From Trypanosoma brucei (Eukaryota), in contig CP000068.1 of assembly GCA_000002445.1 (NCBI GenBank), positions 384,001 to 448,000 on the forward strand: a DNA stretch of 64,000 bases, in the 5' to 3' direction. Below are positions 1-64,000 of the stretch, in pieces. Positions within the stretch are counted from its first letter, which is position 1, and every line of letters starts with the position of its first letter. The notes beneath the pieces are model-generated. The model was given only the letters and a program-made list of their open reading frames with translations, searched no databases and was not told the DNA's origin. The translations under genes and the position numbers were made by a program.

Positions 1-245
1 GTGGCAGAGCCCGTCAGTCCCACATTTTTTCCCACTCGTTCTCTGCTTAATTGTTCACTGCTATGGCTCAATTGACTACTTCCCCCCTCTGTATTCTCAT
101 TCTGTTTCAACATATGTTTTGTCCACGCGTTGCCACGCCACTAAAAAGGGAGGAAGAAGGTAGAAGAGAAGGAGGAGAGCGGGCGCGAAGCAAGGTAAAA
201 AGGGAAATAATCGGAAAGGAGAAAAGGGCCAACTAAGTTAAAAAG

Positions 246-1184
246 ATGTGCGGAAAGGACAGCGGTGTCGAGGAGCGGAAGCTTCAGCATCCGCACCGTG
301 TACAGCAGTTCACCGCAGGGGTTGCGCTTTCTGATATTGCAACCGCAGGTGTAGTAGGTTTCACCGCCGCCATTCCCATTTCCATTGTGGACTACAGTAT
401 CATGGCTCGCGTTGCCGGCGTGACGAACAGCAGTGGACGTGTGTTATGGGAGGGCATGAGAACACTGTTCCTGCGTCCACACCGCTTTTTCATTCCGTGT
501 GCAGAGAACAAATGCGCTCCAGTGTTTGGTGCGTGTTTTACGGTATACAGCCTTACATTCTGCACTTCTAACCTTACGAAGAGCTATTGTGAAGCAAAAG
601 GTTACACACCTGAGCGGTCCAATTTAATCACGGGTTTAGCCGGCGGCGCCACCAACACACTCATGACCATGTGGAAAGATAGCCTTATCCTTCGCATCCT
701 GCCCCCAGTAGGGGGTGCATCTGCGGGTTCAGGGCGGCCTAAACCAGTGCCGTGGTTGACACGTGGCCTTTTTGTTGGCCGTGATGTCTTCACATGTTTA
801 GCCGCTTTCACCATCACACCCATGGTGGCAACGTGGTTGACAAATTACTTCTGGAATGCCAAAGAAAATGCCAAACTCACTCAGCCGCGGCCGCTGGAGG
901 GGAAGACGCATATTCCGCTTGCGACCGTCGACCTCGCGCAGCTCATAACGCCCACAGCACTGCAGACAGTTACAACATTTATGCACATTTTTGCCATTCG
1001 TTACCGCCAGACGTATCCCAACTTCACATTTGGTGATCTTTCAACGAGCTTGCGGGAAACGTACCTCTCTTCGTTGATTCTGCGCATTGTGCGTATTCTT
1101 CCGGCGTTTGGTGTTGGCGGCATTCTCAACCGCGAACTTCGTTCTGATCTTCAGGACCGTGTGGAAGGTCCGGCATACCACTAA
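246..1184 (+). CDS. Hypothetical multi-pass membrane protein, possibly a highly divergent mitochondrial-carrier-like protein
   Basis: ATG at 246 verified; 312 aa. Three roughly 100-aa segments with hydrophobic helices and G-rich helix motifs (GLAGGATNTL, FGVGGILNRELR). Weak resemblance to the mitochondrial carrier tripartite repeat, but the canonical PxD/ExxK/R signature is not intact. Confidence 0.3.
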   Translation: MCGKDSGVEERKLQHPHRVQQFTAGVALSDIATAGVVGFTAAIPISIVDYSIMARVAGVTNSSGRVLWEGMRTLFLRPHRFFIPCAENKCAPVFGACFTVYSLTFCTSNLTKSYCEAKGYTPERSNLITGLAGGATNTLMTMWKDSLILRILPPVGGASAGSGRPKPVPWLTRGLFVGRDVFTCLAAFTITPMVATWLTNYFWNAKENAKLTQPRPLEGKTHIPLATVDLAQLITPTALQTVTTFMHIFAIRYRQTYPNFTFGDLSTSLRETYLSSLILRIVRILPAFGVGGILNRELRSDLQDRVEGPAYH

Positions 1185-2729
1185 AGTTTCATCCCTGTTT
1201 CGTTTCTTTCTTGGTTGTCTTTTCTGGTATTTTACGTTGTTTCCGTTTTCCCACTTTGTGCTCTTTTTCTTCTTTTCCCCCTTTTTTGACTTTTTGTTTG
1301 TTTGTTTCCTCTCCTGTAGTCGGTCCTCCCTTTTCCCTTTACGTAGGTCTCAATTTGGCTACATTTACGCGGGACAACTTTTGGGTTAGTTGGTTAGTGC
1401 TACACGCATTTGGTCGGGAGCAATTTCTTTTCTCATCCCTCCCCTTTCTTCTCATCGCACATTCGAGATCTTCCCTTTTTTGTTTTCAATTATCGTTTCT
1501 CTCTCTTCTATTCTCTTTGTGTTTGCGTTTGTGCATGTGCTTGTATGTCTCCTCAAAAACACGTAAACAAATAAGTAAATATATATAAACGATATGTATG
1601 CAGCTTGGTATTTTTGTTTTATCGTACGTTATATGCTCCTCATTACATGTCAAACACAGAGGCCTTCATCCGTAGGAATACAAACCCCGCTTGCACGCGC
1701 TTTTTTTATTTATTCGTTTCTTCCCTTCTTTCATTTTTACCTCATTTTTGCTTCTTTTATTTTTAGTTTACATCTGCATGCCTGACTCAACTCAACTCGG
1801 CTCAGGCTCCTCTCAAATGTTACATTTTTTAATTACAATTTGTAGCCTTAAAAGTTGCGAATAACATGCGGGAGTCGTCTTTCCTTTTCTTCCTGCATCT
1901 GTATGGGGGAATGAATAACTAAGAGTTTTTTGTTTTTGAAAAGAGGTGAATAAAATAAATGGGTGAGTGAAGAGGACACGACAAGGAGAAATAAAAAGAG
2001 AAGGGGGAGGAACGAACGAATGAACGAAAAGGAGAGGAAAGGAGGGTGAGTGAGTTAACAATTGTGTGGGGAAACGCGAAAAATTTGCCACAGATTACTG
2101 TTATGACTGTATAATTATTCGTTTGGTGATGGATGATCTTGTGATTGTATAAATATACAATATATGTATATTTAAGTGGGTAAACAAATGAATAAATAAG
2201 TATGTATGTGTGTGTATGTGTGTGCCGCTTCTGACATAAGTGGTGGCTGTGGGAGTCACCATTAGAGAAATCGCATTCGATTTCAAAGGGGGCGGTATTT
2301 AAAAAAGAAAAGAAAAGGGGAAGAGGGTGGTAGAAGTATAGTGAAGTAAAAGAAAGAAACAAAAGCAACAGCATCGGGTAACAAATAAGAGCAGTAAGGA
2401 CAAAATGTCGCATTCGCGAGTAAACAAATAGGAATGATTGAGTAAGTGAATATGTTCTTGTTTTCCTGTTTTGCATGGATGAATGGTGGGTGGCAGGACG
2501 GGGGAGGGAAATTTTTTTGTTTTCGTTTCCCTTCTTTTCTCCATCACATTTCCCCCTACTCGAATTATTGTTATCATTATTATTGTTATTATGTTGTCAT
2601 TCATCACTTATTTTGTGGTGACGCATATGCGTGTGCGGCCATGTGGTGGTTGTTTTTTTTTTTTTACTGTTTTATGACAATCAGTTCTCTTTTTTCTATA
2701 TTTTGAAACTGTGACATTGAGACAACAAT

Positions 2730-2730
<1 letters not shown>

Positions 2731-2760
<30 letters not shown>

Positions 2761-2776
2761 TATATATATATATATA
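2731..2776. repeat. Microsatellite (CA)13 followed by (TA)8
   Basis: cacacaca...ca then tatatata read directly. Confidence 0.9.
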
Positions 2777-3963
2777 TGTACGTTCTTTTTCTCTCTCTCT
2801 CTTTTCGTCCTCCCGATATGTTTACGTTTTGTCTCTTTATGTTGTGTTTGCCGCACTTTCGCCGTTTCGTAAATCGTTGCAATATATTTGGGGTATTGTT
2901 ACTGTAGTTTTAATGTGATGTAATAAAATATGATATATTTGTATATGCATATATATGTATGTATATATGTGTGTGTGTCGATATTTTGATAATTGTTAGC
3001 TGGCAGCCGTCTAATCGTGGGAATGAGTGAATGAGTGTGTGATGCTATATTGGACATATCTTTGTAATAAAGATGATAATAGCAAAAAAGTACGAGGACG
3101 TTATTGGCGTGTGGTTATTAAAGCGTTTCAGGAACAAGGAGAGAGTACACGCACAAAAAAAAAAAAGACAATAATAATACTTAGTTAGGGCTTTTAACCG
3201 AGTGACGTTGAAGGGTGGAGGGGAATGAATGGGATGATGCGGAGCCGTCACATTTTATGCCGTAATTTGGTCTTGGCAACAACATTGCATCCCAACCTTT
3301 TCTTTTCTTTCCCCTTCATCTTATCTCATCTCATTTTATTTTATTTTGTTGTTTTCCAACCCCTCCCCTTTGGGATTTCATATGTATGAATAAAAATTTT
3401 TGTGCTTGTGTGCGTTTGCATGTGTTTTCGTTGAGGTATTGTATTGTGGTATGTCTTTCCTCGATTTTATGCGCATGAAATTTTTGTTGTTTTTCTTGAT
3501 GTTGATCAATAAATGGTGAGACACGGAGAGATGAAGTGCAGTCGCGAATGACTTCGGCATGTTACGTTCTAGGATTTACTTCTTTTTCTCACTTTCATTT
3601 CTTCACAGGTGACTGCTCTCGGGCATCGTTTTTGTTACTGCCGAACAGCGGAATTTTTTTTTTTCTGATTCGGGTGGTTTCGAGGGTAGGGAAGTGCGTT
3701 GTGCAGGTCGGCGACGGTGTGGCTGAGGCGCTCAAGACAAAACGGAAAGAAAAAATGATAATAAATGAGGCAAAAATACGAAGAAAAAAAAGTAAAACAA
3801 AAGGAAGAAAATATCGGCGGTGCGACACGTAAGTGATGCGTAAGTGAGTACGGTGTCATCTCCGCATCGAAACAACGAAGCGTTTCTTCGAGTCGAACAG
3901 ACAATATAACATTCCCCTTCTAACTAACCTACAACTAACAACTTGTTTATACATTTTTCTGTT

Positions 3964-4027
3964 TAATTTTTTTTATTTTTCGCCCACTTTCATCTCCATT
4001 TGTTTTTTTTTGTTTTTCAATTTCTTC
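3964..4027 (+). promoter_or_regulatory. Polypyrimidine tract plus downstream AG: predicted trans-splice acceptor region for the choline/ethanolamine kinase mRNA
   Basis: About 60 nt nearly pure pyrimidine (tttttatttttcgcccactttcatctccatttgtttttttttgtttttcaatttcttc) followed by AG dinucleotides before ATG 4120. Standard kinetoplastid SL-addition signal. Confidence 0.5.
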
Positions 4028-4119
4028 GGATGCACATTCGCACTACCACTCCAGTTCTCACTAGCTTAACGTCTTGTAACTTTGGAACTGCCTCTTTAGG
4101 GGATACATCGCCGTATTGC

Positions 4120-6006
4120 ATGGCATTACGACCGTTCCCGTTGGGGAACACACCGCTGCATGCCGTCATTCGGCGTTCTGCTCGTGAATTTGAATGTGTT
4201 GAGGCAGTTCCCGCCTCGAATGCTGTTCGCTCACCTTCAACTGCATCATGGGTTTCTGCAGAGTCCCTTGATAGTATCATTTCACTGGCTAACCGCACAT
4301 CTGAAGAAATGGAGGTGGATCAACTCATTTATCGCCTCTGCCGTTCCCTTTACCATGTGGCCAAGAAAAAATCTGCACAGATCCACTGCCACCCCAACCA
4401 CCAGGAGCGGCAACAACAACAGCAGCAAGCCAGCAGCAGCGGCTGGCGTTCCGTCGAATGTGAGGGTCACTTCTCCAACATGCGCGGCCGTGAGGACTGG
4501 TGCCCGTTGTTGCACCTCTTTGATCCAAGGAGTTATTATAAGGTGATGGGGCAACCGAGTCAACACGACGGGTGCAAACTTTGTGGTGATGTGGTGGGTA
4601 CAGAGAGCAGTCCTGAAGGTGTTTCGCAGTGGCTGATGAGCGAATTGAGCGTAACGCGACTTACGGGTGGCAACAGCAACCACGTGTATCGGCTGGGCCA
4701 CGCTTCTTTTCCCAAGAAAGCTGTTCTTCTGCGCGTGTATGGTGATGGTGGTGGGGGTGACGTGATTGACCGGGCCCGGGATATTAAAGTGATGCGACTT
4801 ATGAGCAAGTCAGAGATGGGTCCAGGCTTATTGCATACTTTCCACTGGGGCCGCGTTGAGGAATTTATGGATGGTGTGTTGACGTGCACGACGGAGAAGC
4901 TCCTTACTTCTCCATCCCTACTTGCTGATGTGTATGGAGGTTTAAGTAAGATGCATCAGTTGGATTACACGCCGCTTCTGCCAGAAAACATGAGGACAAA
5001 GGGGATGTCTAACGGGCATAATTCATCTCAGAGTGTGAGCGACACGGTTTCTAAATCAGGTGGTGGACAGGAGGGACCTGACGGCACAGTGGGGGGCGTG
5101 AATGAGCTGGAAAGCACTTGTCATACCTCTTTCGAGCGTGTATGTCTCCGGTTGCTTAGGTTAGTGTCCTTGAATGTGGTGGAGGAACACCGTCACTCGC
5201 TTGAGAGCTGGTTAGCTGGTGAGGTCATGTTCGTGCGAAGGGAACTGCAATATCGTGGGATACCGGTGGTGTTGTCACACAACGATCTAAACCCTGGAAA
5301 CATTCTTCTTTCCGATGGAGCAGGAGAGGCCAGCGGTACCGTCTTCAGTGACGAGGAGCTGAGAGTGGAGAACACACCGTTGTCAAAGCGTTATGTGACC
5401 CGAAAAGGCAAAAACATGAACCTTGTGGAGCGCCGTGGTTTCCTTTTTATTGATTTTGAGTACGCGGATGCCAACTACCGCTGCTTCGACCTTGGGAACA
5501 CGCTTTGCGAGCTGGACTACGACTATACCCGTGGAACAGAAGCGGGAGGCCGGGGATTCATCAAATATCTTTTTGTATTTCCCCCGCCCGCAATGGAGGA
5601 GGCATGGCGTGGGCTCGGGGAGGAGTACCCCCGCATGCCGGAGCTCATTTATGATGCCTGGCGTCGTGGCGTGTGTGATGGATCGTCGGATATCGGCTCT
5701 GTGGCTTTGCTCGCCGTGAGACGTTACTTCGCAGAGCGGGACAATGTGCCACTTGAGACTGTGGAACTCAGTGAAGCTCAGGTTGGGGAGGTGCTGCTTG
5801 GTATGCTCGCCTCGCATCTCTATTGGACAATCTGGTCGATGACAATGGGATCTGCACCGGATAATTGCGTTGAATGCGAGGACTGCGATGATCAGATGTT
5901 TGCTGTAGGCGGAAGTGGGCTTGATTACATGCGATATGGTGAATGTCGTCTGCGGGAGTACATTGCTCTGCGTGGTTGGCTCGCAGAGAAGGGGCTTCTT
6001 TCCTGA
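4120..6006 (+). CDS. Choline/ethanolamine kinase
   Basis: Brenner motif HNDLNPGNILL and choline-kinase motif IDFEYADANYRCFDLGN. Track ORF 4000..6006 starts at TTG. The first ATG (4030) lies inside the polypyrimidine tract; ATG 4120 (MALRPF...) follows the first downstream AGs and is the likelier start. Confidence 0.8.
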   Translation: MALRPFPLGNTPLHAVIRRSAREFECVEAVPASNAVRSPSTASWVSAESLDSIISLANRTSEEMEVDQLIYRLCRSLYHVAKKKSAQIHCHPNHQERQQQQQQASSSGWRSVECEGHFSNMRGREDWCPLLHLFDPRSYYKVMGQPSQHDGCKLCGDVVGTESSPEGVSQWLMSELSVTRLTGGNSNHVYRLGHASFPKKAVLLRVYGDGGGGDVIDRARDIKVMRLMSKSEMGPGLLHTFHWGRVEEFMDGVLTCTTEKLLTSPSLLADVYGGLSKMHQLDYTPLLPENMRTKGMSNGHNSSQSVSDTVSKSGGGQEGPDGTVGGVNELESTCHTSFERVCLRLLRLVSLNVVEEHRHSLESWLAGEVMFVRRELQYRGIPVVLSHNDLNPGNILLSDGAGEASGTVFSDEELRVENTPLSKRYVTRKGKNMNLVERRGFLFIDFEYADANYRCFDLGNTLCELDYDYTRGTEAGGRGFIKYLFVFPPPAMEEAWRGLGEEYPRMPELIYDAWRRGVCDGSSDIGSVALLAVRRYFAERDNVPLETVELSEAQVGEVLLGMLASHLYWTIWSMTMGSAPDNCVECEDCDDQMFAVGGSGLDYMRYGECRLREYIALRGWLAEKGLLS

Positions 6007-6558
6007 GTTTTTTCCCTTTCCCTTTCAAAGAGGAAAAAAAAAGACATAAGGAAAGAAAGCAAAAGGAATAAAAACGAGAACGAGTGAATAAGTATGTGGG
6101 TGCCTAGGGTGAAGTGACACGGTTGCTCCCTTTTTTCCTCATCTTTACCAGTGCTGTTGCCAATAGTGTTCCAGTTTCAATGGTAATTTACGGTGATAGT
6201 TATCATTATTATTTTTACCACTATTGCTGTTATCATTATCGTCGTCAACATAATTATCGTTACTGTTGTGATGTGGTTTGTTAGGGTGGGGGGCGAGGGG
6301 GGTTAAGTCAGCCTCGGCCGTTTTCCTCCTTCCAACGCAAACCGCGACCCAATCGCGTTAAAAACGGCGATGGTTTGCTTTGCTTTGTTCGTAGTTTTCC
6401 ATTGTTCTTGTTTTCCATTACATTCTTTTTTTCCATCTTTTGCCCTCTATCGTATCACTTTAGCTTTTCCTATAGTTTGAACTACTCATGAGTGGGTGCT
6501 CACCGTCTTCCATTAACTCTTATTACCGTGTGCCGCCATTTATTTTGCAGCATCTGGG

Positions 6559-6589
6559 GTTGTTGTTGTTGTTGTTGTTGTTGTTGTTG
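6559..6589. repeat. Microsatellite (GTT)10
   Basis: gttgttgtt... read directly. Confidence 0.9.
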
Positions 6590-7382
6590 CTATTTGGCGC
6601 GCATGTGTGCCCGTGAGAGAAGTGACTTGAAGTAGAATGGAAAGAACCGGAGATAACAAGTGCATACGAGTCTATGAATATGAATATTGGTTAAGTGCCG
6701 TATGTCTGCTTATGCATATATACATTGTTTTTTTGTTTTTTTTTTAGACACTGGCACTTACGGCGGCTCCGTGTGTGTTTGTATGCCACAATTATCTCTG
6801 CTTCATTCCACATCGCAACACACTTCATAAAATTTCTCACCTCTCGGGAATAAAAGGAATGCAAACAAAATCGTAATGAAACAAAACGATTAAAAAGAAG
6901 AAAAAAAGGAGATTGGAAGGCGGGAGGATGAGGGAAAGTTGTAAGGGGGAGGTAAGGAGCGGATGAAGAGTGAAAGGTGCTATTGGAAAGACGCGTTACT
7001 CCCTTTTTTGTGCTTTTGCATTTGTTTTAGCGTACATATATATATATATATATATGAATATACGTGTGTGCAGTGTGTGTATTGTGTGCATGGGAAAGTA
7101 CAAAAAAAGAAAGGAATTCACTGAAAATGAGGGGAAATAAGAGGGAACATGTGCGGGGGAATGATGTAGGAAGAAGTAAAGATAATAATAACAGTAATAA
7201 ACGTCAGTAAAGAATGAAAGGTAATACGAGAAAATAAAAGGAATAGAGAGTCTGGAAGGAGGGGGAGGGGGCGGGAGCCGCTCGTGGGTGGCTTCGGCAG
7301 ATTCACACGAACCAGAGGAGAAGAAACGAGCGAGGATGCGAGGATGCGAGGAATTGACGGATTTCTCTTTCTTTCTTTCTCG

Positions 7383-7465
7383 ACATCTCATCATCATCAT
7401 TATTCCTATTATTCCTATTATTCCTATCGTTACCATTATTATTACTATTATTATTATTGCCACGG
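7383..7465. repeat. Imperfect (ATT/ATC)n trinucleotide-rich low-complexity tract
   Basis: catcatcatcattattcctattattcctattattcc...attattattactattattattattg. Confidence 0.7.
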
Positions 7466-8067
7466 TTACTCTACCCCCTCTTTTATTTGAACACCACAAG
7501 CGAATTATAGATTTATGTTTCTTTCTCCTCCTTCTTTCCTTTGGTTTGGACGCGGCTCACGTGCCTTTTCTGTGCTTTGTCTAAGCTCCGCCTCCTTCCT
7601 TCTCCTACTGCATGCCTCTGCCAGTGGAAGACACGTGCTTCTAATTTTATTATTATTATCATCACATTGCTGTGATTATTATTATCATTATTTCTCCCGT
7701 ACCTTTTCCGTTTTCGTGTTTTACTTCCAAGCATTCGCATTTTTCAATCTCTCTCTATATATGTTGGAGAGGCCTGACCTTCTTTTAAAAGTCCGATTTT
7801 CATATCCCTTTCTTCCTCTTTGCGATAGTTTCACAAACACCTGCTGCTTTTTCCTTTTTTTTCCTTCATTTTCATGTCTCATTCATTTCCTTCCTTTTCT
7901 GCTCTTAGTTGTCGCCTCCTTTTTTAGTACCACTTGCACATTACAGGCATATACATAATTGTATACGGTCACTTATAGTGATGGGAGAAAAGGATTCTGT
8001 GGCGTATGAGCTGCTGCTGAAGGAGTATTGGACCCGCCGTGAGCTCATTCGGCGAGAGGAGGGCCGT

Positions 8068-8497
8068 TTGCATCAACTGCAACGTATTATTCTTCAAGTG
8101 CATAACTTACTGTGGATGTGAGAGCACTGGCGATGCTGTAGTCATGTTCAGAATCTTTTTCCTCCTCTTCCTCACTCTCTTTCAGTACACTGCAGCCATA
8201 CAGCCCGAAAGACTTGCAGAGAGCATCAGTAAATAATATATGTAATATGTTTAATGTTTGTATGTGTGTATGCTTGTGAAGGGAGATGTGATATGATCGA
8301 TGGGAATGTTTGGTTTACATAACAGCAGTCGTTGAACAGAGTTGTGTACGGAATTATTGAAAGGAAAGTAAGAAGAAACAATAGTGAGTGTCATCACCAC
8401 CGCAAAGGTGCCAATTGTTTCCTCCTCCCTTTCAGTACCTTTTTGTATTTTATAACTTGGGGTGGTGTATTACTCACCATTGGAGCAGTTACGTTTA
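8068..8497 (+). repeat. Copy 1 of a 430-bp dispersed direct repeat (non-coding, contains two polyY-AG splice-acceptor-like signals)
   Basis: Compared by eye base by base with 13744-14173: constant offset 5676 bp, one mismatch noted (c at about 8201 versus t at about 13877). Flanks on both sides are unrelated. Confidence 0.9.
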
Positions 8498-8732
8498 TAA
8501 CAGTGCGGGGTTTCACCAGCATTCCCTGTTGAGTACGACGTCACCAGAAGGGATTGCTATCTGATGTTGACGTCACAGCAACTGGGAACTCTTCGCACCT
8601 ACTTGCGACACCGTTATTTTCGATGTGGTAATTTTTTGTTATTACTATCTTACCCTGTTGTTGTCACCCCGTTTCCGTTCTCTATAGTATCAGAGTATAT
8701 TATTCTTCTTTACTTAACGTTCGAGTTTCTGT

Positions 8733-8758
8733 TTGTTTGTTTGTTTGTTTGTTTGTTT
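8733..8758. repeat. Microsatellite (GTTT)6
   Basis: gtttgtttgtttgtttgtttgttt read directly. Confidence 0.9.
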
Positions 8759-8957
8759 TTTGCTTAAAGGAAGCAACAGTGCTGCAACAGGGGCGTGTTT
8801 TACTATTGTTTACGCCCATTTTATGACAGACTTTTGGTTTTTTTTTTCTATACTCTGTGCGTTCGCTGACCATGGGAAATATATTTCTCCTGCAAGCTGG
8901 CACTTTTGTTGGTGCTTAATCCACTTGACTGATTGCAACAAAACTGGTCCAAATACT

Positions 8958-9056
8958 GTTGTTTTCTCTCAGTTTTCGTTGCTTTGCTGCCTTTTTTTCC
9001 CCCTTTACGGCCTGCTTTTATTTTTATTTTTATTTTTTTGACTTCCATTGCTTTTG
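8958..9056 (+). promoter_or_regulatory. Polypyrimidine tract: predicted trans-splice acceptor region for the DEAH helicase mRNA
   Basis: About 100 nt strongly pyrimidine-rich run ending immediately before ATG 9058. Very short 5'UTR implied; the AG used is uncertain. Confidence 0.45.
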
Positions 9057-9057
9057 C

Positions 9058-11265
9058 ATGCTGAGTAAAAGGAACAGGGAGGGGTCGCGAGGAGCGATGG
9101 GGTGCGGAGAGAAAAATCCGTACACAGGCCGAGTGCTGAGTTCCCGTTATCATGCGCTTCGCGGCGTCCGTGAGAAGCTCCCAATTTTTGCCGCAAAACA
9201 AAAGATTCAACGCCTCATCAGTCGATATCAGACGCTGCTGCTGGTGGGTGAGACGGGGAGCGGGAAAACAACACAAGTACCGCAATTTGTGCTGGAGATG
9301 AACCCGGAGCATGCCATAGCGTGTACACAACCCCGGCGAGTTGCGGCAATCAGTGTGAGTGAACGTGTTGCAGAGGAGTTGGACGTAACACTTGGTGAAG
9401 AAGTTGGTTATTGCATTCGTTTTGATGACACGAGCAGTGACCGCACTCGTCTCAAGTATCTCACGGATGGTATGCTCCTTCGCGAGGCCATGGGTGATCC
9501 CATGTTACAGCGCTACAGCGTGATCATCCTTGACGAGGCTCACGAGCGGACGGTGCACACTGACATACTTATCGGAGCGGTAAAAGATCTCCTGCACCGG
9601 CGTCCGGATTTGCGCGTTGTGGTGATGTCTGCCACGCTTGAGGAACGCCGCTTTCAGTCATATTTTCCAGAGGCCCCTCTGGTCCACGTTTCCGGTCGAA
9701 TGTATGATGTTGAGGTGTACAACTCACGGCTGCCGGAAGCAAACTACCTGGAGGCTTCCATACGAACCGCTATGCAGATTCATCTCTATGAAGGGCCGGG
9801 CGACATTCTTATATTTTTAACTGGTGAAGATGAGATTGAACAGGCTGTGGAGCGGTTGCGGTTGGGAATACCCATGGCGGAACACACTAACGCAGACTGT
9901 CATAAGGGGCCTGTAGCGGTACTTCCACTGTATTCCGCGTTGCCACCAAAGGAACAACGTAAGGTGTTCCAAGCGGCGCCAGAGGGTACACGAAAGATAG
10001 TTGTCGCCACGAATGTTGCGGAAACATCGTTAACTATTGATGGTGTTGTATTTGTTATCGATAGCGGGTTCTCCAAACAGAAGGTGTACAACCCAAAGTT
10101 GCGTGTTGAGTCGTTGTTGGTGACACCTATCAGTCAGGCAAGTGCTCGACAGCGGTGTGGTCGTGCGGGGCGGACGCGCCCCGGGAAGTGTTTTCGACTT
10201 TACACCGCAAAGGCGTTTGATACGCTCCTTCAGCAGCAGACATACCCCGAAATATTACGCTGCAACTTAGGCTCAGTAATTCTTCACATGAAAATGATGG
10301 GAATTGAGGACTTGGTGAATTTCGACTTCGTGGAACCCCCAGCCCCGGAGACTCTCATGCGGGCACTGGAACTGCTGAATTATCTTGGTGCCATTAACGA
10401 CGACGGCGACATGACAAAATTCGGCCGGCGTGTTGCGGATTTCCCGCTAGAACCTGAAATGGCCGCGATGCTTTTGCACAGCCCCGAGTATGGCTGCTCA
10501 GACGATATTGCACGCATTTGCGCTATGATGTCTGTTCAAAGTCCATTCGTTACACCGCGGAATGATCAGCGCGGATGCGCCATGCGTTGCAGAGATCAGT
10601 TCTACCACCCAACTGGTGACCACCTGGCGCTGTTGAACGTCTTCAACGCCTTCTACGAGGGAAGTAATCAAAGTGGGTCGTGGGCTTCTGAGAATTATCT
10701 AAATCCGCGTGTCATGAAGCAGTCGGTGAGCATTTACCGCCAGCTAATTGGTATAATGCGCAGGTTGAATTTGAGCATTTGCAGTACATACTCTGCAGCA
10801 CAGTGGGGAGGCGCTGGGGATGGAGAATCGGACGAATACGCAAACGAGGTACGTCGAGCCGTGCTTCGTGGTTACTTCACGAAGGTGGCACTCTCACTTC
10901 CCACAAAGAACCAATTTCTCACGCTAAAGGATAACGTGAAGTGTCTCTTGTTCCCCTCTACCTTCCTTAACCGCCGCCCAAAGTTTGTTGTCTTCAACGA
11001 GCTTGTGCTTACAACAAACACATACATCCGGACTGTAACGTCGGTGTCAGATGAATGGCTACTGGAGGTGAATCCATTATATTTTGACCCAAGTGAATTT
11101 GAAGGTGTGAGCAGACAAGTGTTTGAGGAGTTGCACCGCCGGAATAACCGCAATAACGCGGCCGAGAGGGACCAAAATAAAGACTGCCTTACCGGGCACA
11201 AGCGACGACGTGGAGGAGACGCCCCAGACAACGGTGATGATGATGATGATGATGATTCGTCTTAG
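9058..11265 (+). CDS. DEAH-box ATP-dependent RNA helicase, PRP43/DHX15-like
   Basis: Motifs GETGSGKTTQ (Walker A), DEAHER, SAT, TNVAETSLTIDGV, QRCGRAGRTRPGKCFRLY, followed by helicase-associated and OB-fold regions. N-terminus NPYTGR... resembles DHX15. The track start 8959 is TTG inside the polypyrimidine tract; ATG 9058 verified. Poly-Asp C-terminal tail. Confidence 0.9.
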   Translation: MLSKRNREGSRGAMGCGEKNPYTGRVLSSRYHALRGVREKLPIFAAKQKIQRLISRYQTLLLVGETGSGKTTQVPQFVLEMNPEHAIACTQPRRVAAISVSERVAEELDVTLGEEVGYCIRFDDTSSDRTRLKYLTDGMLLREAMGDPMLQRYSVIILDEAHERTVHTDILIGAVKDLLHRRPDLRVVVMSATLEERRFQSYFPEAPLVHVSGRMYDVEVYNSRLPEANYLEASIRTAMQIHLYEGPGDILIFLTGEDEIEQAVERLRLGIPMAEHTNADCHKGPVAVLPLYSALPPKEQRKVFQAAPEGTRKIVVATNVAETSLTIDGVVFVIDSGFSKQKVYNPKLRVESLLVTPISQASARQRCGRAGRTRPGKCFRLYTAKAFDTLLQQQTYPEILRCNLGSVILHMKMMGIEDLVNFDFVEPPAPETLMRALELLNYLGAINDDGDMTKFGRRVADFPLEPEMAAMLLHSPEYGCSDDIARICAMMSVQSPFVTPRNDQRGCAMRCRDQFYHPTGDHLALLNVFNAFYEGSNQSGSWASENYLNPRVMKQSVSIYRQLIGIMRRLNLSICSTYSAAQWGGAGDGESDEYANEVRRAVLRGYFTKVALSLPTKNQFLTLKDNVKCLLFPSTFLNRRPKFVVFNELVLTTNTYIRTVTSVSDEWLLEVNPLYFDPSEFEGVSRQVFEELHRRNNRNNAAERDQNKDCLTGHKRRRGGDAPDNGDDDDDDDSS

Positions 11266-11801
11266 GTGATGTCGTTGTTTGTCGGTAATGACAGCGCATC
11301 CCAACTCTGATGAGCGGTCATGCCTCTGTGTGTTGGCAGTAGCTGAGGTAATGGAGGTGCGTCTAAGAGCTATGAAACGAATAAATGTGTCGTAATAAGA
11401 TTCCTGTTCTGAAACCTTAATGGGCTGCATGTATACATAAATCTATTTATGTGTGTGTGCCTGTCAAATCTTTGTTTTCAGAATCACGGAGGTGTGTTTG
11501 GGGCAACCCCTAACTTATTGCCGATTTACCTCTGTTAAGAGAGGTGAAGCAGTTACTGGACATTTCAGTGAATCAATTCATTTCCCATCAACTCGTTGTT
11601 AACTTGTCACCGATTTTTTTCTTGCTCACACTTCAAAAAAAAAATGCTCAACTGGACGGCAACGTGTAAAATTAACAAACGGACGTCAACAATCGACAAG
11701 GAAAGAATAAGATCATCAAGGTTAGCCAACTGAGCGGACCACACAAGCCAAGGACTCAAGTAACACACCTTCTTACATTGTTTTCAAAGACACGTGAGGT
11801 C

Positions 11802-12488
11802 ATGTTCTCTATGTCGCCATGCGTGCTTACAGCCCTCCTTGCAGCAGCCGTCCTTGCGGTTTTGCCGCTTTCTAGCTTCGCTTCCCCTGAGTTGACTGAA
11901 GCCGACTTCAAGCGCATGAAGATCAAGGAACTCCGCAACTTTCTGGAGGATCGCGGCCTCACGTGCCCAGGCTGCCAAGAAAAAGCTGATTTTGTGCGCG
12001 TCGCCTTCACTAACCGTGCTAAGAAGCCTCTCAGCGAGGAGGGAAAGCGCGAGATTCCCAAGGCTCCCCTTTGGGAGGTATGGAGGGACAACGCCAAGTT
12101 AGTGTGCGAGGAGGCGGCAAAGAAGCGAGGGCTCGATGTTACGGCCAAACCCCAGTCTGACATTTGCAGCGCGGTTGCACTTGTGGTGGAGAACTTCTTC
12201 ATGCAACACGGCAAGCGCGTCGCCAACAAACTGCGCAAGAACCACGAGGCACTTCTCAAGACTTCCTACAAGAACGTGTATTATGATGCTGGTCACGTAC
12301 TCCTGAAGCGTCTAACGGAGTACTGCCTTGTGTCAGAGGAGAATCAGAACAAATGCAGCTCCATCGGTTCCCTTACTACTATGCTCGAGAGTGGTAAGAT
12401 GGTAGATTTTGCGAAATGGATGACAAATGTGGGTATTGAGAACACGAACCCAATGTACGAGGTGCTAGACGGCCGTGGCGATCTTTGA
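11802..12488 (+). CDS. Secreted protein with a MANF/ARMET-like SAP-CxxC motif
   Basis: Signal-peptide-like N-terminus (MFSMSPCVLTALLAAAVLAVLPLSSFA). KIKELRNFLEDRGLTCPGCQEKADFVRV closely parallels the MANF C-terminal SAP-like domain ([31 protein letters not shown]). The track start 11778 is TTG; ATG 11802 verified. Confidence 0.6.
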   Translation: MFSMSPCVLTALLAAAVLAVLPLSSFASPELTEADFKRMKIKELRNFLEDRGLTCPGCQEKADFVRVAFTNRAKKPLSEEGKREIPKAPLWEVWRDNAKLVCEEAAKKRGLDVTAKPQSDICSAVALVVENFFMQHGKRVANKLRKNHEALLKTSYKNVYYDAGHVLLKRLTEYCLVSEENQNKCSSIGSLTTMLESGKMVDFAKWMTNVGIENTNPMYEVLDGRGDL

Positions 12489-13743
12489 GCGAGTGAATGG
12501 ATGTGATGATGAATGTGTTCGCTTGTTTGAACCATATTCTGTCCTTGCTCGTGCCCGTGTGAGGTAAATGTGGGCGAAAGGAGGAGGAGGAGTGCATAGG
12601 AATAGTGGAAGAAAAGAAAAGTAGATTTGCCATTAAATACACATACCCCTTGGAGTGCGTTTAAGCATTACTTCCTTTCTATTCTCATTATTCCTTTTGA
12701 CTCTTCTCCCTTTACTCGTTTCCTTTCTCTTTATTGTCTATGACTGTGGGTGTGTTGCTTCATGTTAGTTAACTGGTTAATGGAGAAATGGGGAAAGAGA
12801 AAAAAATATAATGAAATTTGAAAGAAGAAGGTTAAGGCCAGTGTGGATCAGAAAAAGGAGAGAGGGAATACAACTCGAACCAAGTGTTAGTGGAGGAGGG
12901 GAGTGGGAGGAAACTGAGAAAGGGGGAGGGGGGAAGAAACGGATCTTTTTTACTTTTTAAATTCTCTTTTTCCGTCAAAGGGGAGGGAATCGAAGTGGGG
13001 GAGGGGATGTGAAACGTGTTGTACCACTAGCGTGAGCTATTGATGAAAAGGAGCTGCCCTTCCTTATCTTTTTTTCTCCTCCATGAATGACGGTACGCTT
13101 TGAGGTTCTGAACTCAGCGCAACTGGGGTGTGTGCATCAGACCCCAGTGGTTATTTTTCCATTTGAAAGGAATTTTGTAATTGAGGTGGCGGTCACTTGT
13201 TTAACGTTTTATGTTGTCGCCCTCCTGTTTTTCCTCTCTTAAACGTCCCTTTACCTCTGGTGGTGTTACACCCTCTCAAATCCGGTTCCTTGCAACTCTT
13301 CCTTATCCCAAACTTGTTTCCTTTCTTTACGCTGCTGGAATGGTTGTGTGAATCCCTTCCAGTGGCATATGGAGGGGAAAAAGCTCGGTGTGGGAAGTGA
13401 CAGCACAACGCGCACGTTGTTGCTTGTGTATTTCTTTTTGTGCAGTACCTTTAACCGACTCTCTTTTTTTACTTTTTTTACTTTTCCTTTCTTTCTCCCT
13501 TCCTTTCCCAGTTTCCAAGAGTAATACGAATTAAAGCTCCATATAGAAGACAGGAAATGTAATATTTGCCACCCGCGACAACCTGCAGCAAAGCAGTACA
13601 TTAATCGGTGAGTTTACTACAGCGTATTGTCCTAACATATTTAGTACACGTGTGGAACAGTGCAATTAATTTGTTTTCCCAAATGCTTGCCTGCTCGTGT
13701 AAGGACATTTCTCCCTCGTTGGAATAAAGCGCTGCAGCCGTGA

Positions 13744-14173
13744 TTGCATCAACTGCAACGTATTATTCTTCAAGTGCATAACTTACTGTGGATGTGAGAG
13801 CACTGGCGATGCTGTAGTCATGTTCAGAATCTTTTTCCTCCTCTTCCTCACTCTCTTTCAGTACACTGCAGCCATATAGCCCGAAAGACTTGCAGAGAGC
13901 ATCAGTAAATAATATATGTAATATGTTTAATGTTTGTATGTGTGTATGCTTGTGAAGGGAGATGTGATATGATCGATGGGAATGTTTGGTTTACATAACA
14001 GCAGTCGTTGAACAGAGTTGTGTACGGAATTATTGAAAGGAAAGTAAGAAGAAACAATAGTGAGTGTCATCACCACCGCAAAGGTGCCAATTGTTTCCTC
14101 CTCCCTTTCAGTACCTTTTTGTATTTTATAACTTGGGGTGGTGTATTACTCACCATTGGAGCAGTTACGTTTA
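13744..14173 (+). repeat. Copy 2 of the 430-bp dispersed direct repeat
   Basis: See copy 1; near-identical (roughly 99 percent or more), same orientation. Confidence 0.9.
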
Positions 14174-14396
14174 CCTGAACGTAATTCGCTTTTCTCTTCC
14201 TCATTTTTGTGCTTCGTCCACCGATTTCCTTCTGATTTGGCTTTTCCCTTCGGTGTAGATGATATATATATAAATAAAACACAGTTCTCTTCTTTTGTAG
14301 ACGCTCTTTGTTGCAGTGCTGCTGTTTCTGAATTACGTTTACCGAGTTGAAACGTGGCAACTGTTAACCTTTGGTCGTGTGTCCATTTTCTTTGTA

Positions 14397-14861
14397 ATGG
14401 AAAACAAAATGTCGGCTGAGCCCCGTGTTGTGAGTAGCACAAACGTTTCACCCGACGAAGAGGAGGAGGAGGAACTTGGTCTGCCGTTGGTGCCGCTTCC
14501 TCATCAGCGTAGCCCCTTGGGGACATCATCAAAGTGTGTACAAGGCAATCATGGTGGTGATGTCGCTGCTGGTGGGAGTGATGATGATGAGGATGACCTT
14601 ATTAAATATGTTTCCAATAGTTCTTCAAAACCACTGACGTCGCGAGTAAATATGGTTTACTCCTCCGCTTCCCAGAAGCGGCCTCGCAATGACAGCGAGT
14701 TGGAGCCAGGGGCAATGGCTGCTGACATGGCAACGGAACACGCAACGCTACCAGATGACACTGATCACCCTCAGGACATGGCGGAATATGAGCGATGGAA
14801 GGACCGTGATGCCGCTAGGGCGAAAGACGAACTTATGTCCCTTTTGTCAGGGAGTGCATAG
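14397..14861 (+). CDS. Hypothetical acidic, low-complexity protein (probably disordered)
   Basis: Track ORF starts at GTG 14316; first ATG is 14397 (MENKMSAEP...). Poly-E and poly-D stretches, no recognisable domain. Lies immediately downstream of repeat copy 2. Confidence 0.45.
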   Translation: MENKMSAEPRVVSSTNVSPDEEEEEELGLPLVPLPHQRSPLGTSSKCVQGNHGGDVAAGGSDDDEDDLIKYVSNSSSKPLTSRVNMVYSSASQKRPRNDSELEPGAMAADMATEHATLPDDTDHPQDMAEYERWKDRDAARAKDELMSLLSGSA

Positions 14862-15253
14862 ACGCGAACGAAAAAAAAAGGGGGAAGTGGAGTGTTACGG
14901 AGGGGAGGCTTTTTGCCTTTGGTTAAGGTTTAGAACCTGAAGCCCTTCTACTGAGCTTGTTGATCCTTCTGTACTCGCGCACCCTTTATTGAGAGCTGCC
15001 GCAATTTCGTGTTGGTGCCTGTGCGTCTGCACACTGACTCACTACCCCTTTTGAGGTTGTTCAGTTCATTAGTCTTTTTCACTTTTGTACCGTTTGCCTT
15101 GTGGTTTCCCTCTTCAGCTCGTCAACCCCTCTTCACACAACGTGAGATGCCCTGAAGCATCTTGACAAGGATGTGATGGTTCTTTTTCTTCCCCTTCTGT
15201 TCGTTTCTTTGTAGGCGTGCGAAAGCACAGGCGTGTACACTTCGTGTGGGGTC

Positions 15254-17842
15254 ATGCAGTGGCCGTCATGGGTGCTCAGTGAGGAAAACCGCGCTCTTCA
15301 GCGCAGGGCCCAACGCGCTGCCACTGACTTGAGCGAGAAGATGGACGAAGCTGCAGCGCATCGTGAAGTTGTGGAGCTTATGCTGAGGAATATTGGACAG
15401 CTGCGGCGTGCCGTCGATTCTGCTGCGCTTGCTCTTACAGAGCAGAAAAAGTTGGAAGAAAGCGATGAGGCGGAGCTGCAACAGGTGCGGCAGGATGGTT
15501 CATACTTCCGCACTGAGCTGCAAACACTGCACCGTCGTCAAGACCAACTTCAAGAGTTATTGTTGCGGTCCGAAGCGGCACTTAAGTCAAAAACGTTGGC
15601 ACTTGAGCGGCAACAGCAGGAGTTGGCTTCAGTTCTGCATGAGCAGGAAGAATTATTGCAACAACGAGAAAATGAGGGGATCGATGGGGGGGAATTTCAA
15701 AAGCACCTGAGCGTTTTTGAAGCACAGAACCGTCAGCGCTTCGATCAACTGCAAGGAGCCTTGCAGAGGGAACAGACCACCTTCAATGCCGCTAAGGATC
15801 AACTAGACCGTGAGCGAGAGGAGTACAAGCGGGTCCAGCGTGAGCTTGCGGCCATGAGGGCAAGCATTGAGCGAGAGAAACGAGAGAAACTGAAGTCCTC
15901 CCTTACTATCCAACAGGTGCACGAACTAATGAAATCAACAGAGGCGCGGACGCTTGAGAACGCGGCGTTGTACGCCACTGGCAAGGAGTCGATGGAGTCG
16001 CAGCGAACTATGTTAATGAAGCTTCAATGTGAGGCTGAGGAGCTTGAGAGACAGCGCAAGTTGGTCGACAAACATCTGCAGGACCGTCTCCGTGAGCAGG
16101 ACAGATTAACTGCGTTGTTGAGCAGTACCACAGCTGAAGTGGAGAATCAACAGAAGGAGATGGCAAGCATGCGGCGGCAGCTATCCGCACAAAGGGATGT
16201 TAATCGAGAGCTAGCTTTGTCGCGCGATAACGCTATAATGTTGCGTGATGAGCGTTGGAATAGACAGGCGCAACTCATTCACCACGCCCAAGAGCTAAAG
16301 GTCGTGCGTGACGAAATACAAAGGCAACAAAAGGAAGGTACAAACGTTCCGGGGCCGCGCTATCTTTTACAGACCCTTGACGCTTTGAAAGCTAATGAGC
16401 GGCAGCTTGACGGCCAGATGGAGCGCCTCCGTGCGGCAAACGTTGCGTGTGTCTCGCAGCTGATGCAACACGCTAGGCAGGGCGAATCGCTAGATGGACG
16501 AATGGCAGCGGTCCGGAAGTCTCTGGCAGCTGCGGATCGTGACCACGCCCAACAGTGTCAGCTGCGTGAGCAATGCGAGCGTCAGGCGGAGGCACTAACA
16601 TCGAAGGTGGAGGAACAACAGCAGCGTCTCCAGGCGGCCCGTTTGGAAGCAGCTGCTCGCAGTGGGGCGCAATACGCCATGCTTTTGGGCAACGCGCAGG
16701 ACTTACGGGTGCGGCTGCAAGGAGAGCAACGTCGTGGCTATGAACTGCGGCGTCTCGTCGCACCCCTGCAATACACCTTGAATAGCCGCCGTCGTGCATT
16801 GTTGGAGGATGAAGAGAAGTTGGCGCATCTGGTTGGTGAGGCAGGACTGCGTGGAGCAGAGCTACAACGACTGGAGTCGGAGAAGGCGCAGTCGCAGCAG
16901 GAAAAACAGACAGCGTTACTGCTTGTGGAAGAGGCGAACTTACAGCTACAGACCCTCAATCGCTTGGCAGAATCTCGCATGGTAGCAAGTTGCGAGGCTG
17001 CCGGCATGCAGGAAATAATGCGTGGTCAAGCTTTGGCAGCCGAGGAGGCACATCAGGACGATGCAAAGAATGCGTTGCTGCTTCTGCACCTGGAGCAACG
17101 TGCTGTTTCAGATAAGCATGCGGAGCTGCGTCGTCGACAGCAGCAACTTCAAGCACTGAAAGATCGTTACCAAGACATTATGCGGTCGATGGCACGAAAC
17201 GCCGCGCTAGCAGCAAATGTAAACGTCCGTGCAGGGCAGAATTCCGATCCTTCGTCGGTTACATCGTCGTCACCATGGGAATATATGGTTGAGAAGGACG
17301 AATCTTTGTTGGCGGACACTAGCGTTGATCCAGAGGTCCTGCACGCGAAGTTCATTCTCCACGCGTCAACGACACGTGAGAAACTGTGGGAGAAGGGAAA
17401 TCAACTTGATGCTCGTGTAATGTTTCTTGAGCATGAGGTATCTGCCTTGAGGAAGATGCTTCACGCTATGCGCTCCACCGGGTCCCATCGAGAACGAACT
17501 ATAGAGGCAACGTCATCCAATTTGCCGAAGCGTTCAGAGCGGCAGAATCCAAATGACACGCAGCTTCTTACCTCCCTGCGCGAAGGTTTGACAAGGGGTC
17601 AACAAGCGGTGGAGGTTGAGCTGCAAGGTGTTAAGGAGTCACTGCAGCTTTTACAGAAGCGGATGCAAGAGGTGGGTGAAAAACATAGAAGTGAGATGAG
17701 ACGACTAAGTGAACTGCGGAGTCTGAAAGTAGGCAAAGAGGCACAGCTGCGGCGACTGAGGGATAAACTGCAACGGCAGCAAACCCAAAAAGTGCAGCAA
17801 CGTCTTAAACCTCTCTCTGCTTTGTGTGGCCGTTCAGCGTAG
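15254..17842 (+). CDS. Large coiled-coil protein (Q/E/R/L-rich), hypothetical
   Basis: About 860 aa of continuous heptad-like Q/E/R/L-rich sequence with coding-like codon usage. The track start 15233 is GTG; ATG 15254 verified. No enzymatic motif. Confidence 0.6.
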   Translation: MQWPSWVLSEENRALQRRAQRAATDLSEKMDEAAAHREVVELMLRNIGQLRRAVDSAALALTEQKKLEESDEAELQQVRQDGSYFRTELQTLHRRQDQLQELLLRSEAALKSKTLALERQQQELASVLHEQEELLQQRENEGIDGGEFQKHLSVFEAQNRQRFDQLQGALQREQTTFNAAKDQLDREREEYKRVQRELAAMRASIEREKREKLKSSLTIQQVHELMKSTEARTLENAALYATGKESMESQRTMLMKLQCEAEELERQRKLVDKHLQDRLREQDRLTALLSSTTAEVENQQKEMASMRRQLSAQRDVNRELALSRDNAIMLRDERWNRQAQLIHHAQELKVVRDEIQRQQKEGTNVPGPRYLLQTLDALKANERQLDGQMERLRAANVACVSQLMQHARQGESLDGRMAAVRKSLAAADRDHAQQCQLREQCERQAEALTSKVEEQQQRLQAARLEAAARSGAQYAMLLGNAQDLRVRLQGEQRRGYELRRLVAPLQYTLNSRRRALLEDEEKLAHLVGEAGLRGAELQRLESEKAQSQQEKQTALLLVEEANLQLQTLNRLAESRMVASCEAAGMQEIMRGQALAAEEAHQDDAKNALLLLHLEQRAVSDKHAELRRRQQQLQALKDRYQDIMRSMARNAALAANVNVRAGQNSDPSSVTSSSPWEYMVEKDESLLADTSVDPEVLHAKFILHASTTREKLWEKGNQLDARVMFLEHEVSALRKMLHAMRSTGSHRERTIEATSSNLPKRSERQNPNDTQLLTSLREGLTRGQQAVEVELQGVKESLQLLQKRMQEVGEKHRSEMRRLSELRSLKVGKEAQLRRLRDKLQRQQTQKVQQRLKPLSALCGRSA

Positions 17843-18294
17843 CGGGGTGCCAGACGCTTAGGACTCCCGAGCTGTTTGGTTTCATTGATTTTTTTTTTTA
17901 GCGTTCATTCAGTTCAGTTGTGTTTTATTTGGATTTGAGCAAGCGCCGTGCGTTCTTATGAATTGCGCCCTTGGGTTAATAGCTCCCGTCAGCTTCGCCA
18001 GGCAGCATTTTGCCTTACCGATAATCAATTTCATGCACGGACGTTCTCTTATTTTCCCCTATTGTCTTGATTTCATTTGTTTTAACAGCAATAGACACAC
18101 ATAACACTACCGTCTAGAAGTATCAACAGCAGGAGCATTGCACTTTGAAGCGCTGACATATCAGGGAAGAGAAAAATCCACCTACTTTTCCAGCGATCTA
18201 ACCCCATTAAAAACAACAACGAAAGTCACCACTGCGTCGAACCGCGCTACTCCACTCGAACGCAGACACTCACACATTAACACAAAACAGCGAA

Positions 18295-18597
18295 ATGTTT
18301 TGCTCCACTTGCGTCTCGCTGGTCGGTGTGATTTCAGCCTTGATGCTCTTAAGTTATTTGGGTTTCGTGATCATTTACGTTCCCGTCTACCGCTATTTAG
18401 CCATCACTGTGCTGTTGCTGTTGCTTTCGTACAGGCTTTCAGTTTGGCGATTCCTGCCAACAGAACGGGCGCACGTGCGGCGACTGGCAGAAAAAATAGT
18501 CGAGAGGCGACGCGCCTACGCTTTGCCAACCTCTGAGGAGCTGAGGAGTGATGTCGGTGCTAACGCTTTATATGTCCCCGCTGCCCCTTATTTATAG
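18295..18597 (+). CDS. Small two-pass membrane protein, hypothetical
   Basis: ATG 18295 verified; 100 aa. Two hydrophobic helices (LVGVISALMLLSYLGFVIIYV and LAITVLLLLLSY) followed by a basic tail. Could be spurious. Confidence 0.3.
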   Translation: MFCSTCVSLVGVISALMLLSYLGFVIIYVPVYRYLAITVLLLLLSYRLSVWRFLPTERAHVRRLAEKIVERRRAYALPTSEELRSDVGANALYVPAAPYL

Positions 18598-19407
18598 TTT
18601 TGATTTGACTTTTATTAATTAAATTAAGAAATCTTATTCTCTTTAATTATTATTTTGTTTGTTTGTTTGTTCTTTTGTTTTGTTTTGTTACCTCCGTTTG
18701 TTTCGCATCTTCCAGGGGCCACGCTATGCACAAAGAGTGGAGCTGGCGTGATTAGTGGATCATGGCGAAGAGGAGTGTTTCATTTTGTATTATTATTATT
18801 TCTTCCGGTGCTTTTCTTCCTTGGCATTACTTTTGTAGTGCTCTACGTCAGTACGTTTTTTTTGGAAGTGTGCTCGTACTCCGCCGCACTACTCCTGTTA
18901 CTACCTCTACTACTGATAAACTTCATTAACAATTGATTACGAAAAATCATGATCATAATAATGGTATCGAACAGTTAAGAAGATGACACACGCACACATG
19001 TGTGTTTGCACTCGTTTTCTATTTCATTTCTTCTCTCGTACTTTTTCTACTTCTCGTTGCCACCGTTGCTATTCGTAAATTGGGGTGCACTTAATCTCAA
19101 ACAAGCGGTAATAGTAGCGGAAGAAAGTGAGTGTTCGTCTGCTGGAGGAAAAGAAACAGCACCAGCGGGGAGGAGGAAATACCTGACGGGCTCTTGTAAG
19201 AAAGAAAGGGGGTAAACTATAAATATATACATTTGTCGGAGCATTCATTCCTCACACGTACAAAGTGGAACAAAGGTTCAACTGAAACAGTTTGAAGTGG
19301 AAAAGGAAAGAAAAGAGGGAGTGGGAAAAGGACAAAACAAAAAAGAAAGGGGAGGAAGGAAAGCCAGACTGGACCAAGCAACAAAGAGGAATCTATAGGG
19401 AAAGGGA

Positions 19408-20337
19408 ATGGCAGTCATAGTAAAGACTGGTAAGTGCGTATCACCAGGAGATGTTTTGTATGCTACTGACATCTATGATGCAATAGGCACCATAGTGGTG
19501 GCTGCATCCGATACCGGAGCTGTTAGTGCTGGTAATCATGCTGACGATGCCATTATTGCTGGGACCGGATGCTATTCTCGTGTTGTTTCCAAGTCTGATG
19601 GTGCGGTGTCAAGCCAAATCATTACGACACTTCTGGGCATTGTGCAGTGGAGTGGCAATGTCGTTTCGGTACGGCAGCCGACAAAAAGGGCCCGCGACGC
19701 CACGACAATTGAAGTGGTGTCGCTAAACGCTTTAAAGGACGCGGGTACTTGTGGAGACTCGGCTACGCCACGTTTGTCAACGCCGGGAGAAGCAACTTCA
19801 TCAGTGAGCGAAACACCGGCCTCAACTGCGGTGTCGACTGCGCCAAAGTCATTGTGGATTTCGACATCAGTATTCGGGCCCCGTATGGGAGATAATGTTC
19901 ATCTGCGTGTCGTCCGCGTATCCCGCTCCTTCGCGTATGGCGAGATCATAGCCGTAAACGGAACGTGGTGCAGTAACAGTGGTAGCAACGGTGGTGGTGG
20001 CGGGGCACTGGGTGGTTTTCGAGGTGTTATTCGGATGGAGGACATTCGCCCCTTCAAGCCCCGAAAGGATCAACTGACACCACCGCCACCTGCTGATGCT
20101 TTTCAGGATGGTGATGTGGTGGTTGCAACGGTGTTGTCACAGTCGGATGTGCGGCAGTACCAACTGAGTACTGTAGCTGAGCATTGTGGTGTTGTGGAGG
20201 CCTTCACAGTGTTGAACAGCAACGGTCGCGAGAGGCGCGTGCGATTGCGGCACATTCCCGAGTGTCGCGACATAATGAAGTGCCCACTAAGCGGTAATTT
20301 GCACCGCCGGTGGTGCCCGCTAATTCGGTTAGTCTAA
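19408..20337 (+). CDS. CSL4: Exosome complex component CSL4
   Basis: C-terminal half aligns convincingly with human EXOSC1 by eye. FRGVIRMEDIRPFKPRKDQ...DGDVVVATVLSQSDVRQYQLSTVAEHCGVVEAF matches FRGTIRKEDVRATEKDKVE...[33 protein letters not shown], and a Cys-containing ribbon follows. N-terminus has the VSPGDVLYA exosome cap-subunit start. Ser/Thr/Gly-rich insertions are present. Confidence 0.75.
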   Translation: MAVIVKTGKCVSPGDVLYATDIYDAIGTIVVAASDTGAVSAGNHADDAIIAGTGCYSRVVSKSDGAVSSQIITTLLGIVQWSGNVVSVRQPTKRARDATTIEVVSLNALKDAGTCGDSATPRLSTPGEATSSVSETPASTAVSTAPKSLWISTSVFGPRMGDNVHLRVVRVSRSFAYGEIIAVNGTWCSNSGSNGGGGGALGGFRGVIRMEDIRPFKPRKDQLTPPPPADAFQDGDVVVATVLSQSDVRQYQLSTVAEHCGVVEAFTVLNSNGRERRVRLRHIPECRDIMKCPLSGNLHRRWCPLIRLV

Positions 20338-20982
20338 GTGACTTGTCATCTCTTCGTCTTGTGCGTACGTGTGCATACGCACTGGGGTGTTTGATGCAGC
20401 AGTGGTGAATTTTAACAACTCGGTTACACGGGTTGGTACATTTTTGTATAAGGGAGGGAAGGGTGATCAGAGAAGACGGGATGCCTTTTCCTTTCGGCTC
20501 TGTTATGGTGGCTGCTGCATGCATCAACTTTGATGGGTAAAAGGTGTGGGTGGAGAATCTAAACCAGGTCGTAAATATATGGTCGCATAAACACAAATGT
20601 ATGAATGACGCTGCTGCTGCTAACCCTATCGTTTTTTTTGTGCATTTCTTTTATATAATTATTCCTTCTTTTCGTGTATGTTTCGTTTGCCATTTGTTGC
20701 TGTAGGATCGGTGTGGACGTTTTTTTTTTTTTTAATTATCATAAACAAAGTTGACAAAGATAAAAGTAGTGAATTTTCAAAGTTTTCTCTATTTCATTAA
20801 GTGCATATACAAGAGAGACTCGTTCATAACGAAGGTTGTATCACCCTGTCATCAGGAGAAGAACTGAGGCGTGAAGATATCCCAGGGAAGTTATACCATC
20901 CGATAGCAGTACTGCAACCCTTCAAGTAACTCTACAATTCTGTTTATTCCTCTACAGCTATTTGCGTCTACCCATTACTGAA

Positions 20983-21918
20983 ATGTTATTTGACTGCACT
21001 TTGCTGTCGTTGCTCGGTGCCATGGTAGCAGCTATTGGCCTCTACCGCGTGGTTCAGTTTGTACATTTAACTTTCTTCAGTACCGGCCACGACCTCAAAC
21101 GTCGCTACTCCAAAGCTGGAGATTGGGCAGTCGTAACTGGTGGGACGGAAGGTATTGGTCGGGCAGTGGCACTTGACCTCGCCAATCGTGGCTTTAATGT
21201 TTGCGTCATCTCCCGCACACAATCAAAGCTGGACGAGGTGGTAGCCGAAATTGAGAAATGCGGCACAAGGGGGCACTCCATCGCTTTCGACTTTGCAACC
21301 GCTGGTGAGGCGGAGTACAAAATGCTTTTTGCGAAGTTGGATTCGCTAGCGGTTGGGCTACTGGTTAACAACGTCGGTGTGAATTACACTTACGCCAACT
21401 ACTTTGATGAAGCGGATGTGGTGGATGACTTGCGTATCATTAAGGTCAACTGTGAGGCCACCACACGAATGACAAAGTTCTTTGCGCCGCGGATGAAGGC
21501 CCGCCGTGCCGGTGGAATTGTGCTGCTCGGTTCCTTCTCTGCAGTTACTCCAGCGCCTCTGCTCGCAACGTACGCCGGCACGAAGGCATTTAACGTTTCA
21601 TTTGGCGATGCCCTTTTCTACGAACTCAAGAAGTTTGGTGTGGATGTTTTGGTTGTGACACCAAATCTTGTTGTCAGCAGAATGACGCAAGGCGCAAGCA
21701 CCCGGGCACCGAAGGAAACGTTCCTTACCGTAGGCGCGGCTGCCATGGCGCGTCAAACGTTGAATCAACTCGGTGTTGTGAACCGCACCGCCGGCCACCG
21801 AAACCACATTATCATCGAAGCCATCGCCCGTCTCTTGCCCGAGTCTTTGCGTGGTGAAAAGATGTTGGCAATGCACGAAAGCATTAAGAAGCGAGCAGAG
21901 CGCAAGGCGAAACAGTAA
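20983..21918 (+). CDS. Short-chain dehydrogenase/reductase, 3-ketoacyl-CoA reductase (KAR/HSD17B12-like) of the ER elongase system
   Basis: N-terminal TM segment. WAVVTGGTEGIGRAVA (TGxxxGIG NAD(P)-binding motif), NNVG, catalytic YAGTKAF (YxxxK). Overall matches the very-long-chain 3-oxoacyl-CoA reductase family. The track start 20962 is TTG; ATG 20983 verified. Confidence 0.8.
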   Translation: MLFDCTLLSLLGAMVAAIGLYRVVQFVHLTFFSTGHDLKRRYSKAGDWAVVTGGTEGIGRAVALDLANRGFNVCVISRTQSKLDEVVAEIEKCGTRGHSIAFDFATAGEAEYKMLFAKLDSLAVGLLVNNVGVNYTYANYFDEADVVDDLRIIKVNCEATTRMTKFFAPRMKARRAGGIVLLGSFSAVTPAPLLATYAGTKAFNVSFGDALFYELKKFGVDVLVVTPNLVVSRMTQGASTRAPKETFLTVGAAAMARQTLNQLGVVNRTAGHRNHIIIEAIARLLPESLRGEKMLAMHESIKKRAERKAKQ

Positions 21919-21949
21919 GAACAGGTGAAGAAGAGGGTAGGGGGGGGGA

Positions 21950-21950
<1 letters not shown>

Positions 21951-21977
<27 letters not shown>
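21951..21977. repeat. Microsatellite (TA)13
   Basis: Read directly in 3' spacer after the KAR gene. Confidence 0.9.
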
Positions 21978-21984
<7 letters not shown>

Positions 21985-23241
21985 AAGAAAAACAAATGGT
22001 GCAGAATAACGACTACAGCTGTGACCCCAACAGCGAAAATGTGATACGAGCTGGCGGCACACAAGACAAAGAAAAGGGAAAAAGTTGTGAATAATAGAGG
22101 GGAGGGGGAGAGGGGAGGGGGGGAAAAAAACATGGCATTTTGTGACACCAAAAGTGGTTCAGGGGAAAGGTATGACAATAGCATGAAGTACGGAATTCAC
22201 AGCGCCTTGACTGCGCAGGATTCTTTTCATACCCTTTCTCTCCCTTTTTTTTTCCTTTTCTTTTCTTTTCCTTTTCCTTTTCCTTTTCCCATGCCCCTTC
22301 TTTTTCTGTCTTTCGGCGTCACCATCTATATATTTTTTGTTTGTATTTTCAACGGCGCGGCACACTTGAGCAATTGGAACAACTCACGCAGCGGTTGGAG
22401 GGGAATTAGCTGCTTTTCATTTATTTCAATGCTTCTCCATCCGTTTTTTTCTTTTTTTCTTTTTGCTGCTTCTACTACCCAGCGGAAATAGAAATAGAAA
22501 AAAAAATGGGCGGACTGGGGATGCGCGTAAAGAAAAAAAACTTCATCACGTCACACGATGTCGTTGATGGGAATTAAAATGTGAGGACGCGGAGAGTACT
22601 TTTTTTTTTTTGAAGGAAACAACGAAACGAAGCGAAAAAAAAAAGAGGGGAAGAAGAACCAAAAGAAAAAAAAGGAAAATTATAAAACGGATAAGAAAGG
22701 AACATGAATAAAGGAAAAGAAAGGCAAGAAGAGGCATCTGGCCGTCACCATGCGGCGTGCATGAAGGTAAGGGAGAGTTCGCACCGTCTTTTTTTTTTAA
22801 TAATAATAATAATTATTATTATTATTATGCGTGAGAGGGGGAAAGGGTGCTTGATTCCAAAGTTGTCGCCTTCATTTTATTATTATTATTATTGAAAATA
22901 CACACACACACACACAAAATAAATAAATAAATATATTAATATATTTACATACTTATTTTTTAGTTGTTGTTTCGCTTTGTGCTTCGACTGTCATTGGTGC
23001 ACCTTGTGCCCGTGTGTTGTTGTGGCTCCTCCAATGCCAAAAAAAAAAGGACAATTTCGTTTTCTTTCATATATCTCCCTTTGCTTTGCTGTGTAACTCA
23101 AAACATTTTCTTTGTTTTTTTTAAAAAATTAATTGCCTTCCCCTTTGTTACAACAAATCGAGGTATAAATAGATAAATAAATTAGTAAATAAATATATAC
23201 ATACATTTATTTACTAATTTTTTTTTTTAAAGGGCATCAAA

Positions 23242-23808
23242 ATGATGCCCGTCGCGGGTAGCTCCAATTGCTGCGGCAGTGTTTGCCGTTTGTCATGTGG
23301 TACTGGAGGATTAAAACATGAAGAGCAGATGCTTCGTATTGGTGCCAATTCAACTGTTCTTACAAGTTCTGCTGCAACAACACTTATTGTAGAAGATACG
23401 CATGATGACACATGCACATGTGAGTCTCCACTCATCCCGATGCAATTTACCCAACCTGTTGAGGTTTTAGATGCAATACTTTTCTCTGAAGCGGCGTTAC
23501 GTGAAAAGCGTCGTGAGGAGATTAGAATGGAGGATGAGAAACTACTGAAGGCGAGAAGGGAAAATATATTAAAACAACCTCCACTGGTTGTTAGGCCGCC
23601 ATTGTTGAGTCCCTTCTGTCCTAATGGACTTCCACCACTTGAAATTAAACAAGAACCGCTTTTTATGGAGAAGGACACGGTGGTTTCATCCATACGTGAA
23701 GAACTTCAGAAGCAGCGGCGTGAGAAGGCAGAAACTGAAGCGGCGTTACAAGAGGCAGAACTCGCTGCATTAGAGCTCAAATTGCTGTTACAGAAGGTGA
23801 GCATCTGA
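23242..23808 (+). CDS. Hypothetical protein with C-terminal coiled coil
   Basis: ATG 23242 verified; 188 aa; Cys-rich N-terminus, charged helical C-terminus; no known motif recognised. Confidence 0.4.
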   Translation: MMPVAGSSNCCGSVCRLSCGTGGLKHEEQMLRIGANSTVLTSSAATTLIVEDTHDDTCTCESPLIPMQFTQPVEVLDAILFSEAALREKRREEIRMEDEKLLKARRENILKQPPLVVRPPLLSPFCPNGLPPLEIKQEPLFMEKDTVVSSIREELQKQRREKAETEAALQEAELAALELKLLLQKVSI

Positions 23809-24749
23809 TTCATTTTATTTTATTTTATTTTATTTTCTTCCTTTGCTCTCCTGCTTTAATTCTTATGAAGCGGAAGCTGTACCATATATATCATGTTGAA
23901 GTGCAATGGGCACTTGCACACACATATATATATATGTATCGTGATGTATGTATATATATATATATATATATACATATATTTTACATGTTTATGTGATGCG
24001 TGCATTACACATTTGTGCTTTTGTTGTCGTTGTCGTTGTTGTTTTTCTTTACCCCTGCTGAAGTGTATTCTGTTGAGAACAAACACGGGATTTTTAATTT
24101 CCCACTTTGTTGCACTTGAAAATATATGTTGTAAACCTCATTTTTTTTTCCCCTCTCAAAAAAAATAAATAAAATAATGAGGAAGAATAAAAGAAAACGC
24201 ATCTTCTTTTTTCTTTTTTCTTTTTTTTTTTTTGCCTTCCATTTGCTTATTGTGCGCTCTTCGGAAGTTTTTTAGGTGAAGCGAAAAACAAAACAAAAAA
24301 AAGTGGTGATATAAAATATTTATATAAAACCGTGTGCCACATCTGGCTGGGACACGTACGCTGACGGTGCGCGGGGTTCCATTAGACACTTCACGATTCC
24401 GCAAAAAAAAGAAGCACTTCAACCCAGTTGAAAGGTGTGTGTTTGTGGAAGAACTGGAAACAACAACAGCAACAAAATAACACACAAAAAAAGAAAGAAC
24501 ATTACATAAATAGAGTTTTTTTTTTAAAAAAAAGAAAAAAAAAGAAAAAAGAAAGGAAAGGAAGGAAAAGAAAAAAAAAAAAGAGGTGCTTCACACTCAC
24601 TAACCCCGCCCCCAAGATATATTTAGTGGTAAGGTTACAATTTTCACTCATTTCACCTCGCCCCTTGTGTGTAAACATCAGATCTATATTAAATTCTTGC
24701 GCCATTTAAACTGAGGCGAAAGTTTTTTTTTTGTTTTTTTAAAAAAAAG

Positions 24750-26201
24750 ATGGCTCACGTTGCAATCCGGCGACAGCGGGAGGAGGAGCAGCGCGCTCGT
24801 GAACAGGCCCAAGCTGTGGAGAAGCGTATGCGATTGGCTGCTAACTTTGAGACACGGAGTGAGAAGGTTTATGAACAAAAAGATTTAATGCGACGCCTCG
24901 ATCTTGTGCGTGCCAAACACGATGATGCCCTCGTCGCCCGCCGTCAACGACTTGCTGCAATGCTCCTACGAGAGAAGGAAGAACATGAGGCGATGTTAAA
25001 TAATCTCACAGAGACGGATGAGCAGCGACGTGATCGGCTTATTCGGAAAGCGCGCGAACTGCGGGCCCAACAGCAGCATCACCTTCGTGTGGATGCTCAG
25101 AAGCGGCATGAACGTCTCTTTCGTGAAAAGATTGATTGCCTTCGCCTTGCGGAGAGTCGTTTGAGGGTCATGCAAGTTGCTAATGCCCGCTTTGAACAAC
25201 TTGCATTAGCAGAGAGACGCAAGGAGGAGCAGCAGCGGGAGGAGGAATTCTTTGCGCAACAACGGGTTGAGGAGAATCGGCTTGCGAATGAGCGAGCTCA
25301 GAAGGACTTAGAGGAGGATTACATACGAAAGCAGGCTGTTGTAAAGGCGCTAGCGGCACAAGTAGAGGGGAATAAAATGCGGGCGGAACAACACCAACTG
25401 GAGGTTAAGAAAGAGAATGAAGCCTTCTGTCGTGCTGTAGAGGAGGAGAGAGCGGCGGAGGCTCAGAAGAAGATGGAAGCCCGCATCGCCCGAGCAGCAC
25501 TCGCAAAGGAGATGAGTGAATTCAACGAGCAGTTGCGCACTGCGCGGCGGCAGGAATATGAACGACTCCAAAAGGAAGACAGGGAAGTGCTTGACCGAAT
25601 GCTGGCAGAATTGGCGGAGCAAGAGCAGGAGGAAAAGCGGCGTAAACATGAGCTGCGTGCGAATGCCAGGTTGCATCTGAAGGAAGTTGAGAGGCAGATG
25701 AACCAGCGCAAGGAGGATATGGAAAACTTAGACAAACTGTGGGAGGAGGAGAACAACAAGGTGTGGGAAAAGCGCGAGGCCCACTGGCGTGCGGATGAGG
25801 AGAAACGGCGTAAACTCCTGCGTAATGTACTTATCGTACGCCGGCAGCAGGTTCTGGACAAACGGCAACAGGAGAAGGAGGCAGTAGAGAGAGCTGAAGT
25901 AGAGAGACAAGAGTTCCGTAATATGATTGCGGGGTTGGCTGATATTGATGCAATGGAGCGAGCGCAACGTTTTGCAGTGGCAAAGGAAAACCAAAAGTAC
26001 CTCGAGTCTCAGGTGCAACGGCGCAATGCAGAGAAGGAGGAGGTGCGAATGGCAATGAAGACAGCGCTGACTGCTGAGCAAGAGAAGGAGAAGGTACATG
26101 CAGAGAGAATCAAGAGGGAAATAGAGAACTTAGAGCGGGCAAAACCGGAGCGTTACAAGGACGTGCCGCTGTTGCCCCGGCAACGATTCCCACCAATCTA
26201 G
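24750..26201 (+). CDS. E/R/K-rich coiled-coil protein, trichohyalin-plectin-homology (TPH)-like, possibly flagellar
   Basis: ATG 24750 verified; 483 aa, almost entirely charged helix (REEEQRAREQ..., EKRRKLLRNVLIVRRQQVLDKRQQEKEA...). This is typical of the TPH-domain ciliary proteins (CFAP45/CFAP53-like). Assignment is by composition and pattern only. Confidence 0.5.
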   Translation: MAHVAIRRQREEEQRAREQAQAVEKRMRLAANFETRSEKVYEQKDLMRRLDLVRAKHDDALVARRQRLAAMLLREKEEHEAMLNNLTETDEQRRDRLIRKARELRAQQQHHLRVDAQKRHERLFREKIDCLRLAESRLRVMQVANARFEQLALAERRKEEQQREEEFFAQQRVEENRLANERAQKDLEEDYIRKQAVVKALAAQVEGNKMRAEQHQLEVKKENEAFCRAVEEERAAEAQKKMEARIARAALAKEMSEFNEQLRTARRQEYERLQKEDREVLDRMLAELAEQEQEEKRRKHELRANARLHLKEVERQMNQRKEDMENLDKLWEEENNKVWEKREAHWRADEEKRRKLLRNVLIVRRQQVLDKRQQEKEAVERAEVERQEFRNMIAGLADIDAMERAQRFAVAKENQKYLESQVQRRNAEKEEVRMAMKTALTAEQEKEKVHAERIKREIENLERAKPERYKDVPLLPRQRFPPI

Positions 26202-27176
26202 ACATAGTGACAGCAAGGTAAATTAAAGCAAAAGCAAAAGCAAAAGTAACGCAAAGGAACGAAAGAGAAAGAGGGGAAGAAGAAAAGAGAGAGAGAGAAA
26301 AAAAAAGAAGGAAGTAGAACAAAAGAGGGAGGGACGTGGTGTGAAATGTGAAAAGGAAAGAATAAATAATCCACAAACGCTCATACACATTCACATGTGC
26401 GTGTGGAAGAGGATAGTTGGATTGTGAGAAAGGTACGTATGTTTTTTTTTATTTATATACGTGTGTGTCTTTGTGTCCTCGTGTTTGCTCGTGTGTGCGG
26501 TAAAGACAGAAAAGAAAAAAAGAAAGCATCTCTTCATATTGCTTCCATTACTTTCTCATTTCGGTTTCCGCGCATGCTTGCTTCAAATAGTGCTGATTAT
26601 ATTTGGTGTGGTGGCTACTGTTGTCTCGAAGATGTATAGGCGGGTGAAGGCGTGCATGTATCAATCCAACCTAATGTCTGATCTCCCCTAATCTTAGCCC
26701 ATTTCCGCCGCTGCGTTTTAAAGTATAAAGAATATTTGTATATATATATATATATATATATGAGTTTGCCGGGGCGGCCTGTTCTTCTTCCTCCCTTTTT
26801 CTTTGCTTCTTTTTTTTTCCTGTTGTGAGAACTGAATGGTGAAAGAAGGGAGATGTTGCTCTAATGGCAACCGTGGGAAGATGTACTTTACCTTTCGCGT
26901 TTTTATAGTGCAGCACGCATATATATATATGTTTGTGTGTCTTTTATTCCCCCCTTTCCTCTTCAATGAACACCTATGCTTTGTAATTTTGTGTGTTAAC
27001 AAATGCCCTTGTAGATTTGTTGATGCTTATTCATTCGTTCATTCACTTTTCCTGTCTTCTGCTCAACATTACTGCCTGCATTGACCCCGACGTCGTTGTA
27101 TTTCAGCCAACAGAAGGCATCGGTACAACGCAGGAGAGCCTCGATCCCGTCCTCACGGATTTGAGTAGCCAATTCT

Positions 27177-28235
27177 ATGCCACTAAATGCTCAACAATTG
27201 TTATTTCACTTAGCACGACGCAATTCTGCCCCACCATGGCGCTGGTTCCCGACTGCAACAGAGAACAAATTGTTTGAGCGACTTGACACGAGCGGTTCTC
27301 CCACAGCGCAAGTTGTTTACTCTCAGTTTGTACAGGCACGCCTTCAGGGGAGTTGCAGTGCAGGCACCGCACCAATTCAGCTCGACTTGTTTTTAGATGA
27401 GTTGACTCCTTCAGACGATGGCGATTACATTTTGAGATGTCCGTTAGCAAACAGTCACTTGATGAAGCGCCTTGTGGTGCCTGCTCCCATGCGGATAGCC
27501 ATGCATGGATTACTGCAGGAAGTTATTGATGTGTTCCAGCAGGCAGGTATTCGTTATTGGGCTGCAGGAGGCACGTTACTTGGGGCCGTACGGCATGGAT
27601 GCATTATTCCGTGGGATGACGATGTGGATTTGGCAATTTCCGTCGAAGATGAGTTGAAGCTCCGATCTGCCTTCAAATACCCGTGCGCCCATGGTAGTGA
27701 TGACAATATCGGTGATAATAGTGGTGATTGCAACTCTGAGTACTCAAGCGAAAGTAGCAGTAATGAAGTTGAGAAGAATGATGGAAACAACGGCGGAAAT
27801 CTGGTACTTGAGTATGTGCCACTCTTTGGGTATAAGGTGTATAGCCGTCTGCTACCGCCCCCTTTCCCTTCACCGTCTTTGCCTGGCGTTGGTAGTTCAT
27901 GCCTAAGGTATGGCTATTTTGTTGATATATTTATTATGCGAGAATCCAAAAACCGCTTTGTTTTGGCTCGGGAGTCCGCTCAGCGGACGTGGCCTGACGA
28001 GTGGTGGCACGTGGATGAGTTGTTTCCATTGCTTCAAAAACCCTTCGCTGCTGTCGCGGCATGTGCGAGTGAGCAGCACCCCCAGACGGCGCTGCAACTA
28101 TCGGTGGGACGGTACCCGCTCATGCATTTGCACCGGTTGTATGGAGAAACGTGCATGCAAGAAGCCCTCATCCCGCGTGAGCTTCACGGCCGTGAGTTAA
28201 GTCACTCGCTCCGAATTCCGTTGGAGTTGCTTTGA
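27177..28235 (+). CDS. LicD/fukutin-family nucleotidyltransferase-fold protein (putative glycan phosphotransferase)
   Basis: Signature GGTLLGAVRHGCIIPWDDDVDLAI matches the LicD family core (GTLLGAVR...IPWDDDiDi, DxD). ATG 27177 verified. Confidence 0.65.
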   Translation: MPLNAQQLLFHLARRNSAPPWRWFPTATENKLFERLDTSGSPTAQVVYSQFVQARLQGSCSAGTAPIQLDLFLDELTPSDDGDYILRCPLANSHLMKRLVVPAPMRIAMHGLLQEVIDVFQQAGIRYWAAGGTLLGAVRHGCIIPWDDDVDLAISVEDELKLRSAFKYPCAHGSDDNIGDNSGDCNSEYSSESSSNEVEKNDGNNGGNLVLEYVPLFGYKVYSRLLPPPFPSPSLPGVGSSCLRYGYFVDIFIMRESKNRFVLARESAQRTWPDEWWHVDELFPLLQKPFAAVAACASEQHPQTALQLSVGRYPLMHLHRLYGETCMQEALIPRELHGRELSHSLRIPLELL

Positions 28236-28282
28236 GGTTCACACCGGAGGGGGAAATGCCGCGAATGTGTGTGCGTGCGTGC

Positions 28283-28303
28283 GTATATATATATATATAT
28301 ATA

Positions 28304-28337
<34 letters not shown>
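28283..28337. repeat. Compound microsatellite (TA)n(TG)n
   Basis: tatatatatatatatatatgtatatgtgtgtgtgtgtgtgtgtgtgtgtg. Confidence 0.9.
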
Positions 28338-28809
28338 GAGGAAATCTCCGTTTACCGTTCTTTGAGCGCAGGGTCGCGACACCCCTTCCCATTTATCCCA
28401 TTACAGTTCGTATCGCACATCAAATCTTTTGAAACATGTTGCTCCCCTTCTGTTGAGTATACAACGTCCATTTATTTTTGTGATTTTGGCTATCACCCAC
28501 TTCCTGCCCTCTTTTTATCACTAATTTTTTCCCTTTACTTTTTCGTCCGACGTATCTTTCCGGCGGTAACGTGGAGAAAGTGAGTTCCGACCCGCCCTCG
28601 TGGTGAGATTATTGAGCACCCGTAGAAACATAAAAAAAAAGGGGGGAGGGAGACAGAGTCTGAAATAGGAAGGCTGCGAAACTAAAGGAAGAATTTGCGA
28701 AAAACACATTATAGGGAGGATATATCGACCAATTATCACTGTTACCATCATCACCATTATAGTTACCATTTTACTTGATTAATACGTTGTTGTGATTCGC
28801 TTACAGTAA

Positions 28810-30540
28810 ATGACCGAAAGCGTTGGAGCTAGCACCCCGACGGGGGGCCGCAGTGACAAAGTGACGTTTTATTCTCGTCTCGTGAAGGAGGTGCAAGGCA
28901 TTGTTGAGTTCCCCAGTAAACGTTTGGCACCTGCCGCCAACGCAATAATTAACCTCAGTAACGTTGCGGCGTCACTTTTCTATGGATTGAATCGACACGC
29001 AAACCCCGAGGCCGTCTTGCAGTCGCCACCCGTCAATTGGCTCGGGTTTTATCTCATGCACGGCCCGGAGCTTCTGGCGTTGGGTCCTTTTCAGGGTCGG
29101 CCGGCCTGCACGGAAATAAAAATGGGTCGCGGTGTTTGTGGGACGGCGGCACAGCAGGCGAAGACGCTTGTCGTTTCCGATGTCCATGAATTTCCGGGCC
29201 ACATTGCCTGCGACTCGGCTTCAAACTCTGAGATTGTGGTCCCAATCAAGTCGGCAGCGGGGGAAGTCGTAGGTATCATAGATGTGGACAGCACGCAGCT
29301 GAACTTCTTTGACGATGTGGATGCACAGGGACTGCAGGAAGTAGCAGAAATTGTAGCGAGGCACGTTGACTTCTCCGTCTTTCATCAATTTTGCACACAA
29401 ATGCCTCTAGCGGGTACTGGCCCCAGTGCGCCTGAGAAGCCGACCGCTAATGTGGGTGCCGGATCTGAAACCCAACCGTCGGTATTACCATCTAACGACG
29501 GCACTGACAAGAACATCAAGGACAAGGTTTGCCTTACAGGATCAGCTGTTGCCGCCCTTTGTGCCTCTGGGCTGGCTGCGAAGGCAGTGACATTACCCCC
29601 AAGCTGTAAGTTGTCCGCGGCCACCATCATGCCTTTATCAAACCACGCGGTACAGGGACAACGCGAAGCTTCGTTAGAGGAGGGCCGGCCATTAGTACAG
29701 GCGTCACCGAGACGCTGGTCGGTGGATATTAGCGGGTGGGAATTTGAGGGGACCGACTTCACGCGGATATTGACACAAGAGGAACTAAAGCAATACGAGG
29801 AGGAGCTTGGCATTGGCTCCATACCAGAGCTACAATTCCCCTTCAACACTCTCCATATCACACCTGTCGCCCGCCATGGTAAAGTTCCACTTTTGAGTTT
29901 CTCCCTGAAAGATCTGTTACGTGCAGCCGCTGCATATTACAAAACTGAGTCTTATCGCGAAACCACCGTTCCTCAGCTTGTTATTCCTGTCTCTGAAACG
30001 TGGAAGCGCACCCCATACGCGGTGTTTGATGCGAAGGTTGACTGGGCATGGCGAAACGACTTTTTTGGCTTTGACAAAAGCTCTTGTACGTTGAAGCCGC
30101 TGGAGCCCACGATGCCTGGCTTAAACTGGGATCTGTTGAGAGATCGTACGCTTCCCATTCTCTTCTTTCACAACTTTGACATGTTGGAAGATGACCTGCA
30201 CGACCACGGTGTGGTGAAGAGTTCTGTTCGAATCCGAGCTATGCCCACGGCCTTCTTCATCCTTCATCGCCACTTTATACGTATCGATCACTACCGCATT
30301 TGGATTCGTGACGTGCGCATCTTTCATCAGTACGAGGTGCGGCGCGAGAATGGGGAACCACACATTGTTGTGCGTGAAGAAGTGCGGCTGCTTGACATTA
30401 ACAACGATGTGCAGTGGAGTGAGAAGGATTCCGATGAATGCGCCCAGTTGGCGAAACTTGAGAGTGAACAGGAGTACTACGTGAGTTTTGACAGGGATTC
30501 GGCGGGACGGGGATGGTGGAACACTATTAACACATCGTAG
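28810..30540 (+). CDS. Free methionine-(R)-sulfoxide reductase (fRMsr, GAF domain) with about 380-aa C-terminal extension of unknown function
   Basis: Residues about 40-190 carry NWLGFYL, the catalytic GRGVCG and PGHIACDSASNSEIVVPI motifs typical of the fRMsr/YebR/Ykg9 GAF enzymes. The remaining roughly 380 aa have no motif I recognise. ATG 28810 verified. Confidence 0.75.
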   Translation: MTESVGASTPTGGRSDKVTFYSRLVKEVQGIVEFPSKRLAPAANAIINLSNVAASLFYGLNRHANPEAVLQSPPVNWLGFYLMHGPELLALGPFQGRPACTEIKMGRGVCGTAAQQAKTLVVSDVHEFPGHIACDSASNSEIVVPIKSAAGEVVGIIDVDSTQLNFFDDVDAQGLQEVAEIVARHVDFSVFHQFCTQMPLAGTGPSAPEKPTANVGAGSETQPSVLPSNDGTDKNIKDKVCLTGSAVAALCASGLAAKAVTLPPSCKLSAATIMPLSNHAVQGQREASLEEGRPLVQASPRRWSVDISGWEFEGTDFTRILTQEELKQYEEELGIGSIPELQFPFNTLHITPVARHGKVPLLSFSLKDLLRAAAAYYKTESYRETTVPQLVIPVSETWKRTPYAVFDAKVDWAWRNDFFGFDKSSCTLKPLEPTMPGLNWDLLRDRTLPILFFHNFDMLEDDLHDHGVVKSSVRIRAMPTAFFILHRHFIRIDHYRIWIRDVRIFHQYEVRRENGEPHIVVREEVRLLDINNDVQWSEKDSDECAQLAKLESEQEYYVSFDRDSAGRGWWNTINTS

Positions 30541-31316
30541 GAAGTTCTTTTCGCCCTTAACCCTTCATTTATCAAACGCTGATTTTGTTTTTCTGCTGTA
30601 TACTTTTCGTTCATTTATCTTCATCTTTCTCTAGGTGTCATTGTCAGTGTTGTGATTTATGTTGGGCGTGTGCTTTCTCTCTTACAACACATTGTCTCGG
30701 CACCTTTTAATGCGGCTTTGCCGTTGAAGATAAATCACCGCACTACCGTTTTCCTCTCCCCTCCCTCTTTCTTTTTCTTTCTCTTTCTGTCTCCCTCCGG
30801 TCCCATTGTTTCATTCTTCATTCTTTTTCTCTCTTGGTGCGTGCCTAAATTTTGTGTTGTGTGATAAATAAAGAAATGTTTTTTTGTTTTAAATGAAAGA
30901 AGCGGGGAAAGGGAGGCGGTGCGGGAAAGGTAGTGAATAACATTGATGCAGCGAGAAAGGTTATTGTTTAGCAAAAGGAGGAGGATGAAACTGAGAAGAG
31001 TATGTTGAAGGAAACGCTGTGCGGAAAGGGAGGCGTAATCTGTTGGGCATTAGTGGATTGCGATTCCATTTGTTACTACAGCTCCTGTGACGTTACATTA
31101 ATATTTTCTAGTCAGCACACAATTATGTGCGTATACGTTTTTGTTTTGTGTATGTGTTGTTTTGCTCATATATTCTCCCATGTTTCTAATATTTTGGTGA
31201 ATAACAAGGAAAAAAAATATATTAAAAAAGACAAGAAAGAGCAAAAAGGTGCCTAAGGTAAGATACGTTGTGTAACTTGCACTTTTTTTTTTTTTACTTC
31301 TTAAAGACTATAGAGG

Positions 31317-33038
31317 ATGGTGTCTTGTTTCGTGCGGCCGGTGGATGTCTTTGGGAACCCCAAGACTGCCCTCGGTGAGAACCTAGAGCCGCAGCATACA
31401 TGGCTGGAATGGATATTTATGCCGCGTCACAAGCCCCTCTTCCACAACTTTTCCTCCAATGCGAGAGCAGGTTTGACAGTGGCGCTTGTCAACGTCCCAT
31501 TGAGTATTGCACTCGCCATTGGCAGCGGTGCCACACCTGAGCAGGGAATAGTGAGTTGCGTATGGGCAGGGACGGTGGCCACTATTGTGGGATCTTCGCA
31601 TTTCAACGTTGTCGGACCAACCGGTGCGCTCAGTGGCCTTCTCGCCTCAATGGTTGCCGCTCGTGGCCCCGGGGTTCTTTCACCACTGGCGTTGCAAGCC
31701 GCGTTGTGGATATTTCTTTTCTTTCTTTTGCGTGTCAACCGTCTCCTGCGCTACGTGAGCTCCGGTGTGGCGCATGGATTTGGTTGTGGCGTTGCCATAG
31801 TTATCGCTGTTGGACAAATTCCATCAGCCTTAGGCCTGAAGAACGTGACACCGCACGAGTCACTGGTGGAGAAGCTTAAGGAAGATTACAGAAGAATCGA
31901 CACCATTAGCATACCCGACACGTTGCTGTTTCTCTCCACAATCTTACCTCTACTCATACTCTCGAAGCGGTACAATAAAATCCCCTGGCAGATCGTGTTT
32001 ACCATGTTGGGCATAGCTATGGCGAGGATATTGCCTTCTGGTAGTTTGGTGCTTCTTGGGTCAAAATATCCCAACCTTTCACTGAACTTCTTCTCTTTTC
32101 AGCCGTTGCACACGCTGATTGAGGCGGACTACTTTGATTTCAAAACAGTGTTGTACGGTTTTGGTATAGCCATTGTGGCACTTATAGAAACCCTCATTAG
32201 CTCCATTATTGCAAACAATCACGTGGATGATAAGTCTTACCTCAATTACTCGGGAGCCCGAGATACATTTGGCCTGGCTATGGCGAATCTGATGAGCTCG
32301 TTAGTTGGCGGTATTCCCTCCACCGCGGCGTTGGCGCGCACAGCGTTAATGATTCATTCCAGCGCCTTTTCTCGTGTTGCCGGGGTTATTTCATGCATGG
32401 CTGTGGCTTTATTATGTAGTGTGTTATTGCCACTATTCCGTGATATTCCCATGGCCACCGTTGCGGCAATCCTCATGGTGGTGGCATATAAACTGGTGGA
32501 CTTGCACGACTTGCACATATTGCATGTGGTTGATACGGCAAATTTGTATTCGACCATCATTACATGCGCCGCGTGCGTACTTACCGATACGTTCGTTGGA
32601 CTTGTTGTTGGTGTCTTTATCAGTGTACTTCTGAACTATTCTGATTCACAGGAGGCGGAGGTTTTATTTGAAGAGGAGGATGAGACATTTGCCTCACCAC
32701 ACCGCCCGGAACCCGTTATGTTCCGTGTCCTTATTGTTCGACCACAGGAGTCTCTTCTTTTTATTAATGCGGAAATCATGAAAAATACCATATTTGAGCG
32801 AAGTGTCACCTTTTGTGAGTCCACGCCTTCTGGGCTGAAGAGGCGACTTGTTCTCGATATGGCTCTTGTCAACCGCGTGGATTTTGACGGCACGAAGGCG
32901 TTGGGTGAAATTATTAGTGCACACCGCGAGAAAAATTGGGTTGTCGATGTTATTAACGCCCAACACCTTCGAAACAGCCTCGCCTTGTGCACACCCTTCC
33001 ATGATTTGCACAAGTTGGAGTATCAAGAATTGTACTGA
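31317..33038 (+). CDS. SulP-family anion (sulfate) transporter with C-terminal STAS domain
   Basis: Multi-pass TM core with NVVGPTGALSGLLA and IPSTAALARTALM segments. C-terminal STAS-like region (RRLVLDMALVNRVDFDGTKALGEII). ATG 31317 verified; alternative start MPRHKP about 31419. Confidence 0.8.
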   Translation: MVSCFVRPVDVFGNPKTALGENLEPQHTWLEWIFMPRHKPLFHNFSSNARAGLTVALVNVPLSIALAIGSGATPEQGIVSCVWAGTVATIVGSSHFNVVGPTGALSGLLASMVAARGPGVLSPLALQAALWIFLFFLLRVNRLLRYVSSGVAHGFGCGVAIVIAVGQIPSALGLKNVTPHESLVEKLKEDYRRIDTISIPDTLLFLSTILPLLILSKRYNKIPWQIVFTMLGIAMARILPSGSLVLLGSKYPNLSLNFFSFQPLHTLIEADYFDFKTVLYGFGIAIVALIETLISSIIANNHVDDKSYLNYSGARDTFGLAMANLMSSLVGGIPSTAALARTALMIHSSAFSRVAGVISCMAVALLCSVLLPLFRDIPMATVAAILMVVAYKLVDLHDLHILHVVDTANLYSTIITCAACVLTDTFVGLVVGVFISVLLNYSDSQEAEVLFEEEDETFASPHRPEPVMFRVLIVRPQESLLFINAEIMKNTIFERSVTFCESTPSGLKRRLVLDMALVNRVDFDGTKALGEIISAHREKNWVVDVINAQHLRNSLALCTPFHDLHKLEYQELY

Positions 33039-35280
33039 TGATGGGCATTATGTACGGATTATCCGAAATAAATAAATAAATAAATAATATATATATATAT
33101 ATATATGTATACAGCACTCTCTTCTTCCTTCCTTCTTTCCTTCTTTTACTTTTGTGACTCGTAACGAAACGAAAAAAAAAAGCAAAAGAAAAGAAACGAA
33201 AGGAAAAACGTATGTGTGTGTTTTGGGCGGGTGGCTTTGTCATTTTTTTTTACCCCTTTCATTTCTGCAGTGGTTTGTGTTTTATTCGTTTCTTTTCTTT
33301 TTCTTTTTCTTTTTTTAGTTCTATTAGCTCAATCACTCACTCATTCATTTGTTTATTCATTCTCATTCTCTTCTTCTTTTTTTTTCTCTCCTCCTTTTCG
33401 GTTAGTTGGTGGTTTATGTGTGTCTTTCTCTTTCTCTCTTTTTCTTTTTCTTTCTCTTTTCTCCATCCCATTTTTTTTTTATTTGAGTTATGAGTCCATT
33501 CCTTTCTTTTTTTTTTTCACTTGCGCACACATGTGCGAATATAAAATGTGAAGGGTACAACATATCTTCTTTTGTTTTTTTCTTGTTTGATCCATCATTT
33601 ATATGAGTGAAGCAAAAATCAGACGTGTTTGTGTTTGTGGAGGAATGGGTAGAGAAGAGAAGTAATTGAAAGTTTTTTCTTTTTTCTTTTTTTTAAAAAA
33701 AAAAAGAGAAAAGAAAGAAGGATGAGGCAAATAGAAAAAAGGAAAAAAAAAGAAGATAGAGAAAAGCACCAACAAGATAAGAAAAGGGAAGACGGATTGG
33801 TATGATGTGATGTTTTAATGAGAAAGTCGTGTGTTGAGGCAGGTTTTTCCTTTTCATTTTCCTTTTCCCCGTTTTTTTTATTGTTGTTGTTGTGGGATTC
33901 AACTTTTTTTTTTTTCGTTTTTAGATAATTATAATTTTAAATATTATTATTAATATTATTATTGTTGTTGTTGTTGGCTGGTTTGTTTGTTTGTTTGTTG
34001 TTGTGGTGTTTTTTGAGTTTGGTTTATTTTATGCTGCCGCACGTACATATATGTATATTTATTTATTTATTTATATGCATATGTGCACACACGTGTGTTT
34101 TTGTATAGACATATTTATACTTGCATGCGCGTGTATATGAAATTGATGGATGGGAACAAATGAATAAAATTAAGGGAAATATTGTTGTTTTTAAATGTAT
34201 TTTTATTACTGCTGCATATATTCGTTGCAGTAAGCGGGGTTCTCTCACCGTAGTATTCGCAGCAATCACAGAGCCGACTTCTTCCAAACCAAAAACTTGA
34301 GTTTCTGTGTTTTTGTGTTTTGTGTGTCTGTTTTTTTTTTTCCCCCGCCTTTTCACACTCTCACATTTCTCGCTGTGTCTTTTATTTTTATTTTTTATTT
34401 TGTCTCCCCTGTGTGATGTGGAAAGGCAGATATAAAAGAGATATGGAAGGAGAGAGGCACATGTATATATGTGTGAGTGTGAGTGTGAGTATGAATGTGT
34501 GTGTTTGTGATGAATAATAAAATGCAATAATTAAGGAGATTACAAAGGGAAATAATTAAAGGGGACGGGATAAAGAAAATAAAATAAAACAAAAGAAAAG
34601 GAAATAAAAGAAAAGGAAGAAGCTTGAGGAGAAATTTGTTGCTTTTATTTTATTTTATTTTATTATTTAAAGTATTTGCATTTTCCGGGCATTACTTATG
34701 CAACGCATGAAAGTGAAGGAAGAATGGGGAGAGGAAATGAGAGAAGGGGTGGGGATGATGTTTTTTTTTGTTTTGTTTGTGGTGGTGACGAATTAATATG
34801 CAAAGGGGGTGAAAGGTCTGACTTTTTGTTTTTTTTCCTTCGTTGTTATTGTTATTGTTATTGTTGTTAAGGGTGGAGGCGGTGGAAGGGATGAGGTAAT
34901 AACAATAAAATGAAAAAAAAGATCTTTTTTTTGTTTTTTTTTAAAAAAGAAAAGGGAACAAAGCAAAAAAAAAAGGGGGGGGGGTCGAGGGAGGAAAGAT
35001 GAAAAAGGGGGAAAAAGAAAAAGTGTTGTGACTTGCTTCGCCAACCGCTATGGAAGGTAAGCATTATGATGTGGTTGGCAGATGCGAAAAGATAAAAGAA
35101 CGGAAGGCGCATTAAATATATGATGGTGGTAGTGGTAGTGGTAGTGGTGGTGCGGATTATTCAAGGGGTTATATGGGCCATGCCAATTTGTCCCTCATTT
35201 TCTTTTTCCTTCTCTACGTTTTCGCTAACACTGCTATTCTACCAGGGCGCTATCCGCTTTGTTTTTTTTTCCTAAAGTTA

Positions 35281-35320
35281 TTATTATTATTATTATTATT
35301 ACTATTATCATTATTTTCTG
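35281..35320. repeat. (TTA)n-type microsatellite
   Basis: ttattattattattattattattactattatcattatt. Confidence 0.8.
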
Positions 35321-35695
35321 TCTTTTTTTTGTTTTCGTGTATATATATGTGTGTGTGTGTTTGTGTGTTCGCATGTGTGTGGACTGCTTGTAGGTAAAAC
35401 GGGGTGTATATGTAACCGGAGTTTCCATACCGGGCAATGGGTTCAGCCCGTGTCCCTTACACGTATTTTTTGGCTGTGAGGGGTCTCCTGTCAGCTGATG
35501 ATGATACCAAAGCTTTACCCTCTGATCTCTTTTATTTTATTTTATTTTTTTCTCCTTCCATGCGTATTTTCTTTTACAAAGTATCCCTTTTTGCATCCTC
35601 TTCTTCCTGCTTTACTGAGCTTTCCATCTTTTTTCTCTTTTTTTCTTTTTAAATCCCATTTATTTTATTGAAGGGTCACCTGAAGGCACCTGTTG

Positions 35696-36343
35696 ATGGA
35701 GCTTCTCAAGAAAACGGCAGCGCTTCGCATTGAGCAACAGACACTTAATATCCCACAGGAGGAGGTAACCAACATTTCATTAAGTGATGTGCCGTTACTT
35801 CCTGAGCGTATTGCGTGTTTTACAGCTCTTTCGCACCTCACTCTTGTCTCCATGAAACCAAAGTTGAAAACCCTTTTGGCGATACCTTTGGACACGCTGA
35901 AGTCGCTGCGAATGCTTGACGTAAGTGACAACAATATTACCGTTTCAGCGGATGAGACCCTTCCTGTGTATCCCACCATGCGGAAACTGTTTATTGCCAA
36001 TAACAAAATTAATCAGTGGAGCGAGATGGAGCGACTCGCTACCGCTTTCCCAAACGTCGAAGTACTCGATGCTGCGAATAATAATGCGTATGATTGTTCT
36101 CGCCGTGCTGAAGTGTTTGAACTGTTTCCAAAACTGTCAGTACTGGATTCCATGTCAAAGGACGGTAGGGAAGTGGCGGTTCTTGACACGGATGAGGATA
36201 GCAGTGATGAAGAAGATGGTGATGATGATGATGATGAAAGCTTCCAGTCGTTTGTTATTGGCGAGGAATGTGAAGATGATGGAAGTGAATCTGACAGCGA
36301 AGATGATGATGAACCCCCTTCTAAGGTTGTGCGAACGGAATAG
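35696..36343 (+). CDS. ANP32-like acidic leucine-rich nuclear phosphoprotein (LRR + LRRcap + acidic tail)
   Basis: N-terminal LRR repeats (LSHLTLVSMKPKL, LRMLDVSDNNIT, MRKLFIANNKIN). LRRcap-like YDCSRRAEVFELFPKLSVLD parallels ANP32 YRENVFKLLPQLTYLD. Long D/E-rich tail. The track start 35693 is TTG; ATG 35696 verified. Confidence 0.6.
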   Translation: MELLKKTAALRIEQQTLNIPQEEVTNISLSDVPLLPERIACFTALSHLTLVSMKPKLKTLLAIPLDTLKSLRMLDVSDNNITVSADETLPVYPTMRKLFIANNKINQWSEMERLATAFPNVEVLDAANNNAYDCSRRAEVFELFPKLSVLDSMSKDGREVAVLDTDEDSSDEEDGDDDDDESFQSFVIGEECEDDGSESDSEDDDEPPSKVVRTE

Positions 36344-36530
36344 ACGTTGTTGCGCCCCGAGACCATTGGATGCCAGAGGTTGTTTGTGATGTGCCTCGTC
36401 ATGCTGATGAAGCAGGGAAGAGTTGATCGAAGTTTGGCACGATTTATGGGGAAGTGGTGCGGCTGCGTTTATGTGATGTTCGCCGCGCTTGCCTGGCCCA
36501 ATTTTTGGTTTGCATACGAGCTTACCGATA

Positions 36531-36552
36531 CACACACACACACACACACGCA
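36531..36552. repeat. Microsatellite (CA)n
   Basis: acacacacacacacacacgcacag. Confidence 0.85.
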
Positions 36553-36919
36553 CAGATTTATAAATATGAATATAGATACATAACGCGCATAAGGTTCCGC
36601 TACTTTTGGAACGTTTGTGCGTGAATCACGGGTAACAAGAATCTTAGTGGGGATGCAATCTCTTTATTGTTCGAATCTACATGATAGCTCCGTGTGTGAG
36701 GGCTCTCCTCCCCCATTTTCACCCCACTTCCAACTGTCTCGCTTCAACTTCATTTTTTCTTCTTTCATTTTCGTGTGTCGTATATTTACTCACCCTCGCC
36801 CTTATCTTCACAAACACGCTAAGACGTCCACGTTTAGGACAAAGGTGTTTTTCGTGTGTATTTGAATAAAGTGACATTTCACACTGCGGAGGTTAACATT
36901 GCTTCTGGTGCGTGGGACC

Positions 36920-37693
36920 ATGTCACGCTACGATATCGGCAGCGAACCACCAGCTGAGGTTATTGCCGAAAACTACCGTGAAGTGCAGAAATGTATTCGG
37001 GAAGCAGCAGCCGAAGGTGCAGGCGGGGGGTCCGCTGACCGCGCTGTGAAACTTGTTGCCGTGAGTAAAACGAAATCGCCAGCATGCTTGCAGGCTTTGT
37101 ATGACTGTGGTCACCGTGATTTTGGAGAAAATTACGTGCAGGAAGTTGTGGAGAAGGCGGCGGTGCTCCCCGGTGATATCCACTGGCATTTCATTGGGCA
37201 TCTGCAAAGCAATAAGGTGAAGGAACTCCTCTCAGGCGTCAGTGGGCTTCAAATTGTGCAAACTGTCGACAGCGAATCACTTGCTCAGAAACTCGATAGC
37301 GGTTGTGTCTCGTACCGTGGTGGGCGACCGCTTGATGTTTACGTTCAGGTAAACACCAGTGGCGAAACCACAAAGAGTGGTGTGGAGCCGGGTAGTGCAA
37401 CAGTTGAACTCGCCCGCCACATTTCAACAAAGTGCCCAAACTTACGGCTAACGGGTTTGATGACTATAGGTATGCCGGACTACACGAGTAGGCCAGAGAA
37501 CTTTGAATGTCTGTTGCGATGCCGGGAGGAGGTGGCAGCGGCACTCAACCTCGATGCCACAACACTTGCGCTGTCCATGGGAATGAGTGGTGACTATACA
37601 AATGCCATCCGTATGGGATCAACAGTTGTACGTGTGGGAACCGGTCTGTTTGGTCAGCGCTATTATCCACCAAAGGATGGAGCAGCAAAGTAG
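36920..37693 (+). CDS. Pyridoxal-phosphate homeostasis protein (YggS/PROSC/PLPBP family)
   Basis: KLVAVSKTK (PLP-binding Lys), HFIGHLQSNK, and C-terminal MGMSGDYTNAIRMGSTVVRVGTGLFG are all family hallmarks. The track start 36899 is TTG; ATG 36920 verified. Confidence 0.85.
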   Translation: MSRYDIGSEPPAEVIAENYREVQKCIREAAAEGAGGGSADRAVKLVAVSKTKSPACLQALYDCGHRDFGENYVQEVVEKAAVLPGDIHWHFIGHLQSNKVKELLSGVSGLQIVQTVDSESLAQKLDSGCVSYRGGRPLDVYVQVNTSGETTKSGVEPGSATVELARHISTKCPNLRLTGLMTIGMPDYTSRPENFECLLRCREEVAAALNLDATTLALSMGMSGDYTNAIRMGSTVVRVGTGLFGQRYYPPKDGAAK

Positions 37694-38267
37694 GCATCCG
37701 TTTCGTGTGTGATATTGCTTTGTTTCGGGTATTCTTTTCTCCCTATGTGTGCGTGTGTGCACTCGTGTTTGCGTGGTTTGTTGAATAATGATTTCTTCTT
37801 GTGGACGTTTTTTGTTCGAGTTTCGCTATTTTTTTTTCCCCCTTCTCCCCCAAGTCGCACCACGGTTGGAAGAAAAGTGCTTGCGAGAAAGAGTGTGTTT
37901 GAAAATCTGTGAGTTTCTCAGTGTTGCGGCTCGGCATGTGGATGAGTTCTTGTCCTTCACGCGTGTTAAAAACAGCGACTAGGGCTTGTGACGTCCCTGC
38001 TTTGGTTTGTTGTTGGTTGTTATCCAGTAAGCGGGCGTTTATCTTTTCATGCACGTACGTTGTGTGCATTTGTGTGCGTGTATTTGGAGTTGCAAATTCG
38101 TTTTCATCGACGAACACTATGGGACAACAATTAAAACACACAGGCACTTAGGCCCACTTCTGCGGCGAGGTTCATGCGTCTTCTTTCATTTACTTCATTT
38201 TAATCCTTTCCCCCGTCATCACACGTAGGAAGACAATCACTTTCACTTTTTTTTAATAAAAAATTTC

Positions 38268-39686
38268 ATGTCGTGCGACACTGTCACAGTTGTTTTTGAC
38301 CTCCGCTATACTGACTGGGAGCTCTTCGACTCATCCAGGGAGGTTTTCATCACAACTGTGGGAAACTTGTTCGCTATTGCACTCTCCAACCTTTCTCAGA
38401 AGCAACCATATTCCTTGAGGCTTATGGCAACCTCTGGCACTTCGCTGCTTCCTGTGTACGACTCTGCCTGTGATCGCGACAATACAAAGAAAACAGGTAT
38501 TTTTAACGCTGACAAGAGTACCTGTGGGGGAAGCAGCAATGTGTTTGACGTCGTACGTTCTCTGTCCGAGCTGACCCCCGTTCGAAGTCCATCGCGTGAC
38601 ACGGACCGCCACGTTGTGGGTATCCTTCAGCGGCAACATAAGAACTACTCATCGGATAAGTTGCAGCACCATAGCTTAATCTTCTTCACAACCTTTACTA
38701 CGATTGGTGACTTTAGCAATTTGGTACATTCCACGGTACCTGCTGCACTACCCTTTTTGAATGATAGATGGGTGTCCATCCATCTTGACGCCACGGCCTT
38801 TACAACAACATCTCTTGCATTAACCCCCGCCACCCGATCCATTCGCTGCCCCATAGCACCTGCATGTATCCGAACGGCGCTTCAACAGGCACTTGCAACA
38901 GCACTTTCACCAGTGCTTCCATTGGTGCAGGTGTCGTTGCGTTATGGCCGCTACACTGTACCGTGCATTGCAAACAGAACATACTTTACCATTCCTGGCC
39001 GTTGCTGTGCAGCCAAGGATTTGGAAGACACCAACGATGTGGAGGAGAGGAACACTCTTGTATTTTGCGGTGGACGCGTGTGTTCTTCCGAGTATGAACG
39101 GGAGTACCATACAACACAGGAGCTGGTCTTAACAGCCAGTGGTATTGTTAACGCTGATGTGGTAGATGATGCTCATCTATATGGTGAGGCATGGGTGCTG
39201 CGTGGTTGCGAGTCACTGGGTGGTTATACTCGAAGTCCGGGGGAATGGTTACATCACCTCGCTACGGAGTTACGTGGGGACGCATTGCTCCTCCGAACGC
39301 AACAGCCACTTCTCAATCCGCCTCATCAGCTGGCATTTCCATCTTCTCTCTTCGTGGGTTTCTTCATGCGATCGGATGAGATGTACCTGCGGGCTGTCAT
39401 TCCGCCTGAACTTCGGGTTGAGCGGGTGGAGTCCATTGCCTTAAAGGCGAGCAACAGCGGAGGTGGAGGCCGGTTGGATCCCACTTTAGCCGCGGAGCTG
39501 CGGAAGGCAACGGAGGCGCTGAGAGACTGCCGCGGTGAAGTGGAGTTACGGCAACCTGTTGGCGTGTGTCGGGTATTAACACAACTACGGCTGAATCCGT
39601 CACTACAACTGCGCTTGGAGGCGTTGCAGACTGAAGGCGCTGTGCGGCGGACGCTTATCCGCCCCCTTCACTCTCACCGCAGGTGA
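38268..39686 (+). CDS. Hypothetical protein (472 aa)
   Basis: ATG 38268 verified; long ORF with coding-like composition preceded by a polypyrimidine tract; no motif recognised. Confidence 0.5.
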   Translation: MSCDTVTVVFDLRYTDWELFDSSREVFITTVGNLFAIALSNLSQKQPYSLRLMATSGTSLLPVYDSACDRDNTKKTGIFNADKSTCGGSSNVFDVVRSLSELTPVRSPSRDTDRHVVGILQRQHKNYSSDKLQHHSLIFFTTFTTIGDFSNLVHSTVPAALPFLNDRWVSIHLDATAFTTTSLALTPATRSIRCPIAPACIRTALQQALATALSPVLPLVQVSLRYGRYTVPCIANRTYFTIPGRCCAAKDLEDTNDVEERNTLVFCGGRVCSSEYEREYHTTQELVLTASGIVNADVVDDAHLYGEAWVLRGCESLGGYTRSPGEWLHHLATELRGDALLLRTQQPLLNPPHQLAFPSSLFVGFFMRSDEMYLRAVIPPELRVERVESIALKASNSGGGGRLDPTLAAELRKATEALRDCRGEVELRQPVGVCRVLTQLRLNPSLQLRLEALQTEGAVRRTLIRPLHSHRR

Positions 39687-40310
39687 CGCCATCTTTCCTT
39701 TGTGTTTTGTCTTTCGTTTGTCATTTCCGTGTCTCGAGCACATGCAAGCATGTGTTGTCCGCGACTACACTTCTGGCAGCGGTGTGGTGTACTTGTCCGT
39801 TTTGAGTTATTCGAGTGATCTTTTTTTTTCTTTTTTTTTTTTTACAGCCCTGGACGGACTCTTTTAAGAGCACAGAACACCGAAACGACCATATGCGTTC
39901 GCTTCTTTACAGATGATTGCCTTTTTCTCTTGCTTAACTGGGTTATTGCTGTGCACGAGAGTCTCTTCCCTTTTTCTTCATGTTTCTGTGCAAACATGAA
40001 TATGCCTCTATTTAATTTTATGTGCATTGATTATTTGTTTAACCTATTCATTTGGTGCCCGCGCATGACCCATTTCCTTTGTTGCAGCGCACATCTGGTG
40101 CGTGTTTTCACCTCTTTCCCTTTCCTCACTTCCGAGTAAGATAGACCCTATTTCCGTTTTGAATAAACAAAGTGGATGTACGCATAAATTACTGTATACA
40201 TGTGTAAATTGTGAAAAGGGGAGAATTACAGTTTGGGGGTGTGGAAATGTCGAAGAACAAAAAAGTATGCGGTCGTTTCTCCAGGTAATTCGAAAACGCT
40301 CTGCAGTGCT

Positions 40311-40421
40311 GTTTTTTTTTTCCTCCTTCCTTTCTATTATCATTTTGTACCGTCTTTATTACTATTATTATTATTATTTTCATTTTTTTTTCCCCATTTT
40401 GTTGCTACTTCCCTAAAATAT
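40311..40421 (+). promoter_or_regulatory. Polypyrimidine tract: predicted trans-splice acceptor region for the V-ATPase a-subunit mRNA
   Basis: T/C-rich run (gttttttttttcctccttcctttctattatcattttgtaccgtctttatt...ttttttttccccattttgttgctacttccc) about 180 nt upstream of ATG 40597, followed by AGs. Confidence 0.5.
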
Positions 40422-40596
40422 CATTACCCATTTACTTGTTTATTATCCAGTTATACACGAACTCACACACATACGGAGCGGTAGGAAGGAAAGGGATATA
40501 CAGGAAGAAGGGGTAGGGGAGAGAGTAACTAAGGCATCACCAGCAAGGAACAAAGTTAGTCAGGAGTACAAATACACGCAAGTTTCCTCACTCATC

Positions 40597-42948
40597 ATGT
40601 CAAGTGAAGCTGCTAGTGGCTTATGGCGCTCAGAGGACATGACACTGCTGCGGTTGACGATGCAGCGTGAGACGGCTCATGATTCAGTGCTGAAACTTGG
40701 GCAACTCGCCGCCTTTCAGTTCATCGACCTCAACAGTGACGTGAGCGCCTTCCAGCGAGATTTCGTGCAAGAGGTCCGGCGCTGTGATGGCATGGAGCGG
40801 AAGCTACGGTACCTTCATGATGAAATTGAGAAGGCAGGTCTTACATGCGTCTCTACGGAAGCCATTGGAAGAGAATCTTTGTTCGCGTTGGAGCACAAAA
40901 TTGATGAGTACGAGGGGGAACTTCGTGAGTTGAATGGGCAGTACCAGTCGCTGCTTGAGGAAAGTAATCGCACGCAGGAACATCTTGAGGTGCTTAGTCG
41001 CGAGTTTGGAAGTGGTATTAGGCAAAGCCCAGGGCTCAATCTTCTCACGGGTGTTATTCCAAAGGACCGTATCGCTACATTGGAGCGCCTGGTGTACCGC
41101 ATTACCCGCGGGAACTCTGTGTTGCACACCGATGAGATCACAACTCCCTTTTCTGAGGGAGAAAAGGAACGGATGGTTCAGAAATGTGTGTTTGGTGTTT
41201 ACTTCGCTACCCCACGGTTGTGGGAGAGTTTAAAGCGAATCAGCGAGGTGAATGGAGCTTCACTCTATCCATATGCTGAGAGCACCGAGCGATTGCAGTA
41301 CATGCGTGATACTCTCAACTCACAGCTAGAAACGATGAAGCATACGTTGCAGCAGTCTTTGCTGCGCCAACGGCACCTACTTACTTCCATATCACACAAC
41401 GTGTGCCAGTGGAGGCAGACGGTTGCTGTGGAGAAGTCAGTTTTCTCCACGATGAACATGTTAAAATTCAGTGGATCCACAGCGGTTGCTAAAGGTTGGG
41501 CCCCTGTGCGCTCCCTTGACCGGATACGCGCATCCCTGCAGGAGGCGGAGTACCTGAGCGGCGCCCAGGTGCTAACTATTGTTGAGGAAATTTCAACAAA
41601 AGAAAAACGTCCAACGTGCTTCTTCACCAACAAGTTCACAGTATGCTTCCAAAGTATTGTTGACAGCTACGGTATGGCCCGTTACAAAGAGGTCAACCCA
41701 GGCGTGCTCACCATTGTGACTTTTCCCTATCTTTTCGGTATCATGTACGGTGACATTGGGCATGGAGTTATGCTCACCCTCTTCGCTGCGTTCCTGCTTA
41801 TCAAGGAGAAGGACTGGGAAGGGAGGAAACTTAACGAGATATTTGCCATGATATTTGATGGTAGATATTTACTGCTGCTCATGGGGTTATTCGCTATTTA
41901 TGTTGGGTTTTTATACAACGACTTCTTTGGCTTCTCGGTAGACACGTTTCGCTCCGGTTATCAGTGGCCACCATTGAATGGTAACACACAAGAGGGCGAT
42001 ATGCAACCTTCGTCCCCGAGCGGGGTCACACCAGCGAGAAGTGTTATCTTTGGCATTGACTCAGCGTGGGCAGAGACGGAAAACAAGCTAGAGTTCTACA
42101 ACTCTGTAAAGATGAAGTGCTCTGTCATCATCGGTGTTGTCCAGATGGTTGCCGGTGTAATTCTGTCTCTGATGAACCACATTTACTTTGGGGACAGGAT
42201 TCAAATTTGGTTCCGCTTCGTTCCTGAAATCGTCTTCCTTCTGTGCACCTTTGGCTACATGTGCGTTCTCATAATCATCAAGTGGTGCACGAATTGGGAC
42301 CAACGTACTAGTGAAGCGCCATCACTGCTTGAAACAATGACAAACTTTTTTCTCCAGCCAGGAACGGTGAATGTACCGCTGTATAAAGGTCAGGAGTTTG
42401 TCCAAGTATTGCTTCTTCTAATTGCCTTTGCAATGGTGCCGATTCTTCTCTGTGCCATACCAATGCATGAAAAGAAGGAGCACGAGCGTAAAATGCGGCT
42501 GCAGGCACTGGCCCGTAGGAATGAGGATGAACGCCATGAAGGCAGTGAGGATGACTACGACGAAGATGAGAAATTTGACTTTAGTGAAGTTGTTATCCAT
42601 CAGGTTATTCACACTATTGAGTATGTACTTGGTTGTGTGTCTAACACCGCGTCGTACCTTCGTCTGTGGGCCCTCTCGCTTGCCCACTCGCAGCTTTCTG
42701 AGGTCTTCTGGAGCTTTACATTTCTTATGGCGTTGGATATGGACAAAGGCTCGGGCGTTTTCGTCTTCTTCGGCCTTTGCGTGTGGATGTGCGCGACGGT
42801 GGCCGTCCTTCTCGGCATGGAGTCTCTTTCCGCCTTTCTGCACGCCCTCCGTTTGCACTGGGTAGAGTTCAACAATAAATTCTACGCTGCTGATGGGTAT
42901 CCGTTCACCCCATTCAACATTGCTGAAGTGCTGAAGGAACTGGACTAA
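40597..42948 (+). CDS. V-type proton ATPase 116 kDa subunit a (Vph1/Stv1 family)
   Basis: N-terminal cytosolic coiled-coil domain then a multi-TM domain. NKFTVCFQSIVDSYGMARYKEVNPGVLTIVTFPYLFGIMYGDIGHG matches the V0 a-subunit core. C-terminal VEFNNKFYAADGYPFTPF is typical. ATG 40597 verified. Confidence 0.9.
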   Translation: MSSEAASGLWRSEDMTLLRLTMQRETAHDSVLKLGQLAAFQFIDLNSDVSAFQRDFVQEVRRCDGMERKLRYLHDEIEKAGLTCVSTEAIGRESLFALEHKIDEYEGELRELNGQYQSLLEESNRTQEHLEVLSREFGSGIRQSPGLNLLTGVIPKDRIATLERLVYRITRGNSVLHTDEITTPFSEGEKERMVQKCVFGVYFATPRLWESLKRISEVNGASLYPYAESTERLQYMRDTLNSQLETMKHTLQQSLLRQRHLLTSISHNVCQWRQTVAVEKSVFSTMNMLKFSGSTAVAKGWAPVRSLDRIRASLQEAEYLSGAQVLTIVEEISTKEKRPTCFFTNKFTVCFQSIVDSYGMARYKEVNPGVLTIVTFPYLFGIMYGDIGHGVMLTLFAAFLLIKEKDWEGRKLNEIFAMIFDGRYLLLLMGLFAIYVGFLYNDFFGFSVDTFRSGYQWPPLNGNTQEGDMQPSSPSGVTPARSVIFGIDSAWAETENKLEFYNSVKMKCSVIIGVVQMVAGVILSLMNHIYFGDRIQIWFRFVPEIVFLLCTFGYMCVLIIIKWCTNWDQRTSEAPSLLETMTNFFLQPGTVNVPLYKGQEFVQVLLLLIAFAMVPILLCAIPMHEKKEHERKMRLQALARRNEDERHEGSEDDYDEDEKFDFSEVVIHQVIHTIEYVLGCVSNTASYLRLWALSLAHSQLSEVFWSFTFLMALDMDKGSGVFVFFGLCVWMCATVAVLLGMESLSAFLHALRLHWVEFNNKFYAADGYPFTPFNIAEVLKELD

Positions 42949-43833
42949 ACCTCGCATGGCAGCGACCTCGTTATTTAGGTGAGGTTTCGGGGTCTGTGAG
43001 GGAGGAGGTGAAAACGTCCAATGCAAAGAGAATGCGTAAATGTGGAAGAAAAAGAGAGCGGATGGATTACGAAACAGGCGAACGAGCTACAAAAGAGAGA
43101 GGAGGAGGAGAATGTGTTCGTGCCTTTGGGAAGGGAATGCTCTTCCTGTGCTAATGCTCTTTATATTCAACAAAACGTACGAACTGACTCCCCGTGGTGT
43201 GGAGGGGTTGCTACTAAAAAAAATTTGCTATGAACAACTGTGGTTAGAGGAGGTGTGTGTGTGTATGTGTGTTTGGAGGAGGAGGATGAGGATGAGGAGA
43301 GGGAAAGGAAAGTGATATTCCGAAATGTGTGTTGCTTTTGGTTTGAGGGATAGAAGAACAAAGAAGAGTTGATTCACTGGTGATGATAAGGAAATACTGG
43401 GACCATGGTGGAGAGGGTTTGGAGCTCCTTCAACCAATTCGGAGGTGTGCACCTGTGTGCTTTGCTGTTGCTTGTTGCCTACCTGTATTTTTGTGATTCA
43501 TTGTTGCTGTAAAACAACAAAGGAGAGGAGTGCGAGAAACACAACGAACTTGCGTGGATGCGAGTGATGACAAATAATGATAGTAATAAATCAATACAAT
43601 GTGTTGGTTTACATACAGCCACCCACCCACATGCACACACGATGAGGTGGTGCGTGTCAAGGTGTTTGTTTGGTCGTTGTCCCTTACCATTCCTTATCAC
43701 AACCCTTCTCCTTTCTACTCACTTTTTTCCCTTTCTCGTTCCTGGCCCATGTGCGTTTTCATGCTCTGTGTTATATATATAATATATATGTGGCAGCAGC
43801 CCTTAGAGGGGACACCGGGTTCAACCTATTGAA

Positions 43834-44949
43834 ATGATGCGCCGCGTACTCCTCCGCTGCCCGCGGCCCCGGCGCAACAGTCCGTTAGCTTTCCAAAGCA
43901 CCTCGAGCCCTGTTACAAAGTGTCCCTTATCACCTAAGCTGCAAAGGCCGCTTCAAACGCCAACGGTTGTGGGTGAATCACGCGGTTGCCCAATGATTGG
44001 GACGGCTCCACACCTCAGTTGCCCTATCGAGAAGGAGCAACTTGGCCAATCAGTACAAGTTAGAGATGTCGTAACACAGTTGGGCAAGCTGAAGCTTTCA
44101 GCCTTTGTGACGGCCACGGCATTGGGTGGTTACGTGATTTGTGGCGGTACCAGCCCGTTGGTAATGGTTGCGGTAACGGTCGGTACGCTTCTACAGTGCT
44201 GTTCTGCCAATACAGCCAATCAGATTATTGAGGTGGAATATGACAGGATGATGAAACGAACCTGCCGACGGCCCCTTCCAATGGGGCTCATATCACGCAG
44301 AAGTGCTACCATTTTGTGTGCCGTGGAGTTACTCTCCGGCTCCTGTATTTTAGGTTCCGTCAGCCCAGCGGCCTCTGCGCTCGGGGCCTTCAACTGGCTG
44401 CTGTACGTGGCCGCGTACACCCCACTGAAGCGCGTGTCCGCCATCAATACGTGGGTGGGTTCCATCGTTGGCGGTATTCCGCCGCTAATGGGAGGAATTG
44501 CAGCCACCGGCACCATAACGGGCCCCGCTTATCTGCTGGGTTCGTTGCTGCTCGTCTGGCAAATACCACATTTTATGGGACTTAGTTTTCATTGCCGTCG
44601 TGACTACGAGGCTGCTGGGTACAAAATGCTGGCGTTTTATAACCCGTGGAGGGCTTCTTTCTACGCTGTATTGTTGTCTGTTATGATGGCTTTCATAACT
44701 CTTGCCGGCCCCGCACTTATCAACATGGCAGCTGAGGGTTGGTACTACCCGGTGGTGGCTGCTGCGAATGCCGTTATGATTTACAAGGCACTGTTATTTC
44801 ATTCGGACCCAAAGCGGCACTGCAGGGGTTGTTTTGTGTTTTCCTACATGTACCTCTCCGTCGTACTCGCCGTGCTGATGCTGAATCATTTGGAACCTGT
44901 GAAGCGGACGACGACCCTGTTTCAGCACTTCACTGCTGTTGCATTATAG
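43834..44949 (+). CDS. COX10: Protoheme IX farnesyltransferase (COX10, UbiA family), mitochondrial
   Basis: Basic N-terminus (MMRRVLLRCPRPRR). UbiA motif NQIIEVEYDRMMKRTCRRPLPMG and second Asp-rich region; multiple TM helices. ATG 43834 verified. Confidence 0.85.
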   Translation: MMRRVLLRCPRPRRNSPLAFQSTSSPVTKCPLSPKLQRPLQTPTVVGESRGCPMIGTAPHLSCPIEKEQLGQSVQVRDVVTQLGKLKLSAFVTATALGGYVICGGTSPLVMVAVTVGTLLQCCSANTANQIIEVEYDRMMKRTCRRPLPMGLISRRSATILCAVELLSGSCILGSVSPAASALGAFNWLLYVAAYTPLKRVSAINTWVGSIVGGIPPLMGGIAATGTITGPAYLLGSLLLVWQIPHFMGLSFHCRRDYEAAGYKMLAFYNPWRASFYAVLLSVMMAFITLAGPALINMAAEGWYYPVVAAANAVMIYKALLFHSDPKRHCRGCFVFSYMYLSVVLAVLMLNHLEPVKRTTTLFQHFTAVAL

Positions 44950-46323
44950 GGCTCCGGTGCCTTACCTCTCCCAAAGCGTAGTTTGCCTTCACGGCTCGGT
45001 AGTGGAGTTAGAGAAAGTTGGGGAATAGTGGCAGATAATATAGGAAGGAAATGGTGTGGCGAGACCGGCGGAAACGGGGGAACAAAAGTTTCCAAGTTTC
45101 GCTGTGAGAATGTCAATGAAGCGTACATGTATGTGTATGTGTATGTGTGTAAACATTACAATCAAGTTTTGGTTGTTATGTACGTTTAACCTCGCGGGGT
45201 GTCGTTGAGGTGGGGGATGGAATAGGAACACCAGCAATAATCAAAGGGCACAAAGGTAACGAGGGGAAAGGTTGAATAAGAAGATGCTGTTAGGTTGGGT
45301 TGCATGAATTGGAAGTTTTGCCTTTCCATAATCCCTTTTTCCTTCTTGAGCTTGCATAAGAGTGTGCGGGTATAATGAGTTCCGAGGATTTGAGGAGGAA
45401 GGGGTATGGGAAAGGAGTGTAGTGTAGTGTAGTGTCGTATTACTAATCACGACCATTATTTTTTCTGTTTTTCCTCACATTTCGAACTTTTAGACCCTTT
45501 TACCTTCTCCTCATTACCGTTTTCGCTAATGTTCCCGATTTCCCACACTTTGTTTTATTCCATTGGGTTGTCTGTAGGCTGTCTGAAACATCTCCCCCCT
45601 CACCGCCCCTTCAAAGAGAATGCGTGTATGGAGAAGGAGTGGAAGCAGAAGGGGTTGTGATTATTTTTATCTTCTTGGTTTCTGTTTACATTTTGTGTTA
45701 TTTTCCCATATAACCCCAATGCACCTTTTACCCGAGGCAGCTGACGGGGAATCGTTCCGTCGTCGTCGTTGTAATGCCGGCAGCGGAGGGTGTCATTTGG
45801 CTTCCTGCGTGTCATGCGGGCTGTGATGGTGGAGGGGGAAGAAAAAACGAAACAAGGGATATGGGCTTGGAGGGTGTGTGTGTGTGTGGGGGGGATATCG
45901 TCGAACTTAGCTCCCGTGCCTCGTCTTTGTACCTTTGCACTTTTACCATTTCGGCCCTTTCTCTATTTATTTTTCTGCTTAGGCTCCGCAACCCGTCTAT
46001 TTAACCCTGTTTTCTGTGTGGAAAAAAAAAGAAATACAAGCGCCGGAGCGCGTATTCGTGCACACGTACTTGCATATATGTATATCTATATTTGTGTATA
46101 CGTTGAGGGTGAACTCATCAATGTGTTACAATTTTTTCTTTTCTATTGCCCTCTTTTTTCTTTATTTGTGCGTTTCCACCCTACTAGTCGGTTCAATCCG
46201 AACCCGCACGCCTCTTTTTCCCCTTCTATCATTTATCATTACATCACTGCTTCGCACTTTTATAACCGTCGTTGTTGGTTTGCTTATTTGCTGCTTGTGT
46301 CGCTGATCCGTTACGTGCTTGAG

Positions 46324-48777
46324 ATGCCGAATTCGGCACCGATGAAAACAATACCGCCGAAGTCGCGTGTTCCCCCCGATTGGATTCACCCGGCGCTGCA
46401 TCGCCAGTGGCAGAGACGTGATAAATTGAGGACTCCACACGAATTGCGACTTGAGGAATTAGATGTTCAACGAACGGAGATGGAGGAAGCGAGCCGCCGC
46501 ATTATGAGCATTGTCTCAGAGAAGAAGAGCGCACTTGAGAAGTTGGATCGTCAACGAGAGAAGGCAAAGGCAGATATCGATCTCGATGAGGCGGCGGCAG
46601 GTGAGATAACTGGTGTTCTTGATCGACTAACCAGTCAGATTACTGTCCATAAGACGTTGCCGCGGTGCGATGCACGACTTTTAGACACCAGCGACAGCGA
46701 GAATTTTGCGTCGGGTACTGCGCATTGTGTCCTGAGTGTGGAATGCGGTAGCACATGGGGGGCTGTGGCGTCATGTTTCCCCTGCGACAATGAAATAAAG
46801 CGTTCTTTCTTTTCTCAGTACGCACCTCTCTTCAATGTCACATCTGACGACTCATCGGCAGCACAGAAGGTGGGAGGAGCCGCTTTCTTTGACGAAGGTT
46901 GCCTCCTGTCTGTAGACCAGGTCAGTTGCTTTAACCCGGCATGTCCCTACTGGCACAAAGAACAACTAACGCATTTGAAGCTTACCGCTCGAAAACTTGT
47001 TTCTCGCGCTGCCAATTTTATCCGTGGGAATCGCAACAACTGTGATGTTGCAGCCTTGTTTCACCGTTTTCGTATGTCCATGGAGGCGTCAACCGCTCTG
47101 CACGATGCTGTAAGGATTGAGAGGGATATGATGAACTGCATTGCGACGCTGGGTTGGGCGGCGATATTCTTGCAGAAGGACGAAGTGGCGGAAAACAAAC
47201 AAGGGAGGTATCGACCGCCACCAAGCCGTATCACGTGGGATGCGCCGATTCAGTCAAAACCACACATGCCTCTGATGCAAAAATTGTATTCACTACTGCG
47301 CAACCCTCAAGAATGTAGCGCCTGGGAGTCCTTGATCGGCTCATCACCATCCACTCTCATAGCCGACGCTGTGTCACTTTTCCAGCGTCACGTGGATGTG
47401 CTTTCGTGGCGTTGCCTCATGCGAGTTGCTGGCGATACGCCGGAGCGCCTGTTGTGGCTGGCGTCACGAGGGATTGAAATCTTTCCAACATCTCCGTCCA
47501 TACGCCTTTCGCACCTTTACGCCCTTCTGCACTCTGGCAACACTGCATCAGAGTGTGTGGATGTATGCTTGGAGTCGGTGCGGATTCTCTCTGTGCAAGC
47601 CTCAAAATGCACATTATCCTCGTCCGGTAAGGTAGAGTGGAGTGAAAGTGTGGCGCGGTATATCGCTTACATGATTGCGATGACATGTGTGCGCGTTGCC
47701 CCAATGGACGCCCAGGCGGCAATGCGGTTGCTTACCTACGCAGTGAAGGTTCCTGGTAGGGTGTGCCTCCTTCCGCTAGCCCAGCAGAATTTAACCCTTA
47801 TGTTGATTGCTATTTGCCAGACTGGAAAACTGGAGGGAATGAATGACCTCCCGCTGGCATCCATCTCAGATGTGACATTTGCACTTAGTGAGCACTTCCC
47901 TGGTAGGCCGCAGGATGCATGTGCAGGGCTATTATCACGGCAGTTGAACATGAACGCCGGATGCGCAGCTGCTGGCATAGACGCGGAGCTAATGGATCGC
48001 ATGCAATCTGCTGTTCATCTCTCGCTGATGCGCGCCTTCTCTTCAAATGCCGTACTTGTGGAGAGAATACTGACAAAAGTAAAGATGGGCTCCGTGACTG
48101 CCATGGCGGAGTTATGGTGCGACTACCTTCGCGTTGTACGCCAACACGATGGCACAGAGGCTCTTGTTTCTCTAATTCGCCCGTTACTTGAGGAGTGCGA
48201 GTCCCCACTGCTCATTTTGCACTTTGTGAAAATCCTAGACTTCAACGCAGAAGATACAACGGCTGTAGCGAGATCTGCTGTTCAACGCTTTGCTGAGGAG
48301 AACGGTATCGCAGTGGAAAACATTGCCTCTTTGGCATCCAGTGAAACCGTCACTTTTCCCGTTAGCGATTGGGTTCCCTTTATTTTATTGCATGCTAGAA
48401 GCTTGGCTCCCCAGCAGCGTGTGGAGCTGATCTTTAGTATCCCCCCTGTATTATATTGTGAGGTACCCGAGTTGGTGTTTTTGTTGTGGTTTGAGATCAT
48501 TCCGCCTACCCTGCTACTTAAGGATGACGAACTCTTCCGACGGTGTGCGGAGTATGGATTAGTGTTGCTGCGGGAGCCGTTCCTGAATCACTTTAGCCCA
48601 ATAGATTGCAACTTTGACGAAATGATTGCGATTCCCCACATAGCTAGTCTAGCACTATACCGTGCCGTGCCTGTACTGTTGGGGGCGGCTCATCATCTCA
48701 CTGCACACTATCGAAAGATCGTGTTGGATGTTAGTACTGAGTTGCACGTGATACATCCGTATCTATACGCAACGTAG
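46324..48777 (+). CDS. Large hypothetical protein with a single CCCH-type zinc-finger-like motif (ZC3H-like)
   Basis: Track ORF 45790 starts at GTG and its first 178 codons translate polypyrimidine and low-complexity spacer. First plausible ATG is 46324 (MPNSAPMK...). Motif C-LLSVDQVS-C-FNPA-C-PYW-H (Cx8Cx4Cx3H) near residue 200 fits the CCCH consensus. Confidence 0.55.
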   Translation: MPNSAPMKTIPPKSRVPPDWIHPALHRQWQRRDKLRTPHELRLEELDVQRTEMEEASRRIMSIVSEKKSALEKLDRQREKAKADIDLDEAAAGEITGVLDRLTSQITVHKTLPRCDARLLDTSDSENFASGTAHCVLSVECGSTWGAVASCFPCDNEIKRSFFSQYAPLFNVTSDDSSAAQKVGGAAFFDEGCLLSVDQVSCFNPACPYWHKEQLTHLKLTARKLVSRAANFIRGNRNNCDVAALFHRFRMSMEASTALHDAVRIERDMMNCIATLGWAAIFLQKDEVAENKQGRYRPPPSRITWDAPIQSKPHMPLMQKLYSLLRNPQECSAWESLIGSSPSTLIADAVSLFQRHVDVLSWRCLMRVAGDTPERLLWLASRGIEIFPTSPSIRLSHLYALLHSGNTASECVDVCLESVRILSVQASKCTLSSSGKVEWSESVARYIAYMIAMTCVRVAPMDAQAAMRLLTYAVKVPGRVCLLPLAQQNLTLMLIAICQTGKLEGMNDLPLASISDVTFALSEHFPGRPQDACAGLLSRQLNMNAGCAAAGIDAELMDRMQSAVHLSLMRAFSSNAVLVERILTKVKMGSVTAMAELWCDYLRVVRQHDGTEALVSLIRPLLEECESPLLILHFVKILDFNAEDTTAVARSAVQRFAEENGIAVENIASLASSETVTFPVSDWVPFILLHARSLAPQQRVELIFSIPPVLYCEVPELVFLLWFEIIPPTLLLKDDELFRRCAEYGLVLLREPFLNHFSPIDCNFDEMIAIPHIASLALYRAVPVLLGAAHHLTAHYRKIVLDVSTELHVIHPYLYAT

Positions 48778-48795
48778 TGTGGAAAAGAAAAGATA

Positions 48796-48821
48796 TATAT
48801 ATATATATATATATGTATTTG
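48796..48821. repeat. Microsatellite (TA)n
   Basis: Read directly after the stop of the CCCH protein gene. Confidence 0.9.
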
Positions 48822-49301
48822 TATGAAGGAAGGTGAGAATGCGCATGAGAAGGTTTCGTTATCACGAGGTGACTCACTTAACTTCGACAGATATGACTGC
48901 ACTTGCGGCAAGGGTCGAAACCCAGCACACTCTAAACACATAATCACGCTGACGACCCTTAACATGTTTTTAATGTTTGTTTGTGTTGTCCCGCGGGCTG
49001 GATGCTAATAATGCGAGCCGGGGTGGGTGGATGGGGTGAGTCTTATTCGTTCTGTTTACCACTAGTCCACTGATTTTGGGCGCTTTCCTTCCTTGTTTGT
49101 GTTTGTTTATTTTATTTTTTCACTATTCATTTTAGTTCTTTTTTTGTTTTGTTTCATAGCGGCTTTCAAAGCAGCGCACCCTTCCCTTTAGGTGAGTTGT
49201 GTTTACCTTCTCAATCTGTTACGAAGGGGTTTGCTTTAGGTATTTGGTTACCTTTACTTCGCTGAAAAAGGAGTAAGTGGGGATTGTCTGCTGCAGGTGC
49301 T

Positions 49302-52259
49302 ATGCCTCTTCAACCATCGTACTTAATGCGGCCTCCCAAGGCATGTTCCGTGTATCCGACGTGTGTTTTTATATTTTGGGAGGCCCCGCGTGCCGTCACT
49401 CAAGTGGACGAGGTGGAAAATATCACCGGGCAGCTGAGGCCCTCACTAGTGCAGTGGTCATATGTTGTTGAGTGGACGACAAATAATAGCCCCAAAACAG
49501 AAGTAGCAGAGATGTTCACGGCGTCATCCCATGCAGTGCTTGAGCTGCTGTATCCTCAGGAAACCCTGCAAGTGCGCATTGTTGCCCGTGGAAGTTGTGA
49601 TGGGAGCGAAATTACACGTGTCTCAACGAGCTGCACAGTGGAACCCGGATTAGCAGTCGCATTGCCTTGGCTTCACCCTCGATCCATGCGCTGCTTATGC
49701 ATATTTGATGCGCTTTTCTTTTCATATAGTGGCATTCATTGCGTTGACGCTATTCCCTCTTCGTGGAAGCACGTCCGCGCCAAGATGGAATCTGTTCGTT
49801 TATTGGAGTCTAGATTTTCGTGTGCGATCGTCAAGGCTGTTTACGAGGAGCCACCGTATCCAATTACCTCCACCACAGTATATTATTTTGTAATGTGCCC
49901 TAAGGCATTGGTGAATCCGCGAGACAAGCTCCGTCACTGTGATATCAAATATCTGTTAGAGAGGGATCAAGAGCAGAAGCCATGTGCTGTCTTTTGTGGT
50001 ATTGGTGAGACGGGTTCCTCTGCTGCTTTAGCGGCCCATCTGTTCATAAGTGCCATACCCCCGTCGTCAAATGAGTTATGCTCCCGTGTATTCTGCATTG
50101 CATATGGCTCACCGAGGCGGTTGCTTGTCGAGGATTACCTCGTTCTTGCGTCCAGTCCCCCGTTTGCAGGAAATTTCCTTCACTATACGGCGTTACTGGC
50201 ACCCAAAGACCCTTTGTTTGAGTTCACCGGTGATGTTCTTAACAGTGACGCTCCCGTGGGTGTTAGTGGAGCAGCAGCCGGAGGTGGCAGTCCGAAGGAA
50301 GTTCATGCGGTGCAACATTTTAACATGCCACTTGGTGTGCGGTGCGGTCCAGTTTTTGACGGAACGTCTGGCAATGTCCATCTTGAGGCGAGGTGTTCAG
50401 GCGTGGAAACGTTAGGTAGGGAGGAGTGCAATGAGCTCCTTGATGTTTCGACCCACCTCAGTATGTTAAACCAACTCATACTTCAGTGTTACCATAGTGG
50501 CGACACTGGTGATATACTTGTACCGATGATAAATAATGTGCAGCACGCAATGGAAGATGGTGTCACTGTATTTTTGACTATCGAGGGTGAGAGCTTGCAT
50601 TTCGGGCCAAGGGTAATATGTACCTCGTCACGGAACCAAGCAATGGCGGCAGTATCTGTCACTGCAGTGACTCCAACACGGCTCACTGCCACATTTTCAC
50701 TCATGGATATGCTCACCACCAAGTTTTTTGCACGCCATCGCCGTCCACCACAATCCTTACTTGTGGAAATCTCACTCTTCACCGACCACGGCTACGTTTC
50801 GTTCAACGAATATCGAATTGTCATAGCTGAGGACATTTCGCTACTTCTTTTCCATAGTAGTCACAGCGATGGGCCCCATCAATGGATTTTCGGCCCACCT
50901 GGTGATCTTGTCGACGGTGCTATTTCTGTTGAACCGCTTCTGACATCATTGGTTGCAGGAGGACCGAACACGTCAACTTTTGTGCCTTTCCAATCAACGT
51001 CTCTATTGTCTGACATCGCTGCGGTTTCGGAGTTGGTGGGGAAACATGCCGTTAAGAAACCGGAGACGGGCCTCTATAACTTTATCTTCCGCGGTGCCGC
51101 ACAATCAACGAAGCCGATTTCCATCGGTTCCATCCCCATGCATGAGGCAGTGCTGCTGAAAGATGCACTGAAGCGCCATGCGGCAAGTGAGACAAGAGAC
51201 CCAAACGCACTGCGCTCTGAGCTTGACCCGTGGAAACGGCGTCTGTTAGCTCGGCTCCCGTCCCTGGATAGTGGGAATTATAGAGAGAAGCTGCTGTCGC
51301 TTCTGCTCATGCTTGGGGGGCCGAAACCTGCCGCTGATACAACCGCAGTTGCGTTGGAAACCTTGCTTCTTTCAAAGGTGCTGCACAATTTACGACGTTC
51401 CCAAAATGCGATTCACCTGAACTACACGAACAGCCTTAGTACCTGCATGGGCTTCGATGTGTTTTACGAGCGCATGCTTCCTCTCGCCCTGGCTTGGGTT
51501 AAACACTCTGAAGAGGCAGAACTGGAAGCCCTTCACAATATCGCGACACTCTGGATTGCGTGCCTTCTGTACCACCTGCGAGGTGCTTATTTGTTTACCC
51601 ACGCGGTGGTTGTCGCTGGTTGTGCCGGGAGCGGCTGTAACACGTTGTGTCACGCTATCGTTCGTGAGAGAGCAGCACGGCAACACCACTTTGTGGGGAC
51701 ACAGCGGGAACGAGTTATCGTCGTCCGCCGGGCGAAGCTGGGGTCGTTGGCTGACGTGAAGGAGGCCCTTGCTCGGGGATTGGGGATCACAGCAATTGTG
51801 TGTGGTGAGTTGTCGGACGTGGCGGGGAAGGAGTTTTTTGATCTGTGGTGTTCTCTGCGCCGCATGCTGTGTCGTCGTATGGCCCAGCGGCTATTTGCCT
51901 TTCTATCTAAAGTGGATGAGCTGTTGGGACGAAATCAGTTGATTAAACCCCTCGAGGAAGCCTGCATCGGTGCTGAGGGGGGTGCCGTTGCTTTCCAAAG
52001 CCTTCAAAGGCAGGCAGCTTTGGCTGCGCGTACTGAGTGGGATGTTGGATCGGAAAAGAGGGGCGAAGACGCGTCACTGGCCGGTTTCGTGGCCGTTTCA
52101 TTTGCTCCTTCCGTTCTGCTCCTTCGGAACTCCCCTTTCGTGCATTCCAGTGGCATGTCCGCGGAAGAGTTTGCTCAGAAGCTCATGTCGATTTCCTCGT
52201 ACCAGCTCCGGAGGGTTCTTGCGGGGATTGTCGAGGGGGAGTTTGTTAACGCCCGATGA
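49302..52259 (+). CDS. Large hypothetical protein (about 985 aa)
   Basis: The track start 49284 is TTG; ATG 49302 verified. Long coding-like ORF. Contains a P-loop-like element VVVAGCAGSGCNTL (GxxGSG with Lys to Cys); otherwise no motif recognised. Confidence 0.5.
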   Translation: MPLQPSYLMRPPKACSVYPTCVFIFWEAPRAVTQVDEVENITGQLRPSLVQWSYVVEWTTNNSPKTEVAEMFTASSHAVLELLYPQETLQVRIVARGSCDGSEITRVSTSCTVEPGLAVALPWLHPRSMRCLCIFDALFFSYSGIHCVDAIPSSWKHVRAKMESVRLLESRFSCAIVKAVYEEPPYPITSTTVYYFVMCPKALVNPRDKLRHCDIKYLLERDQEQKPCAVFCGIGETGSSAALAAHLFISAIPPSSNELCSRVFCIAYGSPRRLLVEDYLVLASSPPFAGNFLHYTALLAPKDPLFEFTGDVLNSDAPVGVSGAAAGGGSPKEVHAVQHFNMPLGVRCGPVFDGTSGNVHLEARCSGVETLGREECNELLDVSTHLSMLNQLILQCYHSGDTGDILVPMINNVQHAMEDGVTVFLTIEGESLHFGPRVICTSSRNQAMAAVSVTAVTPTRLTATFSLMDMLTTKFFARHRRPPQSLLVEISLFTDHGYVSFNEYRIVIAEDISLLLFHSSHSDGPHQWIFGPPGDLVDGAISVEPLLTSLVAGGPNTSTFVPFQSTSLLSDIAAVSELVGKHAVKKPETGLYNFIFRGAAQSTKPISIGSIPMHEAVLLKDALKRHAASETRDPNALRSELDPWKRRLLARLPSLDSGNYREKLLSLLLMLGGPKPAADTTAVALETLLLSKVLHNLRRSQNAIHLNYTNSLSTCMGFDVFYERMLPLALAWVKHSEEAELEALHNIATLWIACLLYHLRGAYLFTHAVVVAGCAGSGCNTLCHAIVRERAARQHHFVGTQRERVIVVRRAKLGSLADVKEALARGLGITAIVCGELSDVAGKEFFDLWCSLRRMLCRRMAQRLFAFLSKVDELLGRNQLIKPLEEACIGAEGGAVAFQSLQRQAALAARTEWDVGSEKRGEDASLAGFVAVSFAPSVLLLRNSPFVHSSGMSAEEFAQKLMSISSYQLRRVLAGIVEGEFVNAR

Positions 52260-52598
52260 CGTTTTTACATCTTCCTATGACTATCGTTCTTATTCCCTAG
52301 CTATTCACCTGTTATCTGGACATATATATATATATATATATGTGCATACGCGCGTGTGTTTGCATGCTTCAAGGTGTTCTCAGTTGATCCCTGTTGCCAC
52401 CCTACGTTAGGTGGTGGTGACACTGTGACCGTCATTTGGTTTCTACTTATCCTCGTCGACTCTCTCCCTCCTCTTTTTCATCACGCTTTTATTTTTCTTG
52501 CCCCTAATTTCTTTAACATTACTTGCGCTGCTTGCAATCACCCCTTGTCGCCATTGCCTTTTTTTTTTCGTTTCTTCCTCGAGGAAGGTGGTGAACAA

Positions 52599-55061
52599 AT
52601 GGGAACAACATCCACAGATACCCTGGAACTGGAGGTGCTGCGCAACCCATCAAATGTGAGGGGTTGGCTACAGTTCATTCGAAGTATTCTGTGTTCGGAC
52701 TACCCCAATCAGGTGTCTAAGGCAAATGCAGTTAACGTGGCCTATGAACGTGCCCTCCGCGCCAACGGTTACTCGTACAAGCTCTGGATGGGTTATATTT
52801 CATACCGGCGCGAGAACACACGAGAGCTCACTTCCCCTAATGAGTGGTTCAGGTCTCTGCGGGACATCTATGATCGAGCGGTGGAAAAACTTCCCATGAT
52901 GCCACTGTTGTGGACTTCTTTCATTGAGTTCGCTATGGATGGGTCGGTTGCACCTCGGATTACACTCACTCGGCACGTGATAACTAGGGCATTGGAGGCA
53001 CTTCCCTTCACTCAGCATCACCGTATATGGCGGCTTGCTAAGCTTTGGGTTAGCCGACCACACGTACCCATGCCAACGGCAACGTATATATGGCGGCTGT
53101 ACTTGCTGTACGATCCGTCAACTGAAAATCAACGAAACTACTTTCACATGCTCTGGGAGAAGGGGAATGCATCGGACTTTCTCGTTGAGTGTGCGGCATT
53201 TTTGTTGCGGGATAGCACATCGCATGGGGGTCTGCTTCGTGATATCGCTTTCTGGGAAACAGTACGCACAGCTTTAGAAACCAAGGGACTTTGCTTCGGC
53301 GGTGATATTTCACAGGTGGAGAAAATTGTCCAGATGGCGGCGGATTACTGCGCGTCGCCGGCAGAGTTTCGCCTTTCCTATGCTGTTTTCTTGGCCAACC
53401 AGGGAGAGCTGAGTATGGCACGTGAGACACTGTGGGCAATTTTAAATGATGTTGACAATCCTGCTGTTTTTTGCAGGGCTTTCACCGCAGCTCTTGCGTT
53501 TGAGAGCCAAATCATTGACTCCCTGGCGATGGACTCCTCCATCCATGCTCTTGACGAGGTAAAGTATCAGCAACTGCGGGAGAAGCTCTGTGGAGATGTA
53601 CCGGACCCCTTGTACCATCTAACCCGCCTTACTCAGCAGCACCCAATGCTGTTGAATCAGCTTCAGCTGCGGGCAGATCGCCACTGCACGGCACTCTGGC
53701 TGAAGCGCATCGAAATTTTGAAGGAAATGGAGTGTAATGGAGTCGCCACGTCAAGTGATGTCATTGCGTTGTATCGGCAGGCCATCACGCAGTGCACCTC
53801 CGGAATGCCGAATGTTGAGGCGGCTACAGCCCAACTGTTCGAGTCGTATGCGTGCTATTTGTGGGAAAACAATCTTAGGACGGACGCAGTGACAGTAGCG
53901 GATGAGGGTGCGTGGTTTGTTAAATTTTCTTCCACTACTAGTAATGTGCTTTTGATGGGGTTGGTCGTGGAGTTTAGTCAGCTTACAGATCCCGCGCGGA
54001 CACTGGATAAGCTTGTCTCAAGACTTGTCAAGGCAACGAATGTGTCCAACTCTATTAGATCCAAAGGACTTGCCAGACAAGTGGTGGTGAAGAACTTAGC
54101 AAGGGATCCCCGTGCATGGGTGCTTGCCGTTGATGTAGCCTTTCATCGATTGTTGTTGAAGAACACCGGGGAGAGTGGTGGAAGGAGCAACGAAGAACTA
54201 AAAAATTTAATAAGCCTTTTCTGCAACTCTTCGGGGTACACGGCGGAGGGTGCCTGTTATGTGGCATGCCGCCTGTGGCAAAGTGGCGATGTGAGTGCAG
54301 CTTTCCAAGAGTTTGAGCGCGCGCTGGTGGCATTTGCGGCTGCTCCGTTGGCCGTTCTTCACATTCTTCAGCAGTACTTAAGTTGTTTATGTGTTTCCTT
54401 CGGGACACGGTTGCCTCTCCACCGATTTCGGGAGTTCTCCAAATTGGGTCTGGACGTTGCACAGTTCACCATGCGATCATCCCCCGTGTCTACGATGGAG
54501 TTCCTTCTTAACTGCGTCACTTTAGAATCTCGGCTAGGTTTTTCTGGAAGTGCCGTTCAAATTGCGCGGGAATGTCTTCACTTAGCGTTGAAACATCAAG
54601 CGGAGTATGACAGTCTTTTGTTCGGCGTTTTGGATGCCGTCCTCGAGGTGACGTTTAGATTGCATGGAAGCCAAGCACTGCGTCACTATTGTGCGGAGTT
54701 GCTGGAAAGACAGAAACTAACACCACAATTGATTCAGCGACTGGCTTTATGGTGGGCTGCGGTGGAAAGGCGGACTGGTAATGCGGATAGGGCCCACACC
54801 GTGATGGAGGCCTGTTGTAAGTCACAAGACCCGAGCAGTAGTCATGGTGCTGTTTTCTGGAGTATGTGGGAGTCGATATGTAACACCGTAAAGCAGTTTG
54901 AGGGGGTGCACAGGCGGAAGCAGCAGGCGGCACTCAAGTACAGTAGTGGGAATAATTCGGCTGACGCTGCCGTGGATGGCGTTGATGGAAATAAAAACAA
55001 TAATGTCGGTGCCAGTGGCAACGAAGCTATTGAGGTTGTACCGGTGCCAGCACTTACGTGA
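52599..55061 (+). CDS. SYF1: Pre-mRNA splicing factor SYF1/XAB2 (HAT-repeat protein)
   Basis: Track ORF starts at GTG 52356 in spacer; ATG 52599 (MGTTSTD...). N-terminus aligns by eye with human XAB2. LELEVLRNPSNVRGWLQFI matches EEEILRNPFSVKCWLRYIEF; YERALRANGYSYKLWMGYISYRR matches YERALKLLPCSYKLWYRYLKAR; ITRALEALPFTQHHRIWRL matches FDRALRALPITQHSRIWPL. Further HAT repeats follow. Confidence 0.8.
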   Translation: MGTTSTDTLELEVLRNPSNVRGWLQFIRSILCSDYPNQVSKANAVNVAYERALRANGYSYKLWMGYISYRRENTRELTSPNEWFRSLRDIYDRAVEKLPMMPLLWTSFIEFAMDGSVAPRITLTRHVITRALEALPFTQHHRIWRLAKLWVSRPHVPMPTATYIWRLYLLYDPSTENQRNYFHMLWEKGNASDFLVECAAFLLRDSTSHGGLLRDIAFWETVRTALETKGLCFGGDISQVEKIVQMAADYCASPAEFRLSYAVFLANQGELSMARETLWAILNDVDNPAVFCRAFTAALAFESQIIDSLAMDSSIHALDEVKYQQLREKLCGDVPDPLYHLTRLTQQHPMLLNQLQLRADRHCTALWLKRIEILKEMECNGVATSSDVIALYRQAITQCTSGMPNVEAATAQLFESYACYLWENNLRTDAVTVADEGAWFVKFSSTTSNVLLMGLVVEFSQLTDPARTLDKLVSRLVKATNVSNSIRSKGLARQVVVKNLARDPRAWVLAVDVAFHRLLLKNTGESGGRSNEELKNLISLFCNSSGYTAEGACYVACRLWQSGDVSAAFQEFERALVAFAAAPLAVLHILQQYLSCLCVSFGTRLPLHRFREFSKLGLDVAQFTMRSSPVSTMEFLLNCVTLESRLGFSGSAVQIARECLHLALKHQAEYDSLLFGVLDAVLEVTFRLHGSQALRHYCAELLERQKLTPQLIQRLALWWAAVERRTGNADRAHTVMEACCKSQDPSSSHGAVFWSMWESICNTVKQFEGVHRRKQQAALKYSSGNNSADAAVDGVDGNKNNNVGASGNEAIEVVPVPALT

Positions 55062-55980
55062 TTACGTCCCGGCGTGTTAACAGGTTCTGTTTTGGCGTTG
55101 TTTTTTTTTCGTTGCTGTGGATCCCTCCTCCCTCCAGCATATCGTACGTATGCACGTCAGTTTCTATGGTGAGAAGTGCTTATGGCACTTTCCCTTTCGC
55201 TGTCGATCAACAAGTTGCCTTCATTCCGGTGGAGGAAAGTGAATGTTACTGTCTTTGTGTGCTTCTCACGAGGTCATTATGACGCTCCCCTTATCTTCCG
55301 CACTTCTCTTTTCTTTTCGCCTCATTTTTTTCACAGTGAGTTTCTTATTGATATGGGGAAGGGAAGCGGTGATGTATAGTTGGACGCGCGTAGAAGAGAG
55401 AAAAGGGGTAAACCTCCCTCACGTTGACGTACAACATCTGCTACGAATGCTTTCCATTTCCCGATACCGCTTTACGTATATGGCAAATAGTCCAAGGAAA
55501 CGTTAGTCGGCAGTTGGAAGCAAATGGGAAATGTACGATGTTGTTTCTCAGCAGCGCTTGCATGTCGTAGAAGCGGATGTGGGATTGCCGTTTCGTTGGA
55601 CGCTTTTTTTTTTCTTTTGGTCTTCTCCGCTATTTTGTTTATTTAGGGATTTGGGTTTGAGGGCATGATGCCATTGCACTCTACCGCCGCACTTAAAAGG
55701 AGGAGGGGGGGGGGAGGCTGTCAAGCAAGAAAATGTGTACCAGTGTAGGGATTTGTGGTGGGTTCACGAAAAATTTATTCTTTCCGAGAGGGAATTATTC
55801 CAAGCCTGAAAGGGATGATATTGATATGTTTGGTACTGCTGTACTATTTCTTAACATTGCGGGTTACTTTATCTCGCTTCTTTTATTTCGACAGAGCGCA
55901 TGTTTGCTTGTCATTTCAACACCGCTACACTTCATCATCACCATTACTACCAATGGTGCTGCTAATAGGCTGCCGTCGTC

Positions 55981-64000: not shown

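What the first reader, a model, noticed from the sequence alone, without database searches (positions are those of the whole stretch)
8068..14173. 430-bp near-identical direct repeat pair bracketing a two-gene block (DEAH helicase + MANF-like gene)
Two copies (8068-8497 and 13744-14173) are identical except for about one base over 430 bp and in the same orientation. They sit 5676 bp apart, and their flanks are unrelated on both sides. The element is non-coding in appearance and itself carries two polyY-AG splice-acceptor-like signals and an AT-rich segment, so it looks like a duplicated UTR/intergenic module rather than a retroposon. There is no poly(A) tail, no target-site duplication, and no ingi/RIME-like ends. 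Such high identity implies very recent duplication or ongoing gene conversion. The arrangement is a ready substrate for homologous recombination that would excise or amplify the helicase-MANF block as a 5.7-kb unit. Alternatively it is a recurring cis-regulatory 5'UTR/3'UTR module shared by the helicase gene and the acidic-protein gene at 14397.
Basis: seen in the sequence. Interest (0 to 1): 0.6.

Follow-up and report, generated by a model that had tools for sequence, protein, structure and literature searches.

The report
Relic of an ancient gene-flanking duplication
The two near-identical 430-bp copies are real, and they are what remains in Trypanosoma brucei of a much larger duplication (choline kinase gene, a 46-codon micro-gene and its downstream flank) that brackets the same helicase and MANF genes in other trypanosomes and is kept uniform by gene conversion, which is an instructive but ordinary kind of genome feature.

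Summary
Window 8068-8497 and 13744-14173 are 429/430 identical direct repeats, 5676 bp apart, and are the only long repeat in the 64 kb. Both copies, with the same boundaries, are present in an independent T. b. equiperdum chromosome assembly.

The element is not purely non-coding. In copy A the first 54 nt are the last 17 codons plus stop of a conserved 46-codon gene (7981-8121; published transcript Tb5.NT.34). The remaining 376 nt are the start of that mRNA's 3'UTR. Copy B is a start-less fragment of the same gene, preceded by an in-frame TGA.

Orthologous loci explain the origin.
- T. vivax has CK-sORF-helicase-MANF-CK-sORF, with a 2821-bp flanking repeat at 99.93% identity.
- T. cruzi and T. 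theileri keep 2.25-2.37-kb CK repeats at 98.5-99% identity, with the sORF only after the second CK.
- T. congolense has two 99%-identical CK proteins.

CK paralogues are 99.1-99.9% identical within a species and 62-77% identical between species, which is concerted evolution.

T. brucei deleted CK2 and the 5' part of the second sORF, leaving 430 bp. This is a new example of a known kind of feature and is of moderate-to-low interest. Recombinational excision or amplification of the block remains untested.

The parts
8068..8497 (+). Repeat copy A (430 nt). It corresponds to nt 160-589 of the Tb5.NT.34 mRNA: 54 nt of CDS followed by the first 376 nt of the 3'UTR.
   Evidence: transcript mapping
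13744..14173 (+). Repeat copy B (430 nt), 429/430 identical to copy A. It lies between MANF and the acidic-protein gene.
7981..8121 (+). Intact 46-codon micro-protein gene (sORF; Tb5.NT.34_1; DPX39_050017600 in T. b. equiperdum). Its last 54 nt lie inside copy A.
13744..13797 (+). Truncated sORF fragment in copy B (codons 30-46 plus stop). An in-frame TGA sits at 13741-13743 and there is no start codon, so this is a pseudogene fragment.
7909..8938 (+). Inferred extent of the 1030-nt trans-spliced transcript Tb5.NT.34. It starts immediately after the AG at 7907-7908 and contains all of copy A.
   Evidence: The four ORFs listed for the transcript map collinearly to 7981, 8144, 8564 and 8823. The 3' end is inferred from the stated length.
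4030..6006 (+). Choline/ethanolamine kinase gene (single copy here). In other trypanosomes it is the main body of the flanking repeat.
9058..11265 (+). DEAH-box helicase, the first gene of the bracketed block.
11802..12488 (+). MANF/ARMET-like protein, the second gene of the bracketed block.
12489..13743 (+). Interval between MANF and copy B. It occupies the position where CK2 lies in other species and holds no CK remnant.
14397..14861 (+). Acidic 154-aa protein, orthologue of the 125-147-aa gene that follows adh_short in other species.
8155..8185 (+). Polypyrimidine tract plus AG number 1 within the repeat (counterpart in copy B at 13831-13861).
8418..8435 (+). Polypyrimidine tract plus AG number 2 within the repeat (counterpart in copy B at 14094-14111).
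13737..13743 (+). Left junction of copy B: GCCGT (shared with 8063-8067) followed by an extra GA. This may be a microhomology scar of the deletion.
   Evidence: the scar interpretation is inferred

Best explanation
The pair is the remnant of an ancient segmental duplication. It is neither a new 430-bp duplication nor a mobile element. In the ancestor of the genus Trypanosoma, a segment [choline kinase - 46-codon sORF - about 0.4 kb downstream flank] came to lie on both sides of the helicase-MANF block. T. vivax still shows this state. Intrachromosomal gene conversion has kept the two copies nearly identical in every lineage since then. Lineages then lost different parts. The non-salivarian species lost the first sORF. 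T. brucei lost CK2, the CK-sORF spacer and the first 29 codons of the second sORF (and, separately, the neighbouring adh_short gene). That left only the last 17 codons plus 376 nt of flank as copy B. Copy A is the functional original: it is the 3' end of the coding sequence and the proximal 3'UTR of the Tb5.NT.34 micro-protein mRNA. Copy B is a non-coding passenger that is still, or was until very recently, converted against copy A. Shown here: the anatomy, the conservation of the sORF, the larger homologous repeats in other species, and within-species homogenisation of CK. Inferred: the order of events, the deletion mechanism, and that conversion continues on the 430-bp remnant.
For: (1) Anatomy. 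Copy A starts at codon 30 of an intact 46-codon ORF. Copy B has the same 17 codons preceded by TGA.
(2) The ORF is a real gene. Same-length orthologues are present in T. theileri, T. cruzi, T. vivax (two copies) and T. conorhini; the unidentified kinetoplastid also carries a 46-codon homologue, which aligns with an offset. pN is 0.12-0.26 against pS of 0.68-0.76. It lies on published transcript Tb5.NT.34, which is listed as conserved in T. congolense and T. vivax.
(3) T. vivax locus L011 reads CK1-sORF-helicase-MANF-CK2-sORF-adh-acidic. It has a 2821-bp direct repeat at 99.93% identity covering CK, the sORF and 463 nt past the sORF stop. In T. brucei the repeat ends 376 nt past the stop.
(4) T. 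theileri has 2254-bp and T. cruzi 2356-2368-bp CK repeats (98.5-99.0% identity) flanking the same two genes, with the sORF only after CK2.
(5) CK nucleotide identity is 99.1-99.9% between paralogues within a species and 62-77% between species, which is the signature of concerted evolution.
(6) T. congolense IL3000 has two CK proteins that are 621/626 identical, so the loss of CK2 is specific to the T. brucei lineage.
(7) In a non-Trypanosoma kinetoplastid the sORF sits directly upstream of the helicase with no CK nearby (L009). Copy A therefore occupies the ancestral position.
(8) No fixed difference between A and B is shared by the two T. brucei-group assemblies; every difference is a singleton.
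(9) The non-coding part cannot be aligned between species, so sequence-specific selection is an unlikely cause of the identity.
Against: No conversion tract was observed directly in the 430-bp pair. With one difference in 430 nt and only two full-length strains, a recent deletion from a longer converting repeat cannot be told apart from ongoing conversion on the remnant. The shared-ancestry path and the path with an independent 430-bp duplication need the same number of events; the former is preferred because of the coincidence of position and right boundary. The gene order in T. congolense could not be read, since only protein accessions were available and their numbering (CK 90403, CK 90407, MANF 90410) does not obviously fit CK-sORF-H-M-CK. 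Genome-wide copy number of the element could not be checked.
Confidence: 0.85

Rival explanations
1. A recent, T. brucei-specific duplication of a 430-bp piece of the sORF mRNA region, for example by template switching, inserted downstream of MANF and unrelated to the CK-sORF repeats of other species.
For: The copies are 99.8% identical with sharp boundaries and unrelated flanks, and no CK2 remnant lies in 12489-13743. The event count equals that of the relic model.
Against: It requires that sORF sequence landed independently in exactly the interval (after MANF, before the acidic gene) where a second sORF copy sits in T. vivax and the only sORF sits in T. cruzi, T. theileri and T. conorhini. 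It also requires a right boundary at a similar distance past the stop (376 versus 463 nt). T. congolense still has two CK copies.
Confidence: 0.08
2. A shared cis-regulatory RNA module kept identical by purifying selection. In this view the same 376-nt UTR segment serves the sORF mRNA and the MANF or acidic-protein mRNA, for co-regulation or shared processing signals.
For: Copy A lies in the 3'UTR of a mapped mRNA. Both copies carry two polyY-AG signals. Copy B lies where MANF polyadenylation and acidic-gene trans-splicing must occur.
Against: The non-coding part is not alignable even to T. vivax. There is no Rfam match and no unusual folding (z = -0.35). The helicase and the acidic gene each have their own polyY-AG sites outside the repeat. 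Selection would not explain why identity starts exactly at a mid-codon position of a truncated ORF.
Confidence: 0.05
3. A dispersed repeat family or retroposon fragment (RIME/ingi/SIDER-like) that happens to have two copies in this window.
For: Contigs of a short-read assembly break at the element, which any repeat would cause.
Against: There are only two copies in 64 kb, with no poly(A) tail and no target-site duplication. The content is the 3' end of a conserved single-locus gene plus its UTR.
Confidence: 0.01
4. An assembly artefact: a falsely duplicated segment.
For: None found.
Against: Both copies with the same boundaries and different unique flanks occur in an independent chromosome-level assembly. 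All four junction types are supported by independent contigs.
Confidence: 0.01

Closest known systems
Concerted evolution of duplicated genes and their UTRs in T. brucei (Jackson 2007, BMC Evol Biol 7:54, PMC1855330)
   Same: Duplicates in direct orientation, including non-coding flanks, are homogenised by gene conversion. Paralogues group by species rather than by orthology, and repeat boundaries are curtailed at the ends (CK matrix).
   Different: This is not a head-to-tail array of one gene. The repeats bracket two unrelated single-copy genes, and in T. brucei only a 430-bp stub of the second copy remains, so no functional gene is duplicated any longer.
Low-copy intergenic direct and inverted repeats as recombination substrates in Leishmania and T. 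brucei (Ubeda et al. 2014, PLoS Biol 12:e1001868, PMC4028189)
   Same: The element meets that study's criteria (at least 200 bp, at least 85% identity, same chromosome, mostly non-coding). It flanks genes in direct orientation and so could yield a circle or a deletion. The study counted 773 such repeats in T. brucei and detected rearrangement junctions by PCR at four of them.
   Different: No rearrangement product was tested for this pair. The four tested T. brucei loci are on chromosomes 2, 3, 6 and 7, not this locus. That study reports no stable amplification in T. brucei. This pair has a traceable origin as a gene-duplication relic, not a SIDER element.
Differential (reciprocal) loss of duplicated genes between lineages
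   Same: After the duplication of the sORF seen in T. vivax, T. brucei kept the upstream copy. T. cruzi, T. theileri and T. conorhini kept the downstream copy.
   Different: The T. brucei loss is partial and leaves a near-identical fragment. The duplicates are about 6-7 kb apart on one chromosome rather than on paralogous chromosomes.
Trypanosomatid retroposons (ingi/RIME, SIDER)
   Same: They share only the fact of being repeated sequence located in intergenic regions.
   Different: The element has no poly(A) tail, no target-site duplication and no reverse-transcriptase-related sequence. It has two copies only, and its content is a fragment of a host gene.

Membership tests
Segmental duplication under concerted evolution (gene conversion) | Two or more copies in the same orientation, with high identity, sharp boundaries and unrelated flanks | tested here: met
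   429/430 identity. Flank alignments are no better than shuffles, apart from one polyY-tract match.
Segmental duplication under concerted evolution (gene conversion) | A homologous duplication at the orthologous locus in related species, showing that the duplication is old | tested here: met
   T. vivax has a 2821-bp repeat including the sORF and its flank. T. cruzi and T. theileri have 2.25-2.37-kb CK repeats around the same helicase-MANF block. T. congolense has two 99%-identical CK proteins.
Segmental duplication under concerted evolution (gene conversion) | Paralogues within a species are more similar than orthologues between species | tested here: met
   CK is 99.1-99.9% identical within species and 62-77% between species. 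The two T. vivax sORF copies are identical, whereas T. brucei and T. vivax sORFs are about 73% identical at nucleotide level.
Segmental duplication under concerted evolution (gene conversion) | Direct evidence of conversion tracts or shared polymorphism between the two T. brucei copies | tested here: inconclusive
   In the four-way alignment of two strains, all differences are singletons and there is no fixed A-versus-B difference. There are too few sites and strains to decide.
Retroposon or dispersed repeat (ingi/RIME/SIDER) | Poly(A) or A-rich 3' end and target-site duplication | tested here: not met
   The boundary sequences read show neither feature.
Retroposon or dispersed repeat (ingi/RIME/SIDER) | Many copies at unrelated loci | not testable with these tools
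   There are only two copies in the 64-kb window and in the 20-kb orthologous locus. No whole T. brucei genome could be searched.
Recombinogenic intergenic repeat pair (RAG sensu Ubeda et al. 2014) | 200-2500 bp, at least 85% identity, same chromosome, intergenic | tested here: met
   430 bp at 99.8% identity, 5676 bp apart, with 376 of 430 nt non-coding. Criteria are as quoted.
Recombinogenic intergenic repeat pair (RAG sensu Ubeda et al. 2014) | A detectable rearrangement junction (circle or deletion) formed at the repeats | not testable with these tools
   This needs PCR or read-level data.
Structured non-coding RNA or snoRNA cluster repeat | A match to a known RNA family, or a fold more stable than shuffled sequence | tested here: not met
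   No Rfam hit at gathering threshold across the whole window, and only a chance-level hit outside the repeat at E <= 1. No tRNA genes. The 376-nt fold has z = -0.35.

The most novel reading that the evidence does not exclude
The helicase-MANF block may have been kept between homogenised direct repeats across the whole genus because the architecture itself is selected. T. vivax, T. congolense, T. cruzi, T. theileri and, in minimal 430-bp form, T. brucei all show it. Possible benefits are reversible excision or amplification of the block, control of CK dosage, or placing the same 376-nt UTR module on two mRNAs (the micro-protein mRNA and the MANF or acidic-protein mRNA) for co-regulation. In that case the T. 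brucei stub would be a retained functional minimum and not decaying debris.
Probability: 0.07. Interest if true: 0.55.

Novelty: new member of a known kind. Interest (0 to 1): 0.3.

Why it matters
The finding turns an unexplained 430-bp repeat into a dated evolutionary story. One locus shows every stage of decay of a duplication: the full repeat in T. vivax, the gene-only repeat in T. cruzi and T. theileri, a stub in T. brucei, and probably none in T. conorhini. Homogenisation persists throughout, and a micro-protein gene was lost reciprocally in different lineages.

There are three practical consequences. Copy B should be annotated as a pseudogene fragment of Tb5.NT.34_1. Short-read mapping and assembly at this locus will be ambiguous. 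The pair is a defined, testable substrate for studying the minimal homology needed for gene conversion or pop-out in T. brucei.

The analysis also strengthens the case that the 46-aa protein is a genuine, kinetoplastid-wide gene of unknown function.

Tried and rejected
- **Structured RNA or snoRNA.** Rfam at gathering threshold on the whole window, and at E <= 1 on 7900-9100, gave nothing relevant. ARAGORN found nothing. The 376-nt fold has z = -0.35. Rejected.
- **Decayed homology outside the repeat.** Local alignment of the flanks against shuffles was negative. The only excess was a polyY-tract match.
- **CK2 remnant in 12489-13743.** tblastn and blastn with word size 7 were both negative.
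- **Exact-protein look-up of the 735-aa helicase.** Not on record.
- **Look-up of P0066, a 72%-identical sORF homologue.** Not on record.
- **sORF homologue in the Leishmania orientalis locus.** Not detected by HMM.
- **Pfam and PDB sequence searches with the sORF.** Only sub-threshold noise.
- **Cross-species alignment of the non-coding 376 nt.** Only the coding part aligns.
- **T. brucei repeat list in the Ubeda et al. supplements.** Not provided; only four tested loci on other chromosomes are given.
- **T. congolense genomic DNA.** Not retrievable. Only protein accessions were available, so its gene order remains uncertain.
- **Dispersed retroposon and assembly-artefact readings.** Both rejected on anatomy and on the independent assemblies.
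Full report
**Observation**

The repeat finder, MAFFT and a self-BLAST all recover one long repeat in the 64-kb window. Positions 8068-8497 and 13744-14173 are in the same orientation, 5676 bp apart, and 429/430 identical (8201 C versus 13877 T). With a 2-nt gap the match extends 5 nt to the left (GCCGT). The flanks are unrelated. Scores for the 100- and 200-nt flanks equal those of shuffles, and the only excess, at 400 nt, is a polypyrimidine-tract alignment. All large ORFs of the window lie on the + strand, and the encoded proteins are 99-100% identical to Trypanosoma brucei-group proteins.

**The repeat is not an artefact**

The T. brucei equiperdum chromosome CM010676.1 (L002) is collinear with window 1-18133 at 98.6% identity. 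It carries both copies with identical boundaries. In the short-read assembly GCA_001457755.2, one contig equals window 8466-13784 and another equals 14142-21973. Both therefore end 32-41 nt inside a repeat copy. Assemblers behave this way at a genuine repeat.

**What the element contains**

A 46-codon ORF (7981-8121, MGEKDSVAYELLLKEYWTRRELIRREEGRLHQLQRIILQVHNLLWM) begins immediately upstream of copy A. The repeat starts at its codon 30. Copy B carries the same 17 codons plus stop, but they are preceded by an in-frame TGA and have no start codon.

The ORF is a real gene.
- It is annotated in T. b. equiperdum as DPX39_050017600.
- Same-length orthologues are present in T. theileri, T. cruzi, T. 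vivax and T. conorhini, and an unidentified kinetoplastid from a Logan assembly has a 46-codon homologue that aligns with an offset.
- Non-synonymous differences (pN 0.12-0.26) are far below synonymous ones (pS 0.68-0.76).
- A library-wide phmmer search found 7 proteins at E <= 0.001; six are short proteins of 46-144 aa, including the query itself, and the seventh (P0070, 1113 aa, a partial match) was not examined.
- Twelve internal residues, plus the start methionine, are invariant across nine sequences.
- It has no Pfam or PDB match.

The ORF is already in the literature. Ericson et al. 2014 (PMC3942054) list Tb5.NT.34_1 [73-210] with exactly this sequence, on a 1030-nt RNA-seq transcript, and mark it as conserved in T. 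congolense and T. vivax. The four ORFs they list for that transcript map collinearly to window 7981, 8144, 8564 and 8823. The transcript therefore starts at 7909, directly after the AG at 7907-7908, and ends near 8938. Copy A is thus nt 160-589 of that mRNA, made up of 54 nt of coding sequence and the first 376 nt of the 3'UTR.

The non-coding part shows no RNA family match, no tRNA and no unusual fold.

**Comparative evidence**

I fetched orthologous loci through the MANF and choline kinase (CK) proteins.

| Species (locus) | Gene order | Flanking repeat |
|---|---|---|
| T. vivax (L011) | FAZ1 - 302 aa - CK1 - sORF - helicase - MANF - CK2 - sORF - adh_short - acidic protein | 9877-12697 vs 17066-19886: 2821 bp, 2 mismatches. 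Covers CK, the sORF and 463 nt past its stop |
| T. theileri | CK1 - helicase - MANF - CK2 - sORF - adh - acidic | 2254 bp, 99.0%, covering CK only |
| T. cruzi (two strains) | Same order as T. theileri | 2356-2368 bp, 98.5-99.0%, covering CK only |
| T. grayi | No sORF between CK1 and helicase | Contig ends after MANF |
| T. conorhini | One CK; sORF only after MANF | None found. Assembly collapse cannot be excluded |
| Unidentified non-Trypanosoma kinetoplastid (L009) | sORF - helicase - MANF - adh - acidic, no CK nearby | Not searched |

T. congolense IL3000 has two CK proteins that are 621/626 identical. Their accession numbers lie four apart and three before MANF. Its gene order could not be read.

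Across species, CK paralogues are 99.1-99.9% identical within a species and 62-77% identical between species.

**Interpretation**

The ancestral Trypanosoma locus carried [CK - sORF - flank] on both sides of helicase-MANF, and gene conversion has homogenised the two copies ever since. This matches the concerted evolution Jackson (2007, PMC1855330) described for T. brucei duplicates and their UTRs.

T. brucei has one CK (4030-6006) followed by the intact sORF and its flank (copy A). After MANF it has only the 3' stub of the second unit (copy B). There is no CK remnant in 12489-13743, and the adh_short orthologue is missing from this interval. The right boundary of the repeat lies at a similar distance past the sORF stop in T. 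brucei (376 nt) and T. vivax (463 nt). That is consistent with the original duplication boundary. The left boundary of copy B is most simply a deletion junction, and the GCCGT(GA) motif there may be a microhomology scar (inferred).

Because T. congolense keeps two CKs, the deletion happened on the T. brucei branch. The two T. brucei-group assemblies share no fixed A-versus-B difference, and all four or five differences are singletons. The copies were therefore identical when these strains split. The data cannot separate continuing conversion on the 430-bp remnant from a fairly recent deletion out of a longer converting repeat.

**Rival explanations**

- **Independent recent 430-bp duplication.** This needs as many events as the relic model. 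It also requires sORF sequence to land by chance in exactly the interval where other trypanosomes carry an sORF copy, with a similar right boundary. I give it about 0.08.
- **Selected regulatory module.** This is unlikely to explain the identity. The non-coding part is not alignable between species, and both downstream genes have their own polyY-AG sites outside the repeat. A secondary role of copy B in MANF or acidic-gene mRNA processing is untested.
- **Retroposon and assembly artefact.** Both are rejected.

**Relation to the recombination idea**

The pair meets the criteria Ubeda et al. (2014, PMC4028189) used for recombinogenic repeats. They counted 773 such direct or inverted repeats in T. 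brucei. They detected rearrangement junctions by PCR at four loci on other chromosomes, and noted that no amplification has been described in T. brucei, except for changes in ploidy. It is untested for this pair.

**Verdict**

The repeat is real and well explained, and it is a new example of a known phenomenon: a relic of a segmental duplication with concerted evolution and differential loss. Interest is about 0.3. The most novel reading still open is that the flanking-repeat architecture is itself maintained by selection across the genus.

Noticed in passing
window 7981-8121 (also L011 12097-12237 and 19286-19426; L006 14571-14708; L004 17364-17501; L012 16534-16671; L009 1069-1209): A kinetoplastid-wide 46-aa micro-protein family with invariant Y16 W17 R20 E21 E27 G28 L30 L33 Q34 H41 N42 W45. 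It has no Pfam or PDB relative and is unannotated in most genomes. It is listed only as Tb5.NT.34_1 in Ericson et al. 2014. Its function is unknown.
   Followed up: partly
L012 (T. conorhini MKKU01000076.1) 10001-17822: This locus has a single CK, no flanking repeat, and the sORF only between MANF and adh_short. Either both duplicates have been fully resolved to single copies, or the short-read assembly collapsed the repeat.
   Followed up: partly
T. congolense IL3000 proteins CCC90403.1, CCC90407.1 and CCC90410.1: Two CK proteins are 621/626 identical. The accession order (CK, three genes, CK, two genes, MANF) does not obviously match the CK-sORF-helicase-MANF-CK order of T. vivax. The cause could be an extra unit, fragmented gene models or scaffolding.
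   Followed up: no
window 12489-14396 compared with L011 19887-21243: The adh_short gene that lies between the second repeat copy and the acidic-protein gene in T. vivax, T. cruzi, T. theileri, T. conorhini, Leishmania and L009 is absent from this interval in T. brucei. The window's adh_short at 20962-21918 is only about 27% identical, so it is a different paralogue.
   Followed up: partly
L005 14123-15970 (T. cruzi JABDHM010000054.1): An ORF with RVT_1 and RNase_H domains (a retroelement) is inserted between CK2 and the sORF in T. cruzi.
   Followed up: no
window 8144-8236 and 13820-13879: The 30-aa ORF Tb5.NT.34_2 (MFRIFFLLFLTLFQYTAAIQPERLAESISK) reads through the polypyrimidine tract of copy A. 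The single A/B mismatch (13877 T) turns its codon 20 into TAG in copy B. The ORF is probably spurious.
   Followed up: no
window 18295-18597: The 100-aa ORF Tb5.NT.36_1 of Ericson et al. (listed there as conserved in T. congolense, T. vivax, T. cruzi and Leishmania) maps here, between the CCDC39-like gene and the EXOSC1-like gene.
   Followed up: no
window 6006-7981: The 2-kb spacer between the CK stop and the sORF is unusually long (about 170 bp in T. vivax and 640 bp in T. theileri). It is rich in low-complexity tracts: (TA)n/(TG)n at 7032-7091, a TTATTCCTA-type tandem at about 7400-7430, and ATT runs at 7640-7690. Only low-complexity ORFs are visible in it.
   Followed up: no
window 8720-8760: A (TTTG)n microsatellite lies within the distal 3'UTR of the Tb5.NT.34 transcript, just outside copy A.
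   Followed up: no
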